Below are positions 1 to 64,000 of a stretch of DNA of 64,000 nucleotides, in pieces (the stretch's first letter is position 1; every line of letters starts with the position of its first letter). The stretch is taken from positions 25,862-89,861 of the forward strand of contig UQAI01000001.1 in assembly GCA_900538885.1 (NCBI GenBank), written 5' to 3'. The notes under the pieces were generated by a model. It did no database searches, was not told the origin of the DNA, and saw only the letters and a program-made list of their open reading frames with translations. The DNA comes from an uncultured Mollicutes bacterium (GTDB lineage Bacteria > Bacillota_I > Bacilli_A > ML615J-28 > CAG-313). Both the position numbers and the translations under genes were made by a program.

Positions 1-1774
1 AGGATGCAATATAAAAATTCCTAAAGAAAATTTTGATAATTTTACAAATAACATTTTTAAGACAATTATTGGAAATGATGAATTTACCTCAAACTTCTTG
101 TTTAATGATCCTACAGCGTTTGGACTTGAACGATATGAACCATCACTTCCAACTCCAGGTAAAACTCAAGCCTTAGGAGTATTGATCATTAATTTATATT
201 TTGGTCAGGTAAAAAATTTTGATTATGATGAATTAAATGAAGACCAACAAATGACTTATGATGTTATTGTAGATTTGTTAGATAATATCAATGCGAAAAC
301 TTCAGAAATGAGTTATTTAAGCAATAATTATTTAGGTTCATACCTAGGCTATCAAGCTCAACTTCCCTTACTTCTTGTTGAATATCATTTTAAAGATAAA
401 CTAGATGTTGATAATTACTTTAAGTATTTAGACTTAGTACCTGAAACTTTTAAGAAGTATGTAGACTTTGAAATTGAAAAAGCTGATAACGGGTATGGCA
501 TGCCTGACTTTGTCATTGATAAAGTAGTTGAGCAATGTGTTAACTTTATTGGTAAGGCAAGTGAAGAAGATCATTTTATGATAAAAGTAGTAAATGACAA
601 AATCGATAAACTAGAATTCTTAAGTGAGGAAGAAAAAGAAACGTATAAAGAATTAAATAAAGAAAAAGTAAAAGGCCCATTAATTGAGGGATATGCATAT
701 GTTCGTGATCATTTACCACTATTAAAGGGTAAAGCAACAAATAACATGGGACTTGCCCATTATTATACAACAAATGAAGATACAAATGAAAAAATAAATA
801 TTGGTCAAAAATATTATGAACTTTCATTTCAAAAAGCTGTTGGTTATAATATTAGTGTGGAAGAAGCCATTGCTTATGTAGAATCAAAATTAAATACTTA
901 TACAAAAGAACTTGAAACATTTAGAAAACTCGCGAAAGATGACTCAACTTTCCTTACAAGAGTGTCAGAAACCAAGTTTATGAGTCAAACTCCTGAAGAG
1001 CAACTTGCGTTATATCAAAGAATTATTTATAGTGATTTTCCAACACTTAATTTAGAAAATGATTTAAATGTTGAGATTAAGTATATTGATAAAGCAATGG
1101 AAGAAAACTTTAGCCCTGCTGCCTATATGACTTCACCAATTGATGAGTTTAAAAATGAATATATTTATTTAAATAATAAATCAATTTTAATAGATCAAGA
1201 AGATAGTGAAGGTAATGTTACAAAAGTTTATGATTATAATTATTTGTTTACAACCCTTGCTCATGAAGGCTATCCAGGACATTTATATCAAAACGTATAT
1301 TTCAAAAACAAACAAACAAATGTTTTAAGAAAAGTGCTTAAAAGTTCTGGATATATGGAAGGTTGGGCAACTTATGTTGAAAACTATATGTATAATTTTT
1401 TAGAAGGTTTTGATCAAGATATAATTGATTACTATCTTTTCCAAGAAAACTACCAAGCCGCAATCTATTCTCGTCTTGATATGGGAATCCATTATAATGG
1501 TTGGACACTAGAGGAAACATATGATTATTTATCAAAATATTATAATGTAACTCTAGAAAGTACAAAATCCATTTATGAAAGATTAATTGAAGTTCCTAAT
1601 AACTGTCAGTATTATTACTTTACTTACTTTAAACTTTGTGATATGTATGATAAAGTAAAAACAGCATTAGGCAATAAGTTTGATCCAGTTGAATATCATA
1701 AGCGAATTCTTGACTGTGGACCACTTCCACTAAGATTTGTGGAAAAAAGAGTTTTAGCTTCATACGGATTATAA
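1..1774 (+). CDS. DUF885-family protein (HEGYPGH motif), 5' end truncated by window edge
   Basis: ORF open to position 1 in same frame as 98..1774; HEGYPGHLYQ motif typical of DUF885 peptidase-like proteins. Confidence 0.55.
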   Translation, partial: GCNIKIPKENFDNFTNNIFKTIIGNDEFTSNFLFNDPTAFGLERYEPSLPTPGKTQALGVLIINLYFGQVKNFDYDELNEDQQMTYDVIVDLLDNINAKTSEMSYLSNNYLGSYLGYQAQLPLLLVEYHFKDKLDVDNYFKYLDLVPETFKKYVDFEIEKADNGYGMPDFVIDKVVEQCVNFIGKASEEDHFMIKVVNDKIDKLEFLSEEEKETYKELNKEKVKGPLIEGYAYVRDHLPLLKGKATNNMGLAHYYTTNEDTNEKINIGQKYYELSFQKAVGYNISVEEAIAYVESKLNTYTKELETFRKLAKDDSTFLTRVSETKFMSQTPEEQLALYQRIIYSDFPTLNLENDLNVEIKYIDKAMEENFSPAAYMTSPIDEFKNEYIYLNNKSILIDQEDSEGNVTKVYDYNYLFTTLAHEGYPGHLYQNVYFKNKQTNVLRKVLKSSGYMEGWATYVENYMYNFLEGFDQDIIDYYLFQENYQAAIYSRLDMGIHYNGWTLEETYDYLSKYYNVTLESTKSIYERLIEVPNNCQYYYFTYFKLCDMYDKVKTALGNKFDPVEYHKRILDCGPLPLRFVEKRVLASYGL

Positions 1775-1845
1775 AAGCAAAATGAAAGCAATAATTTAGA
1801 TAATTTGATATAATATGTAAGATTAGTAAAGGAGAATTTATTCAT

Positions 1846-3165
1846 ATGAGTGAATCAAAAGTAAAAGTAGAAAATATTTCAAATAGTAAAGTTAAATTAA
1901 CAATTAAAGTAAGTGCTGAAGAATTTGATAAAGCCCTAGATATGGCTTTTGAAAAGGTAATTAAAAAAGTAAAAATTGATGGTTTTAGAGAAGGTAAAGC
2001 TCCTAAAAACGTATTTATTAACCACTATGGTTGGGAAAGCTTATATCAAGATGGTATTGAGTATGCATTACAACTTACTTACTATCCAGCTGTTCAAAAA
2101 GCGAGTGTTGTTCCAGTAAGTGATCCTAAAATTGATTTAGATTTCTCTAAAATTAAAAAAGGCAGTGGTTTCACTTATACTGCTGAAATTGAAATTTGGC
2201 CAACACCAGAACTTGGACAATATAAGGGTTTAACAGTTAAAGCTAAATCAACAAGAGTAACTAAAAAGATGGTTGAAGAATATATTAAAGAACAACTAAA
2301 GAATAAAGCTGAAATCGTTGTAAAAGATACTCCTGCTGCTTTAGGTGATACTGTTGTAATCGACTTTGAAGGCTTTGTAAATGGTGAAGCATTTGAAGGT
2401 GGAAAAGCTGAAAATTATCCATTAGAGCTTGGCTCTCATGCTTTTGTTCCAGGATTTGAAGATCAACTAGTAGGAACTAAAACTGGTGATGAACTAGATG
2501 TTAACGTTATTTTCCCTGAAAATTATCATGAATCATTAGCTTCAAAACCTGCAACATTTAAAGTTAAAGTTCATGAAGTAAAAGGCCGTGAAGAAGCCGA
2601 ATTAAACGATGATTTAGTTGCTGAAATGGAAATTGAAGGCGTTAAAACTGTAAAAGAATATAATGAATATGTTAAAAAACTTTTACAAAATCAAAAAGAA
2701 CAAGAAAACGAAAACTACATTATGGATACGCTAATGAAGAAAATTGAAAAAGATTCTAAAATAGTTGTTCCACAAACTGTAATTGACGAAGAATTAAATA
2801 AACAAGTTGAAAGAATTGAAAACCAAGCTAAACAATATAAAGTACCAACTGAAGTTTTATTACAATATAGTGGATACGCTAATATGGAAGCTTACAAAAA
2901 GGCTGGAGCAGAATACATTAAACGTCAAATTACTGAAGAAGTAATCATTGAAGAAATTGTAAAAGCTGAAAAGTTTGAAGTTTCAAAAGAAGAAATTGAA
3001 GCAGAATATGCAAAACTTTGTGGTGATAAACCTGAAGAAACAGAAACTGACAAAGCTAAGAGATTAGAAGACATTAAAAAGAGATACAGTGCAGAACAAG
3101 TAGAACATCATCTAAAGATGACAAAAGCTGTCAACTTAATTAAAGATAGTGCTGTAATTCAATAA
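1846..3165 (+). CDS. tig: trigger factor (ribosome-associated chaperone, PPIase)
   Basis: 439 aa; N-terminal ribosome-binding and FKBP-like region; conserved tig-clpX-lon gene order; RBS AAGGAG upstream. Confidence 0.9.
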   Translation: MSESKVKVENISNSKVKLTIKVSAEEFDKALDMAFEKVIKKVKIDGFREGKAPKNVFINHYGWESLYQDGIEYALQLTYYPAVQKASVVPVSDPKIDLDFSKIKKGSGFTYTAEIEIWPTPELGQYKGLTVKAKSTRVTKKMVEEYIKEQLKNKAEIVVKDTPAALGDTVVIDFEGFVNGEAFEGGKAENYPLELGSHAFVPGFEDQLVGTKTGDELDVNVIFPENYHESLASKPATFKVKVHEVKGREEAELNDDLVAEMEIEGVKTVKEYNEYVKKLLQNQKEQENENYIMDTLMKKIEKDSKIVVPQTVIDEELNKQVERIENQAKQYKVPTEVLLQYSGYANMEAYKKAGAEYIKRQITEEVIIEEIVKAEKFEVSKEEIEAEYAKLCGDKPEETETDKAKRLEDIKKRYSAEQVEHHLKMTKAVNLIKDSAVIQ

Positions 3166-3189
3166 TTATTTTGATTAAATTAATAAATT

Positions 3190-3212
3190 CGCTCCATAAT
3201 AAATATGGAGCG
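3190..3212 (+). terminator. perfect 9-bp stem-loop between tig and clpX (cgctccata-N6-tatggagcg), weak T tail; possible attenuator/terminator overlapping clpX RBS
   Basis: inverted repeat seen directly in sequence. Confidence 0.35.
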
Positions 3213-3220
3213 TGATTATT

Positions 3221-4399
3221 ATGGAAAAAGTGTATTGTTCGTTTTGTGGTAAAGAAATAACCTGGGATAACCTAGGTGTTGAAGGAAATAAAGCTTGGAT
3301 TTGTCAAGACTGCCTAAAAATATACTATGATATATTAAATATTGAACAAAAAGAATTGTTTAATAAACAATTTATCAAAAACTTTAAGGATGAAGTTATA
3401 AGTCCTAAAGTAATATATGATAAGCTTGATGAATGTGTTATAAGCCAAAAACAAGCAAAAAAAGTCTTATCGGTAGCGTTATATCAACATTACAAAAGAA
3501 TAACTTGTCCGGATTTAAAAGATTTAGAAAAGCCTAATATTTTAATGATTGGCCCAACGGGGGTTGGCAAAACATTACTTGCGAAAACCATGGCATCAAT
3601 CTTGAATTTGCCACTAGCTATTTGTGATGCGACAGTATATACTCAAGCAGGATATGTTGGCGAAGATGTTGAAAATATCTTATTAAAACTTCTTCAAAAT
3701 GCTGATTATGATTTAGAACTTGCCGAAAAAGGCATTGTGTTCATCGATGAATTTGATAAACTTGCCCGTAAAAGCGAGAATGTTTCAATCACAAGAGATG
3801 TCTCCGGAGAAGGTGTTCAAAACTCTTTATTAAAAATAATTGAAGGAAATATTATTAATGTACCTCCACAAGGTGGAAGAAAGCATCCATATCAAGAGTA
3901 CATTAAATTTGATACATCAAAAGTCTTATTTATTTGTGCAGGAAGTTTTGAAGGACTCGATGATAATAAAACTAAGCCAATGGGATTTGAAAATAAAAAA
4001 GTGGAAGACATATTACTAGATACTAAAAAACTTCAAAAATTTGGAATCATTCCAGAAATTTTAGGTAGACTTCCCGTAACAGTTAGACTTGAAAGACTAA
4101 CCCTTGAAGATCTAGAAAAAATCCTAACAGTTCCTAAAAAAGCCATAATCAAAGAATATCAAAAATTATTTAATAGCGACAAAATTGAACTAATATTTAA
4201 TAAAGAAACAATCAAGATGATTGCGAGAAAAGCATATGACGAAGGAACGGGGGCGAGAGCTTTACGTAAGATTCTTGAAGAAAGAATGCTTGATTTGATG
4301 TTTAAACTTCCATATGATGAAAGTGTTAGATCAATTGAAGTAAATGAAAATGAAGAAATATACAATGAAAAAAGTGAGGAAGTAATTCCTAGTGCTTAG
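3221..4399 (+). CDS. clpX: ATP-dependent Clp protease ATP-binding subunit ClpX
   Basis: N-terminal C4 zinc-binding CSFCGK...CQDC, Walker A GPTGVGKT, ClpX-type AAA+ body; ATG 3221 preferred over GTG 3212 (GGAG 11 nt upstream). Confidence 0.85.
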   Translation: MEKVYCSFCGKEITWDNLGVEGNKAWICQDCLKIYYDILNIEQKELFNKQFIKNFKDEVISPKVIYDKLDECVISQKQAKKVLSVALYQHYKRITCPDLKDLEKPNILMIGPTGVGKTLLAKTMASILNLPLAICDATVYTQAGYVGEDVENILLKLLQNADYDLELAEKGIVFIDEFDKLARKSENVSITRDVSGEGVQNSLLKIIEGNIINVPPQGGRKHPYQEYIKFDTSKVLFICAGSFEGLDDNKTKPMGFENKKVEDILLDTKKLQKFGIIPEILGRLPVTVRLERLTLEDLEKILTVPKKAIIKEYQKLFNSDKIELIFNKETIKMIARKAYDEGTGARALRKILEERMLDLMFKLPYDESVRSIEVNENEEIYNEKSEEVIPSA

Positions 4400-4411
4400 A
4401 AAGGAGTAAAT

Positions 4412-6739
4412 ATGTTTGAGTTAAATGAACAGGTAACAGAACAATTACCAGCAATAGTTGTAAGTGACATTGTACCGCTTCCAAATAATGAAATTAGAGT
4501 AGAAATAAATAGACCTGAAGATATTAAGGCTTTAAAAAGTGCTGAGCAATATCGAAACTATATATTTTTAATGTTACCATCAAAAAACGATACTCAAAAT
4601 GAGGTTATTGACAACTATTATAAAAGGGGAGTAGTAGCGAAAATTGTCTTAAATATGACCAATCCTAACGGGTCTAGAAGAGTTAAATTACAAACTATTG
4701 TACGTGCTGATGTAGAAGAGTTTGTATTAACCAGTCCCCATTTACTAGTAAAATTTACAACCCAACCATCAATTAGTAGTGATAGTGATAAAGAAATCGC
4801 AACTTTAGAATTAATTAAGCAAGAATTAGTATCAAATAATAAAATGATGCCAGTTCTAGAAAATAAAGATGCTATTCTTAATAGTTTAAGAAAAGGTATC
4901 TCATCAGCTGAATTTTCTGATGTTATCGCTATTAATATTATAGGTGATTTTAAATCACATCTTAAGTATTTATTTGAACTTGATATTACTAAACGTTTAC
5001 TTATGATTTTAGAAGACTTAAGAAAACAAAAGTATTTTGCAAGTCTTGAAAGTAAAATCGATGAAGAAGTAAAACGTAGCATTAATGAAGCTCAAAAAGA
5101 GTACTACCTAAGAGAAAAAATGAAAGCCATCCAGGATGAACTTGGTGATAAGGCTAAAAAAGAAACAGACATTGATGTATTAAGAAAGAAAATTAAAGAA
5201 GCAAAAATGCCAAAAACAGTAGAAGAAAAAGCTTATAATGAATTAAACCGTTATATGTCAACACCAAGCACTTCGCCTGAATCTGGTATTATAAGAACAT
5301 ATCTAGATTTTCTTATTGCATTACCATGGAACACACAATCAGTTGATTCTGATGACATTAAGAAAGCTAAAAAAATTCTTGATGAAGATCACTATGGACT
5401 TGATAAAGTTAAAGAAAGAATTCTTGAATATCTTGCTGTAAAAATTATGACACAAAAGAATCCACAAGCCATTCTATGTCTTGTTGGTCCTCCAGGTGTT
5501 GGTAAAACTTCACTTGCAAAGTCAATCGCAAGAGCTCTTAATAAGAAGTTTGTTAAACTTTCTTTAGGTGGTGTCAAAGATGAATCGGAAATTAGAGGCC
5601 ATCGTCGTACTTATCTTGGAGCTCTACCTGGTAGAATTCTTCAAAATTTAAAACGCGCAGGCACAAATAATCCAGTATTCCTACTTGACGAAATTGATAA
5701 GATGAGTAGTGATTATAAGGGAGACCCTACAAGTGCAATGCTTGAAGTATTAGATGGTGAACAAAATCAATTTTTCAGTGATAATTATTTAGAAGAACCA
5801 TTTGATTTATCCCATGTTTTCTTTATCGCAACTGCCAATTATTTAGGTAATATTCCTGAACCATTACGTGACCGTATTGAAATAGTTGAAGTGTCAAGTT
5901 ATACTGAATATGAAAAATTCGAAATTGCTACACACCACTTACTAAAAAAACAACTTTTAGCAAATGGACTTGATGAGTCCCAATTTAGTATTAGTGATCA
6001 AGCAATTTACTCAATTATTCAAAACTACACACGTGAAGCCGGTGTGCGTGAATTAGAAAGATTGTTAAGTTCAATTATTCGTAAAGCCATTAAAAATATT
6101 TTATTAAATGGTGCATCAAAAATTGAAATTACTGTTGATAATTTAGAAGAATATTTAGGAAAACCTAAATTTACTAATAACAAAACCGAAGAAAATGATT
6201 TAGTAGGAATTGTTACTGGACTTGCTTATACACAGTTTGGCGGAGATACTTTATCAATTGAGGCAACTCACTATAAAGGTGAGGGGAAACTTCTACTTAC
6301 TGGTCAATTAGGCGATGTAATGAAAGAATCGGCTCAAGCAGCTTTCAGTTATGTTAAAAGCAATGTAGAAAAATTCAACATTAATATTAAGGATATCAAA
6401 GAATCTGATGTTCACATCCATGTTCCTGAAGGGGCAATTCCAAAAGATGGACCTTCAGCAGGTGTTACAATTACAACAGCCTTAATATCAACATTTACTA
6501 ATCGCCCAGTTCATCATGAAATTGGTATGACTGGAGAAGTTACATTACGTGGTCAAGTTCTTCCAATTGGTGGATTAAGAGAAAAATCAATTGCTGCTCA
6601 TCGTAGCGGACTTAAGAAAATTATTATTCCATATGATAATTTAAAAGATATTGATGAGATTCCTGAAAGCGTGAAAAACAGTCTTGAAATTATTCCAGTT
6701 AAATCAGTAGAAGAGATTGTTGATATAGTCCTTAAGTAA
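4412..6739 (+). CDS. lon: Lon protease (endopeptidase La)
   Basis: 775 aa; LON N-domain, AAA+ GPPGVGKTS, C-terminal protease with PKDGPSAG catalytic serine motif. Confidence 0.92.
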   Translation: MFELNEQVTEQLPAIVVSDIVPLPNNEIRVEINRPEDIKALKSAEQYRNYIFLMLPSKNDTQNEVIDNYYKRGVVAKIVLNMTNPNGSRRVKLQTIVRADVEEFVLTSPHLLVKFTTQPSISSDSDKEIATLELIKQELVSNNKMMPVLENKDAILNSLRKGISSAEFSDVIAINIIGDFKSHLKYLFELDITKRLLMILEDLRKQKYFASLESKIDEEVKRSINEAQKEYYLREKMKAIQDELGDKAKKETDIDVLRKKIKEAKMPKTVEEKAYNELNRYMSTPSTSPESGIIRTYLDFLIALPWNTQSVDSDDIKKAKKILDEDHYGLDKVKERILEYLAVKIMTQKNPQAILCLVGPPGVGKTSLAKSIARALNKKFVKLSLGGVKDESEIRGHRRTYLGALPGRILQNLKRAGTNNPVFLLDEIDKMSSDYKGDPTSAMLEVLDGEQNQFFSDNYLEEPFDLSHVFFIATANYLGNIPEPLRDRIEIVEVSSYTEYEKFEIATHHLLKKQLLANGLDESQFSISDQAIYSIIQNYTREAGVRELERLLSSIIRKAIKNILLNGASKIEITVDNLEEYLGKPKFTNNKTEENDLVGIVTGLAYTQFGGDTLSIEATHYKGEGKLLLTGQLGDVMKESAQAAFSYVKSNVEKFNINIKDIKESDVHIHVPEGAIPKDGPSAGVTITTALISTFTNRPVHHEIGMTGEVTLRGQVLPIGGLREKSIAAHRSGLKKIIIPYDNLKDIDEIPESVKNSLEIIPVKSVEEIVDIVLK

Positions 6740-6753
6740 AACATTTGCAATAA

Positions 6754-6782
6754 ATCTCGTTATATGATATAATTATAACGTT
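6754..6782 (+). promoter_or_regulatory. sigma-A type promoter TTGCAA-17bp-TATAAT upstream of secG
   Basis: near-consensus -35/-10 hexamers with 17-bp spacer, seen in sequence. Confidence 0.5.
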
Positions 6783-6813
6783 ATAGTATCAAAATATAAA
6801 TTAGGAGGCCCAT

Positions 6814-7053
6814 ATGAGTGCTTTAAGTTGGTATGATTATATATTATTAGTCGTTTCAATTATTATGATTTTAATAGTAGTGTTACAATCATCTAAAGAA
6901 GATGGTATGAGTGCATTTACTGGTGAAAAGTCAGATCTTTTCGCAAATCAAAAACAAAGAGGTTTAGAAAAAGCTATTAATACTACAACAACAGTATTAT
7001 CAGTAGTATTTTTCGTATTAACAATCTTAGCGGCTGTATTACCAAGATATTAA
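6814..7053 (+). CDS. secG: preprotein translocase subunit SecG
   Basis: 79 aa, two TM helices; conserved position upstream of rnr-smpB. Confidence 0.75.
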   Translation: MSALSWYDYILLVVSIIMILIVVLQSSKEDGMSAFTGEKSDLFANQKQRGLEKAINTTTTVLSVVFFVLTILAAVLPRY

Positions 7054-7057
7054 AAAT

Positions 7058-7085
7058 TAGGGCTTAAATGCCCTTTTTTCATATT
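7058..7085 (+). terminator. rho-independent terminator (agggc-ttaaat-gccct + T7)
   Basis: GC stem plus T run immediately after secG stop. Confidence 0.7.
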
Positions 7086-7100
7086 TTAATGGAGGGGAAA

Positions 7101-9233
7101 ATGAAAGAACAAATAGTCAAATTATTAAATACGCCTAAACATCAATTATTAAAAGCTGATGAAATATATAAAGAATTAGGCCTTACGACTGAAGAAGAAT
7201 ACGATATATTAGGAAATGCTTTAGAGGAATTAGAAAATGAATTTATAATTACGCATAATAAACAAAATGCTTTCGCCTTACTACCTTATTTTCAAATGCT
7301 AAAAGGCGTGATAAATATTAAAGAGGGTGGATATGGTTTTGTTGATGGTGATGATTTTAGTGTACATGTTGAAGAAGGAAAAACCGGAACCGCTATTTCT
7401 GGTGATACGGTTATTGTAAAGTTTGCAAAATTAAAAAAAGCAAGTTATGAAGGGGAAGTAACAAGAATAGTAAAAAGATGCACTGAAACCATTGTTGGTC
7501 CATTAATTAAAAGAAAAGGACGTTATTTTGTAAAAGCAACTATTAATAAGAACACTATCTGGTGTGTGATCCGTGACCATAAAAACGCGAAAACTCATAA
7601 TGTTGTAAAAGTAAAAATCACAAAATATTATGCTTTCAACCAAGTTGAAGGTAATGTAATCGAGGTATATGGTGATGAATCAGAAGTAGGTATGGATATT
7701 ACTATGCAAGTTCTTGCAAGTGGCATAAAATATCAATTTGATAAGGAAACTTGTGATGAAGCTGCATCTTTACCTCAAGTGGTTGACTTAACCAAATATA
7801 AAAAACGTAAAAATTTAAGTGACGAATTAATTATAACAATAGATGGTGATGATGCGAAAGACTTTGATGATGGTGTTAACGTAAAAAAACTTAAAAATGG
7901 TAATTATCTCTTAACTGTATGTATAGCTGATGTTAGTGAGTACGTTAAAGAAAATAGTTATTTAGATCTTGAAGCATATATGAGAGGAACTAGTGTTTAT
8001 TTGCCAGATCGTGTAATTCCAATGTTGCCGTTTGAACTTTCCAATGGTATATGTTCACTAAATGAAGGAGAGTATCGTCTCGTAATGGTTGCGGAAATGG
8101 AATTTGATCATCTTGGCAATTTAGTAAATAGTGATCACTATGAAGGAATTATCAAAAGTGCTCACCGTATGACATATCAAAATGTAAACAAAATACTAGA
8201 AGAAAAAGATAAAAAATTAATTAGCCAATATCAAGATATTTATGAAATGCTTATTGACATGCAAGACCTTGCTAAAATATTATATGATAAGCGAATTAAA
8301 CGAGGTTCATTTGATTTTGAGACAAGTGAGGCCAAATTAAATTTAAACCCAGATGGTACTGTTAAAAGTATTGAATTAAGGGAAAGACGTACTGCTGAAA
8401 AATTAATTGAAGAGTTTATGCTTGTTGCCAATGAAAGTGTTGCTGAAAAAATGTCATGGCTTGATGTACCATTTTTATACCGCGTTCACGATGAACCAGA
8501 TGAAGCAAGATTAAATCTATTTATGAATCGTTTAAAAACATTGAAACAAGAGTTTTCATACAAAAATAAAACTGCTCTACCCAAAGCTTTACAGCAATTC
8601 TTATTAGATACCAATGCAGAAGAAAATACGCTCGAAAAAACTACCAAAAGTGTTATTAGTAATACCCTACTTAGAACCATGGCAAAAGCAAAGTACCAGG
8701 AGATTAACATTGGCCACTATGGCTTAGCTAGTAAGTGTTATACGCACTTCACTTCACCAATCAGAAGATATCCAGATTTGCTTGTTCATAGATTAATGAA
8801 ACAATTTTTATTTAACCATCAAGAAACAACCGAAGTTGACCCTGTAGGTTACTTTACAATTAAAGTTCATGAAACTGGCCTTTCCTCAAGTGCTAGTGAA
8901 AAAACGGCAGAAAATTTGGAGCGTAGTACTGTTGATATGAAAAAATGTGAATATATGGAAAAGTATATTGGAAATGTATTTACAGGCATGATTTCATCAG
9001 TGGTAAACTGGGGATTATATGTTACATTAGATAATACTGTTGAAGGATTAGTTAGATTTGATGATTTACCACATGATTACTATGAAGTTGATGAAACTGC
9101 CGGTATAATTTATGGATCTAATAAGAGTCATATCTTTAAATTAGGTGATATTGTACGTGTAAAATTAGTTGATGTAAACCAAAGCAAAAAACAAATCACA
9201 TTTAGAATGATGAGGAAATTAGAAAATGAATAA
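7101..9233 (+). CDS. rnr: ribonuclease R (RNB-family 3'-5' exoribonuclease with C-terminal S1 domain)
   Basis: RNB catalytic region, C-terminal S1; start moved to ATG 7101 behind GGAGGGG RBS (ORF-track start 7068 lies inside secG terminator). Confidence 0.88.
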   Translation: MKEQIVKLLNTPKHQLLKADEIYKELGLTTEEEYDILGNALEELENEFIITHNKQNAFALLPYFQMLKGVINIKEGGYGFVDGDDFSVHVEEGKTGTAISGDTVIVKFAKLKKASYEGEVTRIVKRCTETIVGPLIKRKGRYFVKATINKNTIWCVIRDHKNAKTHNVVKVKITKYYAFNQVEGNVIEVYGDESEVGMDITMQVLASGIKYQFDKETCDEAASLPQVVDLTKYKKRKNLSDELIITIDGDDAKDFDDGVNVKKLKNGNYLLTVCIADVSEYVKENSYLDLEAYMRGTSVYLPDRVIPMLPFELSNGICSLNEGEYRLVMVAEMEFDHLGNLVNSDHYEGIIKSAHRMTYQNVNKILEEKDKKLISQYQDIYEMLIDMQDLAKILYDKRIKRGSFDFETSEAKLNLNPDGTVKSIELRERRTAEKLIEEFMLVANESVAEKMSWLDVPFLYRVHDEPDEARLNLFMNRLKTLKQEFSYKNKTALPKALQQFLLDTNAEENTLEKTTKSVISNTLLRTMAKAKYQEINIGHYGLASKCYTHFTSPIRRYPDLLVHRLMKQFLFNHQETTEVDPVGYFTIKVHETGLSSSASEKTAENLERSTVDMKKCEYMEKYIGNVFTGMISSVVNWGLYVTLDNTVEGLVRFDDLPHDYYEVDETAGIIYGSNKSHIFKLGDIVRVKLVDVNQSKKQITFRMMRKLENE

Positions 9234-9690
9234 TGAAAAAATAGTTTGTCAAAACAAAAGAGCATATCATGATTATTTTATCGAAGAAGAACTAGAAGCA
9301 GGTCTTGTGTTAACAGGCACAGAAATCAAATCAATTAGAATGGGAAAAGCTAGTATTCAAGAAGCTTATTGTGATATTAAAGAAGGTGAACTTTTTGTAG
9401 TGGGAATGAGCATTTCACCATATGAAAAAGGAAATATCTTTAATCACCAAGAAAAAAGTAACCGTAAACTTTTAGTTCACAAAAAAGAAATCTTAAAATT
9501 AAGTAATAAAGTAATGCGTGAAGGTTACACAATTATTCCTTTAAGAATTGTACTAAGAAATGGAATTGCGAAAATGGATATTGCCATTGCGAAAGGTAAA
9601 AAATTGTATGATAAAAGAGAAGACATGAAAAAGTCAAGCGATTTAGAGTACATAAAGAAAACAACAAAGGAGTCAAGATATGCTGACTAA
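9226..9690 (+). CDS. smpB: SsrA-binding protein SmpB
   Basis: 154 aa, full-length SmpB fold; follows rnr as in Bacillota. Confidence 0.92.
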   Translation: MNNEKIVCQNKRAYHDYFIEEELEAGLVLTGTEIKSIRMGKASIQEAYCDIKEGELFVVGMSISPYEKGNIFNHQEKSNRKLLVHKKEILKLSNKVMREGYTIIPLRIVLRNGIAKMDIAIAKGKKLYDKREDMKKSSDLEYIKKTTKESRYAD

Positions 9691-11587
9691 ACACATGGAA
9701 GCTATAGATACCCTTAAAAATGGAGAATATGAAGAAGCATATAAAAAATTCTCTAGAATATATGAGAATGATAAAAATGACTATTTGGCTTTATTTTACC
9801 GAGCAGTAACAGCATTTACGCATTTTCCAAGTAAGATAGAACAAACTATTAATGACTTTGAAAGATTAATTGCGATTAATTCTCCTTTTAAATATCAATC
9901 AATGGCATATTTAGTAATGATTTATTGCAATAATGAAGCAGAAAAAGCAATTAAGTATGCAGATGAAGCAATCAAGCACAATCCTGAATTATATATAGAC
10001 TTAAATTTTGCACTATCAAGAGCATATTTTGAATATGGTGATGATGCATCATTACGTAAATCACTTGAGTATATTGATAAGTGTATCGAAAAAGATGAAG
10101 GAGAAACTTCGGACTTTTACATCTGTAAAGTAGAAATTCTGATAACACTTGGTAAATTTGAACAAGCAGAAGAAATTCTTGATCTTGTTTATACAAAATT
10201 TGGTGGTTCTCTTAATTACTATTATTTAACCGCAAAACTTAAGATTGCAATCTACAATAAAATAAATGATGCTAGTTTCCTTGATCAAGCTCTTTCTGAT
10301 TTAGCGCTTGCTAACCAATATGAAGAAAATAATTGTAGCGTTGTTTTACTAAAGGTAGAAATTTATGCATTAAAAAAAGAAAAAGAAAAAGCTTTAAAAG
10401 AACTTGAAAAAGCAAAAGAATTTTTTGATGATGATTCTTACCTAGTTGAACAATTCAAAATATATGAAGAGTTAGGTGAAGATGACATCATAGTTAAAAT
10501 AGCTTATGAGTATTTGAAAGAACATGAGTCATGGCGTATTTACTATTCACTAGGATTCTTTCTTGCGAAAACGGCAAAAAGTCTGATTGAAATAGAAGAA
10601 TTAAAATCAGTATACTTAAAAGCATACAACTTAAACAAAGAAATATTTATTTTTGATGAAATCTATCGTCTTAATTTTATCTTATCATGTGATTATGAAA
10701 ATTTAGAATTACTAGAAGATTTAATAAAACTTCATCCTGAAGATGGTCGTTTGCGTTTTCTTTTAGGTGAAACTAAGCACCGCTTAAATTATAATTATGA
10801 TGATGTCTTAAATGAGTTTAATGCTTCATATGAACTTAAGTATTTAGATGAGTTTAAATACTTAACCTTGATAATGCCATTAACAATAGAACCTAAAAAA
10901 ACAGCAAAAAAACTAAAAAAATACCAGAAAAAGGATTTCCATCCATCTGATATTTGGCTATTACGTAAACTTGGAATAATGTATCTATATGGTGAAGATG
11001 GCTTTAAGCAAATGCCTAATTTTGCTGAATCAATTCTTGAATACTGCAATAACATAGTTACTGAAGAAGCTTGCATGAAAACTGCCCTTGGTAGAGCACA
11101 TGAACTTAATCACTCAAGTATGGCTGCCTTTAAATGTTATGAAGAAGCTTATCAGGCAGAACTTGCTGAAGCATTACCTGTTTGTAATTGTGCAAATGGT
11201 TATTTAGCTCATGCTTACATAAATGGTATTGGAACTAATGTTGATGAAGAAAAGGCTAAAAAATTAATACTTGAAGGAATATCTTTCCTAAAAGAAAAGT
11301 CTAGTAATATCGTAATATACCTTTATGCATATTTTGCCTTAAAAGGAGATAAACGATTTAGCTTAAGTACTGCACTTTCTTATTTAGAGACAAAATATCC
11401 ATTTTATCGTTATGAAATATCAAGAGCAATAATGATTAATATTATTCGTAAAAAACTTAGTTTATCAACTAAAAATAGTCAAGAATATATCAAACAATGT
11501 TTAAAACAAGGCAATAAAACAGCAAAACTTTATTATAAAGAAAATAAAAATAAAGAGTTAATTTATCCATTATTTAATAACTACTAA
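9680..11587 (+). CDS. tetratricopeptide-repeat (TPR/Sel1-like) protein
   Basis: 635 aa alpha-helical repeat protein with repeated A/Y/L-rich helical pairs; no catalytic motif. Confidence 0.55.
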   Translation: MLTKHMEAIDTLKNGEYEEAYKKFSRIYENDKNDYLALFYRAVTAFTHFPSKIEQTINDFERLIAINSPFKYQSMAYLVMIYCNNEAEKAIKYADEAIKHNPELYIDLNFALSRAYFEYGDDASLRKSLEYIDKCIEKDEGETSDFYICKVEILITLGKFEQAEEILDLVYTKFGGSLNYYYLTAKLKIAIYNKINDASFLDQALSDLALANQYEENNCSVVLLKVEIYALKKEKEKALKELEKAKEFFDDDSYLVEQFKIYEELGEDDIIVKIAYEYLKEHESWRIYYSLGFFLAKTAKSLIEIEELKSVYLKAYNLNKEIFIFDEIYRLNFILSCDYENLELLEDLIKLHPEDGRLRFLLGETKHRLNYNYDDVLNEFNASYELKYLDEFKYLTLIMPLTIEPKKTAKKLKKYQKKDFHPSDIWLLRKLGIMYLYGEDGFKQMPNFAESILEYCNNIVTEEACMKTALGRAHELNHSSMAAFKCYEEAYQAELAEALPVCNCANGYLAHAYINGIGTNVDEEKAKKLILEGISFLKEKSSNIVIYLYAYFALKGDKRFSLSTALSYLETKYPFYRYEISRAIMINIIRKKLSLSTKNSQEYIKQCLKQGNKTAKLYYKENKNKELIYPLFNNY

Positions 11588-11874
11588 AATCTTTGATTAT
11601 TCTTTCGCATTAATTCATTAATCTGTTGTTGTAGATTGTTAATATCTTGATAAGTTGGTCGCTTAATTTGCCCACTACCCTGAGCGTTGAAGGTTAAAAT
11701 TAATTGTCCAACTAGCTCAAGCCAATTTCCGAGTGAATTTTGTTGACTTATGGTTAGGTTACATGATAAAATATATCCGATGATCACACCTAGAGTCGCA
11801 AACTCAAAGGGGGTTAATGTCATTAGCCAATCCGCGAATGATCCGATATCTTGACAAGAATCTTGATAATTCAT
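11584..11874 (-). CDS. small hypothetical membrane protein
   Basis: 96 aa with one hydrophobic helix; convergent with TPR gene; weak support. Confidence 0.35.
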   Translation of the reverse strand: MNYQDSCQDIGSFADWLMTLTPFEFATLGVIIGYILSCNLTISQQNSLGNWLELVGQLILTFNAQGSGQIKRPTYQDINNLQQQINELMRKNNQRF

Positions 11875-11952
11875 ATGATTTCCCCCTTATATAATAATAC
11901 TAACTAAATATCAAAATAATTCATAAAACAAAAAGGTTTTAAAAGGTGTAGT

Positions 11953-12444
11953 ATGAAAGTATTAAAAAAACAATATAATAGTAAAATGTGCATTATATGT
12001 GGAATGAACAATGAAGCAGGTCTTAAGGCTCCATTTTATGAAATGGAAAATAATACAGTCGTAACCATTGTGACTTTTCGTCAAATTCATCAAAGTTATC
12101 CCGAAAGAACCCATGGGGGAATGATTTCAACATTACTTGATGAAATAATTGGTCGTGCCATTTGGATTGAAGAACCAACTTCTTGGGGTGTAACCATGGA
12201 CATTCATGTTAAATTTAGAAAACCAGTTCCTCTAGATACACAAGTAATGGCATATGGTAAGATAACGAGAAATACTTCCAAATTCTTTACAGGAGTTGGA
12301 GCCATTATGACAATGGATGGTGAAATACTTGCAGAAGGAACCGCAAACTATATTAAGTTAAAAACAAATCAAATTGCAACTACAGACATTCACGATGATG
12401 TAAATGTTTATGTTGAAGATAATGTTACCGAGATAAATATCTAG
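11953..12444 (+). CDS. PaaI/hotdog-fold acyl-CoA thioesterase
   Basis: 163 aa; hotdog-fold thioesterase pattern with HGG motif. Confidence 0.7.
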   Translation: MKVLKKQYNSKMCIICGMNNEAGLKAPFYEMENNTVVTIVTFRQIHQSYPERTHGGMISTLLDEIIGRAIWIEEPTSWGVTMDIHVKFRKPVPLDTQVMAYGKITRNTSKFFTGVGAIMTMDGEILAEGTANYIKLKTNQIATTDIHDDVNVYVEDNVTEINI

Positions 12445-12453
12445 GTAACTCTT

Positions 12454-12539
12454 GCAGCAATGGCGGAATGGTAGACGCGCTACTTTGAGGGGGTAGTATA
12501 CGAACGTATGTGTGAGTTCAAATCTCATTTGCTGCACCA
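12454..12539 (+). tRNA. tRNA-Leu (anticodon GAG), class II with long variable arm
   Basis: manual cloverleaf: acceptor GCAGCAA/TTGCTGC, 3-bp D stem, anticodon stem CTACT/GGTAG, loop TTGAGGG, variable-arm hairpin ATACG/CGTAT, T loop TTCAAAT, discriminator A + CCA. Confidence 0.85.
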
Positions 12540-12552
12540 TATTAGTAGAATA

Positions 12553-12583
12553 GGTTTGATACAATGTTATCAAGCCTTTTTTT
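12553..12583 (+). terminator. tRNA-Leu rho-independent terminator hairpin (GGTTTGATACAATGTTATCAAGCC + T7); also candidate attL core
   Basis: 9-bp imperfect palindrome plus T7; near-identical copy without T tail at 62709-62731. Confidence 0.7.
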
Positions 12584-12687
12584 GTAGTTAGAATAGGTGC
12601 GAACTCAGAAAATAAGGTTATTCTGGGTTCTTTTTTCATTTATATATAGATAGTTATTATAAGGGTATTTAGAAGCTCATAGTCATA

Positions 12688-12766
12688 CTTACACGATTAC
12701 ATCAAAGGGTGCTAAAAATTTTACACGATTTGAAGTAGGGGTGCTAACGGTTTACACGATTTGCTA
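12688..12766. repeat. about 2.5 tandem copies of a ~30-bp repeat (TTACACGATT-N8-GGGTGCTAAAAATT), repeat set A
   Basis: direct tandem repetition seen in sequence; same family at 62594-62680 and partial inverted copy at 22645-22670. Confidence 0.8.
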
Positions 12767-12850
12767 CAGAGCATACTTCGTATCAATAGACAAAATGAGA
12801 AAAAAGTGTTATAATTATTGCATAATTTATTCGTTTTCGGAGGGCATAAT

Positions 12851-13042
12851 ATGGATTACGCATCTGCTATAAAGAAATTAAGAAATAAAATGATTCTTAC
12901 ACAGACTGAATTTGCAAAAGAACTCGGTGTTTCTTTTGGAGCTGTTAATAGATGGGAGTCAGGGAAATTTAAACCTACCACTAAAACGAAAAGAAAAATA
13001 GCTGAACTATTTAAGAAATACAATATAGAAGTGGAGGATTAA
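12851..13042 (+). CDS. XRE-family helix-turn-helix transcriptional regulator (possible controller of the R-M operon)
   Basis: HTH_3 pattern TQTEFAKELGVSFGAVNRWESG; start at ATG 12851 behind GGAGGG RBS. Confidence 0.6.
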   Translation: MDYASAIKKLRNKMILTQTEFAKELGVSFGAVNRWESGKFKPTTKTKRKIAELFKKYNIEVED

Positions 13043-13045
13043 TTT

Positions 13046-16000
13046 ATGGCAAGTGGTTTTAATGAAGCAACTAGAGTTCAAATGCCTGCTCTAGTTCATT
13101 TACAAAGATTAGGCTATACATACGTCGGAAAAATAACCGAAGATCAAGCTGGTGTTGTTTATGATCCTGACACCAATATTTTAATCAAAGTCTTTAAAGA
13201 ACAATTTTGTAAGTTGAATCCTGGTCATGAAGGTGAAGCAGAACAAGTACTGAAAGATATTAGAATAGAATTGGATAATGATGATCTAGGTCGTTCATTC
13301 TTTAAAAGAATGCAAATGGTATCACCAGTAAAAATCATAGATTTTGATAATATTCAAAATAACGTATTCCACTATACTGCTGAATTTACATGCAAAAGAG
13401 ATCAAGATGAATTTAGACCTGATATTACATTATTTGTTAATGGATTACCTTTATGTTTTATAGAAGTTAAAAAGCCAAACAATAAAGGTGGATTGATCGC
13501 TGAAAGTAATAGAATGAACAATCAGAGATTTCCAAATAAGAAATTTAGAAGATTCATTAACATTACCCAACTTATGATTTTCTCGAATAATATGGAATAT
13601 GATACTCTTGGAGGAATTGTACCAGTTCAAGGTGCTTTTTATTGTACTGCTTCAAGAAATAAGTCTTTTTTCAGTTGCTTTAGAGAAGAGAATCCTGGCA
13701 ATGCCTCAGTTGCGCCATACAATAAAAATTATCCTTATGAAGAGATTGATGCTGTTGTAGAAAAGAAGATTTTATCTGATTTCAATTGCCAAGTAATTCA
13801 TACATCTCCAGAATATCAAACAAACCTAAATATCAATACACCTACAAATAGAATTTTAACTTCTATGTGCAGTAAAGAACGTCTTATGTTCTTGCTAAAA
13901 TATGGAATCGCATATGTTAAAAGTGAACGTGAAGTTGATGGTAAAATTGAGAGTACAGACCAAAAACATATTATGCGTTATCAACAGATGTTTGCTGCTT
14001 TGGCCATTAGAGAAAAATTAGATAAAGGATTGACAAGCGGTGTTGTTTGGCATACTCAAGGTAGTGGAAAAACCGCACTATCTTATCATCTTAACCATGT
14101 ATTAACTGATTACTTTGCAAAGCAAAATAAAGTAGCAAAATTTTATTTTATCGTTGATAGACTTGATTTATTAGAACAAGCTTCTCAGGAATTTGAAGCC
14201 AGAGGATTGGTTGTAAAAACTGCGAACAGTAGATCAGAATTGATGGCGCAATTTAGAACTAACCAGTCTTTAGAGGGTAATAGTGGTGCCAATGAAGTAA
14301 CTGTTGTTAATATCCAAAGGTTCGAAGAAGATAAAGAGAAAGTTACACTTCCTGATTATGCTACGAATTTACAAAGAATTTTTATAATTGACGAAGCTCA
14401 CAGAGGATATAAGCCAGAGGGTAGTTTTTTAGCTAATCTATTCGATGCTGATCCTAATTCTGTCAAAATCGCATTAACAGGTACACCTTTATTGAAGGAA
14501 GAACGTTCATCTTGGAAAGTATTCGGTACATATTACCATACATATTACTATGATAAATCGATTCAAGATGGATATACATTAAAGGTATTAAGAGAGCCTG
14601 TTGAAACATCATATAAAGAAAAATTATCTGAAATATATGAAAAATTAGAAACACTAGTTCAAAAGAAGGATGTCCAAAGAACACAAATAATTGAGCATGA
14701 TGTTTATGTTAAAGAACTTTTGAGATATATCATTTCAGATTTAAAACAGTTTAGACAAATCCAAGGTGACGATACTCTTGGAGGCATGATCATTTGTGAA
14801 ACAAGTGAGCAAGCAAGAAAATTATTCGCTTTCTTTGATAGCATTCAAAAAGAACTAAATGAGAATGCGTCGTTAAAGAGTTATTTTAAGGCTGGATTAA
14901 TATTGCATGACAGCGATGATAAAGAAACTAGAAAAAAGACTGTTACAAATTTCAAGAAGAACATGACAATCGATATTTTAATCGTATTTAATATGCTATT
15001 AACAGGCTTTGATGCTCCAAGACTTAAGAGATTATATTTTGGCAGAAAATTAAAAGATCACAATTTATTACAAGCTATTACGCGTGTGAATAGACCATAT
15101 AAAGAAAATAGATATGGTTATGTAGTTGATTTTGCTGATATTAAGAAAAATTTCGATGAGACTAACGAAGCTTATATGAAGGAATTAAACCGATTCAATG
15201 ATCCTGGCGAAGTTGGCGAAGGAAACGAGACTGACACATTCAAACAAGTTATAGAAGATAAAGACGCATTGATTCAACAGATGCAAGAGGTAAAGCAAAT
15301 TTTATTTGCTTATACAACGGATAATGCAGAGGAGTTTAGTTCTGAAATCTCTACGATTGAGGATAAAGAAGAACTTTTGAAATTGAAAAAAGCACTGGTA
15401 TCAGCTAGAGATTGTTGCAACATTGTAAGAACATTTGGTGATGATGAATTAAAAGCTAAATTTGCAGCAATGGAGATTACTAAACTTCCTTCATTAATAT
15501 CAGAAGTGCAACATCACATTGACAGCATAAATCAAAAAGAAGCATTAGCTGAAAGTGACTCAACAAAGCAATTAATTAATGAAGCAATGCAAGATATTAC
15601 TTTCAAGTTTCAAATGTTGACAGAAGAAGAAATGAAAATTATTTCAGGAGGCCAGGAGTTAGAAGATAAGTGGAAGAAGACAATTCGTTCATTTACTGAA
15701 AACGAGGACCAAGAAGATCCAGAATACATTACTTTACGTCAAGCATTTATTGAAAGATTCAAAGAACATGGTTTTGTTGTTGAAAGTGTAAGCCAATTTG
15801 AAAATTATACAAAGGAGCTAGATGAAATATTAAAGAAGCTAGCTGAATTGCAAAAGAAGAATAGTGCACTGTTGAAAAAGTACAATGGTGATGCTAAGTA
15901 TGCGCGTGTCCATAAGAGAATTAAAGAAGAAAACGAAAGCAGAAAAGCTAAAGGTGAGAAGCCACTAATTTCTGAATATGATGTCGATATTATGAATGCG

Positions 16001-16213
16001 CTAAAAATTATTAAAGATGAGATAGACCAAAAAGTTTACGATAGGCATGATATCTTGAGAAAAGATGTTTACTTTGAGCAAACAGTTATGGTACATATCA
16101 ATAATGGTATTGATAGATTAGGCTTTGAAAATACTAGGGAAGATAGATTGTTTATTCAATCAAGACTAAGCACCCAGTATTTAAATCAATACCATAATAC
16201 ATATGCAGCATAA
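13046..16213 (+). CDS. hsdR: Type I restriction enzyme R subunit (HsdR)
   Basis: HsdR N-terminal nuclease domain, SF2 helicase motifs TQGSGKT and IIDEAHRG, 1055 aa. Confidence 0.9.
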   Translation: MASGFNEATRVQMPALVHLQRLGYTYVGKITEDQAGVVYDPDTNILIKVFKEQFCKLNPGHEGEAEQVLKDIRIELDNDDLGRSFFKRMQMVSPVKIIDFDNIQNNVFHYTAEFTCKRDQDEFRPDITLFVNGLPLCFIEVKKPNNKGGLIAESNRMNNQRFPNKKFRRFINITQLMIFSNNMEYDTLGGIVPVQGAFYCTASRNKSFFSCFREENPGNASVAPYNKNYPYEEIDAVVEKKILSDFNCQVIHTSPEYQTNLNINTPTNRILTSMCSKERLMFLLKYGIAYVKSEREVDGKIESTDQKHIMRYQQMFAALAIREKLDKGLTSGVVWHTQGSGKTALSYHLNHVLTDYFAKQNKVAKFYFIVDRLDLLEQASQEFEARGLVVKTANSRSELMAQFRTNQSLEGNSGANEVTVVNIQRFEEDKEKVTLPDYATNLQRIFIIDEAHRGYKPEGSFLANLFDADPNSVKIALTGTPLLKEERSSWKVFGTYYHTYYYDKSIQDGYTLKVLREPVETSYKEKLSEIYEKLETLVQKKDVQRTQIIEHDVYVKELLRYIISDLKQFRQIQGDDTLGGMIICETSEQARKLFAFFDSIQKELNENASLKSYFKAGLILHDSDDKETRKKTVTNFKKNMTIDILIVFNMLLTGFDAPRLKRLYFGRKLKDHNLLQAITRVNRPYKENRYGYVVDFADIKKNFDETNEAYMKELNRFNDPGEVGEGNETDTFKQVIEDKDALIQQMQEVKQILFAYTTDNAEEFSSEISTIEDKEELLKLKKALVSARDCCNIVRTFGDDELKAKFAAMEITKLPSLISEVQHHIDSINQKEALAESDSTKQLINEAMQDITFKFQMLTEEEMKIISGGQELEDKWKKTIRSFTENEDQEDPEYITLRQAFIERFKEHGFVVESVSQFENYTKELDEILKKLAELQKKNSALLKKYNGDAKYARVHKRIKEENESRKAKGEKPLISEYDVDIMNALKIIKDEIDQKVYDRHDILRKDVYFEQTVMVHINNGIDRLGFENTREDRLFIQSRLSTQYLNQYHNTYAA

Positions 16214-16225
16214 GGAGAGAAATAT

Positions 16226-17848
16226 ATGAATATTAAACAAAAAACAATTGACTTAATTGATGCATTGAAAGCCACTTGTCAAACATACGGAATGGGTAAT
16301 GATGGAAATGAATATAAAATTATTACACAAGTATTTTTGTATAAGTTTTTAAATGATAAATTTGGACATGAGATTAAAGAAAAGTCAGTAAAAATTGCTA
16401 AAGCAGCTAAATGGGAAGAAGAATATGAAAGCATGAGTAATGAAGAAAGGTTGGATTTATTTGATAAGCTTTCTCCTGATATTCCTCGATTATATCCTGA
16501 ACACCTTATATCGTTTTTATGGAATCAACAAAGTAAAGGTGAATTTGACTTAATTTTCGATAGCACAATGATAGATATAGCTGAGAAGAACATTGATATC
16601 TTCTCGACTATGACAGATGAAAAAACTAGAATTCCTTTATTTGAAAAATTAACCGTATTTGTTACTGATGAAGCTAAAAGAGCGCCATTTGCACGTGCTT
16701 TAGTTGATAAATTAGCAAACTTCTCTTTTGAAGAGGCGTTTTCAGAACACTATGACTTTTTTGCAACAATTTTTGAATATTTGATTAAGGATTACAATAC
16801 AGCAGGCGGTGGAAAGTATGCTGAATATTATACTCCACACTCAATTGCTACAATTATGGCTAGACTATTAGTTGGAGAAACTGATAATTTGCATGACATA
16901 GAAGTATATGATCCATCTGCTGGCACAGGAACATTATTGATGGCTCTTGCACATAAAGTTGGTGAAGATAAGTGCACCATTTATTCTCAAGACATTTCAC
17001 AAAGAAGTAATAAGATGTTGAAATTAAATTTAATATTAAATAATTTAGTTTCATCACTTGATCATGCTATTCAAGGTGATACTTTGGTTTCACCATTTCA
17101 TAAAAATGATGATGGCACTGAGTTAAAACAATTTGACTTTGTTGTTTCTAATCCACCATTCAATATGGATTTTTCTGACACCAGAGATATAATCGCAGCA
17201 AAGACAACTAGATTCTGGGCAGGCGTTCCAAATATTCCAAAGAAAAAACTTGATGGTATGCCAATATATACATGTTTTATACAACATGTTGTTAATTCTT
17301 TAAAGAAAACTGGAAAGGCAGCTATCGTTGTACCTACGGGTTTTTTATCATCTAAAAGTGGTGTTGAAGGTACCGTTTTATCAAAATTAGTGGAAGAGAA
17401 GATAGTATATGGATGTATAAGCATGCCTTCAAACGTTTTTGCTAACACCGGAACTAATGTGTCAGTTTTATTTTTAGATGGTTCTAAATCAAGTACAGAT
17501 GTTATGCTTATAGATGCTTCAAAATTAGGTGAAGAATATAAGGAAGGAAAGAATCAAAAGAGAAGATTAAGAGATTTTGAAATTAATCAGATAGTTGATT
17601 CATTTATTAATAAAGTATCAAATGACGGCTTTTCTATTAACGTTAGTTTGGATAAGGTAAAAGAAAAGAAAAATTCATTATCAGCTGGAATGTATTTTAA
17701 AGTCAAAACTGATAATCCAACTATATCTACCTCAAAATATAATGAAATCGTCTGTGATTATATTACAGCATTGGATGAATACAAGCTAAATGCAGATAAT
17801 TTTGTTGAGTGGGCGAAAGATAGTTTATTAAAGAAGAATGATAAATAG
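16226..17848 (+). CDS. hsdM: Type I restriction-modification N6-adenine DNA methyltransferase subunit (HsdM)
   Basis: HsdM N-terminal domain, SAM motif DPSAGTGTLL, catalytic NPPF motif (VVSNPPFNMDF). Confidence 0.9.
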   Translation: MNIKQKTIDLIDALKATCQTYGMGNDGNEYKIITQVFLYKFLNDKFGHEIKEKSVKIAKAAKWEEEYESMSNEERLDLFDKLSPDIPRLYPEHLISFLWNQQSKGEFDLIFDSTMIDIAEKNIDIFSTMTDEKTRIPLFEKLTVFVTDEAKRAPFARALVDKLANFSFEEAFSEHYDFFATIFEYLIKDYNTAGGGKYAEYYTPHSIATIMARLLVGETDNLHDIEVYDPSAGTGTLLMALAHKVGEDKCTIYSQDISQRSNKMLKLNLILNNLVSSLDHAIQGDTLVSPFHKNDDGTELKQFDFVVSNPPFNMDFSDTRDIIAAKTTRFWAGVPNIPKKKLDGMPIYTCFIQHVVNSLKKTGKAAIVVPTGFLSSKSGVEGTVLSKLVEEKIVYGCISMPSNVFANTGTNVSVLFLDGSKSSTDVMLIDASKLGEEYKEGKNQKRRLRDFEINQIVDSFINKVSNDGFSINVSLDKVKEKKNSLSAGMYFKVKTDNPTISTSKYNEIVCDYITALDEYKLNADNFVEWAKDSLLKKNDK

Positions 17849-17859
17849 GAGCTGTAAAT

Positions 17860-19116
17860 ATGAAACTAAGAAATATATGTAAAATAGTTACAGACTCAAT
17901 TAATCCAAAAAAACAAAAAAATAAGCTTTTCGAGCTATATAGTTTGCCCGCTTTCGATGATTTCAAAAGGCCTGAAAATGTATATGGCTCAGATATCGAG
18001 AGCAATAAGTATTTGGTTCCAGAAAAAACAATATTGTTTAATAAATTAAATGTTAGATTCAAACGTATATGGAGGATCACCAACAATAACCAGGATAATA
18101 AAATATGCTCAACTGAGTTTCTACCAATAATTGTTGATGAAAAAATAGCCGATTTTGATTATGTTTATTTTTTATTGATGTCAGATCAAGTCACAGAATA
18201 CTTATGTGCACCAACAACTAATACTTCTGGAAGTCATAAGAGAATAGATCCAGATTTTCTACTTGATATGGAAATATCCTTGCCTGAATTAGACGAGCAA
18301 GTTCGCGTTGCAAGAAAACTAAAAACGCTAGATGATGAGGTTCAGTGTTGTTTTGATTTTGAAACTAAATCATTTAAATTTTTAAAAGATACATATGATT
18401 ACTGGTTTGTTTCTTATAACTTTCCTAACAATAATGGTGATGCATATAGTGAAAATGGTGGAACATTTGTAGAGGACAAAGAAACAGGTATTAATTATCC
18501 AACAAAATGGAGTTTTAATAAGATCGGACAGTATTTTAATGTTGTGAGAGGTGTAAGTTATAAGCCTGAAGATACTTCGGAAATAGAAACCGATATTCAT
18601 ATGCCGTTATTAAGATCAAATAATATTTACGACGAGAGATTAATACATGAAGATATAGTGTTTGTTGATAAAAAAAGGGTAAGTGAAGAACAAATATTAC
18701 ATGCAAATGATGTGTTTATTTGTATGTCTAATGGCAGTAAAAATTTAATTGGTAAAAATACAATTATTCCATATGATACAGAATATGCCTTTGGAGCTTT
18801 TTGTGCTAAAATTAAGAATATAGATTGCGATTATTTAGGCTTTATAAACTTATTCTTTAAGAGTAATTATTATAAAGCTTATATCGCACAAATATGTGCA
18901 AACACTAGTATAAATAATATCGGAAATGAAATGTTAACTGACTTAAAATATCCATTACCTCCGCTAAATATCGCTAAAAAGTTTAATGAAATATATTTAA
19001 AAGTAATGTCTGAAGTCGGGAATGCGCATAAATTTATGTTATCGACAAGAACATTATTAGAAAAACATATATTTATGGACATGAATGGAGTACTCATAAA
19101 TAGTTCAGAAGATTAA
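17860..19116 (+). CDS. hsdS: Type I restriction-modification specificity subunit (HsdS), two target-recognition domains
   Basis: 418 aa, duplicated TRD/conserved-helix architecture, immediately downstream of hsdM. Confidence 0.85.
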   Translation: MKLRNICKIVTDSINPKKQKNKLFELYSLPAFDDFKRPENVYGSDIESNKYLVPEKTILFNKLNVRFKRIWRITNNNQDNKICSTEFLPIIVDEKIADFDYVYFLLMSDQVTEYLCAPTTNTSGSHKRIDPDFLLDMEISLPELDEQVRVARKLKTLDDEVQCCFDFETKSFKFLKDTYDYWFVSYNFPNNNGDAYSENGGTFVEDKETGINYPTKWSFNKIGQYFNVVRGVSYKPEDTSEIETDIHMPLLRSNNIYDERLIHEDIVFVDKKRVSEEQILHANDVFICMSNGSKNLIGKNTIIPYDTEYAFGAFCAKIKNIDCDYLGFINLFFKSNYYKAYIAQICANTSINNIGNEMLTDLKYPLPPLNIAKKFNEIYLKVMSEVGNAHKFMLSTRTLLEKHIFMDMNGVLINSSED

Positions 19117-19156
19117 AAAAGCGACTTAGCTCAATTACGAGTTAAGTCGCTATTTT

Positions 19157-19357
19157 TTATTCTGGAATATATTCCATTATATCTTTGAAGTCACAACTAA
19201 GTGTCTTGCAAATTTTGCAAAGCACATCAGTAGTTACATTTTGACCTTTGGTCATTTTAGCAATTGAAGAGGAACTAACACCAGAGAGCTTAATAAGCTC
19301 TTTTTTGTTTAGGTTCTTATCGATTAATAATTTCCATAATTTGTTATAACTTATCAT
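19157..19357 (-). CDS. XRE/Cro-family HTH protein, last gene of the minus-strand three-component operon
   Basis: 66 aa HTH_3 (ELIKLSGVSSSSIAKMTKGQNVTTDVLCKICKTL); 1-bp gap to upstream ATPase gene. Confidence 0.55.
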   Translation of the reverse strand: MISYNKLWKLLIDKNLNKKELIKLSGVSSSSIAKMTKGQNVTTDVLCKICKTLSCDFKDIMEYIPE

Positions 19358-19358
19358 T

Positions 19359-21188
19359 TTATGCTTTCCTTACATTCTTTAAGAAGCCGTATCTACCTTT
19401 GTTTTCTTTTTGAGTGAACTTGTAGATAACAACATCATCGTTAATTTCTAATTCAGGCAATTCGCTGTATTTTGTGTTTTCAATTATAACGATCTGGTCT
19501 GCTGTTTCAAGATTTATTAAATAATCAAAGAATCCTTTTCTAACGTTATCTGAATCCTCATCTTTATCTTCAGGAACTGATAATCCCTTAAGTGGTGAAT
19601 CTAAGAACCAGAAGCAGCCTTTGTTGGCACTTTTTTCTTCTATGTACTTCCTTAAAAGAAGAATAAGCATGGAGTTGGTGAACGCTTTATATCCTTTACC
19701 ACGTCTGATCTTATTCTTATTGTTAACTATTAAATCTAACTTGGTTTCAGTAAAGTCAATAGTACTGATATTTGGGTATTTAACGTCAGTAAAGATTTGA
19801 ACACCGTTATCAATTACATATTGACCTATGATTGAGAATAGAATTTTCTTTGCTTCAAATTTTAGTTTAGGTACATCATCACCTTTTTGGTATTTCTTTA
19901 AGTCTTCTTCAAGATCAACGTCATTTGCTCCTAGTTCATCAATCGCAGACTTAAGTCGAATATACTCTTCATAACTTTGAATTTTTTTCGCAAGTTCTGT
20001 TCTCTTAGGAGTAAGGACTTCATTGATTTTTGTTTTGTTGATTTCTATTGTTTCTTTATAGACAGCAATTAGATCCCCATCATCATCCAATGTATCTTTT
20101 AGCATTGCTGATGTCTCATCTAGTTCATTAAGATTGTTAACAACATTTCTTAGTTCGACTTTTGCAGCTTCGATATAAGAAGTAGGGTTTTTTGGAGTCA
20201 TTTCATGGTCACAGTAAGGGCATTTAGATTTTGTTGTCTTGTGGCCTATAGAGACTTCATTATTAACGATAAATGTTAATCTATTAATTTCCTTTTGATA
20301 GTCACTTTTTAATTCTTCATATTTAGAGAATATTAATTCATTTTTTTGTTGTTTCTTTTGAAGAGTCATTAAGTTAAATGATGTAGTGGTATTTTCAGAT
20401 GTTAAGCGTTCAATCTCATCGTTTAACTTTATAAGACTCTCATTTAGTTCTTGAATAACAGTTTCTAATGAAGCTAGGTCAATGCCTGATTGCTTTAGTT
20501 TATCTTCTAAAACTTCCTTCTTTTTAGACATAGCTATTCTATGTTCTGAAATGTAGGCGATTACTGCATTTCTTTTTGCTTTTTTGATTTCGTCAGATTC
20601 ATCTTTTTTTAGATAGTCTTCTAGCGTATTTCCAGTAAGGAAATATATTAATGCAGCAAGATATGTGGTCTCTCCATTTTGTTGAAGAAGTACGGATTTA
20701 GGCTTGTCAGCTTTATCTTCATCAATTAGGAATGTTTTTTTAATCGTTCTCCAAGAAAATCTTTCTGGATCGCCATCAATATTAGAAGGAATCTTAAGGT
20801 CATCCTTTAATCCTAATATCTTAAGCATCAATTTATCTATCGTTTTATTATTTTTTTTACCTTCCTTAAGAACATATTCGCCGCTTTCAATTTCAGGATT
20901 GTCACAAGAAACTGTGGTTTTAGAAGTGCCTTGTACTCTGGTTAGTGTGATGTCACCGTATTGAGTTTCAATTATTAGGGTGATGGTATCAAACCCATCT
21001 GACTCATCGAATGGAGCATGATCGTCATCGTTTTTAGCACCAAGTACATAATCAACGCATTTATAAATACAGGATTTACCAGTATCAGAAGGTCCAGCGA
21101 TAATGGTTAGTTTATTTCCGAATTCAATTTCTGATGGTTCAGCATTTGGTCCGGTAGCAATAAGCTTTTTAAGTTTAATAAAACCCAT
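19359..21188 (-). CDS. Rad50/SMC-like ABC ATPase with central coiled coil and CxxC zinc-hook (LmuB / ABC-3C ATPase-like)
   Basis: Walker A GPSDTGKS at N-terminus, ~250-aa heptad-rich coiled coil with CPYC at its midpoint, C-terminal Walker B/D-loop FWFLDSPLKGLS. Confidence 0.6.
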   Translation of the reverse strand: MGFIKLKKLIATGPNAEPSEIEFGNKLTIIAGPSDTGKSCIYKCVDYVLGAKNDDDHAPFDESDGFDTITLIIETQYGDITLTRVQGTSKTTVSCDNPEIESGEYVLKEGKKNNKTIDKLMLKILGLKDDLKIPSNIDGDPERFSWRTIKKTFLIDEDKADKPKSVLLQQNGETTYLAALIYFLTGNTLEDYLKKDESDEIKKAKRNAVIAYISEHRIAMSKKKEVLEDKLKQSGIDLASLETVIQELNESLIKLNDEIERLTSENTTTSFNLMTLQKKQQKNELIFSKYEELKSDYQKEINRLTFIVNNEVSIGHKTTKSKCPYCDHEMTPKNPTSYIEAAKVELRNVVNNLNELDETSAMLKDTLDDDGDLIAVYKETIEINKTKINEVLTPKRTELAKKIQSYEEYIRLKSAIDELGANDVDLEEDLKKYQKGDDVPKLKFEAKKILFSIIGQYVIDNGVQIFTDVKYPNISTIDFTETKLDLIVNNKNKIRRGKGYKAFTNSMLILLLRKYIEEKSANKGCFWFLDSPLKGLSVPEDKDEDSDNVRKGFFDYLINLETADQIVIIENTKYSELPELEINDDVVIYKFTQKENKGRYGFLKNVRKA

Positions 21189-21190
21189 AA

Positions 21191-21628
21191 TTATTTCTTA
21201 ACTCCTTTCGTTCTATCTTTTAATTTTTGTATCGTAATAGGCTTCATTTCATCTATGATGTTAGAAGCGAATTTTTTATATTCTATAGAGTAATCATCGT
21301 TCATTTCTGACACATATGCCTTACCAGAATCGGTAATTGCGTATATAAAACCTCTATCTGGATTGTTCGTTACAGTAGCAAGACCTCTGAATAATAGTTC
21401 TTTTAGCGAGTTCTTTATAAGCTTGCGCTGTATTGTGAACTCGTTAAGTGGAAATGAGCAGACACCGTTTAAGTTTGATTCACCAAATCCATAATGTTCA
21501 GCATATATGGCAAAGAAGTCCAGACGCGCTATTTCATCTTCGTTTAGATAACTTTGTTTATCTAAAATCATAAGAAGGCGCATAGAAACTTCAAATTCAG
21601 TATTAAAAAGCTTTGTCATTATAGCCAC
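21191..21628 (-). CDS. small alpha-helical middle component (LmuC-like) of the three-gene ATPase system
   Basis: 145 aa, overlaps upstream gene by 10 nt and sits 2 nt from ATPase gene; size and position match the middle component of ABC three-component systems. Confidence 0.4.
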   Translation of the reverse strand: MAIMTKLFNTEFEVSMRLLMILDKQSYLNEDEIARLDFFAIYAEHYGFGESNLNGVCSFPLNEFTIQRKLIKNSLKELLFRGLATVTNNPDRGFIYAITDSGKAYVSEMNDDYSIEYKKFASNIIDEMKPITIQKLKDRTKGVKK

Positions 21629-22581
21629 CTTACCTTTCCGTCATTAACAAGCATGTGGACCATGCCCATTTTCTCTTCAGTTCCTACCATACCATTGCCA
21701 GCAGTAGTGAAATAACTTTTTGAAAAGGTAATAACCATCACTTTATCCATTGTCTTATTTAATTTTTCATAAGCATCAGGAACCATTGAATTTGTATAAA
21801 GTCTTATTGCTTTATAAATCTCGTCTTTCATAGATGAAAATTCCTGTTCACCATCGTAGAAGAAATTTCTAACTTGTCTTAGCACCGTTTCAGCACTATA
21901 AAAGGCTTCACGATGTATTTGTAATTCCATTTGATAAACTGGATGACCATCCAAATCACCTATCGATGATATTGATTCACCAGTCTTTTGCGAGTAAACA
22001 GATAATAGTGCAGTTACATATTCACTTTCCATATCGTCGGGATTATCTGGGACAGTAAGTGCTGGTGGTAGAGTGTATTCAGTTCCACCAATTCTAACTT
22101 TATTGCCTGGAAGGAACACAGCTTTTTTAATAGATGTTTTTCTATTCTTCTCTGAACGCTCTTGAAGTAAATCTGCAAAGACATTAGCTAATTCTTCAGG
22201 TAAGTCAATACCTGCAAGAGTGACTCCTTTCTTAGCAAAGTTATCAATAAGTAAGCCTATGGCTTCATCAGTCAATTCAGCTGCATCATATACATCTTGA
22301 AAGTACTCTGATGTTATTTTACTTTTTAAATATCTGGCATCCTTAATTGGCATGTCGGTGTCATTTGTTTCATTAAGCAATTTTTCACAGTAGTTTTCAG
22401 ACTTCATTGTTATGTCATTAAGAATTTTATTATCGATTAATGAAATATCTGTAAACCAAGTTATTACATCTTGGTAAATAAGACGTGCACTTAATCTATG
22501 TGTTTCAGGATCGACTTGTATTTGGCTGGCAAATGCATTCTTAATTAAGTTTATAAACTCGTATATTTTCATTATTATCAC
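21619..22581 (-). CDS. first gene of the three-gene operon; candidate sensor/effector (LmuA-like position) with no recognisable catalytic motif
   Basis: 320 aa, translationally coupled to the next gene; no nuclease/TIR/Sir2/protease signature visible by eye. Confidence 0.4.
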   Translation of the reverse strand: MIIMKIYEFINLIKNAFASQIQVDPETHRLSARLIYQDVITWFTDISLIDNKILNDITMKSENYCEKLLNETNDTDMPIKDARYLKSKITSEYFQDVYDAAELTDEAIGLLIDNFAKKGVTLAGIDLPEELANVFADLLQERSEKNRKTSIKKAVFLPGNKVRIGGTEYTLPPALTVPDNPDDMESEYVTALLSVYSQKTGESISSIGDLDGHPVYQMELQIHREAFYSAETVLRQVRNFFYDGEQEFSSMKDEIYKAIRLYTNSMVPDAYEKLNKTMDKVMVITFSKSYFTTAGNGMVGTEEKMGMVHMLVNDGKVRWL

Positions 22582-22644
22582 TTCCTTTAGAATCGGACTA
22601 AATGGGTTAGTCCGAGTACGACCGAGTCAAAAATATGACATTTT

Positions 22645-22670
22645 ATATAATGTAATCGTCAAATCGTGTA
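22645..22670. repeat. single inverted partial copy of the TTACACGATT repeat family (repeat set B), at the junction between defence island and prophage
   Basis: reverse complement CCTTACACGATTTGACGATTACAT matches the left end of repeat set A. Confidence 0.6.
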
Positions 22671-22974
22671 AGGCAATTAGCAGCGCAGCTAACGCCATTA
22701 TTCCTTTTGATAATTATACCAAATTCCAGGCATTTTTGCAAACCAAACAAGCTGCAAACTATGGCTGGTCTCAAATTAAAAGTTTGTGATGAGTATATTT
22801 CTTATCGTGTTAAGTAAGTTGACATAGCAGAAGATATCGCTGCGTCCCACATGTCACTTATGATACACACAATATCTGCAGAAAACTGTGGGAGTGGACT
22901 GCAACATCGAAACGGAAGTTCTAGTTTAGGACTGCCTATCTTTTGTTGCACCCAAAATTCGGTTAGCTCTGCAT

Positions 22975-23012
22975 GAAGGACCTCCGTTTCGCTAAAGAAA
23001 TTTAACATTCGG
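22975..23012 (+). terminator. terminator-like hairpin (cctccg...cggagg + T6) whose 3' arm is the GGAGG Shine-Dalgarno of the downstream gene; candidate attenuator
   Basis: inverted repeat and T run seen in sequence; ATG at 23023. Confidence 0.4.
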
Positions 23013-23022
23013 AGGTTTTTTA

Positions 23023-23682
23023 ATGAGATTACTTAAGACGCCTGCAAACAAGAGATTCAGGCAAGAAGAAGATGGTACTAAGACACCAATATTCACTATC
23101 TATTTTGATAACGGTGACAAGGTCATCTACGAGCCAGGTAAGGCTACCACAGTTTATGCCAAAGGTGGTAGCTGGGTTCAAATCGAAGAAGGCATAACAG
23201 AACTAACAATCAAGCAACTCTACAACGATGAAGACAATGAGATTAAACAAAACATAAGGGATTCACATTGTGAAACTGCTGGTATGGAAAAAGAAAGACA
23301 AGCTAAAAGAGCAGAATGGGCTAAGGCGCATCCTGATGCTGATGACAGCGAAAATCCATACAACGCTACTCATAAGCTAGTCAGCTTGGACTACCAACCA
23401 TCTGAAGATTTCGATTCAGATCATTCAGAGCTAGAGCTTGAAATAGCCAAGAAGCAACAAGACGAAGAGGATAGTGGCGATGATGAAAGAGATCAATACA
23501 TAGAAATGATACGCGCATACGTAGCCACATTGCCTAAGAGTCAACAAGAGCTATATCAACTTTATTACATAGAAGGCTTAAGCCAAACGCAAATCTGTGA
23601 AAAGTTGCATCTATCGAAAAGCACCGTATCAGAACGCTGCAAGACGCTAGAACAAAAACTTTTCAAAAAATTTAAGAAATAA
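23023..23682 (+). CDS. prophage regulator with C-terminal sigma-70 region 4 HTH (ECF-sigma-like early activator)
   Basis: C-terminal LPKSQQELYQLYYIEGLSQTQICEKLHLSKSTVSERCKTLEQKL matches sigma70_r4 pattern; acidic central region. Confidence 0.5.
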   Translation: MRLLKTPANKRFRQEEDGTKTPIFTIYFDNGDKVIYEPGKATTVYAKGGSWVQIEEGITELTIKQLYNDEDNEIKQNIRDSHCETAGMEKERQAKRAEWAKAHPDADDSENPYNATHKLVSLDYQPSEDFDSDHSELELEIAKKQQDEEDSGDDERDQYIEMIRAYVATLPKSQQELYQLYYIEGLSQTQICEKLHLSKSTVSERCKTLEQKLFKKFKK

Positions 23683-23690
23683 AAATAAAA

Positions 23691-23732
23691 CCCCGAACTT
23701 TTGGTGCAGAAGTCGGTCCTAAGACTTGAGGA
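23691..23732 (+). promoter_or_regulatory. ECF-sigma-type promoter-like element CCGAACTT-N16-TCCTAAGACTTGAGGA (copy 1)
   Basis: GAACTT -35-like and TCCTAA -10-like with 16-nt spacer; near-identical copy at 57340-57380. Confidence 0.4.
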
Positions 23733-23769
23733 AGTAAAGATCCTCGAAAATCAATAGGAGGTAACGCTT

Positions 23770-23979
23770 ATGTTAAACAAACACAAAGTTCGCATCAACA
23801 TAGCGAACAGCAGTGGCGTTAATGCCCAGGTGCTTGAAAGCGTAACAGAGTGTATCCCTAAGAAACTATTCAATAAATGGTTCGGTGATAAGAAGCGAAA
23901 AGTCCTAATCATCGCACCTGCTGAGTCAGTGGCTGAAGTGGAAATACATGAAGTTAAAGCCGATAAGCAAGGAGGGTAG
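23770..23979 (+). CDS. hypothetical small prophage protein
   Basis: 69 aa ORF with GGAGG RBS; no homology recognised. Confidence 0.3.
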   Translation: MLNKHKVRINIANSSGVNAQVLESVTECIPKKLFNKWFGDKKRKVLIIAPAESVAEVEIHEVKADKQGG

Positions 23980-23982
23980 AAC

Positions 23983-24729
23983 ATGCCACCATCATTACAT
24001 TGTTTACTAACGGCTAGTGGTAGCAAGGTCTGGTTGTATGAATGTAAGGCCATGCCAAACCTATGCAGAGGTTTACCGAGTGAAACATCAGAAGCTGCTG
24101 AAATGGGTTCTGAATGCCACTTATACAGTGAATCTCTAATAAGGGAAGCATTGCACATCATTGATTATGACGAGCCTATAAGAAGCCCGGCCGAAGTAAA
24201 GAAGACATTAAAGTACTACAGCCCAGAGCTAGTAGCCATAGCACAAGAGTACGTTAACAAGATCATCGAGGTTGTTAATTACGAAACCAAGAGAACTGGT
24301 AATAAACCTCTAGTGCTATTAGAGCAGCGACTTGAAATGGACTACGCTCCCGATAGCTTTGGAACCCTTGACTTTGGCTGCATCTCATCTGATGGGATGA
24401 ACCTTACGATTGGAGACCTAAAAGCGGGAAGGATGTCCGTAAGTAAAGATACGCCTCAAACCAAAATTTATGCTCTTACGGCTTACAAACTTTACTCAAA
24501 AGTGTATCCGATAAGATTCATTAGAATCTTTATCTGTCAGCCAAGAGCAGGTGGCATAAAGGAGCTTGTCCTAACACCTGAAGAGTTACTTACCTTTGAA
24601 AGGGAAGTATTGATACCAGGAGCTAAGGCTGCACTGGAAGCCACAGAAGATGATGCTACACCATGCGATTACTGCAAGTGGTGCTTAGCTGCCAAATACG
24701 GCAAATGTAAAAAATACAAAGGAGAATAA
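23983..24729 (+). CDS. Cas4/RecB-like PD-(D/E)XK nuclease with C-terminal cysteine cluster (DUF2800-like phage exonuclease)
   Basis: D..D.K motif LDFGCISSDGMNLTIGDLKAG and C-terminal CDYCKWC...C. Confidence 0.45.
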   Translation: MPPSLHCLLTASGSKVWLYECKAMPNLCRGLPSETSEAAEMGSECHLYSESLIREALHIIDYDEPIRSPAEVKKTLKYYSPELVAIAQEYVNKIIEVVNYETKRTGNKPLVLLEQRLEMDYAPDSFGTLDFGCISSDGMNLTIGDLKAGRMSVSKDTPQTKIYALTAYKLYSKVYPIRFIRIFICQPRAGGIKELVLTPEELLTFEREVLIPGAKAALEATEDDATPCDYCKWCLAAKYGKCKKYKGE

Positions 24730-24731
24730 AA

Positions 24732-25697
24732 ATGTTAAATATCAGTGAAGGTGTTAAGAAGACACCACTTAAAGTAGTAATTTACGGTCCCGAATCAATC
24801 GGTAAGACCACATTAGCATCTCAATTTCCATACGCATTAATCGTGGATGTTGAGAACGGTAGTAATTCACTAAACGTTAGACGTATCCGCTGCGATAAGT
24901 CGTGGGAAGAGTTACTTGAAACATTAAAGGAAATCGTAGCTACACCAAATGTGTGTAAGACAGTGGTAGTTGATACTGCTGACTGGGCTGAATACCTATG
25001 TTCCAAGTATGTCTGTGAGAAGTTCAAGAAACAAAACATAGACGACTTTGGCTATGGCAAGGGATACACATACCTAACAGAAGAGTTCAAGAAGCTTCTT
25101 GATGTGTTAGATGAAGCAATCGACGCAGGAATCAATGTTGTTGTTACAGCACACGCTAAGCCTCGTAAGTTCGAGTTACCTGAAGAGATGGGTGCATTCG
25201 ATAGATATGAGCTTAAGCTAACCAAGAACACAGCACCAATCGTTAAGGAATGGTGTGATGCATTGCTATTCTGTAACTTCAAGACTTATGTCATCACAGA
25301 TGAAGCAAATAAGAAGAAGGCTCAAGGCTCTAGAAGAACTATCTATACGACTCACAGCGCTGTCTATGACGCAAAGAATAGACACAACCTTCCAGAAGAA
25401 ATGGATATGACATTCGATAACCTTAAACCATTATTCGAAGAAGTAAAGACTGCAGCACCAGCTGAAGCAGCACCTGCTCCTATCAATGAAAAGAGAGCGA
25501 TGATCGTCAATTTAGAGAAGATGATTGCTGAAGCAGGTATCACAACCGATGAACTTCAAGAAGTAGTAGCCTCACGTGGCCACTATGGAAAAGAAGTGGA
25601 AATTGCAGCTTATTCAGATGATTTCATTGCACGTTGGGTAATGCCTAACTGGAGCAAGATCGTAGCAACAATCAATAAGACAAAGGCAGGTAATTAA
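24732..25697 (+). CDS. Sak4-like RecA-fold recombination ATPase
   Basis: Walker A YGPESIGKTTLA near N-terminus, Walker B VVVDTAD; typical phage position before an SSB-like gene and helicase. Confidence 0.55.
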   Translation: MLNISEGVKKTPLKVVIYGPESIGKTTLASQFPYALIVDVENGSNSLNVRRIRCDKSWEELLETLKEIVATPNVCKTVVVDTADWAEYLCSKYVCEKFKKQNIDDFGYGKGYTYLTEEFKKLLDVLDEAIDAGINVVVTAHAKPRKFELPEEMGAFDRYELKLTKNTAPIVKEWCDALLFCNFKTYVITDEANKKKAQGSRRTIYTTHSAVYDAKNRHNLPEEMDMTFDNLKPLFEEVKTAAPAEAAPAPINEKRAMIVNLEKMIAEAGITTDELQEVVASRGHYGKEVEIAAYSDDFIARWVMPNWSKIVATINKTKAGN

Positions 25698-25698
25698 T

Positions 25699-26154
25699 AT
25701 GGAATACAACAACAATAATGAGACTTTCTCATTTGATTCAGTAATTGAAAATGAAGGTGACTCTTTTGTTATCTTACCAGAAGGTGACTACATGTTCGTG
25801 GTTAAGGACTTCCAACGTGGTAACTTTCCAGGTAGTAACAAGATACCACCTTGCCTAAAGGCAATGATTACAGTTGAGGTAATAACTGAAGCTGGCAAGG
25901 CAACAGTTAAGTTTGACCTTATGCTAGCGAAGATCATGGAATGGAAGCTATGCGCATTCTTCCGTTCAATCGGACAAAAGAAGCATGGTGAGCCATTAAA
26001 GCCTAACTGGGCTAAAGTAGTAGGTTCTATTGGTAAAGCCCACTTCAAGCAAAGAGAATGGACTAATGACAAGGGCGAAACAAAGGTAGCTAATGACTTA
26101 GATTACTTCATTGACTTCAACCCTGTCGATGATGATCCAGATCTTCCTTTCTAA
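25699..26154 (+). CDS. DUF669-like phage protein ending in an SSB-type acidic tail (DDDPDLPF)
   Basis: C-terminus mimics the SSB DDDIPF tail; conserved position after the Sak4-like ATPase. Confidence 0.4.
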   Translation: MEYNNNNETFSFDSVIENEGDSFVILPEGDYMFVVKDFQRGNFPGSNKIPPCLKAMITVEVITEAGKATVKFDLMLAKIMEWKLCAFFRSIGQKKHGEPLKPNWAKVVGSIGKAHFKQREWTNDKGETKVANDLDYFIDFNPVDDDPDLPF

Positions 26155-26166
26155 GAGGTGAGCATC

Positions 26167-27744
26167 ATGGAACTAAGACCATATCAAACAGAAGCTGTTA
26201 GTTCCATCCTTTCAACATGGGAAAGTGGAGTCGATAAGGCTCTACTTTCTGTGTTCACAGGAGGAGGCAAGACTATCATCTTCGCTAAAGTCATTGAGAA
26301 CAGAATAGCTGATGGTTCACACACATTGGTGCTAGCCCACAGAGAGGAATTACTATCACAAGCCAGCGACAAGATCAACTTCGTCACAGGATTAGATACA
26401 GCACTAGAGAAGGCTGAATCAACAGCAGTAGGCAGCGGTAAGAATATCGTTGTCGCATCAGTTCAAACATTATCCAACGATAAGAGATTAAGCAAGTATC
26501 CACGTGATTACTTCTCAACAATCATCATAGATGAAGCTCATCACACACTTGCTGACTCATACATGAAAATCCTTAAGTATTTCGATTGCGCTAAGGTGCT
26601 AGGCGTAACTGCGACAATCGATAGAGGTGATAAGAGAAACCTTTCTGAATATTACGAAACAATCGCATATGAAATCAATATGCGTAGAGGTATTAAAGAA
26701 GGGTATCTTGTACCAATCAAGGCTCAAATGATCCCGCTTGAATTAGATATCTCCAATGTATCTATCTCAAAAGGTGATTATGCGTTAGGCGAAGTAGGAA
26801 ATGCGCTAGAGCCATACCTTAACCAAATAGCACTTGAAATGGTGAAATACTGCAAGGGCAGAAAGACAGTGGTGTTCCTACCTTTGGTTAAGATCTCACA
26901 AGACTTCTGCGAGCTATTGAACCTTCATGGATTAAATGCCGTAGAGGTGAATGGCAACTCCAAAGACAGAGAGAAGATTCTAAAGCAATTTCACGATGGG
27001 GAATACGATGTGTTATGTAACTCAATGCTCTTGACTGAGGGTTGGGATGAGCCAGCAGTCGATTGCATCGTTGTACTAAGACCTACTAAGGTTCGTGGTC
27101 TTTATCAACAAATGGTTGGAAGAGGCACCCGCCTTTGTGAAGGTAAGAAGGACCTATTATTACTAGATTTCCTATGGATGACGCAAAAGCATGACCTTTG
27201 CCACCCATCAAGCTTAATATGCGAGTCAGACAACCTAGCAGATAGAGTGCTAGAGAAGATAACAAACACAGCTGGCGAAGTGGATATCCTTGAAGCTGAA
27301 GACGACGCTAAACGCGACGTAATCAAAGAAAAAGAAGAAGCTTTAAAACGAGAACTTGAAGAAAACAAGAAGAAGGCACGTAAGATGGTTGATCCAATTG
27401 AATACGGCTTATCAATCAATGATGAAGATTTAGTCGATTATGAGCCAACTATGTTATGGGAACAAGCTCCAGCATCTCAAAAGCAATTAGAAGCCTTAGA
27501 GAAGTGGGGTATCGATACATCAGGCATTACTTGTGCTGGTTTAGCTTCAACTATTCTTGACCGCTTATTCAGCAGAAAGAATCTAGGTTTAGCTACACCT
27601 AAGCAAATAAGAGCATTAGAGAAGTATGGTTTCTATCACGTTGGTGAATGGAGCTTTGATGCTGCTAGCAAGATGATAAACCTTATAGCTGGCAACAACT
27701 GGAAGACACCATATTGGATTGACGTTAAATCATACAGACCATAG
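26167..27744 (+). CDS. SF2 DEAD/DEAH-box helicase
   Basis: motif I TGGGKT, motif II IIIDEAHH, helicase C domain; duplicated C-terminal repeats. Confidence 0.75.
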   Translation: MELRPYQTEAVSSILSTWESGVDKALLSVFTGGGKTIIFAKVIENRIADGSHTLVLAHREELLSQASDKINFVTGLDTALEKAESTAVGSGKNIVVASVQTLSNDKRLSKYPRDYFSTIIIDEAHHTLADSYMKILKYFDCAKVLGVTATIDRGDKRNLSEYYETIAYEINMRRGIKEGYLVPIKAQMIPLELDISNVSISKGDYALGEVGNALEPYLNQIALEMVKYCKGRKTVVFLPLVKISQDFCELLNLHGLNAVEVNGNSKDREKILKQFHDGEYDVLCNSMLLTEGWDEPAVDCIVVLRPTKVRGLYQQMVGRGTRLCEGKKDLLLLDFLWMTQKHDLCHPSSLICESDNLADRVLEKITNTAGEVDILEAEDDAKRDVIKEKEEALKRELEENKKKARKMVDPIEYGLSINDEDLVDYEPTMLWEQAPASQKQLEALEKWGIDTSGITCAGLASTILDRLFSRKNLGLATPKQIRALEKYGFYHVGEWSFDAASKMINLIAGNNWKTPYWIDVKSYRP

Positions 27745-27755
27745 GAGGATTGCCA

Positions 27756-29795
27756 ATGGAACTAATATTAGAAGCTTTAAATTACATAAACGCTGCTGAC
27801 TGCACCTACCAAGAATGGGTGCAGGTTGGCATGGCTTTAAAAGAAGAAGGCTATCCTGTATCGGTATGGGATAGCTGGTCCCGTAATGACACCAGATATC
27901 ATGAAGGCGAATGCAACAGCAAATGGGCTACATTCGGCGGTGGAGACATTAAAGGTGGAACCATCGTTCAAATGGCAAAAGACAGAGGCTTTGCAGTAAC
28001 TTCAGCTAAATCTGGTGTATTTGACTTTGATTACGAGATCAATGAAGCGGATAAATCATTACTAGCAGGTACAAACTCAGCTGGAATGTCTGGCATCAAT
28101 CAATTAATCAAATACCTAGAGACCTTATTCAAGCCAGATGAGTATGTTGGCTACGTGACAGATGATGTTTACCAAGATTCAGAAGGCAAGTTCAAACCTA
28201 GATACGGTATGTACAAATTCAAGCAAAAGGACATCATCGATAACCTTAAGTCGGCATTCGATATCCAAGATGCGGTAGGCGATTACAAACCAGAATGCGG
28301 TGCCTGGATTAGATATAATCCACTTGACGGTACAGGCATTAAGAATGAGAACGTCACCAGATTCGATTATGCGTTGGTTGAATGTGACGAGATACCAGTA
28401 GAAGACCAATATAAGGCTTATAAGAAGTTTAATCTTCCTATAGCTGCACTTGTCTCAAGCGGTGGTAAGTCGCTACATGCAATAGTTAAGGTCAATGCTC
28501 CTGATTACGATGAATACAAGAAACGTGTAGGCATACTTTATAACTATTTGACTGCTGGCGGATTGAAGCTAGATGTTGCAAATAAAAACCCATCAAGATT
28601 GTCACGAATGCCAGGTGTAACACGTAATGGTGTAGAACAAAAATTGCTAGCTACGAACATAGGTGCTGCTGACTGGAATGAGTGGCTATCTTATATGGAA
28701 GATCTAAACGATGAGCTATGCGACTTTGAATACATCAGTGATTTAATGGCTGATATGCCACCTTTGTCTCCAGAGCTTATTGGTGGCTTATTAAGAAGAG
28801 GTCACAAGATGATTGTATCAGGCGCATCTAAGGCAGGTAAGTCATTCTTCCTTTTGGAGCTAGCTATTGCGTTATCTGAAGGGCGTGAATTCTTAGGATT
28901 CAAGTGCCAAAAGAGCAATGTCCTTTATGTTAACTTTGAAATCGATAGAGCTTCATGCGCTGACCGTATTAAGAAGATATATGAAGCTTTAGGCATAGCA
29001 ACACCAACTCCGCATGCATTCTCAATCTGGAATCTTCGTGGTCATGCCATGCCACTAGATAAATTGGTCCCTAGATTAATCAAGCGTTGCAAGGACAAGG
29101 GCTTTGACTGCATTATCCTAGATCCGATTTATAAGATCATAACCGGCGATGAGAACAATGCTTCAGAAATGGGCTATTTCTGCAACCAATTTGACTTTAT
29201 TTGCGACGGAACAGGAGCATCGGTAATTTATGCCCATCACCATTCAAAAGGCGCACAGGGCGGAAAAACGGCCCAAGACAGGGCTTCTGGAAGCGGTGTG
29301 TTCGCTCGTGATCCTGATGCAATCATAGATATAGTTGAATTGGAGCTTGACGATGAAATCAAGAACACAGTGTTGGACAGCCCATTAGACACAGGCTGGC
29401 AATTGGAGTTCATCACTCGTGATTTCGCAGAGCCTAAACCACGCAAGATTTGGTTTAAGTATCCAATCCACGTAATCGATGATAAGGGCATATTGAATAA
29501 ATCATTCTCTAGAGGCGATCCTAAGGGCAACCTTAAGCAATATAAGGATGGTTCAGCATTGACCGATGAAGAGAAGCTACAAATGCTAAATGAAGCCCTA
29601 GACATAGTTGGAATGGGCACTCGTGAAGCTAAAGTAACTGAAATCGTTAAATACCTAGAAGATGATCCTGCTAAGCAAGAGAACCGTCGCAAGAAGATTT
29701 ATGAATGGGTTAAGAAGATATTCCCTGGAAAATTCGTGATTGATAGAGGCGTTCTAAAGGACTTCAAAGCCGATGATTCAGGAGGTGAAGATTAG
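27756..29795 (+). CDS. phage DNA primase/helicase (PriCT_2 + primase-polymerase + RecA-fold AAA_25 ATPase)
   Basis: N-terminal PriCT-2-like W..VG.AL...GY..W..WS region, Walker A GASKAGKS; AGGAGG RBS before ATG 27756. Confidence 0.7.
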   Translation: MELILEALNYINAADCTYQEWVQVGMALKEEGYPVSVWDSWSRNDTRYHEGECNSKWATFGGGDIKGGTIVQMAKDRGFAVTSAKSGVFDFDYEINEADKSLLAGTNSAGMSGINQLIKYLETLFKPDEYVGYVTDDVYQDSEGKFKPRYGMYKFKQKDIIDNLKSAFDIQDAVGDYKPECGAWIRYNPLDGTGIKNENVTRFDYALVECDEIPVEDQYKAYKKFNLPIAALVSSGGKSLHAIVKVNAPDYDEYKKRVGILYNYLTAGGLKLDVANKNPSRLSRMPGVTRNGVEQKLLATNIGAADWNEWLSYMEDLNDELCDFEYISDLMADMPPLSPELIGGLLRRGHKMIVSGASKAGKSFFLLELAIALSEGREFLGFKCQKSNVLYVNFEIDRASCADRIKKIYEALGIATPTPHAFSIWNLRGHAMPLDKLVPRLIKRCKDKGFDCIILDPIYKIITGDENNASEMGYFCNQFDFICDGTGASVIYAHHHSKGAQGGKTAQDRASGSGVFARDPDAIIDIVELELDDEIKNTVLDSPLDTGWQLEFITRDFAEPKPRKIWFKYPIHVIDDKGILNKSFSRGDPKGNLKQYKDGSALTDEEKLQMLNEALDIVGMGTREAKVTEIVKYLEDDPAKQENRRKKIYEWVKKIFPGKFVIDRGVLKDFKADDSGGED

Positions 29796-29799
29796 CATT

Positions 29800-29975
29800 T
29801 GTCTTCCCGTCCCGCCCGCCTATATATAGAAAAAGACAAGACAAAAAAATAGGACAAGGTAAAACGGCATATGCTCATAGCACTCCTGGCTTAAAACAGC
29901 CTGGAGTTGCTTATGACGCATAGCCTACTTTACCAGAAGCGAAAAGACAAAGAAAAAAAGATGCTAAGACAAATA
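29800..29975. repeat. intergenic region with GC-rich run (CCCGTCCCGCCCGCC) and AGACAA iteron-like repeats; candidate replication origin
   Basis: several AAGACAA/GGACAAGG copies and an imperfect hairpin seen in sequence. Confidence 0.3.
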
Positions 29976-30394
29976 TGAAAATATTCTTATTACTAGATCC
30001 ACCTACAGCAACGGCACAAATGAAGAAAATTGGAATAGCACATGGTAAGCCTTATGTGTATACACCTGAAAATGTGCAAGCCGCTAAAGATGAAATAATA
30101 AAGCACCTTAGACCATTCAAACCTTCAACACCATTTACTGGACCAGTTGAGTTGCATGTCATATGGAGATTTCCTAAGGGCAAACGTCACAAACATTACG
30201 AGTGGCGAATAACCAAGCCGGATACTGATAACTTGGAAAAGCTCCTAAAGGACTGCATGACATATCTCGGATTCTGGGAAGATGACGCACAGGTCGTTAA
30301 AGAAATAGCAGAGAAGATATGGTCTGATGAACCAACAGGAATATCCATTGAAATAAACGTATTAGACAAGTTCTATAAGGAGGAATCAACATGA
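29975..30394 (+). CDS. rusA: RusA-family Holliday junction resolvase
   Basis: 139 aa; KPDTDNLEKLLKDCMTYLGFWEDDAQV matches the RusA catalytic Asp region. Confidence 0.7.
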   Translation: MKIFLLLDPPTATAQMKKIGIAHGKPYVYTPENVQAAKDEIIKHLRPFKPSTPFTGPVELHVIWRFPKGKRHKHYEWRITKPDTDNLEKLLKDCMTYLGFWEDDAQVVKEIAEKIWSDEPTGISIEINVLDKFYKEEST

Positions 30395-30816
30395 CAGCTA
30401 AAGAATATCTAGAGCAAGTCGGAAAGCTTGAATATAAAATTAATGCCATGAAGCTTCGCTCTGATTACTATGAACAAATGAGCCATTCAATCCCTGGTCA
30501 GGATTTCACTAGGGAAAGAGTGCAAACGACTCCAAACTATGAAGCACCATTCGTTAAGTGGCTAATCAAGAAGGATGAAATTGATCGTGAGATTAAAAGA
30601 AAAGAGGAAAAACTAGCTAACCTTAAAGCTGAGATACTACTTCAAATAGAATCATGGGATAACGAAGACTATAAGAATGTCATTGTGATGAGATACTTAA
30701 AACGCTGGGGTTGGTCTAAGGTAGCTAAGCAATGTTTCTGCTCAATTGCATCCATTTACCGTTGGCATGATGCTGCTTTGGAATTAATCGTTGTACCTTC
30801 AAAAAATGATAGTTAA
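30391..30816 (+). CDS. phage late-gene transcriptional activator (ArpU/RinA/DUF1492-like, sigma-70 region 4-like)
   Basis: 141 aa, positioned just before HNH-TerS-TerL; C-terminal HTH-like YLKRWGWSKVAKQ. Confidence 0.45.
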   Translation: MTAKEYLEQVGKLEYKINAMKLRSDYYEQMSHSIPGQDFTRERVQTTPNYEAPFVKWLIKKDEIDREIKRKEEKLANLKAEILLQIESWDNEDYKNVIVMRYLKRWGWSKVAKQCFCSIASIYRWHDAALELIVVPSKNDS

Positions 30817-30956
30817 TGATAGTTCGTGATAGTAGCAGATAGTTTGAAAAATCGTCAAGGGTATGATATCATTATAATAGGCGAAAGCTTTAGAAAATCA
30901 GGTCAACAGAGTAACATCTGCTGGCCTTTTTTCATGCTCAAAAAGGAGGAGCAATT

Positions 30957-31307
30957 ATGCCAACAAAACCAAAGAAACCATGCGCATATCCTGGCTGTCC
31001 TAACCTAACCTTTGATGTTTATTGTGAAGAGCACGCTGCCTTAAGAAGAAAGCAGTACGACAAGTACAACAGGTCTCCAAACCACGATAAGAAGTATGGT
31101 AACAACTGGAGACGTATTAGAGGGCTTTATGTTAAGAAGCATCCGCTTTGTGAACGCTGCTTGGAAGAAGGAAGAATCACACCTGTTGAAGAGGTTCATC
31201 ATATCATACCTCTTTCTCGTGGAGGAACTAATCAGTTCAGTAATCTTATGTCGTTGTGTCAGAGTTGTCATACGAAGATTCATTACGAACTTGGCGATAG
31301 GAAATAG
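30957..31307 (+). CDS. HNH homing endonuclease (terminase-associated)
   Basis: CERC...HHIIPLSRGG...CQSCH HNH motif; adjacent to small terminase as in cos-type siphoviruses. Confidence 0.8.
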   Translation: MPTKPKKPCAYPGCPNLTFDVYCEEHAALRRKQYDKYNRSPNHDKKYGNNWRRIRGLYVKKHPLCERCLEEGRITPVEEVHHIIPLSRGGTNQFSNLMSLCQSCHTKIHYELGDRK

Positions 31308-31448
31308 GGGTAGGGGAGTCAAAATCTCTACAACTAAAAATAAGAAGACCGAGCCTGGGGTTTCGTGTGCAAAAATTGGAGTTCAAACGGGGTAATAGCC
31401 AAATGAACTCTTTTTAATTATTCAAAATTGAAAAAGGAGGATGATGTA

Positions 31449-31994
31449 ATGGCAAAAGATGGAACGATGCGTGGTGGTCCTAGACCAAATACAGGGCCAA
31501 AAAAGAAAGCCTTAGCTGATAAATTGCTCGAAGGAAAAGCAGAACTAGACAATGGCGCTGTGGTACTTCCTGAGCCAGTCGAAATTGAAGGTGTGGATAT
31601 GCCACCAATCAAGGACTTTTTAAAAGCAAAACAGAAAAACGGAAAAGATATGTGCGCTGAGGAAGTTTATAAAAGTACATACCTTTGGTTAAAAAAGAGA
31701 CATTGCGAAAAGCTGGTATCAACTCAGCTGCTAGAACAATATGCGATGTCAGTTTCTCGTTGGGTTCAATGTGAAGAAGCAATATCAGAATTTGGATTTT
31801 TAGCAAAGCATCCTACAACTGGAAATGCCATGCAAAGTCCATACGTGGCGATGAGCCAAAATTATATGAAACAGGTCAATCAGGTCTGGTTTCAAATTTA
31901 TCAAGTTGTGAAGGATAACTGCTCTTCTGATATAAGCGGTGCTAATCCTCAAGATGACTTGATGGAAAGATTGCTACAAGCAAGAAAGAGGTAA
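31449..31994 (+). CDS. phage terminase small subunit (P27-family-like)
   Basis: basic N-terminus GGPRPNTGPKKK, ~180 aa, upstream of the large terminase; start at ATG 31449 behind AAGGAGGA RBS. Confidence 0.6.
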   Translation: MAKDGTMRGGPRPNTGPKKKALADKLLEGKAELDNGAVVLPEPVEIEGVDMPPIKDFLKAKQKNGKDMCAEEVYKSTYLWLKKRHCEKLVSTQLLEQYAMSVSRWVQCEEAISEFGFLAKHPTTGNAMQSPYVAMSQNYMKQVNQVWFQIYQVVKDNCSSDISGANPQDDLMERLLQARKR

Positions 31995-32000
31995 TTAAAT

Positions 32001-32783
32001 ATGTTTGAAAAAGTAAATCCATGTCACCCAGATAAGGTGGCTGATAGAATTGCTGGTGCTTTAGTCGACTTAGCATACAAGCAAGAAGAAAACCCAAGAA
32101 TTGCAGTTGAAGTTTTAATTGGTCATGGCAAGTGTCATATCATTGCAGAAACTTCCGCATTCCTTGATATAAATGATATTTCAAAAGCGGTTCATAGAAT
32201 TGCTGGAGATATTCAAGTTGACTGTGTAATTGTGCCTCAAGATAGACACTTATCTGATAACCAAGAGGGCGCAATTAGATGTGGTGATAATGGTATCTTC
32301 AAAGGAGTACCATTAACAAAAGAACAAAAAGAACTAACACAAATTGCACATAAAATATTTGCTGCTTATTCTTGTGATGGAAAATATATCTTAAATGGCG
32401 ATAGGTTAATCATCTGCCAAAGTAATGCTACAACTGAAGAATTAAAGAAAGAGTATCCAAATTCAGAGATTAATCCATTAGGTTATTGGACAGGAGGAAC
32501 TGATGTCGATACTGGTGCAACCAATAGAAAACTAGGTTCTGATATGGCTGATTCAGTAACTGGTGGTGGACTTCATGGAAAAGATCTATCCAAAGCAGAT
32601 GTCAGTGTAAATATCTACGCTTGGTTAAAAGCTCAAGAGACAGGGGTTCCAGTTGAACTTTGCTGTGCTATTGGTGATGAGTACATTGACAATAGGCCAT
32701 ATGAAGAAATCGTAGCTATTGCACGTGAGTTTATCTTTGACTTAGGAGGATTTGAAAAATTCGCTGAATGGGGGTTGGTATAA
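32001..32783 (+). CDS. minimised S-adenosylmethionine synthetase (MetK) homologue, 260 aa
   Basis: N-terminal CHPDKVADRIAGALVD (MetK GHPDKIADQISDAVLD), GDNGIF (MetK GDQGLMFGY), GGGLHGKDLSKADVS (MetK GGGAFSGKDPSKVDRS); about 120 aa shorter than bacterial MetK. Confidence 0.6.
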   Translation: MFEKVNPCHPDKVADRIAGALVDLAYKQEENPRIAVEVLIGHGKCHIIAETSAFLDINDISKAVHRIAGDIQVDCVIVPQDRHLSDNQEGAIRCGDNGIFKGVPLTKEQKELTQIAHKIFAAYSCDGKYILNGDRLIICQSNATTEELKKEYPNSEINPLGYWTGGTDVDTGATNRKLGSDMADSVTGGGLHGKDLSKADVSVNIYAWLKAQETGVPVELCCAIGDEYIDNRPYEEIVAIAREFIFDLGGFEKFAEWGLV

Positions 32784-34072
32784 TGAAGACTACAACTGAA
32801 ATGACTTTGATTTCTATTGATAAGCTCATCCCTTATATAAACAATGCACGCACACATAGTCCTGAGCAAATAACAAAACTAAGGTCATCTCTTCGTGAGT
32901 TTGGATTTGTAAATCCTGTATTAATTGATAGGAACTATAATATCATCGCTGGTCATGGAAGATATGAAGCTGCTAAAGCAGAAGGCTATAGTGAGGTTCC
33001 ATGTGTATATGTAGACCATTTATCTGAAGCTCAAAAGAAAGCATACATCATTGCTGATAACCGAATGGCAATGGATGCTGGATGGGATGAAGAATTATTA
33101 AAAGTTGAATTAGAGGCTCTCGAAGGAGAGTCTTTTGATTTATCTCTTACTGGTTTTGATGAAGACGAACTTGCAGATCTTTTTAAATCCGATGAAGCAC
33201 CTATTGAAGATGATGATTACGATTTAACTGAAGCATTAGAAAAGGCAGCATTCGTTGAAAGAGGCGATCGTTGGATAGTAGGAAGACACGTTCTTTATTG
33301 TGGTGATGCTACAAATAAAGATGATGTTGATAAATTAATGGATGGTAAAAGAGCAAACCTAGTTCTTACCGATCCACCCTACGGTGTTTCATTTAAGTCA
33401 AGTTCTGGCTTAACTATTAAAAATGACTCAATGAAGAATGATGAGTTCTACAACTTCTTAAAATCTGCCTTTGATAATATGGTGGCTCACTGTGAGAAAG
33501 GGGCTGCTGGATATGTATTCCACGCTGATACAGAAGGCTTGAACTTTAGAAAAGCATTCATTGATTCTGGTTTTCATCTTGCAGGATGTTGCATCTGGGT
33601 TAAAGATAGCTTGGTTTTAGGACGTTCAGATTATCAATGGCAACATGAACCTGTGCTTTATGGATTTTTACAAAACGGAAAACATAACTGGTATTCAGAT
33701 AGAAAACAAACAACTATCTGGAACTTCAAAAAGCCAAAGAGAAATGAAAATCATCCTACTTCAAAACCTCTAGACCTTTTATCTTATCCTCTTCAAAACA
33801 GCACAAGAGAGAATGCTATTGTTATTGATACATTTGGTGGTTCTGGTTCAACTCTTATGGCTTGCGAACTATCAAATAGAATCTGCTACACAATGGAACT
33901 TGATGAAAAGTACGCATCAGTAATCCTTAGACGTTACGTTGATAATGGAGGAGATCCTTCAGAAGTTTACTGTTTTAGAAATGGTGAAAAAGTAATGTAC
34001 GCTGATGTAGCTAAGGAAGTTGAAAAAAGAGATGGGAACCTTGAAGAAACACCATCAAATGACTTGATATAA
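32783..34072 (+). CDS. ParB-like nuclease domain fused to N6/N4 DNA methyltransferase (orphan phage methylase)
   Basis: N-terminal ParB/Srx GHGRYEAA region; methylase motif IV LTDPPYG and motif I FGGSGST. Confidence 0.8.
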   Translation: MKTTTEMTLISIDKLIPYINNARTHSPEQITKLRSSLREFGFVNPVLIDRNYNIIAGHGRYEAAKAEGYSEVPCVYVDHLSEAQKKAYIIADNRMAMDAGWDEELLKVELEALEGESFDLSLTGFDEDELADLFKSDEAPIEDDDYDLTEALEKAAFVERGDRWIVGRHVLYCGDATNKDDVDKLMDGKRANLVLTDPPYGVSFKSSSGLTIKNDSMKNDEFYNFLKSAFDNMVAHCEKGAAGYVFHADTEGLNFRKAFIDSGFHLAGCCIWVKDSLVLGRSDYQWQHEPVLYGFLQNGKHNWYSDRKQTTIWNFKKPKRNENHPTSKPLDLLSYPLQNSTRENAIVIDTFGGSGSTLMACELSNRICYTMELDEKYASVILRRYVDNGGDPSEVYCFRNGEKVMYADVAKEVEKRDGNLEETPSNDLI

Positions 34073-34120
34073 ATCGCCTTTAGAGTGATATATACATAGC
34101 ACAGAAGGAGGTTTATAAAT

Positions 34121-34330
34121 ATGACGAAAGTTGAATCATTAAGACTTGAACTTGAAAGAATTTGTAATGAAACTCAAACCAGATTATCTGGAATGCAAAA
34201 GCTAGTGGAGTACTACATCAGCTCACTTGGTTGGTCTGAAGAAAAAGCACTCCAATATGCACTTGCATTATTTCATAATGGCACAGTTACACAAATCAAA
34301 TTATTAGGAAAAGATGGTGAGGAACTATGA
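34121..34330 (+). CDS. hypothetical small protein
   Basis: 69 aa ORF, translationally coupled to the next ORF. Confidence 0.35.
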   Translation: MTKVESLRLELERICNETQTRLSGMQKLVEYYISSLGWSEEKALQYALALFHNGTVTQIKLLGKDGEEL

Positions 34331-34542
34331 GAAAAGCTGAACTTGAATCATTGAGAGTCCAATATCCAAAAGGTACTCGAGTAGAATTAGTGAAGATGGA
34401 TGATGTCCAAGCACCACCTGTTGGAACTAAAGGAACAGTAATTGGAGTTGATGACATTGGATCAATTATGGTTAATTGGGATAATGGAAGTTCACTCAAT
34501 GTTGTTTATGGTGAAGATGTTGTGAAGGTTCTAAAAGACTAG
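34327..34542 (+). CDS. hypothetical small protein (DUF4314-like)
   Basis: 71 aa beta-rich ORF. Confidence 0.35.
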   Translation: MRKAELESLRVQYPKGTRVELVKMDDVQAPPVGTKGTVIGVDDIGSIMVNWDNGSSLNVVYGEDVVKVLKD

Positions 34543-34669
34543 AGTTTATATATCAAAGATATATAAAAATAGTTAAAAAATATACACAAAATGACTTGCT
34601 ATTATGTCCTTTTAGAGTGATATATATACACGACGAAGGGAAGAAAAAACCTTCAAGGAGGACAAAGAA

Positions 34670-35629
34670 ATGAAGAACACAGAAAACCAAATCAACAATA
34701 TGAAACAACAAACCATCGGAGTAGAAATTGAAATGAATTCAATTACAAGACAAAAGGCAGCAAGATTAGTTGCTGAGCACTTCGGAACAACAGCCTGGAA
34801 CGCAGCAAGTGAATACGGATATTGCAGTTGGGCTTGCAAGGACCAACAAGGTAGAGTTTGGAAATTTCAAAAGGATGTATCAATTGCAGGACCAGACGAT
34901 GAAAAATGCGAACTTGTAACACCAATCCTTACTTACAGCGACATTGAAGATTTACAAGAGATTGTTAGAATCCTTAGAAAAGCAGGAGCAAAAAGCGATG
35001 CTTCAAGAATGTGTGGAGTTCACATTCACATTGGTGCAAAAGGACATACACCAAAAACAATGAGAAACCTTACAAACATTATGGCAAGCCACGAAGACCT
35101 TCTTGCAGAAGCCTTGGATTTAGATAGAAACAGAATTTCAAGATACTGCAGAACAGTTGATCCAAGATTCCTTAAGGAAGTCAACAAGAAGAAACCTCAA
35201 ACAATGAGCCAATTTGCAGACGTTTGGTACAAAAGCCAAGGCGAAGATTATGCAAGAAGCCACCATTACAATGGTTCAAGATACCACATGCTTAACTTCC
35301 ACGCTACCTTCACAAAAGGAACAATTGAATTCAGATTATTCCAATTTGATGAACCAAAGGATGGAAAAGCAAACGGACTTCACGCAGGACAACTTAAGAG
35401 CTACATTCAATTATGCTTAGCCCTTAGCCAACTTGCAAAGGATGCAAAAAGCGCATCAGCAAAACCTCAACAACATGAAAATCCAAAATACGCAATGAGA
35501 ACTTGGTTATTAAGATTAGGTTTCATTGGCGAGGAATTCAAGACAGCAAGAGACTTCTTAACAAGAAGACTTAGCGGTGACTGCAGTTTCAGAAGTGGGG
35601 TAAGACCTGCTTCTCAAGCAGCAATGTAG
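34670..35629 (+). CDS. amidoligase (glutamine-synthetase-like fold, Amidoligase_2 family)
   Basis: N-terminal IGVEIEM acidic strand and CGVHIHIG histidine motif characteristic of phage amidoligases. Confidence 0.55.
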   Translation: MKNTENQINNMKQQTIGVEIEMNSITRQKAARLVAEHFGTTAWNAASEYGYCSWACKDQQGRVWKFQKDVSIAGPDDEKCELVTPILTYSDIEDLQEIVRILRKAGAKSDASRMCGVHIHIGAKGHTPKTMRNLTNIMASHEDLLAEALDLDRNRISRYCRTVDPRFLKEVNKKKPQTMSQFADVWYKSQGEDYARSHHYNGSRYHMLNFHATFTKGTIEFRLFQFDEPKDGKANGLHAGQLKSYIQLCLALSQLAKDAKSASAKPQQHENPKYAMRTWLLRLGFIGEEFKTARDFLTRRLSGDCSFRSGVRPASQAAM

Positions 35630-35639
35630 GGAGGTGAGA

Positions 35640-36116
35640 ATGATGAGCAAATATTATTTAGCATATGGAAGTAACCTTAACATTAGACAAATGGCTTATA
35701 GATGCCCAACCGCCATTCCAGTAGGCATAGCAGTAATAAAGAACTATCGCTTGAAATTTAAAGGTAGCAAAACTGGTTCATACCTAACAATCGAAAAAGC
35801 AAAAGGGTATGAAGTTCCTGTAGCTGTATGGAAAGTTGAAGATGATGATGAACTTCATCTAGATTGCTATGAGGGTTATCCTACCTTTTACTACAAGAAG
35901 GAAATCGAGATAGATTTCATTAGCATCAAAAGAAAATTACCGCATCACGCTAAAGCATTTGTATACATAATGCATGAAGATAGAAAACTAGGAATACCAA
36001 CAAAGCGTTATATTGATGTTTGTTTAGAAGGATATAAAGCATTTGGTTTTAACCCAGTAAGATTATTTGAAGCCATTAATTTATCAAAGGAGGATGTCAA
36101 AAATGGAAACAACTAA
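35640..36116 (+). CDS. gamma-glutamyl cyclotransferase (GGCT/AIG2-like)
   Basis: YLAYGSNL N-terminal signature of GGCT/AIG2 proteins; GGGAGG RBS. Confidence 0.6.
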   Translation: MMSKYYLAYGSNLNIRQMAYRCPTAIPVGIAVIKNYRLKFKGSKTGSYLTIEKAKGYEVPVAVWKVEDDDELHLDCYEGYPTFYYKKEIEIDFISIKRKLPHHAKAFVYIMHEDRKLGIPTKRYIDVCLEGYKAFGFNPVRLFEAINLSKEDVKNGNN

Positions 36117-36291
36117 GATTTGTCCTAAATGTGGAAAAACTTATCGAGGACACCCTGCAATATCAAGGGTAGATAACGAAACGCCAATATGCCCAGAATG
36201 CGGAACAAGAGAGGCTCTTGAAGGACTAGGAATACCGCCTGAGGAAATTGAAAATATCATTCATACAATTCCAAAAGTTGAAGATAAATAA
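36103..36291 (+). CDS. small zinc-ribbon protein (two CxxC pairs)
   Basis: CPKCGK...CPECG; AAGGAGG RBS 8 nt upstream of ATG 36103. Confidence 0.4.
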   Translation: METTKICPKCGKTYRGHPAISRVDNETPICPECGTREALEGLGIPPEEIENIIHTIPKVEDK

Positions 36292-36344
36292 AATGTTGAA
36301 GTCGGCTACGGTCGGCTTTTTCTTATGACAAGGAGGAGGAATTT

Positions 36345-37946
36345 GTGAGAAAACTAAAAAAATATGTTCCAACAAAGTTCAAAGCAAAAGACTCCACTTA
36401 CGATAAAGAAGCAGCTGATTTTGCAGTGAACTTCATTGAATGTTTATGTCATACAAAAGGAACGTGGGCTGGTGAGCCTTTTGAATTAATCGACTGGCAA
36501 GAACAAATAATAAGAGATCTCTTTGGAATTCTAAAACCAAATGGATATAGACAATTCAATACTGCTTATATTGAGATTCCAAAGAAACAAGGTAAGTCAG
36601 AACTTGCTGCAGCAGTAGCTTTACTCCTTACCTGTGGTGATGGTGAGGAAAGAGCTGAAGTTTATGGCTGTGCAGCCGATAGACAACAAGCATCAATCGT
36701 ATTTGAAGTTGCAGCGGATATGATAAGGATGTGTCCAGCTCTTAATAAAAGATGCAAAATACTAGCTGCAACAAAGAGAATAGTGTATTTACCTACAAAT
36801 AGTTTTTATCAGGTTTTGTCAGCTGAAGCATACTCGAAACATGGATTTAATATTCATGGTGTTGTCTTTGATGAGCTTCACACTCAACCAAATAGAAAAT
36901 TATTTGATGTTATGACTAAAGGTTCAGGCGACGCACGTATGCAACCTTTATATTTTTTAATAACAACTGCAGGAACTGATACTAAATCAATATGCTATGA
37001 AACACACCAAAAGGCAAAAGATATCATTGAAGGTAGAAAAAAGGACCCGACTTTCTATCCAGTAATATATGGAGCAGAGGTTGATGATGATTGGACTGAT
37101 CCTAAGGTTTGGAAGAAGGCAAATCCTAGTCTAGGAATAACAGTAGGTATTGATAAAGTTAAAGCTGCATGTGAGTCGGCAAAACAGAATCCAGCAGAAG
37201 AGAATTCATTCAGACAGCTTCGTCTAAACCAATGGGTAAAGCAAGCAGTCAGGTGGATGCCTATGGAAAAATGGGATGCTTGCTGCTTTGATTTTAATCC
37301 AGATGATTTAAAAGGTAGAGTTTGTTATGGCGGATTAGACTTATCATCAACAACCGATATTACAGCCTTTGTCTTAGTCTTTCCACCGACTGAAGAAGAT
37401 GAGCATTATTATGTCTTACCTTATTTCTGGATACCTGAGGATAATATGGATTTGAGAGTTGCAAAAGACCATGTTCCTTATGACTTATGGAATACACAAG
37501 GTTTCATTGAAACAACTGAAGGAAACGTAATTCATTATGCTTATATCGAACATTTCATTGAAGAATTAGGTCTTAAGTACAACATTAAAGAGATAGCTTT
37601 CGATAGATGGGGTGCTACAATGCTCGTTCAAAATCTAGAAGGTTTAGGATTTACTGTTGTTCCATTCGGTCAGGGCTTCAAAGATATGAGTCCACCAACG
37701 AAGGAACTAATGAATTTAGTTTTATCAAAAGAACTAAGACATAATGGTCAACCAGTCTTAAGGTGGATGATGGACAATGTGTGTGTAAGAACTGATCCTG
37801 CAGGAAATATCAAAATGGACAAGTCGAAGTCCACAGAAAAAATCGATGGTGCTGTGGCAACAGTTATGGCTCTAGATAGAGCAATAAGAAATAAAAATGG
37901 GACTTCTGATTCGGTATACGATTCAAGAGGTCTTTTATTTATCTAG
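36345..37946 (+). CDS. phage terminase large subunit
   Basis: 533 aa; ATPase Walker A/B (VFDELH) and C-terminal RNaseH-like nuclease; followed by the portal gene. Confidence 0.9.
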   Translation: MRKLKKYVPTKFKAKDSTYDKEAADFAVNFIECLCHTKGTWAGEPFELIDWQEQIIRDLFGILKPNGYRQFNTAYIEIPKKQGKSELAAAVALLLTCGDGEERAEVYGCAADRQQASIVFEVAADMIRMCPALNKRCKILAATKRIVYLPTNSFYQVLSAEAYSKHGFNIHGVVFDELHTQPNRKLFDVMTKGSGDARMQPLYFLITTAGTDTKSICYETHQKAKDIIEGRKKDPTFYPVIYGAEVDDDWTDPKVWKKANPSLGITVGIDKVKAACESAKQNPAEENSFRQLRLNQWVKQAVRWMPMEKWDACCFDFNPDDLKGRVCYGGLDLSSTTDITAFVLVFPPTEEDEHYYVLPYFWIPEDNMDLRVAKDHVPYDLWNTQGFIETTEGNVIHYAYIEHFIEELGLKYNIKEIAFDRWGATMLVQNLEGLGFTVVPFGQGFKDMSPPTKELMNLVLSKELRHNGQPVLRWMMDNVCVRTDPAGNIKMDKSKSTEKIDGAVATVMALDRAIRNKNGTSDSVYDSRGLLFI

Positions 37947-37956
37947 GAGGTAGCAA

Positions 37957-39273
37957 ATGGGATTATTTAAAAATCGATTTAAAGCAAGAGATCATCCTAA
38001 CGTAGAAAATAAAACAGTTGGAAGCTCCTATTCATTTTATATGGGTGGTTCAACTGCTGGTAAAAGCGTGAATGAACGAAGTGCAATGCAAATGACTGCT
38101 GTGTATGCTTGCGTGAGAATACTTTCTGAGGCAGTAGCAGGACTTCCATTACATTTATACCGCTACAAAGAAGATGGCGGAAAAGAAAAAGTAATCAATC
38201 ATTGTTTGTATCATCTTTTACATGATGAACCAAATAAAGAAATGAGTTCATTTATCTTTAGAGAAACATTAATGACTCACTTGCTTTTATGGGGTAATGC
38301 TTATGCACAAATCATCAGAAATGGAAAAGGTGAGATTATAGCTCTTTATCCGCTAATGCCAAATAAGATGAAAGTTGATAGAGGTGAAGATGGTGAACTT
38401 TACTATATTTATTCAAGAAGTACTGATGAAGCAAATGCCAAAGAAGATTCAACCGTTGTTTTAACTCCTCGTGAAGTATTGCACATTCCAGGACTTGGCT
38501 TTGATGGACTAGTTGGTTATTCACCAATTGCAATGGCTAAAAATGCAATAGGACTTGCAATTGCCACTGAAGAGTATGGTGCAAAATTCTTTGCAAATGG
38601 TGCAGCACCAAGTGGTGTACTAGAACATCCTGGAACCATAAAAGATCCTGCAAGATTAAGAGAAAATTGGAACTCCACCTTCGGTGGTTCTGCAAATTCT
38701 GGTAAGGTTGCAGTGCTTGAAGAAGGAATGAAATATACACCGATTTCTATATCTCCAGAACAAGCTCAGTTCTTGGAAACTAGAAAATTTCAAATAAACG
38801 AGATAGCTCGAATTTTTAGGATACCACCTCATATGGTTGGTGACCTTGAGAAGTCGAGCTTTTCTAATATAGAACAACAGTCTTTGGAGTTTGTGAAATA
38901 TACATTAGATCCTTGGATTATTCGTTGGGAACAAAGCCTATCTAGGTCTTTATTAACCCCAGATGAAAAGAAGACATACTTTTTCAAGTTCAATCTAGAA
39001 GGCTTGCTTCGTGGTGATTATGCATCTCGTATGAATGGATATGCAACCGCAAGACAAAATGGATGGATGTCAGCAAATGACATAAGAGAACTTGAGAACT
39101 TAGATAAGATTCCTGCTGAACTAGGTGGGGATTTATACCTAATTAACGGCAATATGCTTCCGCTTAATAACGCAGGAGCTTATGCAAATACAAATAAGGA
39201 GGAGGAAGCCGATGAAGAAGTTTTGGAATTGGAAAAATCAAGCGGAAACAGGCGAAAGAGTACTCGAACTTAA
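37957..39273 (+). CDS. phage portal protein (HK97/SPP1-like)
   Basis: 438 aa, position between TerL and prohead protease; portal-like conserved core. Confidence 0.85.
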   Translation: MGLFKNRFKARDHPNVENKTVGSSYSFYMGGSTAGKSVNERSAMQMTAVYACVRILSEAVAGLPLHLYRYKEDGGKEKVINHCLYHLLHDEPNKEMSSFIFRETLMTHLLLWGNAYAQIIRNGKGEIIALYPLMPNKMKVDRGEDGELYYIYSRSTDEANAKEDSTVVLTPREVLHIPGLGFDGLVGYSPIAMAKNAIGLAIATEEYGAKFFANGAAPSGVLEHPGTIKDPARLRENWNSTFGGSANSGKVAVLEEGMKYTPISISPEQAQFLETRKFQINEIARIFRIPPHMVGDLEKSSFSNIEQQSLEFVKYTLDPWIIRWEQSLSRSLLTPDEKKTYFFKFNLEGLLRGDYASRMNGYATARQNGWMSANDIRELENLDKIPAELGGDLYLINGNMLPLNNAGAYANTNKEEEADEEVLELEKSSGNRRKSTRT

Positions 39274-39916
39274 TGGAACGATAGCGGAGGAGTCATGGTT
39301 TGATGATGATATTACTCCACGAATGTTCAAAGAGGAACTCTTGTCAGGAAGTGGCCCAGTAACAATCTGGATTAATAGTCCTGGCGGAGACTGTATTGCT
39401 GCTTCACAGATTTATTCAATGCTAATGGATTATAAGGGTGAGATTACTGTCAAGATTGATGGTATTGCTGCAAGTGCTGCATCAGTAATTGCTATGGCAG
39501 GAACGAAAGTCATAATGGCACCTACTGCACTCTTAATGATTCACAATCCATCTACCACAGCTATGGGAGACCACAGAGATATGCAAAAGGCAATTGAGCT
39601 ATTAGATCAAGTAAAAGAATCAATCATCAATGCCTATGAAATCAAGACTGGAATGTCAAGAATTACCCTTAGTCACTTAATGGATGCGGAAACGTGGATG
39701 AATGCAAACAAAGCCATCGAGCTTAAATTTGCAGATGAAATTTTAGAGGACGATAAGAAGAAATCCTCTGATGTTAGTTTTGCATTTTCAGCTCATGAGT
39801 TTGCTACAAACTTGCTAAATAAAATCGCAAGTAAGGAAAGTACAGAGCCTATAAAGACTGGCAGAAAAGTCAGTGAGCTTAAAAACGAGCTTGCAAAAAT
39901 CAAAAAATTAATTTAA
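39212..39916 (+). CDS. ClpP-family prohead protease
   Basis: INSPGGDCIAASQIY...AASAASVIAMAG ClpP motifs; start ATG 39212 behind AAGGAGGAGG RBS. Confidence 0.8.
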   Translation: MKKFWNWKNQAETGERVLELNGTIAEESWFDDDITPRMFKEELLSGSGPVTIWINSPGGDCIAASQIYSMLMDYKGEITVKIDGIAASAASVIAMAGTKVIMAPTALLMIHNPSTTAMGDHRDMQKAIELLDQVKESIINAYEIKTGMSRITLSHLMDAETWMNANKAIELKFADEILEDDKKKSSDVSFAFSAHEFATNLLNKIASKESTEPIKTGRKVSELKNELAKIKKLI

Positions 39917-39931
39917 TGGAGGATAACGAAG

Positions 39932-41137
39932 ATGACTTTAAATGAAATGTTAGAGAAAAGAAAAAATCTCTTAAACACAATGGATGGGTTCTTAGAAACT
40001 CATAAAAACTCAAATGGTGCTTTATCTGTTGAGGATGATGCAACCTACTCAAAAATGGAAAAGGAATTCGATGAATTAACTGCTTCCATCACTCGTGCTC
40101 AAAGACGTGCAAATATGGAAATGGAAATGAACAAACCAGTAAATGCACCTATTACAGCAAAGCCTATGGTAATGACTGAACCAGAAGATAGTACAGGTAG
40201 AGCTTCAAAAGGCTATAAAAAGAACTTCTGGAATGCAATGAGAAGAAAACAAATGACACCAGAAATGGTAAATGCTCTTCAAATTGGAACTGATTCAGAA
40301 GGTGGATATCTTGTCCCTGATGAATATGAAAAGACTTTAGTTGAAGCATTGGAAGAAGAAAATATCTTCAGAAAATTAGCACACGTTATTAGTACTTCAT
40401 CTGGTGACCGTAAGATTCCAGTTGTTGCTTCTAAAGGTAGTGCTTCTTGGGTTGATGAAGAAGGAACAATTCCAGATAGCGATGATGCATTCAATCAAGT
40501 ATCTATTGGTGCGTATAAGCTTGGTACATTAATCAAAGTTTCAAATGAACTTTTGAACGACTCTGTATTTAATTTAGAATCATACATTTCAAAGGAATTT
40601 GCTAGACGTATTGGTTCTAAAGAAGAGGATGCATTCTTCAATGGTAATGGTACAGGAAAACCTGTAGGTATCTTCAACGCTACTGGTGGTGCTGAAGTTG
40701 GTGTTACAGCAGCAAGTGCTACAGCAATCACAGCAGATGAGATTATCGATTTATTCTATTCATTAAGAGCACCATATAGAAAGAATGCCGTATGGATTTT
40801 AAATGATGCAACTATCAAGGCGATTAGAAAACTTAAAGATAATAATGGTAACTACTTATGGCAACCATCATTAACTGCTGGTACACCAGATACTATTTTA
40901 GGTAGACCAGTTTATACTTCAAGCTATGTTCCAACTATAGCTGCTGGTGCAAAGACTATTGCTTTTGGTGATTTCTCATATTATTGGATTGCAGATAGAG
41001 CAGGTAGAAACTTCAAGAAATTAACTGAACTTTATGCAGCAAATGATCAAACTGGATTTGTTGCAACACAAAGAGTTGATGGTAAGTTAATCCTTCCTGA
41101 AGCAATCAAAGTTTTAAAGATGAAGGCAACTGCCTAA
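39932..41137 (+). CDS. major capsid protein (HK97 fold)
   Basis: 401 aa after the prohead protease; HK97-family MCP-like. Confidence 0.8.
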   Translation: MTLNEMLEKRKNLLNTMDGFLETHKNSNGALSVEDDATYSKMEKEFDELTASITRAQRRANMEMEMNKPVNAPITAKPMVMTEPEDSTGRASKGYKKNFWNAMRRKQMTPEMVNALQIGTDSEGGYLVPDEYEKTLVEALEEENIFRKLAHVISTSSGDRKIPVVASKGSASWVDEEGTIPDSDDAFNQVSIGAYKLGTLIKVSNELLNDSVFNLESYISKEFARRIGSKEEDAFFNGNGTGKPVGIFNATGGAEVGVTAASATAITADEIIDLFYSLRAPYRKNAVWILNDATIKAIRKLKDNNGNYLWQPSLTAGTPDTILGRPVYTSSYVPTIAAGAKTIAFGDFSYYWIADRAGRNFKKLTELYAANDQTGFVATQRVDGKLILPEAIKVLKMKATA

Positions 41138-41144
41138 TTAGTAA

Positions 41145-41477
41145 GTGGAGGTAGCAGTTATGACTGAAAATGAATTATTACAACAGGTGAAGGATAACTT
41201 AATCATTACATTCAACGACGATGACAGTCTGATTCAAAAGTTCATAGCTGCTGCCATCACCTATGCAGAGGAATATCAGCATAAAGACTCAGGTTATTAT
41301 AAGGAAAATGAAATGAGTGAAACTACTAGACAAGCAATCATTATGCTTGCAAGTCATTTTTATGAAAGTAGAGATGGTTCAACTGGTGGTTTCTTTGCCG
41401 ATAATACTAATGCAGCAAACAATGTATGGTTAACAGTCAATAGATTACTACTTTTGAATAAGGAGTGGAGGGTATGA
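41145..41477 (+). CDS. head-tail connector (gp6-like)
   Basis: 110 aa, conserved position after the capsid gene. Confidence 0.55.
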   Translation: MEVAVMTENELLQQVKDNLIITFNDDDSLIQKFIAAAITYAEEYQHKDSGYYKENEMSETTRQAIIMLASHFYESRDGSTGGFFADNTNAANNVWLTVNRLLLLNKEWRV

Positions 41478-41808
41478 GTTTAGGATTAATGAACAAGCCT
41501 GCAAAACTCTATGAGAAGGTTCCTAATATCGATTCTGAGGGCTTTTCTGGGCGCACTGTGGCCTTTGTTTCTGATATTCGAGTGTTTTTGAAGGAAGGCA
41601 TGGAAGCGAACGTTGGGCGAATTTAGCGGCTTTCTCGGAAGCAACTGAACTCTTTAGATTTAGAGCAATTCCAGGAGTTGAAGTTACTACTAAACATTTC
41701 ATCCTTTATGGAGGTAATGAATACAACATTCTATCTGTTGAAAATGTAAAAGGTAGGAATATGTATGTTGAAGTTTTAGCAAAAAGGGTGGTGGCATCCA
41801 ATGGCTAA
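41474..41808 (+). pseudogene. head-tail adaptor / head-closure protein (Phage_H_T_join-like) split by a frameshift
   Basis: 51-aa fragment stops at 41624-41626; a second fragment in another frame reads through to the stop at 41806-41808 and carries the conserved WA...RFR...YNILSVEN family motifs. Confidence 0.45.
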
Positions 41809-42214
41809 GTGTATTTGTAAGATGCCAGAAGATCTTTTGAAAAAACTATCAAGGCTTGGAAACAAGATGGATTCTATAACTGAAGAGGTTCTTCAAGTGG
41901 GCGGTGAGGTTGTCTTGGATAAAGTCAAATCTAATCTCGAAGGAGTGCTAAGCGGTGAATCAACTGGTGAACTTGCTTCATCATTAGGTCTATCAAAAGT
42001 ACTTATCGGTAAAGATGGTAATGCCAATATTAAAGTTGGTTTTGTTGAGCCAAGAAGTGACGGAAAGTCCAATGCAATGATAGCCAACATCATCGAATAT
42101 GGAAAAGCAGGACAACCTGCTAAGCCGTTTTTAAAGCCTGCGAAAACATCATCAAAAAAGCCATGCATTGATGCAATGACTAAAAAACTAGAGGAGGAAA
42201 TAAAGAAGGCATGA
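41801..42214 (+). CDS. tail-component protein (HK97 gp10-like)
   Basis: 137 aa in the head-tail joining module. Confidence 0.45.
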   Translation: MAKCICKMPEDLLKKLSRLGNKMDSITEEVLQVGGEVVLDKVKSNLEGVLSGESTGELASSLGLSKVLIGKDGNANIKVGFVEPRSDGKSNAMIANIIEYGKAGQPAKPFLKPAKTSSKKPCIDAMTKKLEEEIKKA

Positions 42215-42561
42215 ACATATTAGCTCAAGTTAACTTACTCTTATCTAGATTAAGCATTCCTGTAGAAACAGGATCAATGAAACAGGCTACAAGTGACAAA
42301 TATATTGTGCTTGTACCTTTAGCTGATTCTTACCCAGTTTCTGCTGATAATTTACCTATCGCAGATGTGCAAGAATTAAGAATCACGATTTTCTCTAAAG
42401 AGAATTATATAAAACTTAAAAACCAGATTATTTCAATACTTCTAAGCAATGATTTTTGCATAACGGAGAGAAAATACAATGGTTATGATGCTGATACAGG
42501 CTACTATCAGTACACAATAGACGTAGCCAAAAATTATGAAATTGAGGAGGATATTTACTAA
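42211..42561 (+). CDS. tail completion / tail terminator-like protein
   Basis: 116 aa, immediately upstream of the major tail gene. Confidence 0.4.
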   Translation: MNILAQVNLLLSRLSIPVETGSMKQATSDKYIVLVPLADSYPVSADNLPIADVQELRITIFSKENYIKLKNQIISILLSNDFCITERKYNGYDADTGYYQYTIDVAKNYEIEEDIY

Positions 42562-43151
42562 TGGCAACAATTGGTTTAGACAAATTATTTTATGCTTCCA
42601 TCACTGAAGATAAGGATGGAAACGAAACATACGGTACTCCAGTTCAACTTGCAAAGGCTATCTCTGCTGATTTAAGTGTTGAACTTAATGAAGCAACTTT
42701 ATTTGCTGATGATGGCCAAGCTGAAGCTGTAAAAGAGTTCAAGAGCGGTACTTTATCATTAGGAGTTGATGATATTGGTACTGAGGCTGCTGCAGGATTA
42801 GTTGGCGCAACAGTCGATAAAAATGGTGTATTAGTCTCTGGGGGAGAGGATGCAGCAAAGCCTGTAGCTATTGGTTTCAGAGCAAAAAAATCAAATGGAA
42901 AATATAAGTACTATTGGCTTTATAAAGTCTTGTTTGGTGTTCCTGCTACAAACCTTGCTACTAAAGGTGATTCCATTACTTTTTCAACTCCAACAATTGA
43001 AGGAACAATCTTCAGAAGAAATAAGGTTGATGGTAAGAATAATCATCCTTGGAAAGCAGAGGTCACTGAATCCGACACTAATCAAAGTGTAATCAGCAAA
43101 TGGTACACAGAAGTTTATGAACCTGTTTATACGGACGGAGGTAGCATCTAA
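42561..43151 (+). CDS. major tail protein
   Basis: 196 aa, followed by the chaperone pair and tape measure gene (canonical order). Confidence 0.65.
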   Translation: MATIGLDKLFYASITEDKDGNETYGTPVQLAKAISADLSVELNEATLFADDGQAEAVKEFKSGTLSLGVDDIGTEAAAGLVGATVDKNGVLVSGGEDAAKPVAIGFRAKKSNGKYKYYWLYKVLFGVPATNLATKGDSITFSTPTIEGTIFRRNKVDGKNNHPWKAEVTESDTNQSVISKWYTEVYEPVYTDGGSI

Positions 43152-43531
43152 TGGCTGATGAAAGAAGTGCAGTTATCAAAATTGGTGATAATGAATATGA
43201 GTTGCTTTTAACCACTAAGGCAACAAAAGAGATTGCTAAAAAGTATGGTGGTCTTGCAGATTTAGGTGATAAGCTCATCAAAAATGAAAAATATGAGGAT
43301 GCAATTAATGAAATTGTATGGCTTATTGTAACTTTAGCTAATCAACCAATACTAATTCATAACTTCAAAAATAAAGACGATATAAAACCACTTTTAACAG
43401 AGGATGAAGTTGAACTATTAACTACACCTACCGATTTGGCTCTATATAAAAATGCGATCACAGAAGCACTTTATAAAGGCACAAAAAGGAATGTTGAGAG
43501 TGAAGAAACAAAAAACGCAGTGGGCGAGTAA
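43151..43531 (+). CDS. tail assembly chaperone (G-like)
   Basis: 126 aa between major tail and tape measure genes. Confidence 0.6.
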   Translation: MADERSAVIKIGDNEYELLLTTKATKEIAKKYGGLADLGDKLIKNEKYEDAINEIVWLIVTLANQPILIHNFKNKDDIKPLLTEDEVELLTTPTDLALYKNAITEALYKGTKRNVESEETKNAVGE

Positions 43532-43719
43532 GTGACGAAGAGTTGTTTACTCGTCTTTTATATTACGGCTTGAGTCAACTTCATTTATCGCAAGATGAGA
43601 TTTGGTTCATGCCTTTTGGTCTGCTTTTAGATTTATGGGAATGCCATAAACAATATAACGGTATTTCAAAACCTAAAGTAGAACATTTTATTGATGATGT
43701 TATACCAGATGGAATTTAA
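43151..43719 (+). CDS. tail assembly chaperone frameshift product (G-T-like) via programmed -1 frameshift at A_AAA_AAC (43510-43516)
   Basis: slippery heptamer in the zero frame 15 nt before the stop; the -1 frame stays open for 62 more codons to TAA 43717-43719. Confidence 0.55.
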
Positions 43720-43734
43720 AAGGAGGTGAACGCA

Positions 43735-46338
43735 ATGGCAGATAATTTTGGATTGAAAATCGGTCTTGAAGGTGAAAAGGAGTTCAAGGCTTCACTTGCT
43801 CAAATCAACCAGTCTTTCAAAGTTCTAGGTTCAGAAATGAAACTTGTCGATTCTCAATTTGATAAAAACGACACCTCAGTTCAAGCACTTACTGCTAGAA
43901 ATGGTGTACTTGAAAAATCAATAGAATCACAAAAAGCAAAAATAGATGTATTGCGTTCAGCTTTAAATAATGCAGCTGAGTCATTTGGTGAGAATGACAA
44001 AAGAACTCAAAACTGGCAAATTCAACTAAATAACGCTCAAGCAGAACTTAACAAAATGGAAAAAGAACTCAAAGAGAATAAATCGGCTCTTGAGTCGACT
44101 GGTGATGAAATGGATAAAACCAAGAAATCAGCAGATAAAATGGGCGATGAAATTGAAGATGCTGGGGAACAAGCAGATGATTCATCTTCAAAAATGGAAG
44201 CGTTAGGCTCTGTTTGTAAGGCAGCGAGTGTTGCTATGGCTGCGGCATTTGCGGCGGTTACAGCGGCTGCTGTGGCGGCAGGGAAGGCCTTAGTTGATAT
44301 GACTAAAGAAGGCGCAACTTATGCTGATTCAGTTTTAACTCAAAGTACAGTTACAGGTATTTCAACTGAGAAACTGCAAGAATATATGTATGCAGCAGAA
44401 CTTGTGGATGTCTCTGTAGAAACTCTTACAGGTTCGATGAAGAAAAATATCAACGCTATGAAAAAAGCTCAAGAAGGCTCATCTACTTATGTTGAAGCCT
44501 ATGAGAAACTTGGCGTTGAGGTAATGAATGCTGATGGAACTTTACGCGATAGTGAAGAAGTCTACTGGGAGATTATTGAAGCATTAGGAAAAGTTGAAAA
44601 CGAAACTGAACGTGATGCGCTTGCTATGGCTCTTCTTGGAAAGTCTGCGACTGACCTTAATCCATTGATTGAGGCTGGCTCAGAAAAGATGGAAGAGTTA
44701 GCTGATAAAGCACATGATGCAGGATACGTAATGAGTGATGAGATGTTATCAGCTTATGGAAAATTAGATGATCAGCTTCAATATTTAAGTGTTGGAACCA
44801 CAGCTATGAAGAATGCACTAGGTACCATTTTGCTACCTATTCTTACTGATTTGGCAACTGATGGTGTATCTTTACTAGGTGAGTTTACCAATGGTATAAG
44901 AGAATGTAATGGCGATATTTCAAAGATGTCAGGTGTCATCAGTGAGGTTTTACCAAAATTTCTGAATATGATTTTACAATATATCCCTCAAATAATGGAC
45001 CTTGCTATGAGCATAGTCTCATCAATTGGAACAGCTATAATGGATAACCTTGATATCATAATTGACACTGCTTCAAAGATCGTTTTATCACTATTAAATG
45101 GATTGATTTCAGCTTTACCAAAAATAGCAGAAGGAGCATTAAAACTAGTACTTACTTTAGTAAAAGGACTGATTGCTAATCTTCCAAAAATACTTCAAGC
45201 AGCAGTTCAAGTAGTAGTAACTTTAGCAAAAGGAATAGCGGATGCTTTACCAGAACTAGTTCCAACTATTGTGAGTGTAGTTGTTGAACTATGTCAAACA
45301 TTGGTGGACAATCTTCCGCTTATTTTAGATGCAGCATTGCAACTTATTACAGGACTTGCTGAGGGATTATTAGAAGCAATACCAATATTATTAGAGGCTC
45401 TTCCTGAGCTGATTATTTCTATTGTGGATTTCTTAGTTGGTTCAATTCCTCAGATTATCGAAACTGGTATCACGCTATTTACAAGTATAATTGATGCTCT
45501 TCCTGAGATTATTCAAACAATCAATACAGCAATTCCTCAAATTATTAATGGAATAATAACTGCTATTGTTGAGAGTTTGCCACTTATCATTCAAGCTGGA
45601 ATGAATCTATTTACTTCTTTAATTCAAGCCTTACCAGAGATTATTGAAATGATACTAACTGCAATACCTACGATTATTAGTTCAATAATCAATGCATTAA
45701 TAAGCAATTTGCCACTTTTAATAAATGCTGGTATTCAACTTTTTACCTCATTAATAACTAACTTACCAACGATTATTATTGAAATAGTTAAGGCAGTACC
45801 ACAAATCTTATCTTCTATAATAAACGGCTTTGCTGCAGGCTTTTCTCAAATGGCTGATGTGGGTAAAAACCTCGTCAAAGGTCTATGGGAAGGTATCCAA
45901 AGTTTAGCAGGTTGGATATGGGATAAAGTTTCAAGTTGGGCTTCTGACTTATGGAGTGGAATTAAAAACTTCTTTGGTATTCACTCTCCTTCAAAGAAGA
46001 TGTCATGGATTGGTGACATGTTAATGGAAGGTTTAGCTGGAGGTATTGATGAAAGTGCATCAGATGTTATTGATTCAGCAAACGCAATGACAAAGGATCT
46101 TAATTCTGTTTTTAATGATTTATCAGCAGATATGAGTGGTGTTCCTACTAACTTCAATGTTTCAAGCACTACAGGAACAATAAGAGAAGGTTTGAATCAA
46201 GCATCAGGTGGTTTAACTTTGCAATTATCTATTGAGAATTTTAACAACTATTCTAGTGAGGATATTAATAGCCTTACAGAAGAAATAATGGAAACTGCAG
46301 CAAGTTTTACAAGAAGGAAAGGAGTGATATACGGATGA
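43735..46338 (+). CDS. tail tape measure protein
   Basis: ~870 aa, coiled-coil N-terminus, long A/I/L-rich repeats; AAGGAGG RBS. Confidence 0.85.
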   Translation: MADNFGLKIGLEGEKEFKASLAQINQSFKVLGSEMKLVDSQFDKNDTSVQALTARNGVLEKSIESQKAKIDVLRSALNNAAESFGENDKRTQNWQIQLNNAQAELNKMEKELKENKSALESTGDEMDKTKKSADKMGDEIEDAGEQADDSSSKMEALGSVCKAASVAMAAAFAAVTAAAVAAGKALVDMTKEGATYADSVLTQSTVTGISTEKLQEYMYAAELVDVSVETLTGSMKKNINAMKKAQEGSSTYVEAYEKLGVEVMNADGTLRDSEEVYWEIIEALGKVENETERDALAMALLGKSATDLNPLIEAGSEKMEELADKAHDAGYVMSDEMLSAYGKLDDQLQYLSVGTTAMKNALGTILLPILTDLATDGVSLLGEFTNGIRECNGDISKMSGVISEVLPKFLNMILQYIPQIMDLAMSIVSSIGTAIMDNLDIIIDTASKIVLSLLNGLISALPKIAEGALKLVLTLVKGLIANLPKILQAAVQVVVTLAKGIADALPELVPTIVSVVVELCQTLVDNLPLILDAALQLITGLAEGLLEAIPILLEALPELIISIVDFLVGSIPQIIETGITLFTSIIDALPEIIQTINTAIPQIINGIITAIVESLPLIIQAGMNLFTSLIQALPEIIEMILTAIPTIISSIINALISNLPLLINAGIQLFTSLITNLPTIIIEIVKAVPQILSSIINGFAAGFSQMADVGKNLVKGLWEGIQSLAGWIWDKVSSWASDLWSGIKNFFGIHSPSKKMSWIGDMLMEGLAGGIDESASDVIDSANAMTKDLNSVFNDLSADMSGVPTNFNVSSTTGTIREGLNQASGGLTLQLSIENFNNYSSEDINSLTEEIMETAASFTRRKGVIYG

Positions 46339-47063
46339 GCTACTTCATTTATAACGGAATAAAATCATCGGACTTGGGTGTATTTATTCAAAATAAAAAT
46401 ATATTTTCAAGTCCTAAATATGATGCAAGTTTTGTATCTATCCCAGGGAAAAATGGAGATTTGATTTCTTCAAATAGTAGGTATCTTAATTCATCTGTTT
46501 CCTATACTTGTTTTATTGCTGCAAAATCCATAGAAGAATTAGCTAATAAAGTTACTCTAGTGAAGAATTGGCTATATAAGGAGCCAGATAAATACCACGA
46601 TTTAAGAGATAGCTATGATGTAAGTTTCAAACGAAAAGCTGTCTTTAATAGTAAATTAGATATTTCTGATGAGGTGAATAAAATAGGAACATTTACTGTT
46701 GTTTTTTCTTGTAAACCTCAAAGATATCTTATTTCAACTCTTGAAAAAGAAACTTATACTGAAGAATTTGTTGTTAACAACCCATATTCGCTTAGTGCAA
46801 AACCATATTTGAAGATTTATGGTAGTGGAGACATTACTCTTACGATAAGCTCTCCTGGAATCAATAAGATCTGGATAATGAAAGATGTTGAAGACTTTAT
46901 TGAATGCGATTCTGAAACTATGAACTTTTATAAGGATACCGAACTACAAAATAGCAAAGTGACTGGTGATGATTTTCCAGAATTATATACTGGCGAAAAC
47001 TCCATAGCCTGGAAAGGTGAAGTAACTAAGGTTGAAATCATCAAAAGGCTGGTGAGCTTATGA
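46335..47063 (+). CDS. distal tail protein (Dit)
   Basis: 242 aa directly after the tape measure gene. Confidence 0.55.
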   Translation: MSYFIYNGIKSSDLGVFIQNKNIFSSPKYDASFVSIPGKNGDLISSNSRYLNSSVSYTCFIAAKSIEELANKVTLVKNWLYKEPDKYHDLRDSYDVSFKRKAVFNSKLDISDEVNKIGTFTVVFSCKPQRYLISTLEKETYTEEFVVNNPYSLSAKPYLKIYGSGDITLTISSPGINKIWIMKDVEDFIECDSETMNFYKDTELQNSKVTGDDFPELYTGENSIAWKGEVTKVEIIKRLVSL

Positions 47064-48886
47064 TACCTATTTTGTTTAATGAAACAGCGACTGATTTTAC
47101 TACATTTGGAATTGGTGTCTTAAGGGAATGTACAAGCTGTGAAGTAACTGAAGAAAGAAACGGATCATTTGAATTAACACTAAAATATCCAACTAGTGGT
47201 GACCTATTTTCATATTTAAAAAATGAAAGAATAATCGTCGCTAAACCAAATGATCTATCTAAAAACCAGGCTTTTAGAATCTATAAAGTAACCACTCCTT
47301 TGAGGGGTGAAGTTACTGTTTATGCACAACATATCTCTTATGATTTAGCAACAATTGGTGTAATGCCTTTTGATATAGAAAATGCTAGTCCAAAATATGC
47401 AATGGACCAAGTATTGCTTCATTCATCAATTCCTAATAATTTCTCGTTTCAATCGGATTATCTAACTGTAAAGCAATTCAAAGTATCTAAGCCTGTAAGC
47501 ATTAGAAGTTTGCTTGGAGGAAGTGAAGGCTCGATTCTTGATAGTTGGGGTGGTGAGTATGAATGGGACAATTTCAAAATCAAACACCACACCCATAGAG
47601 GCAGTGATAATGGCGTGGTTATTGCCTATGGAAAAAACCTAACCAAACTAGAACACGAGTCAGATATCACTGATATTTATACACATATCTTGCCTTATGG
47701 AGTAATTAAAGACGATAACGATAAGGAAACAGTAGTAACTCTTCCTGAATGTGTCTTGCCATTAACATCAACTATTCTTAAAAATGGAAAAGTTTATATT
47801 AGAGATTTCACTGATGATTTCAAAGAAGATGAAAGAATAACAGAATATGAGCTTAGAACAAAAGCAAATGTCTGGATTAAGAATCATCCGCTTGGAGTTG
47901 AAAATTCAAGTATTGAAGTATCTTTTGAACCCTTATGGAATCAAAGCGAATATGCTGCAATTCATGAAAGATTATCGCTATGTGATACGGTCACAGTAAA
48001 GCACTCTAATCTAGGCGTAACTGCAAAGATGAAGGTGGTAAAAACAGTATATGATTCATTGAAAGAAAAATATAAATCCATTACCTTAGGAACATTAAAA
48101 GCAAGTTTAACTTCAAAGATAAACGACCTAGAAAATGTTGTAACAGACACAAAAAAATCTGTGGATCGATTACCTAGCCTGCTTAATTCTGCAATCGATA
48201 GTGCTACAAAACAAATAACTGGTAATACTGGTGGTTCTGTAGTCCTTCATTCAAATTCAAATGGAACACCATACGAACTTTTGATAATGGATACAGAAGA
48301 TATTAATAGTGCGGTGAATGTGTGGAGATGGAACTTAGGTGGCTTAGGATTTTCAAGTCATGGCTATAATGGCCCATATGAAACTGCGGTTACTGGTGAT
48401 GGTGCAATCGTTGCGGATTTTATTACTGCTGGTTCACTAGTAGCAAATATCATAAAAGCAGGAACATTATCAAGTAACGATGGTAGTTCTTATTGGAATC
48501 TAGAAAGTGGCGAAGTAGTACTAAGGGCTTATGCTACAACAGCCTCAGTAGAAGAACAAACAAATAGAATTGATAACATAGAAGAACAAAAAATGTATCG
48601 CTTAGTTATCAGTTCTTCAAATGGTAATATCTTCAAAAATGGAAATATATCAACAATGCTTACTGCTACAGTTTTTTCTTGGGATAAGGATGTCACTGAT
48701 GAACTCGATGATAATCAGTTTATATGGACAAGAGTATCCTCAGATACTGAAGCAGATAAGGCTTGGAATTCAGCTCATTTTGGTGGAACAAAATCCATCA
48801 CAATCACAAATGATGATGTCAAGGTTAGAGCTACCTTTTATTGTGACCTCATCGATACATCAACAAGAGAAAGCCTACTAGGCTAA
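47060..48886 (+). CDS. tail-associated lysin / tail endopeptidase (Tal-like)
   Basis: 608 aa following Dit. Confidence 0.55.
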   Translation: MIPILFNETATDFTTFGIGVLRECTSCEVTEERNGSFELTLKYPTSGDLFSYLKNERIIVAKPNDLSKNQAFRIYKVTTPLRGEVTVYAQHISYDLATIGVMPFDIENASPKYAMDQVLLHSSIPNNFSFQSDYLTVKQFKVSKPVSIRSLLGGSEGSILDSWGGEYEWDNFKIKHHTHRGSDNGVVIAYGKNLTKLEHESDITDIYTHILPYGVIKDDNDKETVVTLPECVLPLTSTILKNGKVYIRDFTDDFKEDERITEYELRTKANVWIKNHPLGVENSSIEVSFEPLWNQSEYAAIHERLSLCDTVTVKHSNLGVTAKMKVVKTVYDSLKEKYKSITLGTLKASLTSKINDLENVVTDTKKSVDRLPSLLNSAIDSATKQITGNTGGSVVLHSNSNGTPYELLIMDTEDINSAVNVWRWNLGGLGFSSHGYNGPYETAVTGDGAIVADFITAGSLVANIIKAGTLSSNDGSSYWNLESGEVVLRAYATTASVEEQTNRIDNIEEQKMYRLVISSSNGNIFKNGNISTMLTATVFSWDKDVTDELDDNQFIWTRVSSDTEADKAWNSAHFGGTKSITITNDDVKVRATFYCDLIDTSTRESLLG

Positions 48887-48903
48887 AATAGGAGGAATGG
48901 AAC

Positions 48904-49983
48904 ATGTCTAAAGCTCAAGGACAATTTACAATTATTGATTATAATGATGCCTTAACCTTAACAGGTTATATAGGTTCAAATTTAGCAAAAACTCAGATGT
49001 TCAATCCAGATAATAGTACTTATTCACCTGATTGGTCATCAACGAATTTAGTATTAACTCCTAGTTTGTACGTAATAGGTACAACTACGGACCAAATCAC
49101 ATCTACCAATGTTCAATCAGTTAAATGGTATGTTGGTTCATCCACAACAGCTATTACAACTGGTGGTAATTACTCTTTATCTGGAACAAAAAATCATATC
49201 CTAACAGTTAAAGGAAATACAATGGCAGGACTTCCTGGAATTGATTATAGATGTGTTATCACTTATAAGGATTCATCTACTGGTCTTGAAATTACTCATC
49301 CACTTACGATTTCATTTTCAAGAGTAGTGAATGGTGGCGGTATTGTTGATTTACTTGTTACTACACCTTTAGGAAATGTATTCAAAAATTCTGAAGTAGC
49401 AACCTTAACAGCAAAAGGTGAACTATGGAGAGGTTCTAGTGTAGATACGACTAATGTCACATATAAATGGGCAATTATGGACTCTTCAGTTTCATCATCT
49501 TCATCAGCTGGATATGATGCAGACTTCGGTACTGGTTGGTATAAATTAGCAGATACAACTGGTAAATATACGGGAACTTCAACAGCGACAATCACCGTTT
49601 ATGCTTCAGCAGTTGAATCATATGCTGTATTTAAGTGTTGTTGTAAGGATACTGATTCAGCATCTGCAACTTATAATTCAAAATTTTATGATGTTGCAAC
49701 CTTCATCGATAATGCAGATCCTCTACAAGTACAAATAACATCAACTGGTGGAGATGTATTTAAAAATGGAGTGGGTAGCACTGTTTTAAAAGCAGTGGTT
49801 TATCAAGCAGGAGTTGAAGTAGATGCTGCTGGTTCAGGAACTTATACTTGGACGAAATATAACAAAGATGGTGCTATTGATACTAGCTGGGGAACAAGTG
49901 GAAAGAAGACAGGTAAAACATTATCTGTTTCAAGTTCTGATGTTGCAACAAAAGCTACTTTTATGGTTGAAGTAGTTATTTAA
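48904..49983 (+). CDS. tail fibre / receptor-binding-like structural protein
   Basis: N-terminus [11 protein letters not shown] resembles that of the next fibre gene ([11 protein letters not shown]); S/T-rich beta protein. Confidence 0.4.
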
Positions 49984-49996
49984 GGAGGAAGGTTCT

Positions 49997-52288
49997 ATGA
50001 AGTCACAGAATCAATTTACAATCTATTCATTGAATGATGTGGCGACTCAATCAACTGCTCCAGAAAATCCATATAAAGGTCAATTATGGGTGGATACTTC
50101 AAAAACTCCACCAGTAACAATGGTCTATAATGGCACAAAATGGGTTGAACAGAATGGAACTGATACTATTAGATCATCAGTAAAAACAGTTGAAGAAAAG
50201 CAAGCAGAGTTCAAGACAAATCTCGATGGATTAACAAGTACAGTGGGTACTCAAACTAAAACAATAGAGACCATTGAATCTAATATTGATGGAATACAAG
50301 AAGATGTGACTTCTATTGAAAGTGAAGTATCAACTCTAAAACAAACTGCGACTAACATTTCTGCAGAGGTATCAAAGAAAGCTGATAGCGCATATGGTAA
50401 CTCAAGCTCATCATTTGGATGGAAACTTGATAGTAGCAGTTTTGAACTTTATTCAAACAAGAAAACAGTAATGAAAGCCACCTCAACAGGGCTTGATGTG
50501 ACAGGTAAAATTACCTCAACTGAAGGTTCTATTGGTGGCTTTACTATTTCAGATAAAGGAATATATAAAGGCGTAACATCTTTTAGTGATACAAGCCATA
50601 ATGGTGTATATGTTGGAACAGATGGTATTAGAGTAGGTCCTAATTTTACAGTAGATCCTACAGGAACTGTCACTGCAGTAGGCCTAAAGATTAACCTAAC
50701 AGATACACAAAAGACTGAACTAAAAGGCGAAAAGGGCGATACTGGTGCAACTGGTAGTCAAGGTCCTAAAGGAGATAAAGGTGATACTGGTGCAACTGGT
50801 GCTACGGGCTCACAAGGACCAAAAGGCGATAAAGGGGACAAAGGAGCAACAGGAAGTCAGGGACCAAAAGGAGATACAGGATTAACTGGTCCACAAGGCC
50901 CAACTGGTGCAACAGGGCCACAGGGTCCTACTGGTCCACAAGGTCCAACTGGTGCTACAGGACCGCAAGGTCCAGCTGGTTCAGATGCAACTGTTAATTG
51001 GACTAATATTTGTAGTGCTTTAGCAGGTTCAAAAAACTCTGAAGGTGCATCAAGAGGCATATATACAAGTGGTGGATATGTGTATGTTTTGGCAGATGCT
51101 ATTGATGCTACATGGGTGAATTCAGGTATTCTTTCTGCTCTCCAAGGAAAAATTGGTGGTTTCACTATTGACTCAAATAGACTTTATGCAGGAACTCCTG
51201 GCTCAAGCAGTGGAATTGAGTTATCTTCAGTTGGCTTAATTGCATATAAGTCAAACAACCAAGGAGTAGCTTCGTCATATGCAGTAAGCAAAATAACAGT
51301 CAATAAAGCAACAAATCTTACTGTTTATATTCGTTCTTATGCTGAGTCTAGCTATGACTATACAATGATTTCAAATCCAAATGCTTCATCGTATCCTACT
51401 TCTTATTCAAGTAGTTATGTAAAAGCTCATACAAGATCAAATCAAAACAGTAGTTCAGCCTTAGCTGGTTATACAAAAGTTGAGTACTATGGTTTGAAAC
51501 AAAACGACTATATTTATATCGTTTATAGGAAAGATGGAAGTGCAGATTCTGGAACTGATACTGGCTATCTTTTGATTCCAGAAACAACAGATATCTCAAT
51601 TTCAAATGTTGGCGCTACTCATTATTTTGTAAGAGATTCGGCATTTGATATTAAAGGTGCATCAATTAAGGTAGGTGCAAATTTTAGCGTTGATAGTACT
51701 GGCGCAATTAAATCAACTAGTGGAACTATTGGAAATCTAAGCATTACAGGTAGCGGTTTAACTTACAACGGTTCTTGGGCGTCTCATTTTAGTATCGGTT
51801 CGGAATCATCTGATTCAAGAATGCCTACTTATGCAATATTTGCAAGAACGCAAAGAATCGATGACTGTATTATGGGATTTAAGAATACCTCTTATGGTGA
51901 AAACTTCTGGGTTGAATTCAAACCAGATGGATATTGCACATACATGTCTAGTGATGCTGAAGATGCAGTAATGACAGGTAAGATACCATATAACTATCTA
52001 GATAAAGTCTGTTGGTTGCATTCACCTCTTGGATCATCACATACTGGAAGCGATGCAACTTGCCCTCAAATAATCGTCTTTAATGCTTCTGTAAGTAATG
52101 GAAGTTATCAAACTTACGATTTATCTGCCTATGGAATACATGAGATTATTGGAGCTCAACTAACTGAAAGAGATACGCCATCAACTGGTTCAAATAACCA
52201 ATGGTTCTCAGTAAGTGGGACAAGCATTACTGTTAGAAATACCACTGGTGGTAAAAAGACATATTCATTATTAGTCATCGCAGTTTAG
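49997..52288 (+). CDS. tail fibre protein with collagen-like triple-helix repeats
   Basis: ~30 consecutive G-X-Y triplets ([25 protein letters not shown]...GPQGPAGS). Confidence 0.65.
50700..50990 (+). repeat. collagen-like GXY-coding tandem 9/27-bp repeats inside the tail fibre gene
   Basis: periodic ggt/gga-nnn-nnn codon structure visible in DNA. Confidence 0.8.
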
Positions 52289-52297
52289 GAGGTACGT

Positions 52298-52648
52298 ATG
52301 AAGAAAGTAAAAATAAACAAAGACGGCTTTTTAGAAAGCATATACATTAATGATGCCACCATTGAGATCGAGGTGGATGATGAACTTTATGAAACACTCA
52401 TGTGCTGTAAAATCGGCAAGAATTGGAAACAAGAAGACGGTGAGTTTCATATGGTAGAACTTTTAGATGAACAGGTTATTAGAGAAAGAAGAGAGGTTGA
52501 ATGCTTTAACTTAATCGATAATCGATCACCTCTTTGGTGGAGTCATTTATCTGAAGAAAGGCGAAAAGAGCTAGATGCTTGGTATGAGGCTTGGCTAGTT
52601 GCAACCAAAACTAAAATCATACCTGAAAAACCTACGTGGTTAAATTAG
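52298..52648 (+). CDS. hypothetical phage protein
   Basis: 116 aa, GGAGG RBS. Confidence 0.3.
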   Translation: MKKVKINKDGFLESIYINDATIEIEVDDELYETLMCCKIGKNWKQEDGEFHMVELLDEQVIRERREVECFNLIDNRSPLWWSHLSEERRKELDAWYEAWLVATKTKIIPEKPTWLN

Positions 52649-52656
52649 GAGGACTT

Positions 52657-52923
52657 ATGGATTTAGCACAAACAATTATTACTATTTCATCTGTTATAAC
52701 GGCTCTTGGAGTAATATTCGGAGTCGTTTTTACTATCTATAGATGGTATCTCAAAAACGAGAAACAAGATGATTCAATAAAAGAAATAAAGGCGGAACAA
52801 AGCATTCTTACAAAGGGTGTACTTGCATGCCTTAAAGGGCTTCATGAACAAGGGTGCAATGGACCTGTCACTCACGCAATTGAGGAAATTGAAGAACACA
52901 TAAATAAACAAGCTCATAAATAG
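52657..52923 (+). CDS. small membrane protein, possible holin-like
   Basis: single N-terminal TM helix followed by a charged C-terminus; located in the lysis region. Confidence 0.35.
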   Translation: MDLAQTIITISSVITALGVIFGVVFTIYRWYLKNEKQDDSIKEIKAEQSILTKGVLACLKGLHEQGCNGPVTHAIEEIEEHINKQAHK

Positions 52924-52935
52924 GAGGTATTCAAA

Positions 52936-53310
52936 ATGAATGAGATTTTACTTAATGTTTTATCGGTTTTACTAACTGCAGTTATTTTGCCTTTGATATC
53001 TATTGCAGGAACTCAACTTATAAAATTCATCAATTCAAAAATCAAGAATAATGAATTAGTTAAACAGCTAACAACAGCAACTACTATCGTGACAAATGCT
53101 GTAAGAGCGGTATTTCAAACTTATGTTGATAGCCTTAAGAAGAGTGGTAACTTTGGAAAAGAAGCTCAAATTGAGGCTCTAAACAAGGCTAAAGAGCTAA
53201 CACTTGCTCAGCTAAGTGAAGAGGTTAAAGAGTACATCACTAAGAACTATGGCGACATCAATACTTGGCTTACAACTCAGATTGAAGCAACAATTAACTT
53301 GATAAAATAA
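52936..53310 (+). CDS. holin (LL-H / phi-LC3-like family)
   Basis: 124 aa; N-terminal TM helix then long amphipathic hydrophilic tail; last gene before the terminator. Confidence 0.5.
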   Translation: MNEILLNVLSVLLTAVILPLISIAGTQLIKFINSKIKNNELVKQLTTATTIVTNAVRAVFQTYVDSLKKSGNFGKEAQIEALNKAKELTLAQLSEEVKEYITKNYGDINTWLTTQIEATINLIK

Positions 53311-53319
53311 ACAAATTAA

Positions 53320-53356
53320 TCCCTGATTTCCTTTTTGGAGTCAGGGACTTTTTTTG
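53320..53356 (+). terminator. rho-independent terminator (tccctga-N14-tcaggga + T8)
   Basis: seen in sequence after the holin gene. Confidence 0.75.
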
Positions 53357-53432
53357 TTTGCAGATTTATTTTTGGACTGCTAAGTAGTATAATATAGGTG
53401 AAAGATAAATTAGAATTTGTGAGGATGATAAG

Positions 53433-53927
53433 ATGGTCAATATAACAGATGTAAGACAGATTCTTCAATTCGCAATAGATGCGGAGATTAAAGTCTTTCT
53501 TGATGGCGGCTGGGGTGTAGATGCACTTCTTGGATATCAGTCAAGAAGCCATAACGATATTGATATTTTTGTAGAAAAGAAAGATTATCAGAATTTTATA
53601 GAGATAATACAAGCTAATGGATTTTATGAAATTAAGATGGAATATACAACATTGAATCATACTGTATGGGAAGATGCGAAAAACAGAATTATTGATTTGC
53701 ATTGTTTTGAATATACAGGCAAAGGTGAAATTCTTTATGAGGGGGATTGCTTTCCGTTAGAAATTTTTTCAGGTAAAGGAAAAATTGAGGAGATAGAGGT
53801 TTCCTGTATTGAACCATATAGTCAAGTAATGTTCCATCTCGGATACGAGTTTGATGAAAATGATGTACATGATGTGAAGTTATTGTGTGAGACATTTCAT
53901 ATCGAAGTTCCAAATGAGTATAGATAA
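53433..53927 (+). CDS. Lnu(A)/ANT(2'')-family nucleotidyltransferase (candidate lincosamide/aminoglycoside nucleotidyltransferase)
   Basis: FLDGGWGVDALLGYQSRSHNDIDIF matches Lnu(A) WLDGGWGVDVLTGKQQREHRDIDIDF and AadB GGGWAIDARLG...HDDIDL; C-terminal FHLGYEFDENDVHDVKLL matches Lnu(A) FHSGYDLTETDHFDIKNL; 164 aa. Confidence 0.6.
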   Translation: MVNITDVRQILQFAIDAEIKVFLDGGWGVDALLGYQSRSHNDIDIFVEKKDYQNFIEIIQANGFYEIKMEYTTLNHTVWEDAKNRIIDLHCFEYTGKGEILYEGDCFPLEIFSGKGKIEEIEVSCIEPYSQVMFHLGYEFDENDVHDVKLLCETFHIEVPNEYR

Positions 53928-53957
53928 CGACAAATTCCTATTTAACGAGCAGTTATT

Positions 53958-53992
53958 CCCTCAATCCTTAATTGGAAAGAGGGGTCTTTTTT
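53958..53992 (+). terminator. rho-independent terminator (CCCTC-AATCCTTAATTGGAAA-GAGGGG + T6), copy 1 of an identical pair
   Basis: 27-bp core identical to 56802-56828. Confidence 0.75.
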
Positions 53993-54105
53993 ATTTATCT
54001 CCAATATTATTGGATTATTGGATTTTTTGGATAATTTGTGATATAATGATTTAACTAAAACCGATTTTATGATTTTAGCTAATATAATAATTCGGAGGCA
54101 CGATT

Positions 54106-56784
54106 ATGAAAAAAATTGGTAGATTTATTGTTTTATCTATTTTTATGATGTCAGTTATCTTTATGACTGGTTGTAGCAACAACACTCCTTATATTGGAGA
54201 AAATGGAAACTGGTGGGTTGGCGAGTCTGACACTGGGGTTCCGGCACAAGGTGAAAAAGGTGATAGTGGCGAAAAAGGTGACAAAGGAGATAAGGGTGAC
54301 AAAGGAGATAAAGGTGACACTGGGGATTCAGTAACTGTTGTTTCAGTTAAAAAAACAGGAACTGAAGAAAACGTCGATACATATACAATCACTTTCTCTG
54401 ATGGAAATACTTCAACATTTACTGTTACAAATGGTGCTGATGGCGAATCAGTTAATGTTGAATCAGTAACTAAGATTGGTTCTGATGGATTAGTTGATAC
54501 TTATAAAATAATGTTTTCTGATGGTACTGAATATACTTTTACAGTAACTAACGGAGCTGATGGCGAGTGCATAACAATTGAATCAATTGAAAAAACTGGT
54601 TCAGATGAATTAGTTGATACTTACACAATTACATTATCTGACGGAAACAAATTCACATTTACCGTTACTAATGGAAAAGACGGATTAACTCCTTATATTG
54701 GTCCTAATGGCAACTGGTGGATTGGCGATGAAGATACTGGCGAATTCGCTTCTTATAACTATGAAACTAGAGATATTACTGATGGATTAACATTTACACC
54801 TATGACCATAAATGGAAAAGGTGGTTTTGTTGTTACTGGTTTTGATCCTGTTGTTGCATACGGCAGTGAAATTTATAATCTTTTAGATAACTATCCAGAA
54901 CAATACGCGTCAACTTATGGAATTATTAATATTCCTGATTATTTAGGTACAACTCCTGTTATTGGAATCAAAGCTGAAATGTTTAAAAACGTTGATTATA
55001 TCGGCAAAGTTTCACTTTCAAGAAATACAGTTTATCTTGGAGATAATGTTTTTAATACTTGCTCAAATTTACAAGAAATTGATTTTAATGGAGCACCATT
55101 AGAAAAACTTCCAGACTATGCTTTTTATAAAACAAAACTTCAAAGCATTGATTTACCTGAAACTTTAGAAACTTTAGGTGCATATTCTCTTGCAAATACT
55201 AAATTAAAATCTATTGAATTACCAAATTCATTAACGAGATTAGAAAGTCATGCTTTATATGGAAATACTATAAAAGATATTGATATTAATAATGTTACTT
55301 ATTTTGCAGATTATTCATTATATGGAATTCATGGTAATCCTATTTATTTAACGAATGATGTTGAATATGTTGGTAGTTACGCTTTTGCTGGAACTTATGT
55401 TTATATCGAACAGGAAACAATCCCTACAACTTGGGAAAGCAATATTGCAGGTACTAGTACGTATTATGGTGGAATTGTTACTCCTAATTGTTTAATTAAT
55501 GATGAGTATATTTACTCTAAGAACGGAAATGAAATAACAGTATTAAATTATATAGGAACTGATAAACGAATTGAAATTCCTAGTTTAATTGATTCTCTAC
55601 CAGTTACAAAAATTGGATACGGTTTCAACTCTGTTAGTGAAATTGGACTTAATGTTTATGATAATATTTATACTGAAGAAAGTGGCGAAAACTATTTCAG
55701 TTATATGGTAAGAGCAGAACAAGTAGTAATTCCAAATTCAGTAAAAGCAATTGATTTAGGAGCATTCAATAATTTATTTACTACAATTTATATTCCTTCA
55801 AGCGTAGAAAAAATAAGCACTTATGCTTTAATCATTGACAATGATGACTTGTCATCAAACTTTATGATTTTTGAAGCTAATTCATATCCTACATTGATTA
55901 AAGGTTGGGTAGATGGCGAAAATGAAGGCGAAATTGATGGTGCACTATGGTTTGATGACGAAAACTATATTTGCTATTATCGCAATATCAAAAATACAAA
56001 ATGGGAAGATGTTTATTTTAATGAAGAAACAAATTCATACTATATTAAAGATTTATTTGGTTATACTTTAATTGCTTATATGAACCATGAAGTTGGTAGT
56101 AAAATTGTAATCGAATCAACTTTCAATAACGAAACTGTTCATACTATTAGAAAAGGTGCTGTTTATGGATTCTTTAATCCTAAATCCTTAATCATAGAAG
56201 ATGGAATTAAAAAGATTCAAAAGTATGCGTTTATGATGTGTGCAGACTTCAATTATGCTTATATTCCTAGCAGTGTAACAACAATTAATGCCTATGGATT
56301 TGCTGATGTTTGTTATAGATTCTATACAAATCACACATCAAAACCAGATGAATGGGATACACAATGGGCTGGTTCTTCATCTAGTTATACAATTACTTAT
56401 AAAACTGAATTAGGTGAGATTCCTACAATATCTTTTGATGGAAAGTATGAATATGCAGTTCTTGATGATGGAACAGTAAGTCTAGTTAAGTATTTGGGTT
56501 CTTCATCAACATCTACAATTAAAGTTCCAAGAACAATTGATGGATATACAGTAACTGAAGTAAAGAGCAATTGTTATTCAATTTCATACTCTTCTACAGT
56601 TTACATTTATATTCCTAAATCAATTCTTGTGTTAGAAGAAAATGCATTTTATCGCTCTTACACTTATTATACAACTTATGTTTATTTTGAAGCTGAATCT
56701 GCTTTACCTGGCTATCACTCAAAATTCACCAATACATCTTCTAGCTATTTAACTAAATACTGGAATAGAAGTATCGGATACTAA
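54106..56784 (+). CDS. surface lipoprotein with collagen-like GDK repeats, three tandem ~45-aa repeats and a BspA/internalin-type leucine-rich-repeat domain
   Basis: signal peptide plus lipobox [30 protein letters not shown], repeated TYTITFSDGN.TFTVTNGADGE units, C-terminal LRR periodicity. Confidence 0.7.
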   Translation: MKKIGRFIVLSIFMMSVIFMTGCSNNTPYIGENGNWWVGESDTGVPAQGEKGDSGEKGDKGDKGDKGDKGDTGDSVTVVSVKKTGTEENVDTYTITFSDGNTSTFTVTNGADGESVNVESVTKIGSDGLVDTYKIMFSDGTEYTFTVTNGADGECITIESIEKTGSDELVDTYTITLSDGNKFTFTVTNGKDGLTPYIGPNGNWWIGDEDTGEFASYNYETRDITDGLTFTPMTINGKGGFVVTGFDPVVAYGSEIYNLLDNYPEQYASTYGIINIPDYLGTTPVIGIKAEMFKNVDYIGKVSLSRNTVYLGDNVFNTCSNLQEIDFNGAPLEKLPDYAFYKTKLQSIDLPETLETLGAYSLANTKLKSIELPNSLTRLESHALYGNTIKDIDINNVTYFADYSLYGIHGNPIYLTNDVEYVGSYAFAGTYVYIEQETIPTTWESNIAGTSTYYGGIVTPNCLINDEYIYSKNGNEITVLNYIGTDKRIEIPSLIDSLPVTKIGYGFNSVSEIGLNVYDNIYTEESGENYFSYMVRAEQVVIPNSVKAIDLGAFNNLFTTIYIPSSVEKISTYALIIDNDDLSSNFMIFEANSYPTLIKGWVDGENEGEIDGALWFDDENYICYYRNIKNTKWEDVYFNEETNSYYIKDLFGYTLIAYMNHEVGSKIVIESTFNNETVHTIRKGAVYGFFNPKSLIIEDGIKKIQKYAFMMCADFNYAYIPSSVTTINAYGFADVCYRFYTNHTSKPDEWDTQWAGSSSSYTITYKTELGEIPTISFDGKYEYAVLDDGTVSLVKYLGSSSTSTIKVPRTIDGYTVTEVKSNCYSISYSSTVYIYIPKSILVLEENAFYRSYTYYTTYVYFEAESALPGYHSKFTNTSSSYLTKYWNRSIGY
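54376..54705 (+). repeat. three tandem ~135-bp intragenic repeats in the lipoprotein gene
   Basis: near-identical protein units; DNA periodicity visible. Confidence 0.7.
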
Positions 56785-56802
56785 TTAAAATGTGGATCAA
56801 AC

Positions 56803-56836
56803 CCCTCAATCCTTAATTGGAAAGAGGGGCTTTTTT
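56803..56836 (+). terminator. rho-independent terminator, copy 2 of the identical pair
   Basis: CCCCTC-AATCCTTAATTGGAAA-GAGGGG + T6. Confidence 0.8.
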
Positions 56837-56986
56837 AATGATTAGCAAAAAAATAAAGAAAATGTTTTCATAGATGTTTTGCCTAGAGTTTGAGAAAAAT
56901 CAGCCTATTTTGGGATAGTATTACAGCTCTCAGGTTAACAGCTTTTTTCTTTTTTCTCAAAAAATGAAGTGCTCTTCAAGAGGTCG

Positions 56987-57016
56987 ATTTGACACCTAAA
57001 AATTAAGTGATATACT
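56987..57016 (+). promoter_or_regulatory. sigma-A-like promoter TTGACA-16-TATACT upstream of the 57071 gene
   Basis: consensus -35 and near-consensus -10 seen in sequence. Confidence 0.45.
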
Positions 57017-57070
57017 ACAGGTGTAATTACAAAAAAAGTAGGCTTACTTTAGAAAAGGAGCGTTGGAAAA

Positions 57071-57265
57071 ATGAAAACATTAAATCTTACTGAACAACAG
57101 GTTATTGATCTATTATCATTGGTTGAAGAAGAAATCAGATACCTTACAAATGAGGCTATTCCTTCATGTGATGATGATCCAGAAGATTTGGCCATTATTG
57201 ATAGAGAAGGATTCATTAAGTCATTAAAGGGTATGGAAGATATCAAGAAGCAACTTTCTGAATAA
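57071..57265 (+). CDS. hypothetical small acidic protein
   Basis: 64 aa, AAGGAG RBS; terminator hairpin 57291-57323 follows. Confidence 0.35.
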   Translation: MKTLNLTEQQVIDLLSLVEEEIRYLTNEAIPSCDDDPEDLAIIDREGFIKSLKGMEDIKKQLSE

Positions 57266-57339
57266 ATTAAGTAATAATTAATCATTTTATTAAGCTTTAG
57301 AGTGAAATCTAGAGCTTTTTTTATTTTCTGAATTCAAAT

Positions 57340-57380
57340 CCCGAACTTTTGACACGATTTTCGGTCCTTAGACTTGAGGA
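57340..57380 (+). promoter_or_regulatory. ECF-sigma-type promoter-like element CCGAACTT-N16-TCCTTAGACTTGAGGA (copy 2)
   Basis: about 35/42 identity to 23691-23732; spacer contains TTGACACGATTT also found in the junction repeat family. Confidence 0.4.
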
Positions 57381-57391
57381 GGTATGAACCT

Positions 57392-57634
57392 ATGAATTTA
57401 AAAGAACAAATAAGAACCTTAAGTCAAAAGGGTTATGGCTATAAGAAGATAGCTAAAGAATTGAACATTTCAATTGGATCAGTAAGAAACGCTTTAGTTG
57501 AGACACCAAGCGATGAGGTGTGCAAGAACTGCGGAAAGAAGCTAAAGTTTGTTGTTGGTAAGAAAAAGAAGACATTCTGCTGTGATAGCTGTAGATACGA
57601 TTACTGGAACAAACAAAGAAGGGGTGGCAAGTAA
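57392..57634 (+). CDS. small HTH plus C4 zinc-ribbon DNA-binding protein preceding the recombinase pair (possible regulator or directionality factor)
   Basis: YGYKKIAKELNISIGSVRNAL HTH and CKNCGKK...CCDSC; GGAGG RBS. Confidence 0.45.
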   Translation: MNLKEQIRTLSQKGYGYKKIAKELNISIGSVRNALVETPSDEVCKNCGKKLKFVVGKKKKTFCCDSCRYDYWNKQRRGGK

Positions 57635-57635
57635 T

Positions 57636-57851
57636 ATGACTCCTTTGGAAAGATATATGGCTTCAGTTAAGGTTCTTGAGAAGATGGTTAAGGAAGGCTT
57701 GATTGATGAAAAAGAGTACATGAAAGTCGAATCGTTCCTAGCTAAAAAACACTGTATCAAACCTGACAGCATTTACCGTTCAAATCACTTGCTATTTCAG
57801 AGAAATAGAGTGATAGATAGTAATGCAAAAAAGGAGGCAAATAATGGATAG
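57636..57851 (+). CDS. small protein with SHOCT-like C-terminal motif
   Basis: 72 aa; GLIDEKEYMKVESFLAKK resembles the SHOCT motif. Confidence 0.3.
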   Translation: MTPLERYMASVKVLEKMVKEGLIDEKEYMKVESFLAKKHCIKPDSIYRSNHLLFQRNRVIDSNAKKEANNG

Positions 57852-59187
57852 AAACATAATCAAAATTGATGCAGAAAAGCAATTGAAATCCAGAATTAGG
57901 GTTTGCGCTTATGCTCGTGTTTCAAGAGATAAGGATGCGATGTTTCAATCGCTGTCAGCTCAGGTTAGCCATTACAACAAGATGATTAACAGCAACCCAG
58001 AATGGCAGTTCAAGGGAGTCTATGCGGATTATGCATTTTCAGGAACAAAGGAAGATAGACCGGAATTCCAAAAGATGCTGGAAGCCTGCAAAGCTGGTGA
58101 GATTGATTTAATTATCACAAAATCAATTTCAAGGTTCGCCAGAAACACAGAAACAGTGCTTAAAGTAGTTAGGGAATTAAAGGCTAGGGATGTAGATGTT
58201 TACTTCGAGGAACAAAAGATCCATACGATATCATCGGATGGTGAGTTCATGCTTAGCGTGCTTGCTGCTTATTACCAAGAGGAAGCCAGGTCGGTTTCAG
58301 AAAATATGAAATGGCGAATTAAGAAAGATTTCAGTCAAGGCATCATGTGGGGTGGCAAAGATAACTACGGTTACAAATATGACATCGATAAGAAGACGTT
58401 CATTGTAGTTCCTGAAGAGGCTGCTGTAGTTAAGCGAATCTTCGAACTATACATTGCTGGAGCAGGATTTCAAAAGATATCCAGCATCCTGAACTTGGAA
58501 GGCATAAAACCAATGACTGCAAATGAGTGGAGCAAGAATAACGTGACAGCCGTCATAAGCAACTCAAACTACACAGGCGACCTAATCCTTCAGAAGACAT
58601 ACCGCAAGGATTACCTATCAAAGAAAAAATGCAAGAACAACGGTGAGCTTCAGAAATACCTTGTCGAAGAGAACCATGAGCCAATAATCACTAAAGAGAT
58701 GTTTGAAAAGGCACAGAAAATCAGAAATGAGAGAATTATGAAGTATGACATTAAAACCAGAAAGGCAAAGAATAACTACCCTTTCACAGGCATTCTTAGA
58801 TGCGGATGCTGCGGTGGAGCATATCATCACAAGACGACAAGGTACAACTTAATCTGGATTTGCAGAACCTACAACACCAAAGGGAAAGGCTTCTGCTCAA
58901 GAAGCAAGCAAATAGATGAACGCAAGCTTTATGATGCGATTAACCAATACTTCGGTTGGGATAAGTTCAAACAAGATAAGTTCCTAGAGAAGGTTGAGAA
59001 GATTATAGCTAATCCAGGGAATGAGCTAGAGATTCACCTTAAGGATGGAACGGTTGACAAAATCTATTGGAATGACAGAAGCCGAAGCGAGGCATGGACT
59101 GATGATATGAAATCTAAAGCTAGAGCTAAGGCATTTAAACAAAACGAATTAAGAGGAGGGAACAACAGATGGCAAAAGTCAAAGTAA
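57844..59187 (+). CDS. large serine recombinase (CcrA-like size)
   Basis: N-terminal resolvase domain with catalytic-serine region VCAYARVSRD, recombinase domain, C-terminal Cys-rich zinc ribbon; about 448 aa. Confidence 0.8.
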   Translation: MDRNIIKIDAEKQLKSRIRVCAYARVSRDKDAMFQSLSAQVSHYNKMINSNPEWQFKGVYADYAFSGTKEDRPEFQKMLEACKAGEIDLIITKSISRFARNTETVLKVVRELKARDVDVYFEEQKIHTISSDGEFMLSVLAAYYQEEARSVSENMKWRIKKDFSQGIMWGGKDNYGYKYDIDKKTFIVVPEEAAVVKRIFELYIAGAGFQKISSILNLEGIKPMTANEWSKNNVTAVISNSNYTGDLILQKTYRKDYLSKKKCKNNGELQKYLVEENHEPIITKEMFEKAQKIRNERIMKYDIKTRKAKNNYPFTGILRCGCCGGAYHHKTTRYNLIWICRTYNTKGKGFCSRSKQIDERKLYDAINQYFGWDKFKQDKFLEKVEKIIANPGNELEIHLKDGTVDKIYWNDRSRSEAWTDDMKSKARAKAFKQNELRGGNNRWQKSK

Positions 59188-60740
59188 TACCACAAACGAT
59201 AAATCCGATGACAATGTCAGTTATTGGCTCAACTCAAAAAAGAAAAGTTGCTGCTTATGCCAGAGTAAGCACCGAGAATGAAGAACAACAATCATCATAT
59301 GAAGCACAGGTCAAATACTACACTGAGCATATAGCAACCAGACCAGACTGGGAATTCGTGAAGGTGTATTCTGATGAAGGTATATCAGGAACCAACACAA
59401 AAAGAAGAGTTGGCTTTAGATCGATGATACAGGATGCAGTTGATGGGAAGATTGACCTAATTCTAACCAAATCAATATCGAGATTTGCCAGAAACACCTT
59501 AGACAGCATATCCTACATTAGACAATTGAAAGCTGCTGGAACTGAGGTCTATTTTGAAAAGGAAAATTTATGGACATTCGATTCAAAGTCTGAAATGGTG
59601 CTGTCTATGCTTAGTGCTATTGCTCAAGAGGAAAGCCGAAGCATCTCAGAGAACGTTAAGATGGGCAAGAGATGGCAAATGAAGGAAGGAAAGGTTACAA
59701 TTCCTTGTAAGGCGTTCTTAGGATACCAAAATATAGATGGTAAGATTACGATTGATAAGGATGAGGCAATCATCGTTAGAAGAATTTACTCAATGTTCTT
59801 AAAGGACGGTATGACAAGAAAGGCTATAGCAGATACTCTGAAGGCTGAGGGAATTCCTACTCCATCAAAGAAAGGCTGCAACTGGACCGTCAACAACATT
59901 CAGTCGATACTCACCAACGAGAAGTACAAAGGCGATGCATTGCTACAAAAGGTCTATTGCGACGATTATCTTGAGCACAAGGTAAAGAAGAACAACGGTG
60001 TGTTACCTCAATATTACGTTGAGAATTCGCATCCTGGAATCATCAACAAAGAAGAATGGACAATGGTTCAGGAGGAGCTTAAGAGAAGAGAAGGCATCAG
60101 ATACTCATACCAAACAAGCAATCCTTATTTAGCAAAGCTTAGATGCTCGGAATGCGGACACTTCTTCGGAATCAAGGTATGGCATTCCAACTCAATCCAC
60201 AGAAAAGAGGTATTGCAATGCAACGGCAAATACAAATGCGGATGCAAGTCACCTAATCTTAGCCAAGATGAAGTCAACAGGAAGTTCATAGAAGCCTACA
60301 ACCAAGTGATGGACAACAAGAAAGGCTTGATAGAAGACACCAAAGAGGTCATAGAAATGCTAACCTCAACTGAGAAAATAGACGCGAAGGTACAAGCATT
60401 AACGAATGAGATGGAGGAGGTTCAGCTATTGGTAGAGAACCTAATTCACGACAATGCCAGAAGGAACCAAGACCAAGAAGAGTACGAAAGACACTATCAA
60501 GAGTTGGTAAGTCAATTCAATGCAGCTAAAGCTAAAATGAAATCCTTGCTAGAGGAAAAACAATCCAAACTAGACAGGATTGAAATACTTAATGCTTTCA
60601 TTGTTTCCTTAGAAGATAAAGAAGCCGTCATAGATGAATTCTCAACTGATCTATGGAACTTAATGATTCAAGATGCATTAGTCAGCGAGGATGGAACAAT
60701 TAAGTTTGTATTCAAGAATGGAACAGAAATTACAATGTAA
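59169..60740 (+). CDS. large serine recombinase (CcrB-like size), overlapping the upstream recombinase gene by 19 nt
   Basis: AAYARVSTENEEQQSS catalytic region, recombinase domain, zinc ribbon CSECG...C, C-terminal coiled coil; 523 aa. Confidence 0.8.
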   Translation: MAKVKVIPQTINPMTMSVIGSTQKRKVAAYARVSTENEEQQSSYEAQVKYYTEHIATRPDWEFVKVYSDEGISGTNTKRRVGFRSMIQDAVDGKIDLILTKSISRFARNTLDSISYIRQLKAAGTEVYFEKENLWTFDSKSEMVLSMLSAIAQEESRSISENVKMGKRWQMKEGKVTIPCKAFLGYQNIDGKITIDKDEAIIVRRIYSMFLKDGMTRKAIADTLKAEGIPTPSKKGCNWTVNNIQSILTNEKYKGDALLQKVYCDDYLEHKVKKNNGVLPQYYVENSHPGIINKEEWTMVQEELKRREGIRYSYQTSNPYLAKLRCSECGHFFGIKVWHSNSIHRKEVLQCNGKYKCGCKSPNLSQDEVNRKFIEAYNQVMDNKKGLIEDTKEVIEMLTSTEKIDAKVQALTNEMEEVQLLVENLIHDNARRNQDQEEYERHYQELVSQFNAAKAKMKSLLEEKQSKLDRIEILNAFIVSLEDKEAVIDEFSTDLWNLMIQDALVSEDGTIKFVFKNGTEITM

Positions 60741-60745
60741 AAAAT

Positions 60746-60780
60746 AAAACCAGCCGCTTTATAAAATGGCTGGTTTTTTA
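60746..60780 (+). terminator. rho-independent terminator (ccagcc...ggctgg + T6) after the recombinase pair
   Basis: seen in sequence. Confidence 0.7.
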
Positions 60781-60787
60781 GTGCTAT

Positions 60788-60830
60788 ATCGTTAACATTT
60801 TATTAACGATGTGATATACTATTAACGATA
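60788..60830 (+). promoter_or_regulatory. promoter (TTAACA-17-TGaTATACT) overlapped by a perfect inverted repeat ATCGTTAA-N7-TTAACGAT plus a third TTAACGAT half-site; operator-like
   Basis: palindrome and hexamers seen directly upstream of the SymE-like gene. Confidence 0.45.
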
Positions 60831-60848
60831 TCCGGAGGACGTTAATAA

Positions 60849-61109
60849 ATGAATAGAAAGCTTAAAGTCTATGAACAATCTATGGGTGGGGGAAACTACA
60901 CTCAAGTTCCAACGATTTTATTAAAGGGAAAGTGGCTTGAAGAAGCTGGGTTTAAAGCCGGCGAGTACGTTGAGGTTGTTTGCGATGGTGACAAGATTAT
61001 TCTTACGAAAACTAGTGCACCAGAGCCAAGAAAGTCACTCGAAGATAGAATCAAGAATTTAAGCGAAAGTCAAAAAAAGAAACTGTCTGAGATGATTGAT
61101 AAATTATAG
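60849..61109 (+). CDS. SymE-like (AbrB/SpoVT-fold) toxin-family protein
   Basis: LKGKWLEEAGFKAGEYVEVVCDGDKIILTK matches the SymE core motif L.G.WL..AGF..G..V.V. Confidence 0.5.
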   Translation: MNRKLKVYEQSMGGGNYTQVPTILLKGKWLEEAGFKAGEYVEVVCDGDKIILTKTSAPEPRKSLEDRIKNLSESQKKKLSEMIDKL

Positions 61110-61123
61110 AAGGGAGTCCAAAT

Positions 61124-62095
61124 ATGAGCCAAAAAGAAGAAATTTTAAGACTTCTAAAAGAAAATAATTCAATGACTCAAGGTGACCTATCTATTGCAAT
61201 TTATGGTGATAATAAGCATATGCCAAATATCTACGGTGCTTTAATGTCACTTGTTGACGCTGGAGTTGTTGTAAGAACTGGTTCGCAGCCTTCTTATTAT
61301 TCATTAAGTGGTGTTGAACCTGCAATTCAAGTGCAAGAAGAAGCAAATATTAATGTACATCCAAAAATTAAATATGGTAGTCAATTACAACTTGACAATG
61401 TTCTTAATTCATTAGTTACTCGAAATAATATAGAAATGGATAGAACGAATAACCTTGTTAAATTAACAAAGTCTAATTCGAGAATTATTGAAGATTTAAT
61501 TAGAAATGATTATGGATATATTCCTTTTGCCAATATGATTTACAAACAATTATGCAGTGAAAATAGTGGCTCTTTTCCAAATACTACATATGCATGGTCT
61601 GCTTTGGTTAGAATAATTGACCTTGATAACTCCACCCAAGTTTGGAGATTCCATAGACCAGATTTTCATAAAATCATAGATTATATTGTTGATCCTTCTA
61701 ATAACTTCATCGATAGATTGTCACGAGGTGATGTGTCTCTAGTGGATGAGATTAAGAATAGTATGCAACCAGTCGATATCAAGAGTCTTCCAAGTAAGAT
61801 TTGTAAATATACATCAGAGTACATGAACTTCGGTGACAATTATTTTATAAATGATTATTACGTTAGAAGCATGCTTCCTTTTTACTTGGATTATTATCAT
61901 GTTGATTGTAGCAATATTTGTATTAGGAGTTGTTTTGAAACGAAGACACATAGAGAAGCATTGCCTTATCAAGTATTGTTCGATTTATTAGATGCTTTAT
62001 TAGTAAAAATTAATGAAACAGAGCAAGAACCACTAACTAAAAATGAGTTGGATCATATTATATGGTATTGCTATAAAAGTTACAGTAGGGATTAG
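61124..62095 (+). CDS. hypothetical protein with N-terminal winged-helix-like domain; first gene of an AT-rich two-gene cassette
   Basis: 323 aa; N-terminal LRLLKENNSMTQGDLSIAIYG...LVDAGVVVR wHTH-like; remainder unrecognised. Confidence 0.35.
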   Translation: MSQKEEILRLLKENNSMTQGDLSIAIYGDNKHMPNIYGALMSLVDAGVVVRTGSQPSYYSLSGVEPAIQVQEEANINVHPKIKYGSQLQLDNVLNSLVTRNNIEMDRTNNLVKLTKSNSRIIEDLIRNDYGYIPFANMIYKQLCSENSGSFPNTTYAWSALVRIIDLDNSTQVWRFHRPDFHKIIDYIVDPSNNFIDRLSRGDVSLVDEIKNSMQPVDIKSLPSKICKYTSEYMNFGDNYFINDYYVRSMLPFYLDYYHVDCSNICIRSCFETKTHREALPYQVLFDLLDALLVKINETEQEPLTKNELDHIIWYCYKSYSRD

Positions 62096-62593
62096 GTGAT
62101 TGCTATGGCTAATATGAATAATGAACAAAAATTAATAAATGATTTACTTAAAAAAAATGCAAGTTTATCACCTGCACCATTAAAAATATTGTCATCATGT
62201 GTAGCGGCTAAGAAAAATTGTGATGTGGAATTCACAGGAACAATTCCTGGTATGCTTGTTCAAAATCAATTTTGTTTGGAGGCTAAATCTGATAAAGCTA
62301 CTAATAAAAGTAATAATGTACTGCTTATCTTCGGTGATATATTAAAAGATAGAAAACTAAATGGATTGTCCAATGTTTCTTATGGTGCGTTGTTAGAGTA
62401 CCACTCATCTCAAGGAATGAAGAGTTTTTTTATAGATCAAATTCAAAAATACATCGATTCTGTTGACTGGGATAATTTTGGTTCAACTTATGGATGCGAT
62501 TATATTTTCTTCTATGACGATTCAACACATGAGTTATTCTATTCAGAATGGACAGGCTTCGTTACTGCAAAATCAATAAAAAAGTGGTTCTAG
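62096..62593 (+). CDS. hypothetical protein, second gene of the cassette
   Basis: 165 aa, starts at the stop of the upstream gene (coupled); no motif recognised. Confidence 0.3.
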   Translation: MIAMANMNNEQKLINDLLKKNASLSPAPLKILSSCVAAKKNCDVEFTGTIPGMLVQNQFCLEAKSDKATNKSNNVLLIFGDILKDRKLNGLSNVSYGALLEYHSSQGMKSFFIDQIQKYIDSVDWDNFGSTYGCDYIFFYDDSTHELFYSEWTGFVTAKSIKKWF

Positions 62594-62680
62594 GGGTGCT
62601 AAAAGTTGACACGATTTGAAGCAAGGGTGCTAAAAATTTTACACGATTTAAAAGTAGGGGTGCTAAAATTGTATTAAAAC
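62594..62680. repeat. about 2.5 tandem copies of the ~30-bp GGGGTGCTAAAA-TTGACACGATTTGAAG repeat (set C)
   Basis: same family and orientation as 12688-12766. Confidence 0.8.
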
Positions 62681-62708
62681 ATTTCTACTTTGACATAAGA
62701 AAAGCAAA

Positions 62709-62731
62709 GGTTTGATACAAGTATCAAGCCC
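62709..62731. mobile_element. attR-like duplicate of the tRNA-Leu terminator hairpin (GGTTTGATACAAGTATCAAGCCC), right boundary of the ~50-kb accessory segment
   Basis: 22/24 identity to 12553-12576; flanks diverge on both sides. Confidence 0.55.
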
Positions 62732-62793
62732 GTTAGGGATAAAATTCCCGTATAAAAATAGCGTAGTTACAAACAGGTTAATTCCTGAATGTG

Positions 62794-64000
62794 CTACGCT
62801 TTTTCATTTGGCAAGTCGACTTTGCCGATACCATTATAGAAGATATCGATTCTCATTTGTCTATGGCCATCAACTTTCTCAGCCTTATGAACGATAACCT
62901 TCTCTATGAATTCTCGTGCTATTTCATGAGTAAGCTCATCAATTCTTGTGTATTTTTGGACTAGTTCCATGAAATGGGAAGTAGATGCTGTTTGCTCATT
63001 AATGGCTTTGATTTTGCCTTCTAACTCAGCAATCTTTTCTTTTAGAGAAGTTTGCTCCTGCTCATAATTCTCATTCATCTTTTTGAATCTATCTTCAGAG
63101 ACAATACCTGATATTTTATCCTCATAAAGGTTTTGGATGATTGAATCAAGTTTCTCGATTCTGGCTTTTGATGCGTTTAGCTCCTTATTGAGAAGATTAA
63201 GTGATTTCGTGATATTCGCTGTCGACTCACTGGACACAAGCTTTATGAATTCATCCTCGTGTTCCTTTGCAAACTCAATATGACGCTTGATATCTTCAAG
63301 GACGATTTCATCGATAATCTTAATTCTTATTTGATGAGCTGAGCACAATCCTTGTCTCTTACGGTAAGTAGAACAACAATAATAATATGATTCTGGTTGA
63401 AGTGATTTAGTTCTGCAAACATATAGTTTCTTGCCACAGTCCGCACAATATATCATTCCAGATAGAACAGGCATTTCACCCATTGGTGTATTAGCCCTTT
63501 TTCTACCTTCCTTTAGCCTTTGCACTATGTCAAATGTCTCTTGATCGATAATAGCTTCATGAGTGTCCTTGATAATTACCCATTTTGAAGGTGGGTTAAT
63601 AAAGGACTTTTTGTTTTTGTAGGACTTTCTGCCAGTTTTGAAATTAACCGTATGGCCTAAGTATTCTTGCCTTGATAGGATATCTGAAACGACTGACCAA
63701 TCCCACCAATAAGGGTCTATGTTGTCCTTGCTATGGGTGTTAGGTATTCCTTTAGCATTCTTGTAAGAAGTAACATTAAGCACCTTTCTATCAGTTAAGA
63801 TTGTCGCAATCTTAGATGGCCCATTTCCTTGTACTGCTAAGCGGAATATCTCTTTAACAACCTCGGCAGCCTCTTCATCGATAAGCCAGTTGTATTTGTT
63901 GTTAGGGTCTTTCTTATAGCCGAACACTGGAATAGGAGCGGTAGGTTTTCCTGAATCACTCTTAGCTTTGATAACGGCTCTAATCTTCTTTGAGGTATCT
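62794..64000 (-). CDS. large serine recombinase, N-terminal part beyond window edge
   Basis: recombinase domain plus zinc-ribbon (CADCGKK...C) and C-terminal coiled coil; reading frame remains open to position 64000. Confidence 0.8.
   Translation of the reverse strand, partial: DTSKKIRAVIKAKSDSGKPTAPIPVFGYKKDPNNKYNWLIDEEAAEVVKEIFRLAVQGNGPSKIATILTDRKVLNVTSYKNAKGIPNTHSKDNIDPYWWDWSVVSDILSRQEYLGHTVNFKTGRKSYKNKKSFINPPSKWVIIKDTHEAIIDQETFDIVQRLKEGRKRANTPMGEMPVLSGMIYCADCGKKLYVCRTKSLQPESYYYCCSTYRKRQGLCSAHQIRIKIIDEIVLEDIKRHIEFAKEHEDEFIKLVSSESTANITKSLNLLNKELNASKARIEKLDSIIQNLYEDKISGIVSEDRFKKMNENYEQEQTSLKEKIAELEGKIKAINEQTASTSHFMELVQKYTRIDELTHEIAREFIEKVIVHKAEKVDGHRQMRIDIFYNGIGKVDLPNEKA

Follow-up and report, generated by a model that had tools for sequence, protein, structure and literature searches.

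Genetic Organization of the Locus

The window considered here, meaning the whole stretch of 64,000 nucleotides, contains a prophage extending from ~23 kb to 60.7 kb, with replication, packaging, head and tail genes as well as two serine recombinases. GC content is 0.37–0.41 in the prophage versus ~0.30 in the flank, and the phage modules together with this compositional contrast bear out the description of the locus as prophage-encoded in an earlier note on this DNA.

Within the packaging operon lies a gene for a 260-aa homologue of methionine adenosyltransferase (MAT; S-adenosylmethionine [SAM] synthetase), here termed mini-MetK, at 32001..32783 on the forward strand, as are all the features described below. 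It was assigned to family phrog_1569 and recognized in Pfam, PHROG, PDB and fold searches. The ORF begins at the first available start codon past the upstream stop, and a Shine-Dalgarno-like AAGAGG (31986..31991) can be read in the sequence 9 nt 5′ of the ATG. The window sequence shows neither a promoter nor a terminator dedicated to this gene. All three MetK hallmark motifs quoted in the earlier note were found in the translation, namely CHPDKVADRIAGALVD (aa 8–23), GDNGIF (aa 95–100) and GGGLHGKDLSKADVS (aa 188–202), and its estimate that the protein is ~120 aa shorter than bacterial MetK was close, since E. coli MetK has 384 aa (sequence verified) and the difference is thus 124 aa.

The gene for the terminase small subunit (TerS; 31428..31994; Pfam Terminase_4, phrog_83) ends 6 nt before the mini-MetK start and is itself preceded by an HNH endonuclease gene (30957..31307; Pfam HNH, E 1.5e-16), which is also found 5′ of TerS in most related loci. 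On the other side lies a DNA methyltransferase gene (32783..34072; longest ORF from 32768) with an N-terminal ParB domain and an N6/N4 (beta-class, DPPY) domain. The adjoining ParB-domain methylase of the earlier note was confirmed by matches to ParB_N (PF02195, E 3e-8), N6_N4_Mtase (PF01555, E 1.2e-21) and phrog_498 (E 1e-178), and its translation shows TDPPYGV and a C-terminal SAM-binding FGGSG motif (DTFGGSGST). Translation of the methylase probably begins at ATG 32783, because this codon overlaps the mini-MetK stop in a TAATG (32781–32785) and because relatives of the methylase begin with MKTTTEM. From this arrangement of the sequence, the two genes are probably translationally coupled.

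Between the methylase and the terminase large subunit (TerL), genes for a DUF4314 protein, an Amidoligase_2 protein, a GGACT-like cyclotransferase and a small zinc-ribbon-like ORF occupy 34327..36291. In tblastn comparisons, TerL itself (36345..37946) is 72–95% identical to its counterparts in related phages, some of them annotated as terminase large subunit in GenBank, and is followed by the portal gene, so that the interval from TerS to TerL encloses the accessory module. A tblastn search of the window revealed no second MetK and no C5 DNA methylase elsewhere.

A Type I restriction-modification (R-M) system with hsdR, hsdM and hsdS (13046..19116; Pfam HSDR_N/SWI2_SNF2, N6_Mtase and Methylase_S) is indeed present, as the earlier note had stated. 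Its placement in the same locus was generous, since the system lies 13 kb upstream of mini-MetK, outside the phage modules, in DNA of host-like composition (GC 0.30–0.33, resembling the flank), and an ABC-3C-like defence locus intervenes between it and the phage genes. The R-M system was accordingly rejected as a part of the module; the link is only one of proximity to a host-like defence island.

Conservation in Related Phages

The order HNH, TerS, mini-MetK and ParB-methylase is strongly conserved in related phages. In most of these loci the TerS match ends ~11 nt before the MetK-like match (tblastn), and a ParB-domain methylase begins less than 150 nt 3′ of mini-MetK in 70 of 78 loci. Among 73 loci located by way of the methylase, a short MetK lay directly 5′ of it in 43 and 5′ behind inserted genes in 13, a canonical MetK of 345 or 390 aa with all three Pfam MAT domains occupied the same slot in another 13, and no MetK was present in 4; many of the loci in these counts come from related phages and do not count as independent observations. 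In two loci (L004 and L072) the short MetK has C5 DNA methylases as neighbours, and a degenerate relative of mini-MetK, P0218, also follows a C5 methylase. The amidoligase, GGACT and other accessory genes recur in many of the related loci, though not all. They were considered as obligatory partners and rejected, as several loci with the MetK-methylase pair have neither amidoligase nor GGACT.

Gut phages very commonly carry members of the mini-MetK gene family, which had been annotated before. Homologues fall into more than 8000 groups when clustered at 90% identity, 223 representatives remain at 50% identity (E ≤ 1e-30), and matches in species-representative genomes exceed 569. Values of dN/dS for mini-MetK range from 0.045 to 0.15.

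A Trimmed MAT Fold

By sequence, mini-MetK is a distant relative of known MATs. Pfam S-AdoMet_synt_N (PF00438) matched it at E 3e-11 (44 bits versus a cut-off of 33.1), there was no Pfam match to the central and C-terminal MAT domains (PF02772 and PF02773), and the protein fell far below the cut-off of the NCBI metK equivalog TIGR01034 (53.9 versus 309.4 bits). Identity to canonical MetK is ~24%. With canonical bacterial enzymes (E. coli MetK, PDB 1FUG/7LL3; Thermus-type, 5H9U), mini-MetK shares the GHPDK-like, GDxG and GGGxxxGKDxSKxD motifs. In a phmmer search of the PDB, MATs were the sole significant relatives, through matched stretches at aa 3–65 and aa 146–212. Profile methods extended the similarity: phrog_1569, whose function is listed as unknown by PHROG, aligned mini-MetK residues 1–259 with profile positions 4–336 of 346 (E 5.3e-71, 240.8 bits), and hhalign aligned the family profile with E. 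coli MetK residues 8–343 over 267 columns at a probability of 98.6%.

An AlphaFold2 (AF2) model of mini-MetK reached a pLDDT of 95.6 and a pTM of 0.93 when the input alignment held 39 diverse members of the family; with 50 sequences at least 81% identical, the pLDDT was 55 and the model was unusable. Foldseek matched the better model to solved MATs, whose chains are 361–415 aa each versus 260 aa here, at E 5e-20 and TMq 0.70–0.77, and the MAT fold covered 249 of the 260 residues. In the model, the three beta-alpha-beta-beta-alpha-beta repeats and the flat sheet that characterize the three-domain MAT fold are all predicted. Relative to E. coli MetK, mini-MetK is missing several loops, the tips of the strand 6–7 hairpin, most of helix 4 and the C-terminal helices. 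Sequence and fold searches returned MATs only, with neither the fold nor the sequence of a SAM lyase in mini-MetK, and a search of the model against the viral structures in BFVD yielded nothing meaningful. The earlier note had allowed that the similarity might be confined to a short N-terminal stretch; the profile alignment and fold match across the whole protein rule this out, and on the alignments and the predicted structure, the entire mini-MetK is a MAT fold.

Retention of the Active Site

The earlier note had proposed structure prediction as a means of finding which active-site residues are retained, and had considered that the catalytic residues might all be lost. In fact, the predicted MAT core keeps the residues for Mg2+/K+, triphosphate, adenine and methionine, and 20 of the 20 ligand-binding and catalytic positions examined are kept. 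The roles of these residues (E. coli numbering without Met1) are those that published structures and mutagenesis have assigned in MetK. E. coli H14, D16, E42, E55, Q98 and D118 correspond to mini-MetK H9, D11, E37, E50, Q80 and D96; K165, D238, R244 and K245 to K128, D170, R176 and K177; and K265, K269 and D271 to K194, K198 and D200. K17, I102 and D266 also have counterparts, and the adenine-stacking F230 is replaced by a Trp that is invariant in the family. The DGK at 126–128, at the start of strand 6 in the model, is the likely counterpart of E. coli D163-A-K165; the pairing of D126/K128 with D163/K165 rests on strand order in the model, not on superposition, and sequence aligners, unlike the model topology, pair this DGK with E. 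coli DDGK. Residues contributed by both subunits of E. coli MetK are kept, and the gating loop is 4 residues shorter.

Active-site positions are at least 87% conserved, each in 34–39 of the 39 diverse family members, and in 33 of the 39 either all 20 sites or 19 of them are preserved. A few family members are without many of the catalytic residues, so that catalysis would not be obligatory in every relative. Two degenerate relatives come from contigs of only ~1.4 kb.

It was also conceivable, as the earlier note had recognized, that the ORF is a fragment of a longer MetK interrupted by a sequencing error. This is excluded by the use of the first available start codon after a stop, the methylase in the next frame and homologues of the same length: in the best 120 of the more than 8000 homologue clusters, length is almost always exactly 260 aa. 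Clearly, this near-uniform length, the low dN/dS, the homology over the whole protein and the retained ligand and catalytic positions are those of an intact gene rather than a remnant.

Another means by which a MAT fold could serve the phage is through a changed job, either by binding SAM or ATP as a catalytically inert companion of the methylase or by converting a different nucleotide or amino acid into an analogue of SAM with which DNA would be modified in an unusual way. The distance of the family from canonical MetK in identity and in NCBIfam score, the invariant Trp in place of F230 and the shorter gating loop would all fit such a shift, as would the degenerate P0218, which still stands behind a C5 methylase, and the nearby amidoligase and GGACT genes. 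Against this, the methionine-binding E55, Q98, D238 and K269 and the triphosphate-binding residues are all retained, the methylases found beside it are of ordinary N6/N4 and C5 types, canonical MetK takes the same slot, and many loci with the MetK-methylase pair have no amidoligase module. A changed job is therefore regarded as quite unlikely.

A Candidate SAM Supply for Phage DNA Methylation

The fold, the residues, the synteny and the occurrence of canonical MetK in the slot together back, in silico, the suggestion of the earlier note that mini-MetK is a stripped-down SAM synthetase for the neighbouring methylase. On sequence and model, it is probably an active, minimised enzyme that is co-expressed with the packaging genes and supplies phage DNA methylation. 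No enzyme assay of the short phage MAT family was found in the literature searched.

The predicted reaction would be that of any MAT, in which ATP and L-methionine yield SAM, PPi and Pi, carried out by a three-domain core that retains the Mg2+/K+, triphosphate, adenine and methionine residues and has shed ~124 peripheral ones. MATs are obligate dimers with the active site between subunits, and because of this placement, mini-MetK would likewise be required to form a homodimer. It would be produced late in the lytic cycle, alongside the methylase and the proteins for packaging, and would provide extra SAM outside the control that the host exerts on its own metK, at a time when hundreds of fresh genome copies would need methylation ahead of packaging. 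Methylated progeny DNA would then reach the next host shielded from restriction. Mini-MetK might also pass SAM straight to the methylase. That methylation would benefit from more SAM is offered as an argument. In a bolder form of this proposal, no natural SAM synthetase would be smaller than mini-MetK, which would be a self-sufficient, dimer-only MAT core of 260 residues and may dock on the ParB-methylase, with SAM both synthesized and consumed at the DNA during packaging in a “methylation factory” free of host SAM control; this is speculative and rather unlikely. In a weaker variant, some family members, including the degenerate ones, might act by binding methylases or host MetK and not through catalysis.

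The binding of host MetK leads to the second reading of the earlier note, in which the short protein is a dominant-negative subunit or decoy. It would pair with host MetK through the conserved flat interface, poison it, lower SAM and thereby disable SAM-dependent Type I/III restriction or BREX. Mixed dimers are conceivable because the conserved residues of which the MAT dimer interface is built are likewise kept in the short protein, and the degenerate active sites of a few relatives and a Type I R-M system 13 kb away could be read in the same way. The outcome would also be analogous to that of the T3 SAM lyase, a known inhibitor of MetK reported to overcome both Type I R-M and BREX (bioRxiv 10.1101/2023.02.27.530186). 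That lyase is, like mini-MetK, a phage protein with a bearing on restriction and on the SAM pool of the host, and it served as the model for the decoy idea, but its fold is unrelated (the fold search matched the MetK chain, 8bb1_A, of the lyase–MetK complex) and its predicted effect on SAM is the opposite. Anti-restriction functions act early, and T3 SAMase is an early gene, whereas mini-MetK lies in a late packaging operon with no promoter of its own. Moreover, the tight linkage and probable translational coupling to DNA methylases that require SAM speak against a decoy, since less SAM would defeat these very enzymes. Canonical 345- and 390-aa MetK genes fill the same slot, residues needed for chemistry alone (Mg2+ and triphosphate ligands) are strongly conserved, and the R-M system sits in host-like DNA. 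On these grounds, a decoy function is considered highly improbable.

A third possibility is lysogenic conversion, in which a prophage MetK would alter the SAM-dependent physiology of the lysogen (polyamines, AI-2 or surface polysaccharides) and not phage DNA methylation. Work with the Streptococcus agalactiae prophage 12/111phiA showed that deletion of the metK region led to less aggregation, glycocalyx and biofilm, phenotypes that were partly restored by plasmid-borne metK, although secondary mutations and the incomplete complementation weaken the case (PMC8223999). The 12/111phiA MetK is also probably of the longer type by an HNH gene, as in Javan181. In the window, mini-MetK lies within the packaging operon, lacks a promoter of its own and has a DNA methylase as its conserved partner. 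Lysogenic conversion is compatible with the supply of SAM to phage methylation; as the main role of the gene, it seems distinctly improbable.

Relation to Known Phage MetK Proteins

The longer phage MetK proteins occupy the same slot as mini-MetK, by HNH, TerS and the ParB-N6/N4 methylase and before TerL. They include those of 345 aa in L197 and Javan181, 390 aa in L200 and 353 aa in Streptococcus prophage Phi1207.3 (orf29). These proteins possess all three Pfam MAT domains, score 418 bits with the metK equivalog model, above its cut-off, and are 40–43% identical to E. coli MetK, whereas mini-MetK is ~25% identical to them and 85–130 aa smaller. A supply of methyl donor was proposed for the Phi1207.3 protein (PMC4260502), and the same role is proposed here for mini-MetK.

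In genomes of Ca. Heliusvirales gut phages, SAM synthetase (K00789) was counted in 58.9% and C5 methylase in 67%, and both were proposed to aid against restriction-modification (de Jonge et al. 2024, PMC11283538). In that paper, the count is KEGG-based only, and neither the truncated form, an analysis of residues or structure, nor an experiment appears. Since SAM synthetase genes and the anti-restriction rationale had thus been reported for these phages, novelty is limited to the minimal architecture, and the claim is a modest one in that both the gene class and the rationale were in the literature beforehand. What is new is that the most common form is, from sequence and model, a radically trimmed but apparently complete MAT.

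If active, mini-MetK would be one third smaller than any structurally solved MAT and would mark out the minimum that a universal enzyme needs as its catalytic core, with possible use as a compact biocatalyst for SAM and SAM analogues. A highly prevalent gut phage lineage would then carry a methyl-donor supply beside its DNA methylases, as metabolic backing for anti-restriction, and the SAM-dependent physiology of abundant gut Bacillota could shift. The closest GenBank phage (PV036447.1), whose protein is 84.6% identical, is classified in Ca. Heliusvirales, and the deposited NatCom records give the 260-aa gene the label “hypothetical protein”.

Fold and Length of the Short MetK

The short MetK is a 260-aa homolog of methionine adenosyltransferase (MAT; SAM synthetase), encoded at 32001..32783 on the plus strand, with its start at the first start codon past an in-frame stop and a Shine-Dalgarno-like AAGAGG 9 nt 5′ of that start. 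Pfam finds only an N-terminal MAT domain in the protein, it reaches 53.9 bits with the NCBI metK equivalog, whose cut-off is 309.4, and its PHROG family, phrog_1569, is listed as of unknown function. A family profile and a structure model were both built from 39 diverse members. The profile matched E. coli MetK (sequence checked against PDB 7LL3) with 98.6% probability over 267 columns, spanning E. coli residues 8–343, and the AF2 model from the diverse alignment reached a pLDDT of 95.6 and a pTM of 0.93, with top Foldseek matches in the PDB that were all MATs of 361–395 residues. As modeled, the protein has the MAT fold over its whole length, in a smaller form. A similarity confined to the N-terminus was rejected, since the profile homology covers the full length.

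Approximately 124 residues are absent relative to E. coli MetK, scattered through all three domains. Missing are the loops that follow helix 2 and precede helix 3, the end of helix 3, the tips of the strand 6–7 hairpin, most of helix 4, and a strand pair of the C-terminal domain plus the C-terminal helices, while the gating loop is shorter by four residues.

Active-Site Residues

The three MetK motifs quoted in the earlier note were all found in the protein, and its catalytic residues, as judged by alignment, are kept. With E. coli residues given first (numbered without Met1), the pairs are H14/H9, D16/D11, K17/K12, E42/E37, E55/E50, Q98/Q80, I102/L84, D118/D96, F230/W163, D238/D170, R244/R176, K245/K177, K265/K194, D266/D195, K269/K198, and D271/D200, positions that we take, from published MetK structures and mutagenesis, to bind Mg2+/K+, triphosphate, adenine, and methionine. 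A nearly invariant D126-G127-K128 starts strand 6 of the AF2 model, at the place of D163-A-K165 in E. coli; sequence aligners put it elsewhere, and we infer from topology that the two are probably equivalent.

Among the 39 diverse members, each of 20 active-site positions is kept in 34–39 sequences; 33 members have all 20 or all but one. Several positions are lost in five divergent representatives (P0135, P0184, P0218, P0221, and P0240), with P0240 deviating at 10 of the 20. On a 1.4-kb contig (L246, 116-1368), P0218 still comes directly after a C5 DNA methylase, of which the contig has the C-terminal part. Such degenerate members may act without catalysis or have decayed recently. Divergence and these few relatives are also the sole positive support for a changed function, whether in binding a partner or in making a SAM analog, which we regard as improbable for the short MetK.

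Distribution and Selection

Short MetK homologs make up at least 8000 clusters in a protein search, and among the best 120 of these the length is almost always exactly 260 aa. When representatives at 50% identity were searched exhaustively, 223 matched at E ≤ 1e-30, with full-length members of 260–325 aa. Species-representative genomes hold more than 569 copies, mostly in Clostridia, Bacilli, and Acholeplasma- or Anaeroplasma-like MAGs; matches in a phage collection include Streptococcus Javan prophages, one Gardnerella phage, and many gut phages. The closest genome match is an uncultured Anaeroplasmatales MAG (96% identical protein), and the closest GenBank phage is Anaeroplasmataceae phage NatCom_34063 (84.6%), classified in Ca. 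Heliusvirales. Against relatives with unsaturated dS, the dN/dS of 0.045–0.15 shows that the gene is under purifying selection. Given these values and the nearly uniform length of the best homologs, a fragment of a longer MetK or a decaying gene was rejected.

Gene Neighborhood

In the window, 6 nt separate the end of the terminase small subunit (TerS) gene from the short MetK start, and the short MetK TAA stop (32781-32783) overlaps, as TAATG, the ATG at 32783 of the next gene (32783..34072, plus strand). This ATG opens MKTTTEM, the N-terminus seen in homologs of the encoded ParB-methylase, which joins an N-terminal ParB domain to a PF01555 N6/N4 DNA methylase domain and contains TDPPYGV and, toward the C-terminus, FGGSG. 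No promoter-like or terminator-like sites were found between TerS, short MetK, and methylase, and their frequency in the region is not above that in shuffled sequence.

The MetK-like protein led to 80 loci in IMG/VR and to two GenBank phages, among which the order HNH, TerS, short MetK, ParB-methylase hardly varies. Of the 78 loci with sufficient downstream sequence, 70 have the start of a ParB-domain gene less than 150 nt away, and in 44 loci the tblastn matches of short MetK and methylase overlap by 9–12 nt, as in the window. In an independent set collected through the methylase (73 loci with sufficient upstream sequence), the short MetK lies immediately upstream in 43 and behind inserted genes in 13, another 13 carry, in exactly the same slot, a 345- or 390-aa canonical MetK in which Pfam recognizes each of the three MAT domains, and 4 have no MetK. 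Many loci are related phages, so these counts overstate independence; the methylases range from 39% to 96% identity. Short and canonical MetK are interchangeable in this slot. In L004 and L072, C5-cytosine DNA methylases are the direct neighbors of the short MetK.

Several loci show variation in the slot itself. The canonical 345-aa or 390-aa MetK replaces the 260-aa form in L197 (2955-3992) and L200 (1118-2290), phages whose ParB-methylase is ~79% and TerS 63–72% identical to those of the window, and the 260-, 345-, and 390-aa phage MATs form a natural size series. HNH_3-type endonuclease genes flank the short MetK on both sides in the TerS-methylase interval of L215 (1800-2597 and 3370-4008), suggesting homing-endonuclease traffic. 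In L217, a 367-aa ORF (1937-3040) without a Pfam match is inserted between short MetK and ParB-methylase; its CFRKCSFC (CX3CX2C) is reminiscent of radical-SAM enzymes.

Proposed Role and Precedents

Fold, residues, selection, synteny, and canonical replacement together favor the proposal of the earlier note, a minimized SAM synthetase supplying the methylase. The most economical reading, and in our view a probable one, is an active enzyme that sustains methylation of phage genomes before packaging. The short MetK, presumably dimeric, would be made together with the phage DNA methylase from a late packaging operon, and its SAM would keep replicated genomes methylated until they are packaged, with a possible benefit in escaping restriction. 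The dominant-negative MetK subunit also raised there was not borne out: the gene is linked to SAM-consuming enzymes, canonical MetK takes the same slot, residues needed only for chemistry are conserved, and the gene sits in what appears to be a late operon, all of which make such a subunit very unlikely. A role in lysogenic conversion, compatible with methylation before packaging, draws on S. agalactiae work in which a prophage metK region was deleted (PMC8223999). That work involved secondary mutations and partial complementation, and its MetK is probably of the longer type; we consider this role unlikely.

The gene class and its rationale are already known from De Jonge et al. 2024 (PMC11283538) and from a GenBank phage whose 261-aa homolog is labeled SAM synthetase; most records read "hypothetical protein". 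De Jonge et al. found SAM synthetase (K00789) in 58.9% and C5 methylases in 67% of 1032 Ca. Heliusvirales genomes and suggested for them a role in countering restriction-modification. In Streptococcus prophage Phi1207.3, a 353-aa MetK is accompanied by an HNH gene and a ParB-methylase, and the authors of that study proposed the MetK as a supplier of methyl donor (PMC4260502). Our literature search found no mention of the minimal 260-aa architecture, nor residue-level or structural analysis or enzymology of it. Interest would be higher if the protein were a self-sufficient 260-residue MAT or worked in complex with the methylase.

Prophage and Flanking DNA

The left part of the window carries host-like genes (Lon, RNase R) at a GC of ~0.30. 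The prophage runs from ~23 kb to 60.7 kb at a higher GC of 0.37–0.41 and encodes DUF2800, AAA_24, helicase, primase, RusA, HNH, TerS, the short MetK and methylase, followed by DUF4314, amidoligase, GGACT, the terminase large subunit (TerL), portal, head and tail genes, and two serine recombinases. The Type I R-M system that the earlier note placed in the same locus is complete (13046-19116) and indeed nearby, but it lies in low-GC, host-like DNA ahead of the prophage and is therefore a neighbor rather than part of the phage module. Together with a minus-strand ABC-3C-like locus (CTD6 domain protein and AAA_23-like ATPase, 19359-22581), it looks like a host defense island at the integration site.

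Between methylase and TerL, a gene set at 34327-36291 (DUF4314, Amidoligase_2, a GGACT-like gamma-glutamyl cyclotransferase, and a small zinc-ribbon-like ORF) recurs in many related phage loci. In the window, a terminator-like hairpin (36298-36319; 9-bp stem and T-rich tail) comes after this set, directly 5′ of the TerL start. Farther along the prophage, a patch with a GC of 0.31 encodes an 892-aa BspA-type leucine-rich-repeat protein (54106-56784), possibly a moron or surface protein. Two tandem large serine recombinases (57823-60740) close its right end, and a third, with a DUF4368 domain, follows just beyond on the minus strand (62794-63927); the three may mark nested or adjacent mobile elements.

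Follow-up and report, generated by a model that had tools for sequence, protein, structure and literature searches.

The window, by which we mean the whole 64,000-nucleotide stretch of DNA that was analysed, carries a prophage in which the genes for the small and large terminase subunits (TerS and TerL) are separated by 4350 bp. This interval holds a short MetK-like gene and a ParB-DNA methylase gene upstream of genes for an amidoligase, a gamma-glutamyl cyclotransferase (GGCT) and a zinc-ribbon protein (Table 1). All the ORFs named in a preliminary description of this DNA were present on the + strand. That description took the layout for an unusual 4.3-kb insertion splitting TerS from TerL; however, the same arrangement proved to be standard in temperate phages of Ca. 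Heliusvirales and relatives, a lineage that is very widespread. Ca. Heliusvirales phages have been reported in ~82% of sampled human guts (PMC11283538). In sister lineages, the amidoligase module was found upstream of TerS, with TerS and TerL adjacent to each other (loci L123 and L161). The idea of one cargo region, from 34121 to 36291, held only in part, as this segment is made up of two transcription-unit-like cassettes, the first with orf69 and the DUF4314 gene and the second with the amidoligase, GGCT and zinc-ribbon genes, and it is the second alone that acts as a functional unit.

Table 1. Genes and sequence elements in and around the TerS-TerL interval of the window
Feature	Position	Strand	Evidence or remark
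TerS	31428-31994	+	Terminase_4; phrog_83 E 2e-30
MetK-like gene, short	32001-32783	+	Pfam/PHROG searches; context gene
ParB_N + N6_N4_Mtase DNA methylase	32768-34072	+	Pfam/PHROG searches; context gene
Promoter-like element, copy 1: AAATGACTTGATATA-N-CCTTTAGAGTGATATATAC	34055-34096	+	nhmmer E 5e-11; motif search
orf69, small protein, first gene of cassette 1	34121-34330	+	no Pfam/PHROG family match; found only in the closest relatives
DUF4314 protein	34327-34542	+	Pfam E 5e-32
AT-only inverted repeat TTATATATC-AAA-GATATATAA	34546-34566	.	between DUF4314 stop and promoter-like copy 2
Promoter-like element, copy 2	34585-34635	+	nhmmer E 9e-14
Amidoligase_2 enzyme, 319 aa	34670-35629	+	Pfam E 4e-55; phrog_2443 E 1.5e-112
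GGCT/AIG2-fold cyclotransferase	35640-36116 (ORF opens GTG 35634)	+	Pfam GGACT E 9e-11; phrog_2520 E 4.7e-48
Zinc-ribbon protein (CPKC...CPEC)	36103-36291 (ORF opens TTG 36067)	+	phrog_2945 E 6e-21
Terminator-like hairpin + T-run	36298-36326	+	between zinc-ribbon stop and TerL RBS; consensus scan
TerL (large terminase)	36345-37946	+	context gene; 94% identical to TerL of Ca. Heliusvirales phage PV036447

The ORF at 34670 had been called an amidoligase from its motifs, and the profile search agreed with this: the match to Pfam Amidoligase_2 (PF12224) scored 187.8 bits against a cutoff of 22 and covered profile positions 2 to 244 of 245. The motifs IGVEIEM and CGVHIHIG correspond to residues 16 to 22 and 115 to 122, respectively. 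Conserved residues comprise D69 together with E19, E21, E81, H118, H120, R155, E220 and R222, and for the latter set (ExE...H.H...ExR) conservation was at least 90% across 73 homologues with identities as low as 34%; the catalytic signature is intact. By analogy only, these acidic, histidine and arginine residues may bind metal or ATP. According to its AF2 model (pLDDT 95.3), the protein is of the GS/gamma-GCL-type fold. When the model was compared with solved structures using Foldseek, the sole significant neighbours were two gamma-glutamyl ligases, 3ln7 (GshF gamma-GCL domain, the top match, E 1.4e-5) and 1r8g (YbdK, E 5.7e-5), with GS and E. coli gamma-GCS next, and the similarity to the solved gamma-glutamyl ligases was distant (TM about 0.42). 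Searches by sequence, with either the single protein or a 73-sequence profile, gave no significant match to a solved structure. The profile match and the model together predict an ATP-dependent carboxylate-amine ligase. The model also has a C-terminal helical sub-domain (about residues 255 to 310), which is common to a catalytically dead amidoligase paralogue, here called VRP. The family is large: at 90% identity it comprises at least 8000 sequence clusters, and 4515 representatives are left when the threshold is 50%. We know of no member for which the substrate is known or a structure has been solved. A profile match to the anti-CRISPR AcrIF9 was non-significant (E 0.17) and was treated as chance.

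The assignment of the next ORF to the GGCT/AIG2 family was also confirmed, with a Pfam GGACT match (PF06094; 42.8 bits versus a threshold of 22.8), the YLAYGSNL signature and the catalytic glutamate all present. In an alignment to human GGCT (2pn7), Y11-G12-S13-N14 lined up and Glu80 corresponded to the catalytic Glu98, a column marked by the E98Q mutant entry 3cry. Residues Y11, G12, S13, N14, D77, E80 and G81 were at least 95% conserved in 130 homologues. Translation likely starts at ATG 35640, which follows a GGAGG ribosome-binding site. The end of this gene is overlapped by that of the zinc-ribbon protein, whose likely start, also judged from its ribosome-binding-site context, is ATG 36103 and whose assignment was upheld by the CxxC...CxxC pattern and its PHROG match.

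Both cassettes are headed by a promoter-like element. Copy 1 overlaps the methylase gene at the latter's 3' end and precedes orf69 by ~25 nt, and copy 2 precedes the amidoligase ATG by about 35-45 nt, with a -35-like TTGCTA, 17 nt including TTTAGAGT, and then GATATATATAC. The element, whose spacing to the start codon is fixed, was kept upstream of amidoligases that were 46-98% identical, and nhmmer found 308 matches in 152 loci, 298 of which were co-oriented with a gene and ahead of an ORF start. Other small cassettes are headed by it as well, including that of VRP, which most relatives have in this slot; cassettes with Nmad4 ("nucleotide modification associated domain 4") are also found there in relatives. 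In the upstream regions compared, relatives had an inverted repeat of different sequence at the position equivalent to that of the AT-only repeat. Similarly, the terminator-like hairpin and T-run had a constant position and varying stem sequences in relatives, and terminator-like sites in the region were not above the shuffled expectation (7 versus 4.4 +/- 2.1). We treat the promoter and terminator of the cassette as elements predicted from sequence. The conserved gap upstream was also considered as the site of a riboswitch or other known RNA, an idea dropped because an Rfam scan by E-value of positions 34000-36500 gave no match.

The pairing of amidoligase and GGCT in phages, which had been noted before, is real: in a synteny survey of 81 distinct loci, the gene that immediately follows the amidoligase was GGCT in 77. 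Homologues lay in phage contexts and not in those of cellular glutathione metabolism. Among 50 contigs picked by TerL similarity alone (82-98%), 19 had both genes and 31 had neither, and the zinc-ribbon gene followed the pair in 18 of the 19 contigs with the amidoligase and was found in 0 of the 31 contigs that lack it; the two enzymes are strictly co-inherited, although these counts overstate the number of independent events because the loci are phylogenetically related. An amidoligase with no detectable GGCT was seen in four lineages (L111, L114, L116 and L129). Two-piece tblastn matches had suggested that the amidoligase of relatives was interrupted by an intein or a group I intron, but the extra piece turned out to come from the C-terminal domain of another gene, a paralogue located upstream, and an Rfam search of 8 loci gave no intron or other match. 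True disruptions of the amidoligase gene, by inserts of 3.5-5.7 kb, occurred only in L145, L147 and L148.

The other small proteins at the locus bear on whether the ligase could act on a protein. The Pup ligase PafA and Dop are also members of the carboxylate-amine ligase superfamily, and by a reaction like that of PafA the phage enzyme could modify lysines of host or virion proteins through conjugation to an amino acid or a small protein; DUF4314, the zinc ribbon or orf69 would then be the tag or adaptor. The small ORFs are indeed packed tightly beside the ligase gene, the zinc ribbon co-varies with the pair, and VRP keeps the conserved C-terminal sub-domain, a possible binding surface. However, PafA and Dop were absent from the top 50 Foldseek matches of the amidoligase, and none of the three small proteins has the conserved C-terminal Glu/Gln of a Pup-type partner. 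For DUF4314, the C-termini were variable or extended by fused domains and hence share no Pup-like terminal residue; the zinc ribbon and orf69 of the window end differently from those of locus L087. We also rejected DUF4314 as a dedicated partner or tag of the amidoligase, since it was near-core in this phage lineage regardless of the amidoligase (46 of the 50 TerL-selected contigs), was found in unrelated elements with no amidoligase, and has a generic fold: its AF2 model (pLDDT 95.7) matched SH3-like, Tudor and BirA C-terminal domains in Foldseek, suggesting an SH3-like beta-barrel. Furthermore, in the established chemistry of GGCT, the cyclotransferase requires a glutamyl moiety with a free alpha-amine, which fits free glutamate and not a protein tag. 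Protein tagging is therefore improbable in our view.

The genes upstream raise a different possibility. The preliminary description grouped the operon with the SAM synthetase and DNA methylase genes, as compatible with a DNA or virion modification pathway or a counter-defence module. A role of either kind is conceivable. The SAM synthetase and methylase genes do adjoin the operon, but the functional link to them was not sustained and looks like lineage synteny, and the amidoligase-GGCT pair recurs without them elsewhere. In the early region of the unrelated Bacillus phage 031MP002, a 24%-identical amidoligase is encoded near a cyclotransferase of a different subfamily, and the pair is also present in LUZ24-like Pseudomonas phages, in both cases without methylases. 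These observations count against hypermodification of DNA or nucleotides, in which the ligase would load an aminated base with an amino acid such as glutamate and GGCT would trim it, acting with the methylases and the SAM synthetase against restriction. Moreover, the methylase stays among close relatives (46 of the 50 TerL-selected contigs) while the amidoligase and GGCT come and go, and Pfam searches of 29 prophage ORFs, in which structural-gene ORFs were only partly covered, gave no match to a 5-hmU kinase, aGPT-Pplase, dUMP hydroxymethylase or TET/JBP. On the other side stand the ParB-DNA methylase upstream in 53 of 55 long-flank loci, with three methylases in some loci, the adjacent MetK-like gene, the Nmad4 cassettes in the same slot of relatives, and the co-occurrence of amidoligase-domain genes with thymidine-hypermodification clusters in viral metagenomes (PMC8989533). 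We consider hypermodification unlikely.

The only functional prediction in circulation is that such genes modify the cell wall. It has been published for the larger phiEco32/LUZ24-type modules with Amidoligase_2 and AIG2, where modified peptidoglycan might, for example, block superinfection (PMC11945000 and PMC11318856, which both cite Iyer et al. 2009). However, an intact cassette, at 82% identity, was found in the cultured wall-less species Acholeplasma equifetale ATCC 29724, and further intact cassettes were found in MAGs of Anaeroplasmatales, Haloplasmataceae and "Tenericutes", the best genome match being an Anaeroplasmatales MAG. Intact copies in wall-less Mollicutes contradict the published prediction, and the ATP-grasp, COOH-NH2 ligase and amidotransferase genes of the larger modules are missing from the cassette and its neighbours. 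The target of the cassette is thus probably not the cell wall, and peptidoglycan modification as its role is highly improbable.

We propose that the amidoligase, GGCT and zinc-ribbon genes form a self-contained accessory cassette encoding a make-and-break pair for a gamma-glutamyl mark on a cytoplasmic target and not on peptidoglycan, a reading to which we assign a probability of roughly 0.5. The cassette sits in a variable gene island just before the terminase and late genes of a Heliusvirales-type temperate phage. With ATP, the GS/gamma-GCL-fold ligase would form an amide between an amine on an acceptor and a carboxylate, for which the gamma-carboxyl of free L-glutamate is the most likely candidate, and the cyclotransferase would cleave the resulting gamma-glutamyl-amine bond, giving 5-oxoproline and the free amine. 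Equivalently, the pair would turn glutamate into 5-oxoproline at the expense of ATP. The glutamate donor is not established, given the distant structural likeness to gamma-glutamyl ligases noted above, and we likewise infer in which order the two reactions run, when the genes are expressed and all that concerns the acceptor. The four amidoligase lineages without GGCT count against a make-and-break pair. Also, a pure pair of this kind looks futile unless a third step or a difference in timing intervenes, and none was identified.

Futility might itself be the function. The same cycle is established biochemistry in human glutathione-synthetase deficiency, and a prophage could use it for defence or host manipulation, with the conversion of Glu and ATP to 5-oxoproline, ADP and Pi draining ATP or glutamate and thereby aborting superinfection or re-routing metabolism. 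In sequence, the cassette does resemble a moron, with a promoter-like element, a terminator-like hairpin, a position between genes that are adjacent in relatives, and variable presence among close relatives. However, no PADLOC defence model matched a cassette protein: PADLOC-DB 2.0 gave no match for the amidoligase, GGCT, DUF4314, orf69, the MetK-like gene, VRP, Nmad4, DUF7698 or DUF7678, and the match of the zinc ribbon to Cas12f (E 0.0012) was trivial. No sensor or regulatory domain was found either, and the pairing also occurs in virulent phages (the Bacillus phage early region and LUZ24-like phages), where morons protecting a lysogen are not expected. A futile cycle for defence or host manipulation seems quite unlikely to us.

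Returning to a make-and-break pair for a gamma-glutamyl mark, a possible, though doubtful, extension is that the cassette is a counter-defence or host-takeover device. It would gamma-glutamylate a cytoplasmic amine, such as that of a host protein, a polyamine or an immune signalling molecule, and VRP would bind the same target without chemistry, to similar effect. The cassettes of the island would then form one regulon under a phage-specific factor recognising the promoter-like element. If the alternation of enzyme and dead paralogue reflects a shared target, it would point to that target. The minimal three-gene form, with defined boundaries, is present in cultured or inducible systems, namely Acholeplasma equifetale ATCC 29724, Terrisporobacter phage TPDSL_ph1 and the prophages of C. 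clostridioforme LM41, and this makes a 15-year-old computational prediction directly testable. In the literature, we found no experimental work on phage amidoligase/GGCT pairs or DUF4314.

The individual genes have been recognized before. PHROG already labels both the amidoligase and the GGCT genes, and the Pfam description of Amidoligase_2 mentions its pairing with an AIG2/GGCT cyclotransferase in Firmicute phages. Phage amidoligase-AIG2 gene neighbourhoods were reportedly described by Iyer, Abhiman, Burroughs and Aravind in 2009 (Mol Biosyst 5:1636). The family and the pairing found here are the same as in those neighbourhoods and PF12224, and nothing essential differs; what is new are the boundaries of the cassette, the finding that its two enzymes are strictly co-inherited, the dead paralogue and the occurrence in wall-less hosts. 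The LUZ24/phiEco32 module (COOH-NH2 ligase, Amidoligase_2, GATase, ATP-grasp and AIG2) has Amidoligase_2 and AIG2/GGCT in common with the cassette, which by contrast contains only the ligase and the cyclotransferase, plus the zinc ribbon, and is carried by temperate phages infecting Firmicutes or Mollicutes. As these hosts include wall-less species, the cell-wall role of that module does not transfer to the cassette.

The best structural neighbours of the predicted phage ligase are YbdK/GCS2, the gamma-GCL enzymes GshA and GshF, and glutamine synthetase. The phage protein, at 319 aa, is much smaller, has a distinct C-terminal helical sub-domain, is phage-encoded and has no glutathione synthetase partner. 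The proposed logic is nevertheless that of the gamma-glutamyl cycle, in which a ligase makes and a cyclotransferase breaks a gamma-glutamyl amide. ATP-dependent gamma-glutamylation of an amine, followed later by dedicated removal, is also known from PuuA/PuuD in putrescine catabolism and BtrJ/BtrG in butirosin biosynthesis; BtrG is a GGCT-fold cyclotransferase, and BtrJ is an ATP-grasp and not a GS-fold enzyme. In both pathways, intervening enzymes act on the masked intermediate, whereas none were identified in the cassette. Finally, morons as defined by Juhala and Hendrix in lambdoid and HK97-like phages have their own promoter and terminator and lie between genes that are adjacent in relatives. 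The cassette is likewise a transcription-unit-like insert that varies among close relatives, but its promoter-like element is lineage-wide and common to many cassettes, and not idiosyncratic as in morons.

The prophage spans approximately 23-61 kb of the window, with a GC content of 0.36-0.42 against approximately 0.30 for the host. Its replication genes (DUF2800, AAA_24, an SNF2-type helicase, a PriCT_2/AAA_25 primase-helicase, RusA, and DUF1492) are followed by an HK97-type packaging and head module, and all genes near the cassette, from HNH through TerL, lie on the plus strand. The amidoligase, GGCT/AIG2 cyclotransferase, and zinc-ribbon assignments of the preliminary description held, as the motifs it quoted were found and profile HMM scores were far beyond chance. 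The short MetK-like protein upstream has 260 aa, in which Pfam detects the SAM-synthetase N-terminal domain only, and belongs to phrog_1569 (function unknown); Erysipelothrix phage phi1605 has a 398-aa full-length MetK in the matching position.

Coordinates of features in the window and in related loci (L numbers)
Feature	Position	Strand	Remark
HNH	before TerS	+	
TerS	31428-31994	+	
MetK-like, short	32001-32783	+	
ParB_N+N6_N4 DNA methylase	32768-34072	+	
Promoter-like element, second copy	34055-34096		overlaps methylase gene end, precedes orf69
orf69	34121-34330	+	
DUF4314	34327-34542	+	
Promoter-like element, amidoligase copy	34585-34635		nhmmer profile
Amidoligase_2	34670-35629	+	
GGCT/AIG2	35634-36116	+	
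Zinc ribbon	36067-36291	+	
Terminator-like hairpin and T-run	36298-36326		after zinc-ribbon stop codon, before TerL
TerL	36345-37946	+	
VRP	L159:4584-5234; L160:4560-5243; L123:6509-7282; L003:3527-4255		
DUF4314/DUF5049	L111:8400-8801, L129:8033-8431; L123:9216-9392; L159:5438-5611		fused or neighbouring

Both prophage ends adjoin further genes. Two tandem large serine recombinases (57823-60740) lie at the right end, and a third recombinase gene with DUF4368 is found just past it on the opposite strand (minus, 62794-63927), which suggests nested or adjacent mobile elements. Just outside the left end, ABC-3C-like genes on the minus strand (19359-22581), encoding a CTD6 domain protein (E 1e-29) and an adjoining 609-aa AAA_23-like ATPase, may constitute a host defence locus that borders the prophage. 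The late region carries as cargo an aminoglycoside-2''-adenylyltransferase-like nucleotidyltransferase (53433-53927, E 6.5e-24) and a BspA-type leucine-rich-repeat protein of 892 aa (54106-56784); in phi1605, a gene annotated as an aminoglycoside nucleotidyltransferase lies between those for TerL and the portal protein.

The cassette had been described as part of an unusual insertion splitting TerS from TerL, but other phages keep a comparable gene order. TerL of the window shares 94% identity with its counterpart in Anaeroplasmataceae phage NatCom_34063, a phage assigned to Ca. Heliusvirales whose genes are arranged in the same order. The succession HNH-TerS-MetK-methylase-small genes-TerL also occurs in Streptococcus phage Javan102 and in phi1605. 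Ca. Heliusvirales are reported to be widespread in the human gut, with a SAM synthetase in 58.9% of their genomes (PMC11283538). In other branches (locus L123 and Blautia phage NatCom_24097), TerS directly precedes TerL and the entire accessory block lies upstream of TerS. Between lineages, it is the position of TerS that shifts relative to a long-standing accessory island, and the window phage has no private insertion.

The neighbours of the amidoligase were tabulated in 155 loci collected by this gene, of which 81 distinct loci with sufficient flanks were counted. GGCT was downstream of the amidoligase in 77 of these, and DUF4314 adjoined it in 68 and the zinc ribbon in 46. Of 55 loci with long flanks, 53 had the ParB-methylase on the upstream side. 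Since this set is biased by the way it was collected, a second set was chosen by TerL only (50 contigs, 82-98% TerL identity, at least 5 kb upstream); these contigs share kinship and do not represent 50 independent trials. Here, amidoligase and GGCT were found together in 19 contigs and were both missing from the other 31, with zero exceptions, and the zinc ribbon accompanied the pair in 18/19 and never occurred without it. Even among related contigs, this distribution is what a block gained and lost as a unit would give. DUF4314 and the methylase (46/50 each) were near-constant whether or not the pair was present. Outside this lineage, Bacillus phage 031MP002 encodes a 24%-identical amidoligase 1.1 kb from a cyclotransferase of another subfamily (GGACT-like, YGTL), in an early region without methylase or terminase, and in LUZ24-like Pseudomonas phages both domains lie inside a larger module. 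Given this recurrence together with the co-inheritance, the enzyme pairing is functional. The proposed tie of the cassette to the methylase and SAM synthetase is weakened, as the pair recurs without a methylase in 031MP002 and the methylase persists without the pair; the methylase/MetK adjacency is best read as lineage synteny.

Variants of the locus were also seen. In one phage group, two GGCT paralogues follow the amidoligase in succession (L073:8002-9369), and the same group has a 428-aa long form of the VRP protein described below, with three DNA methylases on the upstream side. Inserts of 3.5-5.7 kb interrupt the amidoligase genes of L145 (2385-6775), L147 (973-7582), and L148 (7633-12027), and Rfam detected no group II intron in L148.

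Two-piece tblastn matches had raised introns in the amidoligase as a candidate explanation, which was rejected because the extra piece belongs to a separate gene that lies upstream. This gene encodes 216-257 aa, carries the annotation "virulence-related protein" (VRP), and shares the C-terminal sub-domain with the amidoligase. VRP, which we found in Streptococcus, Erysipelothrix, and gut phages, is a shortened and catalytically dead paralogue of the amidoligase; it is covered end to end by phrog_2443 and gave no match to Pfam Amidoligase_2. Aligned to the amidoligase, it lacks E19/E21, H118/H120, and the entire central block, whereas the beta-alpha unit at the N-terminus and the helices at the C-terminus (KYAxRxxLLRLGFIGxEFKxxR) are kept. 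It was present in 39 of the 50 TerL-selected contigs, often replacing the amidoligase-GGCT pair, and 47 had VRP, amidoligase, or both. Javan102 and phi1605 have VRP and no GGCT, so the presence of GGCT goes along with catalytic competence. A non-catalytic property of the amidoligase fold appears to be useful by itself. Amidoligase residues 3-57 (34676-34840), an N-terminal beta-alpha-beta unit that VRP keeps, gave a non-significant match to the anti-CRISPR AcrIF9 (6w1x; E 0.17, 73-sequence profile), which is probably due to chance.

The 127-nt gap 5' of the amidoligase is strongly conserved, though the amidoligases are 46-98% identical and GC content differs widely across loci. It contains a promoter-like element, AACTTG(A/C)TAT, approximately 12 nt, and TTTAGAG(T/C)GA(T/A)TAT(A/G)TAC (short form AACTTGMTAT...TTTAGAGYGAWTATRTAC), followed by a purine-rich leader, a strong RBS, and the amidoligase ATG. 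A search with an nhmmer profile gave exactly two hits across the 64-kb window and 308 across 152 loci, and 298 of the 308 run in the direction of the genes. The next ORF was amidoligase (135), orf69 (46), VRP (32), DUF7698 (20), Nmad4 (8), DUF7678 (6), or any of more than 20 further small ORFs. In the pre-terminase island, the element may mark a regulon specific to the phage or a border at which cassettes are exchanged. Relatives have a hairpin and T-run at the site equivalent to that before TerL, with differing stem sequences. We read the predicted promoter and terminator as framing an autonomous unit, putatively one of several interchangeable cassettes with a common promoter type. With a terminator-like hairpin ahead of them, TerL and the late genes may be transcribed by read-through, antitermination, or another promoter. 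No Rfam family matched the cassette region. By eye, a short hairpin is possible directly before the RBS in the leader (34632-34669, and relatives), with stems that vary between loci and are still complementary (GAAGG/CCTTC, GGAAG/CTTCC, AGGG/CCCT).

DUF4314, with a predicted SH3-like barrel fold, is very strongly conserved, 19 alignment columns being invariant even at 51% identity, and occurs without the amidoligase both in the lineage of the window phage and in other elements, while orf69 is confined to the closest relatives. We assign both to a cassette of their own, outside the enzyme system. Some phages encode DUF4314 and DUF5049 as a fusion and others as neighbouring genes, which suggests a joint function for the two small proteins DUF4314 and DUF5049.

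Phage amidoligase modules have been predicted in the literature to modify peptidoglycan (PMC11945000, PMC11318856). For this form of the cassette, a cell-wall target is unlikely, because the cassette is intact in the wall-less Mollicute Acholeplasma equifetale ATCC 29724 (orf69, DUF4314, an 82%-identical amidoligase, GGCT, zinc ribbon, TerL) and the best genome match of the window is an Anaeroplasmatales MAG (97%). A role in DNA hypermodification is improbable, given that the usual partner enzymes are absent from the 29 ORFs scanned and the methylase link fails outside the window phage's lineage. Slightly less probable again is Pup-like protein tagging, for which a tag with a conserved C-terminus and PafA-like structural neighbours are lacking. 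Known defence-system models gave no match to the cassette.

That the pairing had already been noted computationally was borne out, as both genes are labelled in PHROG and the pair appears in the LUZ24 literature. The Pfam family description records it as well, and Iyer and colleagues reportedly described it for phages in 2009, as cited by others. We found no experimental work on the phage pairing in the literature. New here are the predicted unit boundaries, the regulation-like signals, and the strict co-inheritance, as well as the dead paralogue alternating with the cassette and the case against the cell wall as its target. The cassette offers a tractable way into the long-standing problem of amidoligase function.

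Neither single-sequence nor profile searches detected solved structures related to the amidoligase. Its AlphaFold model (pLDDT 95.3, 73-sequence alignment) has as significant Foldseek neighbours the GshF gamma-glutamylcysteine ligase domain (3ln7) and YbdK (1r8g), followed by glutamine synthetases and E. coli gamma-GCS at a low TM of approximately 0.42. Residues conserved at 90% or above across the family include E19, E21, E81, H118, H120, R155, E220, and R222, which would correspond to the ExE...E...H...ExR metal/phosphate ligand pattern of gamma-GCS. Glu80 of the GGCT aligns with catalytic Glu98 of human GGCT, the column marked by the E98Q mutant entry 3cry. To our knowledge, every close structural relative of the amidoligase activates the gamma-carboxyl of glutamate, and a GGCT-fold enzyme cyclises a glutamyl group only if its alpha-amine is free. 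Together, these properties lead to a working model of make-then-remove, in which the amidoligase would catalyze Glu + R-NH2 + ATP -> gamma-Glu-NH-R and the cyclotransferase would then catalyze gamma-Glu-NH-R -> 5-oxoproline + R-NH2. PuuA/PuuD and BtrJ/BtrG are precedents for this logic.

Follow-up and report, generated by a model that had tools for sequence, protein, structure and literature searches.

Which enzyme is encoded by a short open reading frame (ORF) that lies behind the holin gene of a prophage, and how did its gene come to occupy this position? The locus belongs to a window of 64,000 nucleotides, the whole stretch of DNA that was analysed, from an uncultured Mollicutes bacterium (GCA_900538885.1 UQAI01000001.1:25862-89861). 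The explanation that we favour, and hold to be quite probable, is that the product is a Lnu(C) enzyme and that its gene is a cassette acquired by recombination at a short core sequence in a slot of the phage.

The ORF encodes 164 residues on the plus strand, positions 53433-53927, with an ATG at 53433 and a TAA at 53925-53927, as originally predicted. The motifs quoted with that prediction are present as well: GGWGVD (residues 25-30), HNDIDIF (residues 40-46), and FHLGYEFDE. The Pfam family PF10706 (Aminoglyc_resit) matches nearly the full length of the ORF (E = 6.5e-24), and the solved structures of LnuA (4FO1 and 4WH5) are matched with E = 9e-14. The NCBIfam model of Lnu(C), NF000141, aligns from end to end (residues 1-164 on model positions 1-164) with a score of 351.6 bits, above its cut-off of 300. 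The scores against the Lnu(D) and Lnu(P) models are below the cut-offs (212.6 bits vs 325 and 206.9 bits vs 300, respectively). Lnu(A) is ruled out by a score of 58.7 bits against a cut-off of 300 (NF000236) and by 31% identity to the sequence of the LnuA structure. ANT(2'')-Ia is ruled out by a score of 25.9 bits against a cut-off of 350 (NF000064), and both this match and the match to the ANT(2'')-Ia structures are confined to the N-terminal 48 residues. PADLOC gives no match for Lnu(C).

The ORF and the reference Lnu(C) borne by ISSag10 share 150 of 164 residues (91%) in a gapless alignment, so the closest relatives include a validated Lnu(C) and not only uncharacterised paralogues of low identity. 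The reference protein adjoins ISSag10 in Streptococcus phage phi-SgaBSJ27_rum and on plasmids of Enterococcus, Glaesserella, Cetobacterium, and Streptococcus. At the nucleotide level, the identity to ISSag10-linked lnu(C) is 93.4% from 25 nt 5' of the ATG to 8 nt past the stop codon, and the 31 nucleotide differences from the canonical lnu(C) allele give a dN/dS of 0.22. Residues G25, G26, D42, D44, and D88 and the C-terminal FH.GY motif are invariant in an alignment of Lnu(C), Lnu(D), Lnu(P), and LnuA, and the catalytic GG...DxD...D motif is intact in the window's protein. The exact protein is seen on 333 contigs and has an NCBI entry (MBS5858633.1, 'lincosamide nucleotidyltransferase Lnu(C) [Clostridium sp.]').

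In MLS nomenclature, determinants with at least 80% amino-acid identity carry one gene name, and the ORF, with 91% identity to the reference, falls under this rule. Judged by its sequence, the ORF is thus an lnu(C) allele, a known resistance determinant in a new allelic form, and its product is a predicted lincosamide O-nucleotidyltransferase. The original prediction had proposed the Lnu(A)/ANT(2'') family. The fold stands, as PF10706 indicates, but neither Lnu(A) nor ANT(2'') does, and the assignment is sharpened to Lnu(C) by the 91% identity and the score above the NCBI cut-off. The choice that had been left between a lincosamide- and an aminoglycoside-modifying enzyme narrows likewise. Because the ORF is identified as Lnu(C) and as neither Lnu(A) nor ANT(2'')-Ia, a lincosamide appears far more likely as substrate than an aminoglycoside. 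Enzymes of the Lnu family use ATP and Mg2+ to adenylylate lincomycin and clindamycin, thereby inactivating them. In the window's Lnu(C), D42 and D44 would bind ATP and Mg2+, D88 would supply the third carboxylate for adenylylation of the lincosamide, and the allele is predicted to confer resistance.

The gene is carried by a complete siphovirus-type prophage. The prophage encodes a sigma-like regulator, a Sak4-like single-strand annealing protein, a helicase, a primase, a RusA resolvase, and a ParB/methyltransferase protein. Further products are the small and large terminase subunits, the portal, the protease, and the major capsid protein, as well as the tape measure, Dit, a tail protein, a collagen-repeat tail fibre, and the holin. 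The holin gene (52936-53310; phrog_13712, E = 7.4e-28; this and all features below are on the plus strand) is the last gene of the late operon. On the other side of lnu(C) lies an accessory gene (54106-56784) for an 892-residue lipoprotein with collagen-like and BspA-type LRR repeats (PF13306 LRR_5, E = 2.9e-41), preceded by its own TGTGATATAAT promoter. The right end of the prophage is occupied by two large serine recombinases, the prophage integrases (57823-60740; phrog_95 integrase, E = 5e-116 and 3e-132), with Resolvase, Recombinase, and Zn_ribbon_recom domains. The left boundary of the prophage is blurred by a type I restriction-modification system and a Lamassu operon, constant companions of the phage. 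The view of the gene as a prophage moron is borne out, both by the complete prophage around it and by sibling phages in which the same position is empty or holds another gene (see below). The placement just after the lysis genes holds for the holin, directly upstream, but no endolysin is recognised anywhere in the prophage.

The slot between the holin and lipoprotein genes consists, in order, of a terminator, a TATAAT box, a left site (L-site, GATAAATTAGAATTTG), a ribosome-binding site (RBS), the ORF, a right site (R-site, ACAAATTCCTATTTAACGAGCAGTT), and a second terminator. The upstream element (53320-53357; hairpin at 53320-53347 followed by a T-run) is the intrinsic terminator of the holin transcript. 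It was found by a scan as an 11-pair stem with a T-run and folds with -17.8 kcal/mol (z = -4.29). The downstream element (53957-53992) is a hairpin with a U-run and a probable terminator of the slot (-13.1 kcal/mol, z = -1.61); the consensus terminator scan did not call it. The two terminators that had been predicted correspond to this strong upstream element and to the probable downstream one. The -10 box of the slot promoter (53388-53393), read from the sequence, is a perfect TATAAT 39 nt 5' of the ATG; the promoter scan at the slot recognised no -35 element and no TG extension. A -10 box is present at the equivalent place 5' of the L-site in most other contexts described below, which provides comparative support for the promoter.

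The L-site (53404-53419) is the left copy of a palindromic core and is delimited by BLAST homology boundaries (53404/53388): homology with other contexts begins here, and this left end is conserved in about 35 cassette-type loci. The R-site (53930-53954), defined by repeat search and by the slot-state alignment, contains the right core copy together with the platform palindrome's outer arm. The core being a palindrome, its left and right copies read as inverted repeats (53406-53420 vs 53930-53944). No Rfam family covers the leader or the trailer, the sole match having E = 0.64.

Which parts of the slot move can be read from sibling phages, which we found by looking up the exact holin protein in other metagenomes. 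Three slot states are observed, and the empty and replaced states are each represented by one short metagenome contig, of 994 bp (L019) and 4.9 kb (L017), respectively. In the window and in two further contigs (L013 and L014), the left flank TATAATATAGGTGAAAGATAAATTAGAATTT is followed by a segment that begins with GTGAGGATGATAAG before the ATG of lnu(C) and ends with CGACAAATTCCTATTT after the TAA, and the right flank AACGAGCAG follows. In L017, the same flanks enclose an unrelated ORF of 81 residues, with GTAGGTGCGA before its ATG and CTTATAAATTCCTATTT after its TAA. In L019, the segment is absent and the slot is empty, GATAAATTAGAATTT running directly into AACGAGCAG. The promoter and both terminators, including the downstream hairpin that is kept in L017 and L019, are unmoved in all three states, and the junctions are exact. 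Therefore, the mobile segment, as defined by alignment of the window with L017 and L019, is 53419-53943, a 525-bp stretch comprising the RBS, lnu(C), and the right core copy. The 81-residue cargo of L017 has no Pfam or NCBIfam match, and IMG/VR contains no relatives of it. JGI metagenomes, scanned with an exact 31-mer from the slot of the phage, give no match; the phage is seen only in ENA and Logan data, in samples ERZ1742522, ERZ1742589, ERZ27303370, SRR33881042, and ERR1912969/70.

Since the empty slot still has the -10 box, the promoter is a component of the slot, and the cassette brings none. The gene had been predicted to have its own promoter region; a perfect -10 box is indeed there, without a called -35 element, but it is part of the phage platform and lies outside the mobile segment. 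A lysogen would then express lnu(C) from a promoter supplied by the phage, independently of the late operon and insulated by terminators on both sides. The layout of the slot and the conserved position of the -10 box suggest that such expression from the slot promoter probably occurs.

The same cassette, 99-100% identical, is present in at least five unrelated contexts. Outside this phage, the exact protein is encoded in no fewer than four settings, all of them non-phage. The gene lies between metA-like genes and an ars operon, beside an EamA transporter gene, beside an HTH gene, and, surrounded by tRNA 3'-end repeats, in the interval from the spoIIA operon to the RNase Y gene. The DNA common to the window and the other contexts is 545-566 bp long and about 99% identical, and the homology ends at the sites. 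A locus scan with one genome per species gave about 35 cassette-type loci in isolates, metagenome-assembled genomes (MAGs), and viral contigs, with alleles 83-100% identical to the window gene. The isolate hosts include Butyricicoccus pullicaecorum DSM 23266, Christensenella sp. MSJ-20, Eubacterium sp. AF22-8LB, an Oribacterium, and Yanshouia hominis. These loci are bounded on the left by ...gAyAAAynnGAATTTG-RBS-ATG and on the right by TAA-CnnCAAATTCCArTTTrTCGAAC, and the DNA outside the bounds is unrelated. The G+C content of lnu(C) is 32.9%, as against 37.6% in the backbone of the phage and 30.5% in the flanking host DNA, in a host genome of low G+C content (~30%) with a prophage at 37-42% in the window. 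The gene had been described as AT-rich and host-like; it is AT-rich, but the low G+C content is not evidence of a host origin, because the identical cassette sits in many unrelated genomes.

The site itself is not restricted to lnu(C). The full site is a near-perfect palindrome of 30-34 bp, AACnGTTnGACAAATTccAATTTGTCnAACnGTT, with the core AAATTnnnATTT. A search with the R-site consensus CAAATTCCARTTTRTCGAACNGTT matched 51 metagenome contigs, 38 of which have an ORF of 60 or more residues that ends 0-36 nt 5' of the R-site on the same strand. These ORFs belong to 28 unrelated families. The cargo includes an MFS transporter, nucleotidyltransferases, GNAT acetyltransferases, PhzF-like, NUDIX, flavodoxin, alpha/beta-hydrolase, and isochorismatase proteins, and SAP/DUF6434 proteins. 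An L-site is present in the 5' UTR of 22 of the 31 complete ORFs, with a TATAAT just upstream in 19 of these 22. In IMG/VR, the 24-nt R-site pattern has no match.

Cassettes are also found in arrays. In a Clostridia MAG with an ICE-type backbone (L025), four cassettes follow one promoter, in the order lnu(C), AAC(6'), an MBL-fold hydrolase, and a PNP-like gene with ANT(6). The AAC(6') and ANT(6) assignments exceed their cut-offs (NF043067, 199 bits vs 140; NF033084, 450 bits vs 420). The separators are either a 41-nt junction, which occurs twice in identical form and has no match in IMG/VR, or a single fused 14-bp core, CAAATTCCAATTTG.

Two loci with a common ICE backbone (L028 and L030) differ by one extra 63-residue cassette inserted at the site. 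Two other platforms, with outer flanks 89-99% identical, hold differing cargo: a 107-residue protein (L142), lnu (L168), or a 234-residue protein (L176) in one, and lnu (L173), an isochorismatase-like protein (L159), or a SAP-domain protein (L169) in the other. A second empty platform (L162) presents a perfect palindrome behind a TATAAT box.

The clinically known form of the gene may itself be related to such a cassette. Canonical Lnu(C) was described in Streptococcus agalactiae UCN36 on MTnSag1, or tISSag10 (Achard & Leclercq; reviewed in PMC5704250), an element characterised by the ISSag10 transposase of the IS1595 family, terminal inverted repeats of 25 bp, and a target duplication of 8 bp (PMC5704250). 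The gene of tISSag10 has the same family and gene name as that of the window and is colinear with it over 164 residues. However, the window has no adjacent transposase ORF, no 25-bp IS ends, and no 8-bp duplication at the locus, and homology to MTnSag1 is confined to 53408-53935. The window's lnu(C) is thus a bare cassette in a phage slot, whereas in tISSag10 the gene lies in an IS element. The other ~60 loci of the scan are canonical ISSag10-lnu(C). The tISSag10 copy retains degenerate versions of the sites, TAATTAGAATTTGTGGAG upstream and CTGCAAATAACAGTTTGT downstream, and cassette-borne alleles exist that are 98.2-99.6% identical to canonical lnu(C) (L055, L143, and L039). Because the degenerate sites are kept and near-identical cassette-borne alleles exist, ISSag10-lnu(C) looks like a captured cassette; on this simplest reading of the sequences, the IS element form would be the derived state. 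Recognisable versions of the site are also kept by lnu(D) in a Streptococcus suis phage and by lnu(P) of tISCpe8.

The favoured explanation would account for these states as follows. The 525-bp promoterless cassette is docked in a prophage slot made up of the holin terminator, a -10 promoter, a palindromic attachment site, and a terminator. A cassette with one core copy would recombine at the core AAATTnnnATTT inside the 30-34-bp palindrome, and insertion would leave a core copy on each side, giving the inverted repeats of 15-27 bp. The same exchange would bring other cargo to the same slot, deliver the lnu(C) cassette to ICEs, small integrative elements, and chromosomes, and build arrays. We infer that a site-specific recombinase acting in trans catalyses the exchange. 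The central bases of the left core vary by platform (AG, TG, or GG), and those of the right core are always CC. Such variable left and constant right cores are consistent with crossover at one position, on the right-hand edge of the centre. Serine recombinases require matching central dinucleotides. Reasoning from known mechanisms, the pattern would correspond to tyrosine recombination of the integron or lambda type and not to serine recombination. The data point to no particular enzyme: ORF clustering across 37 cassette loci finds no recombinase family common to the sites; a tyrosine integrase adjoins one platform only, and the window's slot lies 3.9 kb from the two serine integrases; no circular-cassette or tandem junction (R-end to lnu L-end) is present in 180 loci or IMG/VR; and no attC-like fold is found. 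A folded, attC-like substrate was considered and rejected, the long junction folding with -4.4 kcal/mol (z = 0.09), no better than shuffled sequences. The conserved sites of 24-34 bp might also suffice for homology-driven exchange without a dedicated enzyme.

The main alternative is that the palindromes are regulatory (an operator between promoter and RBS, a pairing of 5' and 3' UTRs, or an RNase III-type signal) and that the swapping of cargo is a by-product of short-homology recombination. The positions of the sites agree with such a role, since the L-site is flanked by the -10 box and the RBS, and the stop codon is directly followed by the R-site, so that both sites are transcribed. Between platforms with different cargo, identity spans the whole L-site and R-site, as a double crossover would leave it; the Sak4-like annealing protein and the RusA resolvase of the prophage could serve such recombination; and no recombinase is linked to the sites. 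However, a slot has exactly one core copy when empty and two when occupied, as integration at a site would produce, and neighbours in an array can share only the 14-bp core CAAATTCCAATTTG, a length insufficient for RecA-type recombination. The left AG, TG, or GG against the right CC points to a fixed crossover position, and the site is kept across very divergent hosts and elements. We therefore regard the regulatory reading as unlikely, but as the strongest competitor of cassette insertion at the core.

The imperfect inverted repeats of 15-27 bp that flank the gene (AACnGTTnGAyAAAyTnGAATTTG ... CAAATTCCAATTTGTCGAACnGTT) could instead be the ~24-bp ends of a cargo-carrying MITE moved by a DDE transposase in trans, or the arms of an invertible switch that flips the ORF relative to a fixed promoter and makes resistance phase-variable. 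A MITE is improbable. There is no target-site duplication outside the repeats, the empty site is a complete palindrome with one core and neither a clean target nor a footprint, adjacent cassettes share a single site, and unrelated contexts have promoter and terminator at fixed positions beyond the repeats. The lack of a target duplication and the full palindrome left in the empty site led us to put the transposon model aside. Repeats on either side of the entire ORF, behind a fixed promoter, would suit inversion, and trans-acting invertases are common in Clostridia. Inversion is nevertheless very improbable, as all cassette-type loci examined have the ORF directed away from the TATAAT box, with no inverted copy, and as empty slots, replaced cargo, and arrays would be left unexplained. 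A last alternative concerns the protein and not its mobility. With 14 substitutions relative to validated Lnu(C), and with many family members being cryptic, as the original prediction remarked, the enzyme could be a cryptic or housekeeping nucleotidyltransferase that confers no lincosamide resistance. Against this stand the score above the curated Lnu(C) cut-off, an identity well within the naming rule (91% vs 80%), the intact catalytic residues, the purifying selection on the gene, the identical copies across unrelated genomes, and the company of aac(6') and ant(6) in arrays, and we consider a cryptic enzyme quite improbable. Cassette insertion at the core of the slot thus remains the reading that we prefer.

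Prophage-borne lnu(C) is not new in itself, because surveys have reported lnuC-like genes in gut and rumen prophages: lnuC is given as the commonest resistance gene in single-genus gut prophages (PMC10841027), and an Agathobacter prophage carries an lnu(C)-like gene with 92% amino-acid identity (PMC11080232). In the available portions of these two reports, the gene is listed only, with no cassette bounds, empty or replaced slots, or flanking site. As in a classical moron, the accessory gene lies between the lysis and integration modules with terminators on both sides, has a G+C content below that of the phage, and is absent from a sibling. In contrast to a classical moron, the promoter and terminator stay, and only the RBS, the ORF, and the core move, at a site common to non-phage elements.

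In its function, the arrangement resembles integrons and pdif modules. Integrons and the present cassettes both have promoterless single-ORF cassettes with a palindromic end site, a platform promoter 5' of the attachment site, resistance arrays, one apparent crossover position, and cargo rich in enzymes that modify small molecules. However, the site lacks GTTRRRY/RYYYAAC cores and is a near-perfect 30-34-bp palindrome with a 14-bp core; no IntI-type integrase is adjacent in the 37 cassette loci; and the slots, most of which hold one cassette, are spread across phages, ICEs, small integrative elements, and chromosomes. Complete integrons were not found in Firmicutes genomes (PMC4889954). The pdif modules, with XerC/XerD sites of 28 bp, have been described as unique to Acinetobacter plasmids (PMC13141974). 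Like the cassettes, pdif modules are discrete units with resistance or accessory genes, are bounded by inverted short recombination sites, vary on related backbones, and depend on a recombinase encoded elsewhere; their hosts and carriers are different from those of the cassettes described here. To our knowledge, the cassette site has no evident resemblance to the dif sequences of Firmicutes.

Literature searches returned no description of such cassettes, which is not proof of novelty. The gene is known, and the new part is the arrangement of cassette and slot that recurs with many genes across gut Clostridia. We propose, tentatively and as a serious possibility somewhat short of probable, that it represents an apparently undescribed system of Clostridia/Bacillota, in which promoterless cassettes with a 14-bp core, CAAATTnnAATTTG, within a 30-34-bp palindrome occupy promoter-site-terminator slots on prophages, ICEs, small integrative elements, and chromosomes, form arrays, and are served by an unlinked recombinase.

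Taken alone, the gene is one more lnu(C) allele on a gut prophage and matters mainly for resistome surveillance. Carriage as a cassette would explain how, without any transposase, unrelated anaerobes come to have an identical 0.5-kb resistance gene on their prophages, conjugative elements, and chromosomes. If the proposal is true, the system would be a functional analogue of integrons in a phylum in which surveys found no complete ones, and it would have been the reservoir that supplied ISSag10 with the clinically known lnu(C), offering a concrete origin for the widespread tISSag10-lnu(C). The mode of carriage also suggests a cassette-shuffling platform in Gram-positive anaerobes of the gut, whose effect is comparable to that of integrons and by which lnu(C), aac(6'), and ant(6) are already being combined into arrays. 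Such a short site is easily searched and would therefore provide a handle for cataloguing the mobile cargo of Bacillota and for seeking the recombinase.

The slot is immediately downstream of the holin gene and is followed by a BspA-type lipoprotein gene, at the place usually taken by an endolysin gene. The prophage is otherwise complete, with no recognisable endolysin at 23000–60740 of the window. The lipoprotein gene (54106–56784) encodes a predicted lipoprotein of 892 aa with collagen-like repeats, repeated modules of ~45 aa, and BspA-type leucine-rich repeats. It carries its own extended −10 promoter (TGTGATATAAT, ~54037–54047) and is a second accessory gene adjoining the slot. In L019, a short contig of the same phage with an empty slot, an additional insert of ~75 bp (665–735) bordered by repeated CTTTTTTATTTAT is present 3′ of the slot terminator; the window is devoid of this insert.

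The left edge of the prophage is occupied by a Lamassu/ABC-3C anti-phage operon on the minus strand (19359–22581; PADLOC E-values 6e-50 to 3e-151), composed of LmuB (19359–21188), LmuC (21191–21628), and LmuA (21619–22581), with MC2 and CTD6 domains recognised by Pfam. In every other contig seen, the phage and this operon occur together. Further to the left lies a tRNA-Leu(GAG) gene, and after it come the genes of a type I restriction-modification system (together 12454–19116), namely hsdR (13046–16213), hsdM (16226–17848), and hsdS (17860–19116). Every contig having the HsdS of the window also has both the Lamassu operon and the phage. Therefore, the integrated element may start near tRNA-Leu(GAG) and be ~48 kb in length.

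Recombinases directly flank a slot in only one case, a widely shared platform (L168 and L176; oriented coordinates 249–1496 and 2627–3655) that begins directly 3′ of a gene for a tyrosine integrase and is followed downstream, in L168 and L135, by a small serine recombinase of 226 aa. Chromosomal lnu(C) cassettes sit within elements of ~1.2–1.3 kb (L006, 9245–10927; L003, 9554–11050), which have tRNA 3′ ends (...CCACCA) as direct repeats on either side and in which the short motifs CGGAACGAWAG and TGTACGCA recur with a period of 20 bp. They resemble miniature integrative elements that lack an integrase and are stacked at tRNA genes. In a Clostridia MAG from roe-deer gut, an ICE-like backbone carries a four-cassette resistance array (L025, 4975–8377) with lnu(C), aac(6′), an MBL-fold hydrolase gene, and a PNP-like gene plus ant(6) as cargo, and an identical 41-nt junction is present twice in this array. 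Related arrays in L143, L165, and L174 have a different order.

At the R-site consensus, with the right core copy after the stop codon of the cargo ORF, the 34-bp palindrome contains two inverted TGTCGAA heptamers (for example, L176, 4470–4512; window, 53930–53954). The heptamer corresponds to the consensus of the Spo0A "0A box". This likeness could tie cassette expression to sporulation signalling, or the heptamers may be a coincidence.

Similar ends are found at other lnu genes. Lnu(D) of Streptococcus phage phi-SsuSSJ28_rum (L121, 2932–3500) is followed on its 3′ side by ACAAATTCCGATTTAATTAGAATTTAGAGGAGG, corresponding to an R-site and then an L-site (the left core copy) and an RBS, and Lnu(P) of tISCpe8 (L126, 1840–2480) is preceded on its 5′ side by GAATAAATAGAAATTTCTAGAGG. 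The cassette ends are therefore older than the divergence of lnu(C) from lnu(D) and lnu(P) and of these two from each other.

Follow-up and report, generated by a model that had tools for sequence, protein, structure and literature searches.

A terminator-bounded cassette for a predicted LRR surface lipoprotein in the cargo region of a gut Bacilli prophage

We analysed a 64,000-nt stretch (the window, whose coordinates are used throughout) from the genome of an uncultured human-gut Bacilli ("Mollicutes bacterium") and found that its prophage carries, in the variable cargo region of a temperate phage, what is probably an autonomous moron cassette encoding a predicted LRR surface lipoprotein and bounded by two identical terminators, T1 and T2. 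Comparison with sister phage sequences indicates that this cassette was evidently gained or lost by recombination at the 27-base terminators. The 2,845-bp cassette contains a predicted extended -10 promoter, a single gene of 892 aa, and a terminator belonging to that gene. As a moron or lysogenic-conversion surface protein, the product is of a known kind and ordinary phage cargo, and the cassette slot beside the gene is the more novel lead. A literature search of incomplete coverage returned no description of the phage, the LRR cassette, or the slot, which is weak evidence of novelty.

Phage context and the twin terminators

The LRR gene lies in a variable cargo region with phage genes on both sides. 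On one side is a holin gene (phrog_13712, E 7e-28; 52936-53310, + strand), the last recognisable phage gene of the lysis/structural side before the cargo region, and the same holin gene precedes variable cargo in relatives L047-L056. On the other side, a downstream backbone (57071-60740) is kept as a module in relatives and holds, all on the + strand, a 64-aa gene (57071-57265), an HTH/Zn-ribbon gene (57374-57634), and two large serine recombinases (57823-59187 and 59169-60740; Pfam Resolvase/Recombinase/Zn_ribbon_recom, with weak Ccr-like NCBIfam matches). Related phages carry quite different cargo at the position of the LRR gene, including defence genes (type I R-M, large ATPases), and sister phages lacking the LRR gene carry McrBC further downstream. 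A megablast search of GenBank phages with 52200-58000 found lnu(C) in Streptococcus records and nothing else; Rfam returned nothing on 52000-58000 and sub-threshold noise only for a structured spacer in L047; a search for prophage att sites through tRNA-Leu 3'-end repeats found none in the window.

The 27-mer CCCTCAATCCTTAATTGGAAAGAGGGG occurs in two exact copies, both on the + strand, at 53958-53984 (T1) and 56803-56829 (T2), with the 892-aa ORF between them. The sequence-only reading, which had described identical 27-bp terminators on both sides of the gene, was right in this, with its second copy (56802-56828) misplaced by 1 nt. The chance expectation for the 27-mer was 0 (100 shuffles), and no further copies, even at 3 mismatches, were found in the window. 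The repeat extends to ~36 nt, as the identity runs on into the T-run with one indel (GGGG-TCTTTTTTA vs GGGG-CTTTTTTA). Both copies are predicted to fold as a hairpin followed by a T-run (-13.1 and -15.9 kcal/mol, z ~-2.2); a simple terminator scan overlooked them because of an AA/AA internal loop.

The two copies have different owners. T2, of the GGGG-C type, forms the right end of the cassette, and by homology with locus L224 it is the LRR gene's own terminator: the 90%-identical homologue there shares the 3'UTR and ends in a GGGG-C-type terminator that matches at 23/27 positions, and its divergence from the phage sequence begins past the terminator T-run. T1, of the GGGG-TC type, forms the left end of the cassette and terminates the single-gene cargo slot of the phage, occupied here by lnu(C); it is the sole copy, with an identical left flank, in the phages that lack the LRR gene. 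A diverged relative of the 27-mer family, T0, follows the holin gene (53320-53347, + strand; TCCCTGATTTCCTTTTTGGAGTCAGGGA plus T-run, 11 pairs in the terminator scan) and shares 84% identity over 38 nt with the terminator behind a chromosomal LRR homologue (L001-L004). The LRR homologues in L001 and L004 have a terminator of another variant, with 7 differences, so that T1 and T2 could have become exactly identical only through an identical donor terminator or a later conversion.

The 27-mer is rare in public data. In degenerate form it matched 12 of 185,579 species genomes, and its 26-nt core CCCTCAATCCTTAATTGGAAAGAGGG was present in just two of the 12, one with the full 27 nt (L033) and one ending in A (L032), both times after a surface-protein gene; it is thus far from being a very common terminator. 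The exact 27-mer gave 0 matches in IMG/VR and 0 in JGI metagenomes, which fits its rarity and adds no further contexts.

The LRR gene is absent from the near-identical phages L040, L042, L043, and L045, which come from three other gut samples and share the same phage backbone. Each has exactly one 27-mer, with the left flank of copy 1 (AACGAGCAGTTATT) and the right flank of copy 2 (TTTTTTAATGATTAGC), such that the slot terminator is followed directly by the region of the 64-aa gene and the one-copy junction reads GTTATT-T-TCTTTTTTAATGATT. The exact 892-aa protein was present on 11 contigs that we read, with one and the same set of phage neighbours on all of them. The gene is therefore optional at a variable cargo position, as its earlier description as a moron implies, and the proposal that the cassette was inserted by recombination within a terminator is supported by these phages, which keep one copy joining the outer flanks. 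A deletion between T1 and T2 would leave the same one-copy site as an insertion history.

We weighed whether T1 and T2 might not be recombination joints at all, being instead a transposase target-site duplication or independent copies of a common lineage-specific terminator. IS and MITE-like elements have repeatedly inserted right behind T1 (L004, L044, L026) and related terminator variants do occur (T0 and the L001/L004/L224 types), both of which would suit such an origin; against it, the repeat of 27-36 nt is far above the length of known target-site duplications, the cassette has neither terminal inverted repeats nor a transposase, the exact 27-mer is very rare in public data, and the one-copy site of the sister phages joins the outer flanks precisely. 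We consider this explanation extremely unlikely, and rejected its transposase variant on these grounds. With recombination between terminators as the preferred reading, the LRR gene would have entered by recombination between two closely similar terminators, for example through Campbell-type entry of a circle bearing one terminator, and could be lost again by recombination between T1 and T2. The crossover would be placed in the shared CTTTTTTA tail, and an excised circle might have the junction GATCAAAC-T-(T)CTTTTTTATTTATC.

Phage morons, or lysogenic-conversion genes, are an established concept and lie between the lysis module and the integration end in temperate phages of Gram-positive bacteria. 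The LRR gene resembles them as one additional gene, with predicted promoter and terminator elements of its own, placed between two phage modules and absent in some near-identical phages. Unlike typical morons, its joints are visible as a duplicated terminator and a natural one-copy site exists; moreover, the duplicated terminator also serves a neighbouring slot of exchangeable genes. The cassette offers a clean natural example of moron entry into, or exit from, a phage genome, with both joints surviving in this form and the one-copy allele present in sister phages.

The LRR lipoprotein and its predicted role

The LRR gene (54106-56784, + strand) is preceded by a predicted promoter at 54018-54047 (TTGGAT, 18 nt, extended -10 TGATATAAT; a by-eye consensus match) and by the RBS GGAGG at 54094-54098, all on the + strand. 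The predicted promoter is conserved before the homologues in L004 (93.8% identity from 53983) and L224; a simple promoter scan listed neither it nor the slot promoter described below, both having a weak -35.

The product appears to consist of a signal peptide with lipobox, a short tail-fibre-like stalk, and a BspA-type LRR_5 solenoid. Its N-terminus MKKIGRFIVLSIFMMSVIFMTGC (aa 1-23) comprises an MKKIGR n-region and a hydrophobic stretch and ends in a lipobox-like MTGC, in which Met at -3 is non-canonical relative to [LVI][ASTVI][GAS]C; close homologues have VTGC or ISGC, and at least 90% of 80 homologues retain the Cys, in agreement with the lipoprotein signal read earlier from the sequence. 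The stalk comprises, in order on the + strand, a TPYIGENGNWW motif (54184-54249), a run of nine GXY triplets (54250-54330, aa 49-75), and three 40-aa beta units (54331-54690); a second motif, PYIGPNGNWW (54691-54756), follows. The collagen-like run of the sequence-only reading is therefore present as GXY triplets and falls below the Pfam Collagen threshold (PF01391, 16.8 vs 27.2 bits); it is modelled with pLDDT <50 at aa 50-72. Likewise, the three tandem repeats that it had put at ~45 aa are real and measure 40 aa.

These repeats are 60-65% identical to one another at the amino acid level and 65-68% at the nucleotide level. Tandem Repeats Finder reported only the 9/18/27-nt periodicity of the GXY run, the 120-nt repeats being too diverged for detection, and with such divergence recombinational change in the copy number of the 40-aa units is unlikely. 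Of the length variation for which the intragenic repeats were said to make the gene a candidate, the phage copies show none, all being 892 aa; variation was seen only in the GXY run of the 90%-identical homologue.

The solenoid (about 54922-56775, + strand) matched Pfam LRR_5 in 4 stretches (140.8 bits vs a cutoff of 27.7). Pfam matches other than LRR_5 were limited to FNIP (24.1 bits, over a cutoff of 21 bits) and the sub-threshold Collagen match, with no internalin-type domains, and an NCBIfam match to the HupY/LrrG adhesin (NF047961) reached 53.2 bits, below its cutoff of 1250. Of the BspA/internalin-like architecture proposed from sequence, the BspA part thus stands and the internalin part does not. 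An AlphaFold2 model (mean pLDDT 86.1, pTM 0.70) matched BspA-type LRR surface proteins (4gt6, 4fdw, PcpA 4cp6, 4fs7, and TpLRR 6mlx) with a Foldseek probability of 1.00, the low global TM-scores arising because the query is about twice the length of the targets, and sequence matches also reached the same PDB entries. The protein is therefore like BspA-type LRR_5 surface proteins (Tannerella forsythia BspA, Treponema LrrA/TpLRR, PcpA, 4gt6/4fdw/4fs7/4h09) in its above-threshold LRR_5 match, its fold and sequence matches, and its predicted surface location. It is unlike them in that its anchor is an N-terminal lipobox, not choline-binding repeats, LPXTG, or a type IX secretion signal, and in having an N-terminal tail-fibre-like stalk and a prophage-borne gene.

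If these predictions hold, the prophage would express the protein during lysogeny, and a lipid anchor would keep it on the external side of the membrane, where it would bind a ligand and take part in adhesion or host/cell interaction; its gene would be a lysogenic-conversion gene. The virion can do without the gene: some phages lack it, and its homologues of 88-92% identity come from outside phages. The nearest homologue of non-phage origin (88% aa) has a chromosomal, non-phage neighbourhood. Elsewhere, the N-terminal module is characteristically found in phage tail-fibre proteins, with >350 relatives in IMG/VR and a lipobox in 0/42 checked, which leaves some room for a virion-related role.

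That the protein is a virion component, namely an accessory receptor-binding or tail-fibre protein whose "signal peptide" is incidental, nevertheless seems to us very unlikely. The module of IGxNGNWW, collagen, and beta units does occur inside many phage tail-fibre-like proteins, and the gene stands downstream of the tail and lysis genes on the same strand; yet the lipobox Cys is kept across homologues, the gene lies past the holin and apart from the structural operon, with predicted promoter and terminator elements of its own, otherwise identical phages lack it, and its closest homologues are without phage neighbours. Somewhat less improbable, and still doubtful, is a role as a superinfection-exclusion or defence factor that blocks adsorption or DNA entry of competing phages. 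Such a role would suit a cargo-region lipoprotein encoded by a prophage, the defence genes of relatives at the same place together with the McrBC downstream in sisters lacking the LRR gene, and an N-terminal module that, being tail-fibre-like, could mimic or bind phage fibres. It is countered by the >3,000 homologues, for which the few contexts examined (L001-L005) are chromosomal or IS-flanked and not phage, and by the closest solved relatives, which are commensal cell-surface LRR proteins and the pneumococcal adhesin PcpA. Ltp-type prophage lipoproteins, as in Streptococcus thermophilus TP-J34, confer superinfection exclusion, are small, and are encoded between the integrase and repressor genes. 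By description, the LRR protein may be likened to Ltp as a lipobox-bearing, prophage-encoded surface protein of the lysogen, and it is unlike the small Ltp in its 892 aa and LRR solenoid.

With the surface-protein reading preferred, an abundant BspA-like LRR lipoprotein family of uncultured gut Bacilli moves on a temperate phage, and this mobility bears on strain-level differences in adhesion and colonisation.

The lnu(C) slot upstream of the cassette

Directly upstream of T1 lies lnu(C), which the sequence-only reading had not mentioned. This lincosamide nucleotidyltransferase gene (53433-53927, + strand) matched NCBIfam NF000141 over its full length (1-164; 351.6 bits vs a cutoff of 300) and shares 93.4% nucleotide identity with annotated streptococcal lnu(C). 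The exact Lnu(C) protein was found in 412 collection blocks, including unrelated chromosomal contexts, and copies of the lnu(C) cassette with 99% identity are spread over unrelated gut genomes. An apparently functional prophage here carries a resistance gene of clinical relevance, in a slot where single genes are exchanged.

The slot is promoter-driven, takes a single gene, and has fixed boundaries, one at the end of GATAAATTAGAATTT and the other at the end of AAATTCCWATTT. Its platform (53388-53418, + strand) comprises the -10 box TATAAT (53388-53393) and the left boundary GATAAATTAGAATTT (53404-53418), an arrangement of -10, 9-10 nt spacer, and boundary that recurs in other loci ahead of >20 different ORFs. 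The right boundary of the cassette, AAATTCCTATTT (53932-53943, + strand), is followed by the platform sequence that also forms the left flank of T1, and the lnu(C) unit runs from 53388/53404 to 53943/53948. Among sister phages, some have an empty slot and others fill it with different genes, one phage backbone alone showing four cassette occupants and the empty state; in the empty slot of L026, GATAAATTAGAATTT is joined directly to AACGAGCAG. Overall, >20 cargo ORFs were seen on at least 3 platform types, with arrays in L087, L129, and L078; L026 and L096 have empty sites. Each boundary is a 12-nt near-palindrome of the form AAATT-NN-AATTT, and among the cargo are lnu(C), a CatA-like acetyltransferase, enzymes of the GNAT and APH families, hexapeptide acetyltransferases, lipoproteins, and membrane proteins. 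The slots are carried by temperate phages that have paired serine recombinases and by miniature elements next to tRNA/tmRNA genes.

In several respects the slot is like an integron, having a promoter upstream of a fixed insertion point, promoterless single-ORF cassettes with conserved boundaries, empty sites, arrays of at least two cassettes, and resistance genes among its cargo. It is unlike the attI/attC/IntI system in that it has no adjacent IntI-type integrase and no attC hairpins, its boundaries are instead the 12-nt near-palindromes, and it occurs in low-GC Firmicutes hosts, where it lies on phage-like elements and next to tRNA/tmRNA genes. None of the slots examined was seen to adjoin a tyrosine recombinase; their neighbours are serine recombinases (L125, L099), chromosomal genes, and tRNA/tmRNA genes. 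Two candidate explanations were tried and rejected: a leader-peptide attenuator upstream of lnu(C) (GTG-MKDKLEFVRMIRWSI), for which the reading frame is not conserved on other platforms, and a serine-recombinase crossover at the centre of the 12-nt palindromes, whose central dinucleotides differ (AG left vs CC right).

We tentatively suggest, at somewhat less than even confidence, that the 27-nt terminator may close an undescribed integron-like cassette system, without IntI or attC, of low-GC gut Firmicutes, in which a fixed slot marked by the -10 and GAT-AAATTAGAATTT exchanges promoterless single-gene cassettes ending in AAATTCC(A/T)ATTT. On this view, the streptococcal ISSag10 lnu(C) would be a captured cassette. 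Were the slot to prove a dedicated recombination system, Firmicutes would have in it a new, phage-transportable route of resistance-gene flow, and in the suggested cassette system the LRR gene would show that the slot terminator is itself a recombination joint for larger, self-expressed cargo.

Terminator copies flanking the LRR gene

The 27-mer CCCTCAATCCTTAATTGGAAAGAGGGG occurs as two exact copies in the 64-kb window, T1 at 53958-53984 and T2 at 56803-56829, and has no near matches there, the chance expectation being none. Each copy is predicted to fold into a hairpin followed by a T-run, and the two remain identical into the T-tract apart from one indel (GGGG-TCTTTTTTA versus GGGG-CTTTTTTA). 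Between them lies a single ORF (54106-56784) encoding the 892-aa LRR protein; the sequence-only reading had recognized the identical 27-bp terminators on either side of this gene, with the coordinate of the second copy off by one. Phages from three samples, in independent assemblies (L040, L042, L043, and L045), have tail, holin, and recombinase genes as in the window phage, lack the LRR gene, and carry one 27-mer copy joining the left flank of T1 to the right flank of T2 (...AACGAGCAGTTATT-[27-mer]-TCTTTTTTAATGATTAGC...), and the gene is therefore a presence/absence polymorphism. The limits of the polymorphism coincide exactly with the repeat (period 2,845 bp), and the crossover falls within the shared CTTTTTTA. 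These sister phages support the earlier proposal of recombination within a terminator, by which either the window allele would have arisen through insertion or the one-copy allele through deletion.

T1, of the GGGG-TC type and identical to the single copy of the LRR-less phages, is the terminator of the upstream cargo slot, while T2, of the GGGG-C type, is, judged by homology, the LRR gene's own. The 3'UTR of the window gene (TAATTAAAAYGTGGAWCAAAC) recurs in L224, an independent homologue (90% identical), together with a GGGG-C hairpin (23/27 identical), and divergence sets in straight after the T-run. Homologues of 88-92% amino acid identity (L001-L004) have the terminator variant CCCTGATTCCTTAATTGGAGTTAGGGA with compensating stem changes, to which T0, the terminator after the phage holin, is similar; in L004, a terminator stub (GG-TCTTTTTTTT), interrupted by an IS, also lies ahead of the promoter region. 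Together, these sequences suggest a small terminator family whose members recombined with each other. A degenerate pattern spanning both terminator variants matched 12 of 185,579 species genomes, and the 26-nt core shared with the 27-mer (CCCTCAATCCTTAATTGGAAAGAGGG) was present in just two of them: L033, with the full 27-mer 3' of a Flg_new lipoprotein gene, and L032, with a copy ending in A, not G, 3' of an LRR_5 protein gene. The exact 27-mer had no match in IMG/VR and JGI metagenomes. The counter-case named beforehand, a very common terminator, thus did not materialize, and both core copies adjoin surface-protein genes.

Separately, the T-rich stretch right after T1 (53984-54001) is a recurrent target of mobile DNA, namely an IS30-like element (L004, 1897), an IS with DDE_Tnp_1 (L044, 677), and, flanked by a 14-bp duplication, a 66-bp insertion that has terminal inverted repeats of 19 bp (L026, 672-737).

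Architecture and relatives of the LRR protein

The protein starts with a predicted signal peptide whose last residues, MTGC, form the putative lipobox. Next come a TPYIGENGNWW motif, a run of nine GXY triplets, three beta units of 40 aa each (60-65% identical in amino acids, 65-68% in nucleotides), a second such motif (PYIGPNGNWW), and an extended LRR_5 region scoring 140.8 bits in Pfam. The three tandem repeats and LRR domain first read from the sequence hold, with the repeats 40 rather than ~45 aa long. Its AlphaFold2 model (mean pLDDT 86.1) is confident except in the GXY run and at the end bearing the signal peptide, and best matched gut-commensal surface proteins with BspA-type LRRs, together with pneumococcal PcpA and TpLRR, the same PDB entries recovered by sequence search. 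Homologues number >3,000; the lipobox cysteine and both NGNWW motifs are almost invariant, with the cysteine conserved in at least 90% of 80 homologues. The nearest non-phage copy (L001, 88% amino acid identity) neighbors a hexapeptide acetyltransferase, TrkH/TrkA, and a two-component system, and the L004 homologue (92%) is frameshifted with IS elements on both sides. Five GXY triplets are missing from a 90% homologue, and every examined phage copy with a complete gene encodes 892 aa.

We consider the gene to be probably a lysogenic-conversion moron that encodes a lipid-anchored BspA-type LRR surface protein and is gained or lost by recombination between the two terminator copies, with a role that may lie in adhesion or host interaction; action of this surface protein in superinfection exclusion seems unlikely. 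The N-terminal module alone (IGxNGNWW, GXY, and 40-aa beta units; 54184-54756) has >350 IMG/VR relatives (L143-L222 among the loci), always internal to tail-fibre-like phage proteins, and none of the 42 checked has a lipobox. The LRR protein therefore resembles a fusion in which a lipoprotein signal precedes a fibre-like stalk and, beyond it, a BspA-type head. A virion role for it, considered beside these fibre-like relatives, ranks below the moron reading as very improbable.

Prophage and chromosomal setting

The first 12 kb of the window are chromosomal (DUF885, trigger factor, ClpX, Lon, RNase R, and tRNA-Leu). A defence island (12454-22581) lies directly upstream of the prophage, with tRNA-Leu(GAG) ahead of a type I restriction-modification system (13046-19116) and, on the minus strand, ABC-3C-type genes with a CTD6 domain (19359-22581). 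The exact trigger factor protein carries the MAG labels "Mollicutes bacterium" or "Bacilli bacterium", so the host may be reduced or lack a cell wall. No endolysin gene was recognized adjoining the holin in 52298-53310 or in relatives L047-L056.

The prophage, found at 100% identity in several human-gut assemblies, encodes replication, methylase, packaging, and tail genes and a holin (52936-53310), followed by the cargo region, a 64-aa gene, and a conserved right-end module of this phage family (57374-60740), comprising an HTH/Zn-ribbon gene and two adjacent, overlapping, weakly Ccr-like large serine recombinases. IMG/VR relatives (60-79% holin identity) have quite different cargo between holin and recombinases, and L047 has none, and this interval is therefore a cargo hot spot. 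In L047, the closest IMG/VR relative without slot and LRR gene, a stretch of ~170 nt that is GC-rich and looks structured lies between holin and recombinase module (6380-6640), with no Rfam family above threshold. Past the recombinases are a SymE_toxin-like 86-aa ORF (60849-61109, positioned by offset from L006), two unannotated ORFs (within 60849-63927), and a third large serine recombinase with DUF4368 (62794-63927, minus strand). L006 continues beyond the latter with DUF6017, DUF3801, and TraG genes, which places a conjugative element directly against the prophage.

A cargo slot carrying lnu(C)

The slot beside the LRR cassette is a more novel lead than the moron. The gene upstream of T1 (53433-53927) encodes Lnu(C) (351.6 bits versus a cutoff of 300), and this lincosamide-resistance gene, carried by an apparently complete prophage, was overlooked in the sequence-only reading; the exact protein recurs in 412 collection blocks. 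The promoter-driven, single-gene slot (53388-53957) starts with a -10 box (53388-53393) and left boundary GATAAATTAGAATTT (53404-53418), followed by a cassette of RBS, ORF, and AAATTCCTATTT (to 53943) and then platform sequence AACGAGCAGTTATT and T1; its general form is GATAAATTAGAATTT and then a cassette that closes in AAATTCC[A/T]ATTT. Among sister phages, it is empty in L026 and holds an 81-aa ORF in L024, a GNAT gene in the L040 group, and something else in L023, where the contig ends. The hexapeptide acetyltransferase beside the chromosomal LRR homologue (L001, 3934-4733) has the same boundaries on both sides.

The slot comparison covered the window, L024, L026, L040, L023, L001, L010-L019, and L057-L136. 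Scanning metagenomes for promoter plus left boundary yielded 86 loci, many of them chance matches in MORN-repeat genes, but at least 25 are real slots, of three or more platform types. The >20 different genes that they carry include lnu(C), a CatA-like gene, GNATs, an APH-family gene, lipoproteins, and membrane proteins. Both two-cassette arrays and empty sites occur. The L125 and L099 slots each have, 263 nt upstream, a serine-recombinase pair resembling the phage pair; no recombinase assignable to the slot was found at the loci examined, nor any description of such a slot in the literature searched.

With 99% nucleotide identity and the same boundaries, the lnu(C) cassette also occurs in unrelated gut chromosomal contexts, adjoining tRNA-Leu, tRNA-Tyr, or tmRNA genes amid short tRNA 3'-end repeats and 20-bp-spaced iterons. 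Mini-elements of ~1.1-1.3 kb without a recombinase (L010, 7550-9050; L011, 7633-8806; L012, 6969-9075; L013, 7314-8927) bear the lnu(C) slot beside these genes, with tRNA 3'-end repeats at their flanks and iterons CTACGGAACGATAG and TGTACGCA. Finally, in a streptococcal ISSag10-type lnu(C) locus (MN270258, 2490-3060), a left-boundary remnant, TAATTAGAATTT followed across the boundary by GTGGAG, stands immediately past the transposase stop codon, which suggests that streptococcal lnu(C) was captured from a slot of this kind.
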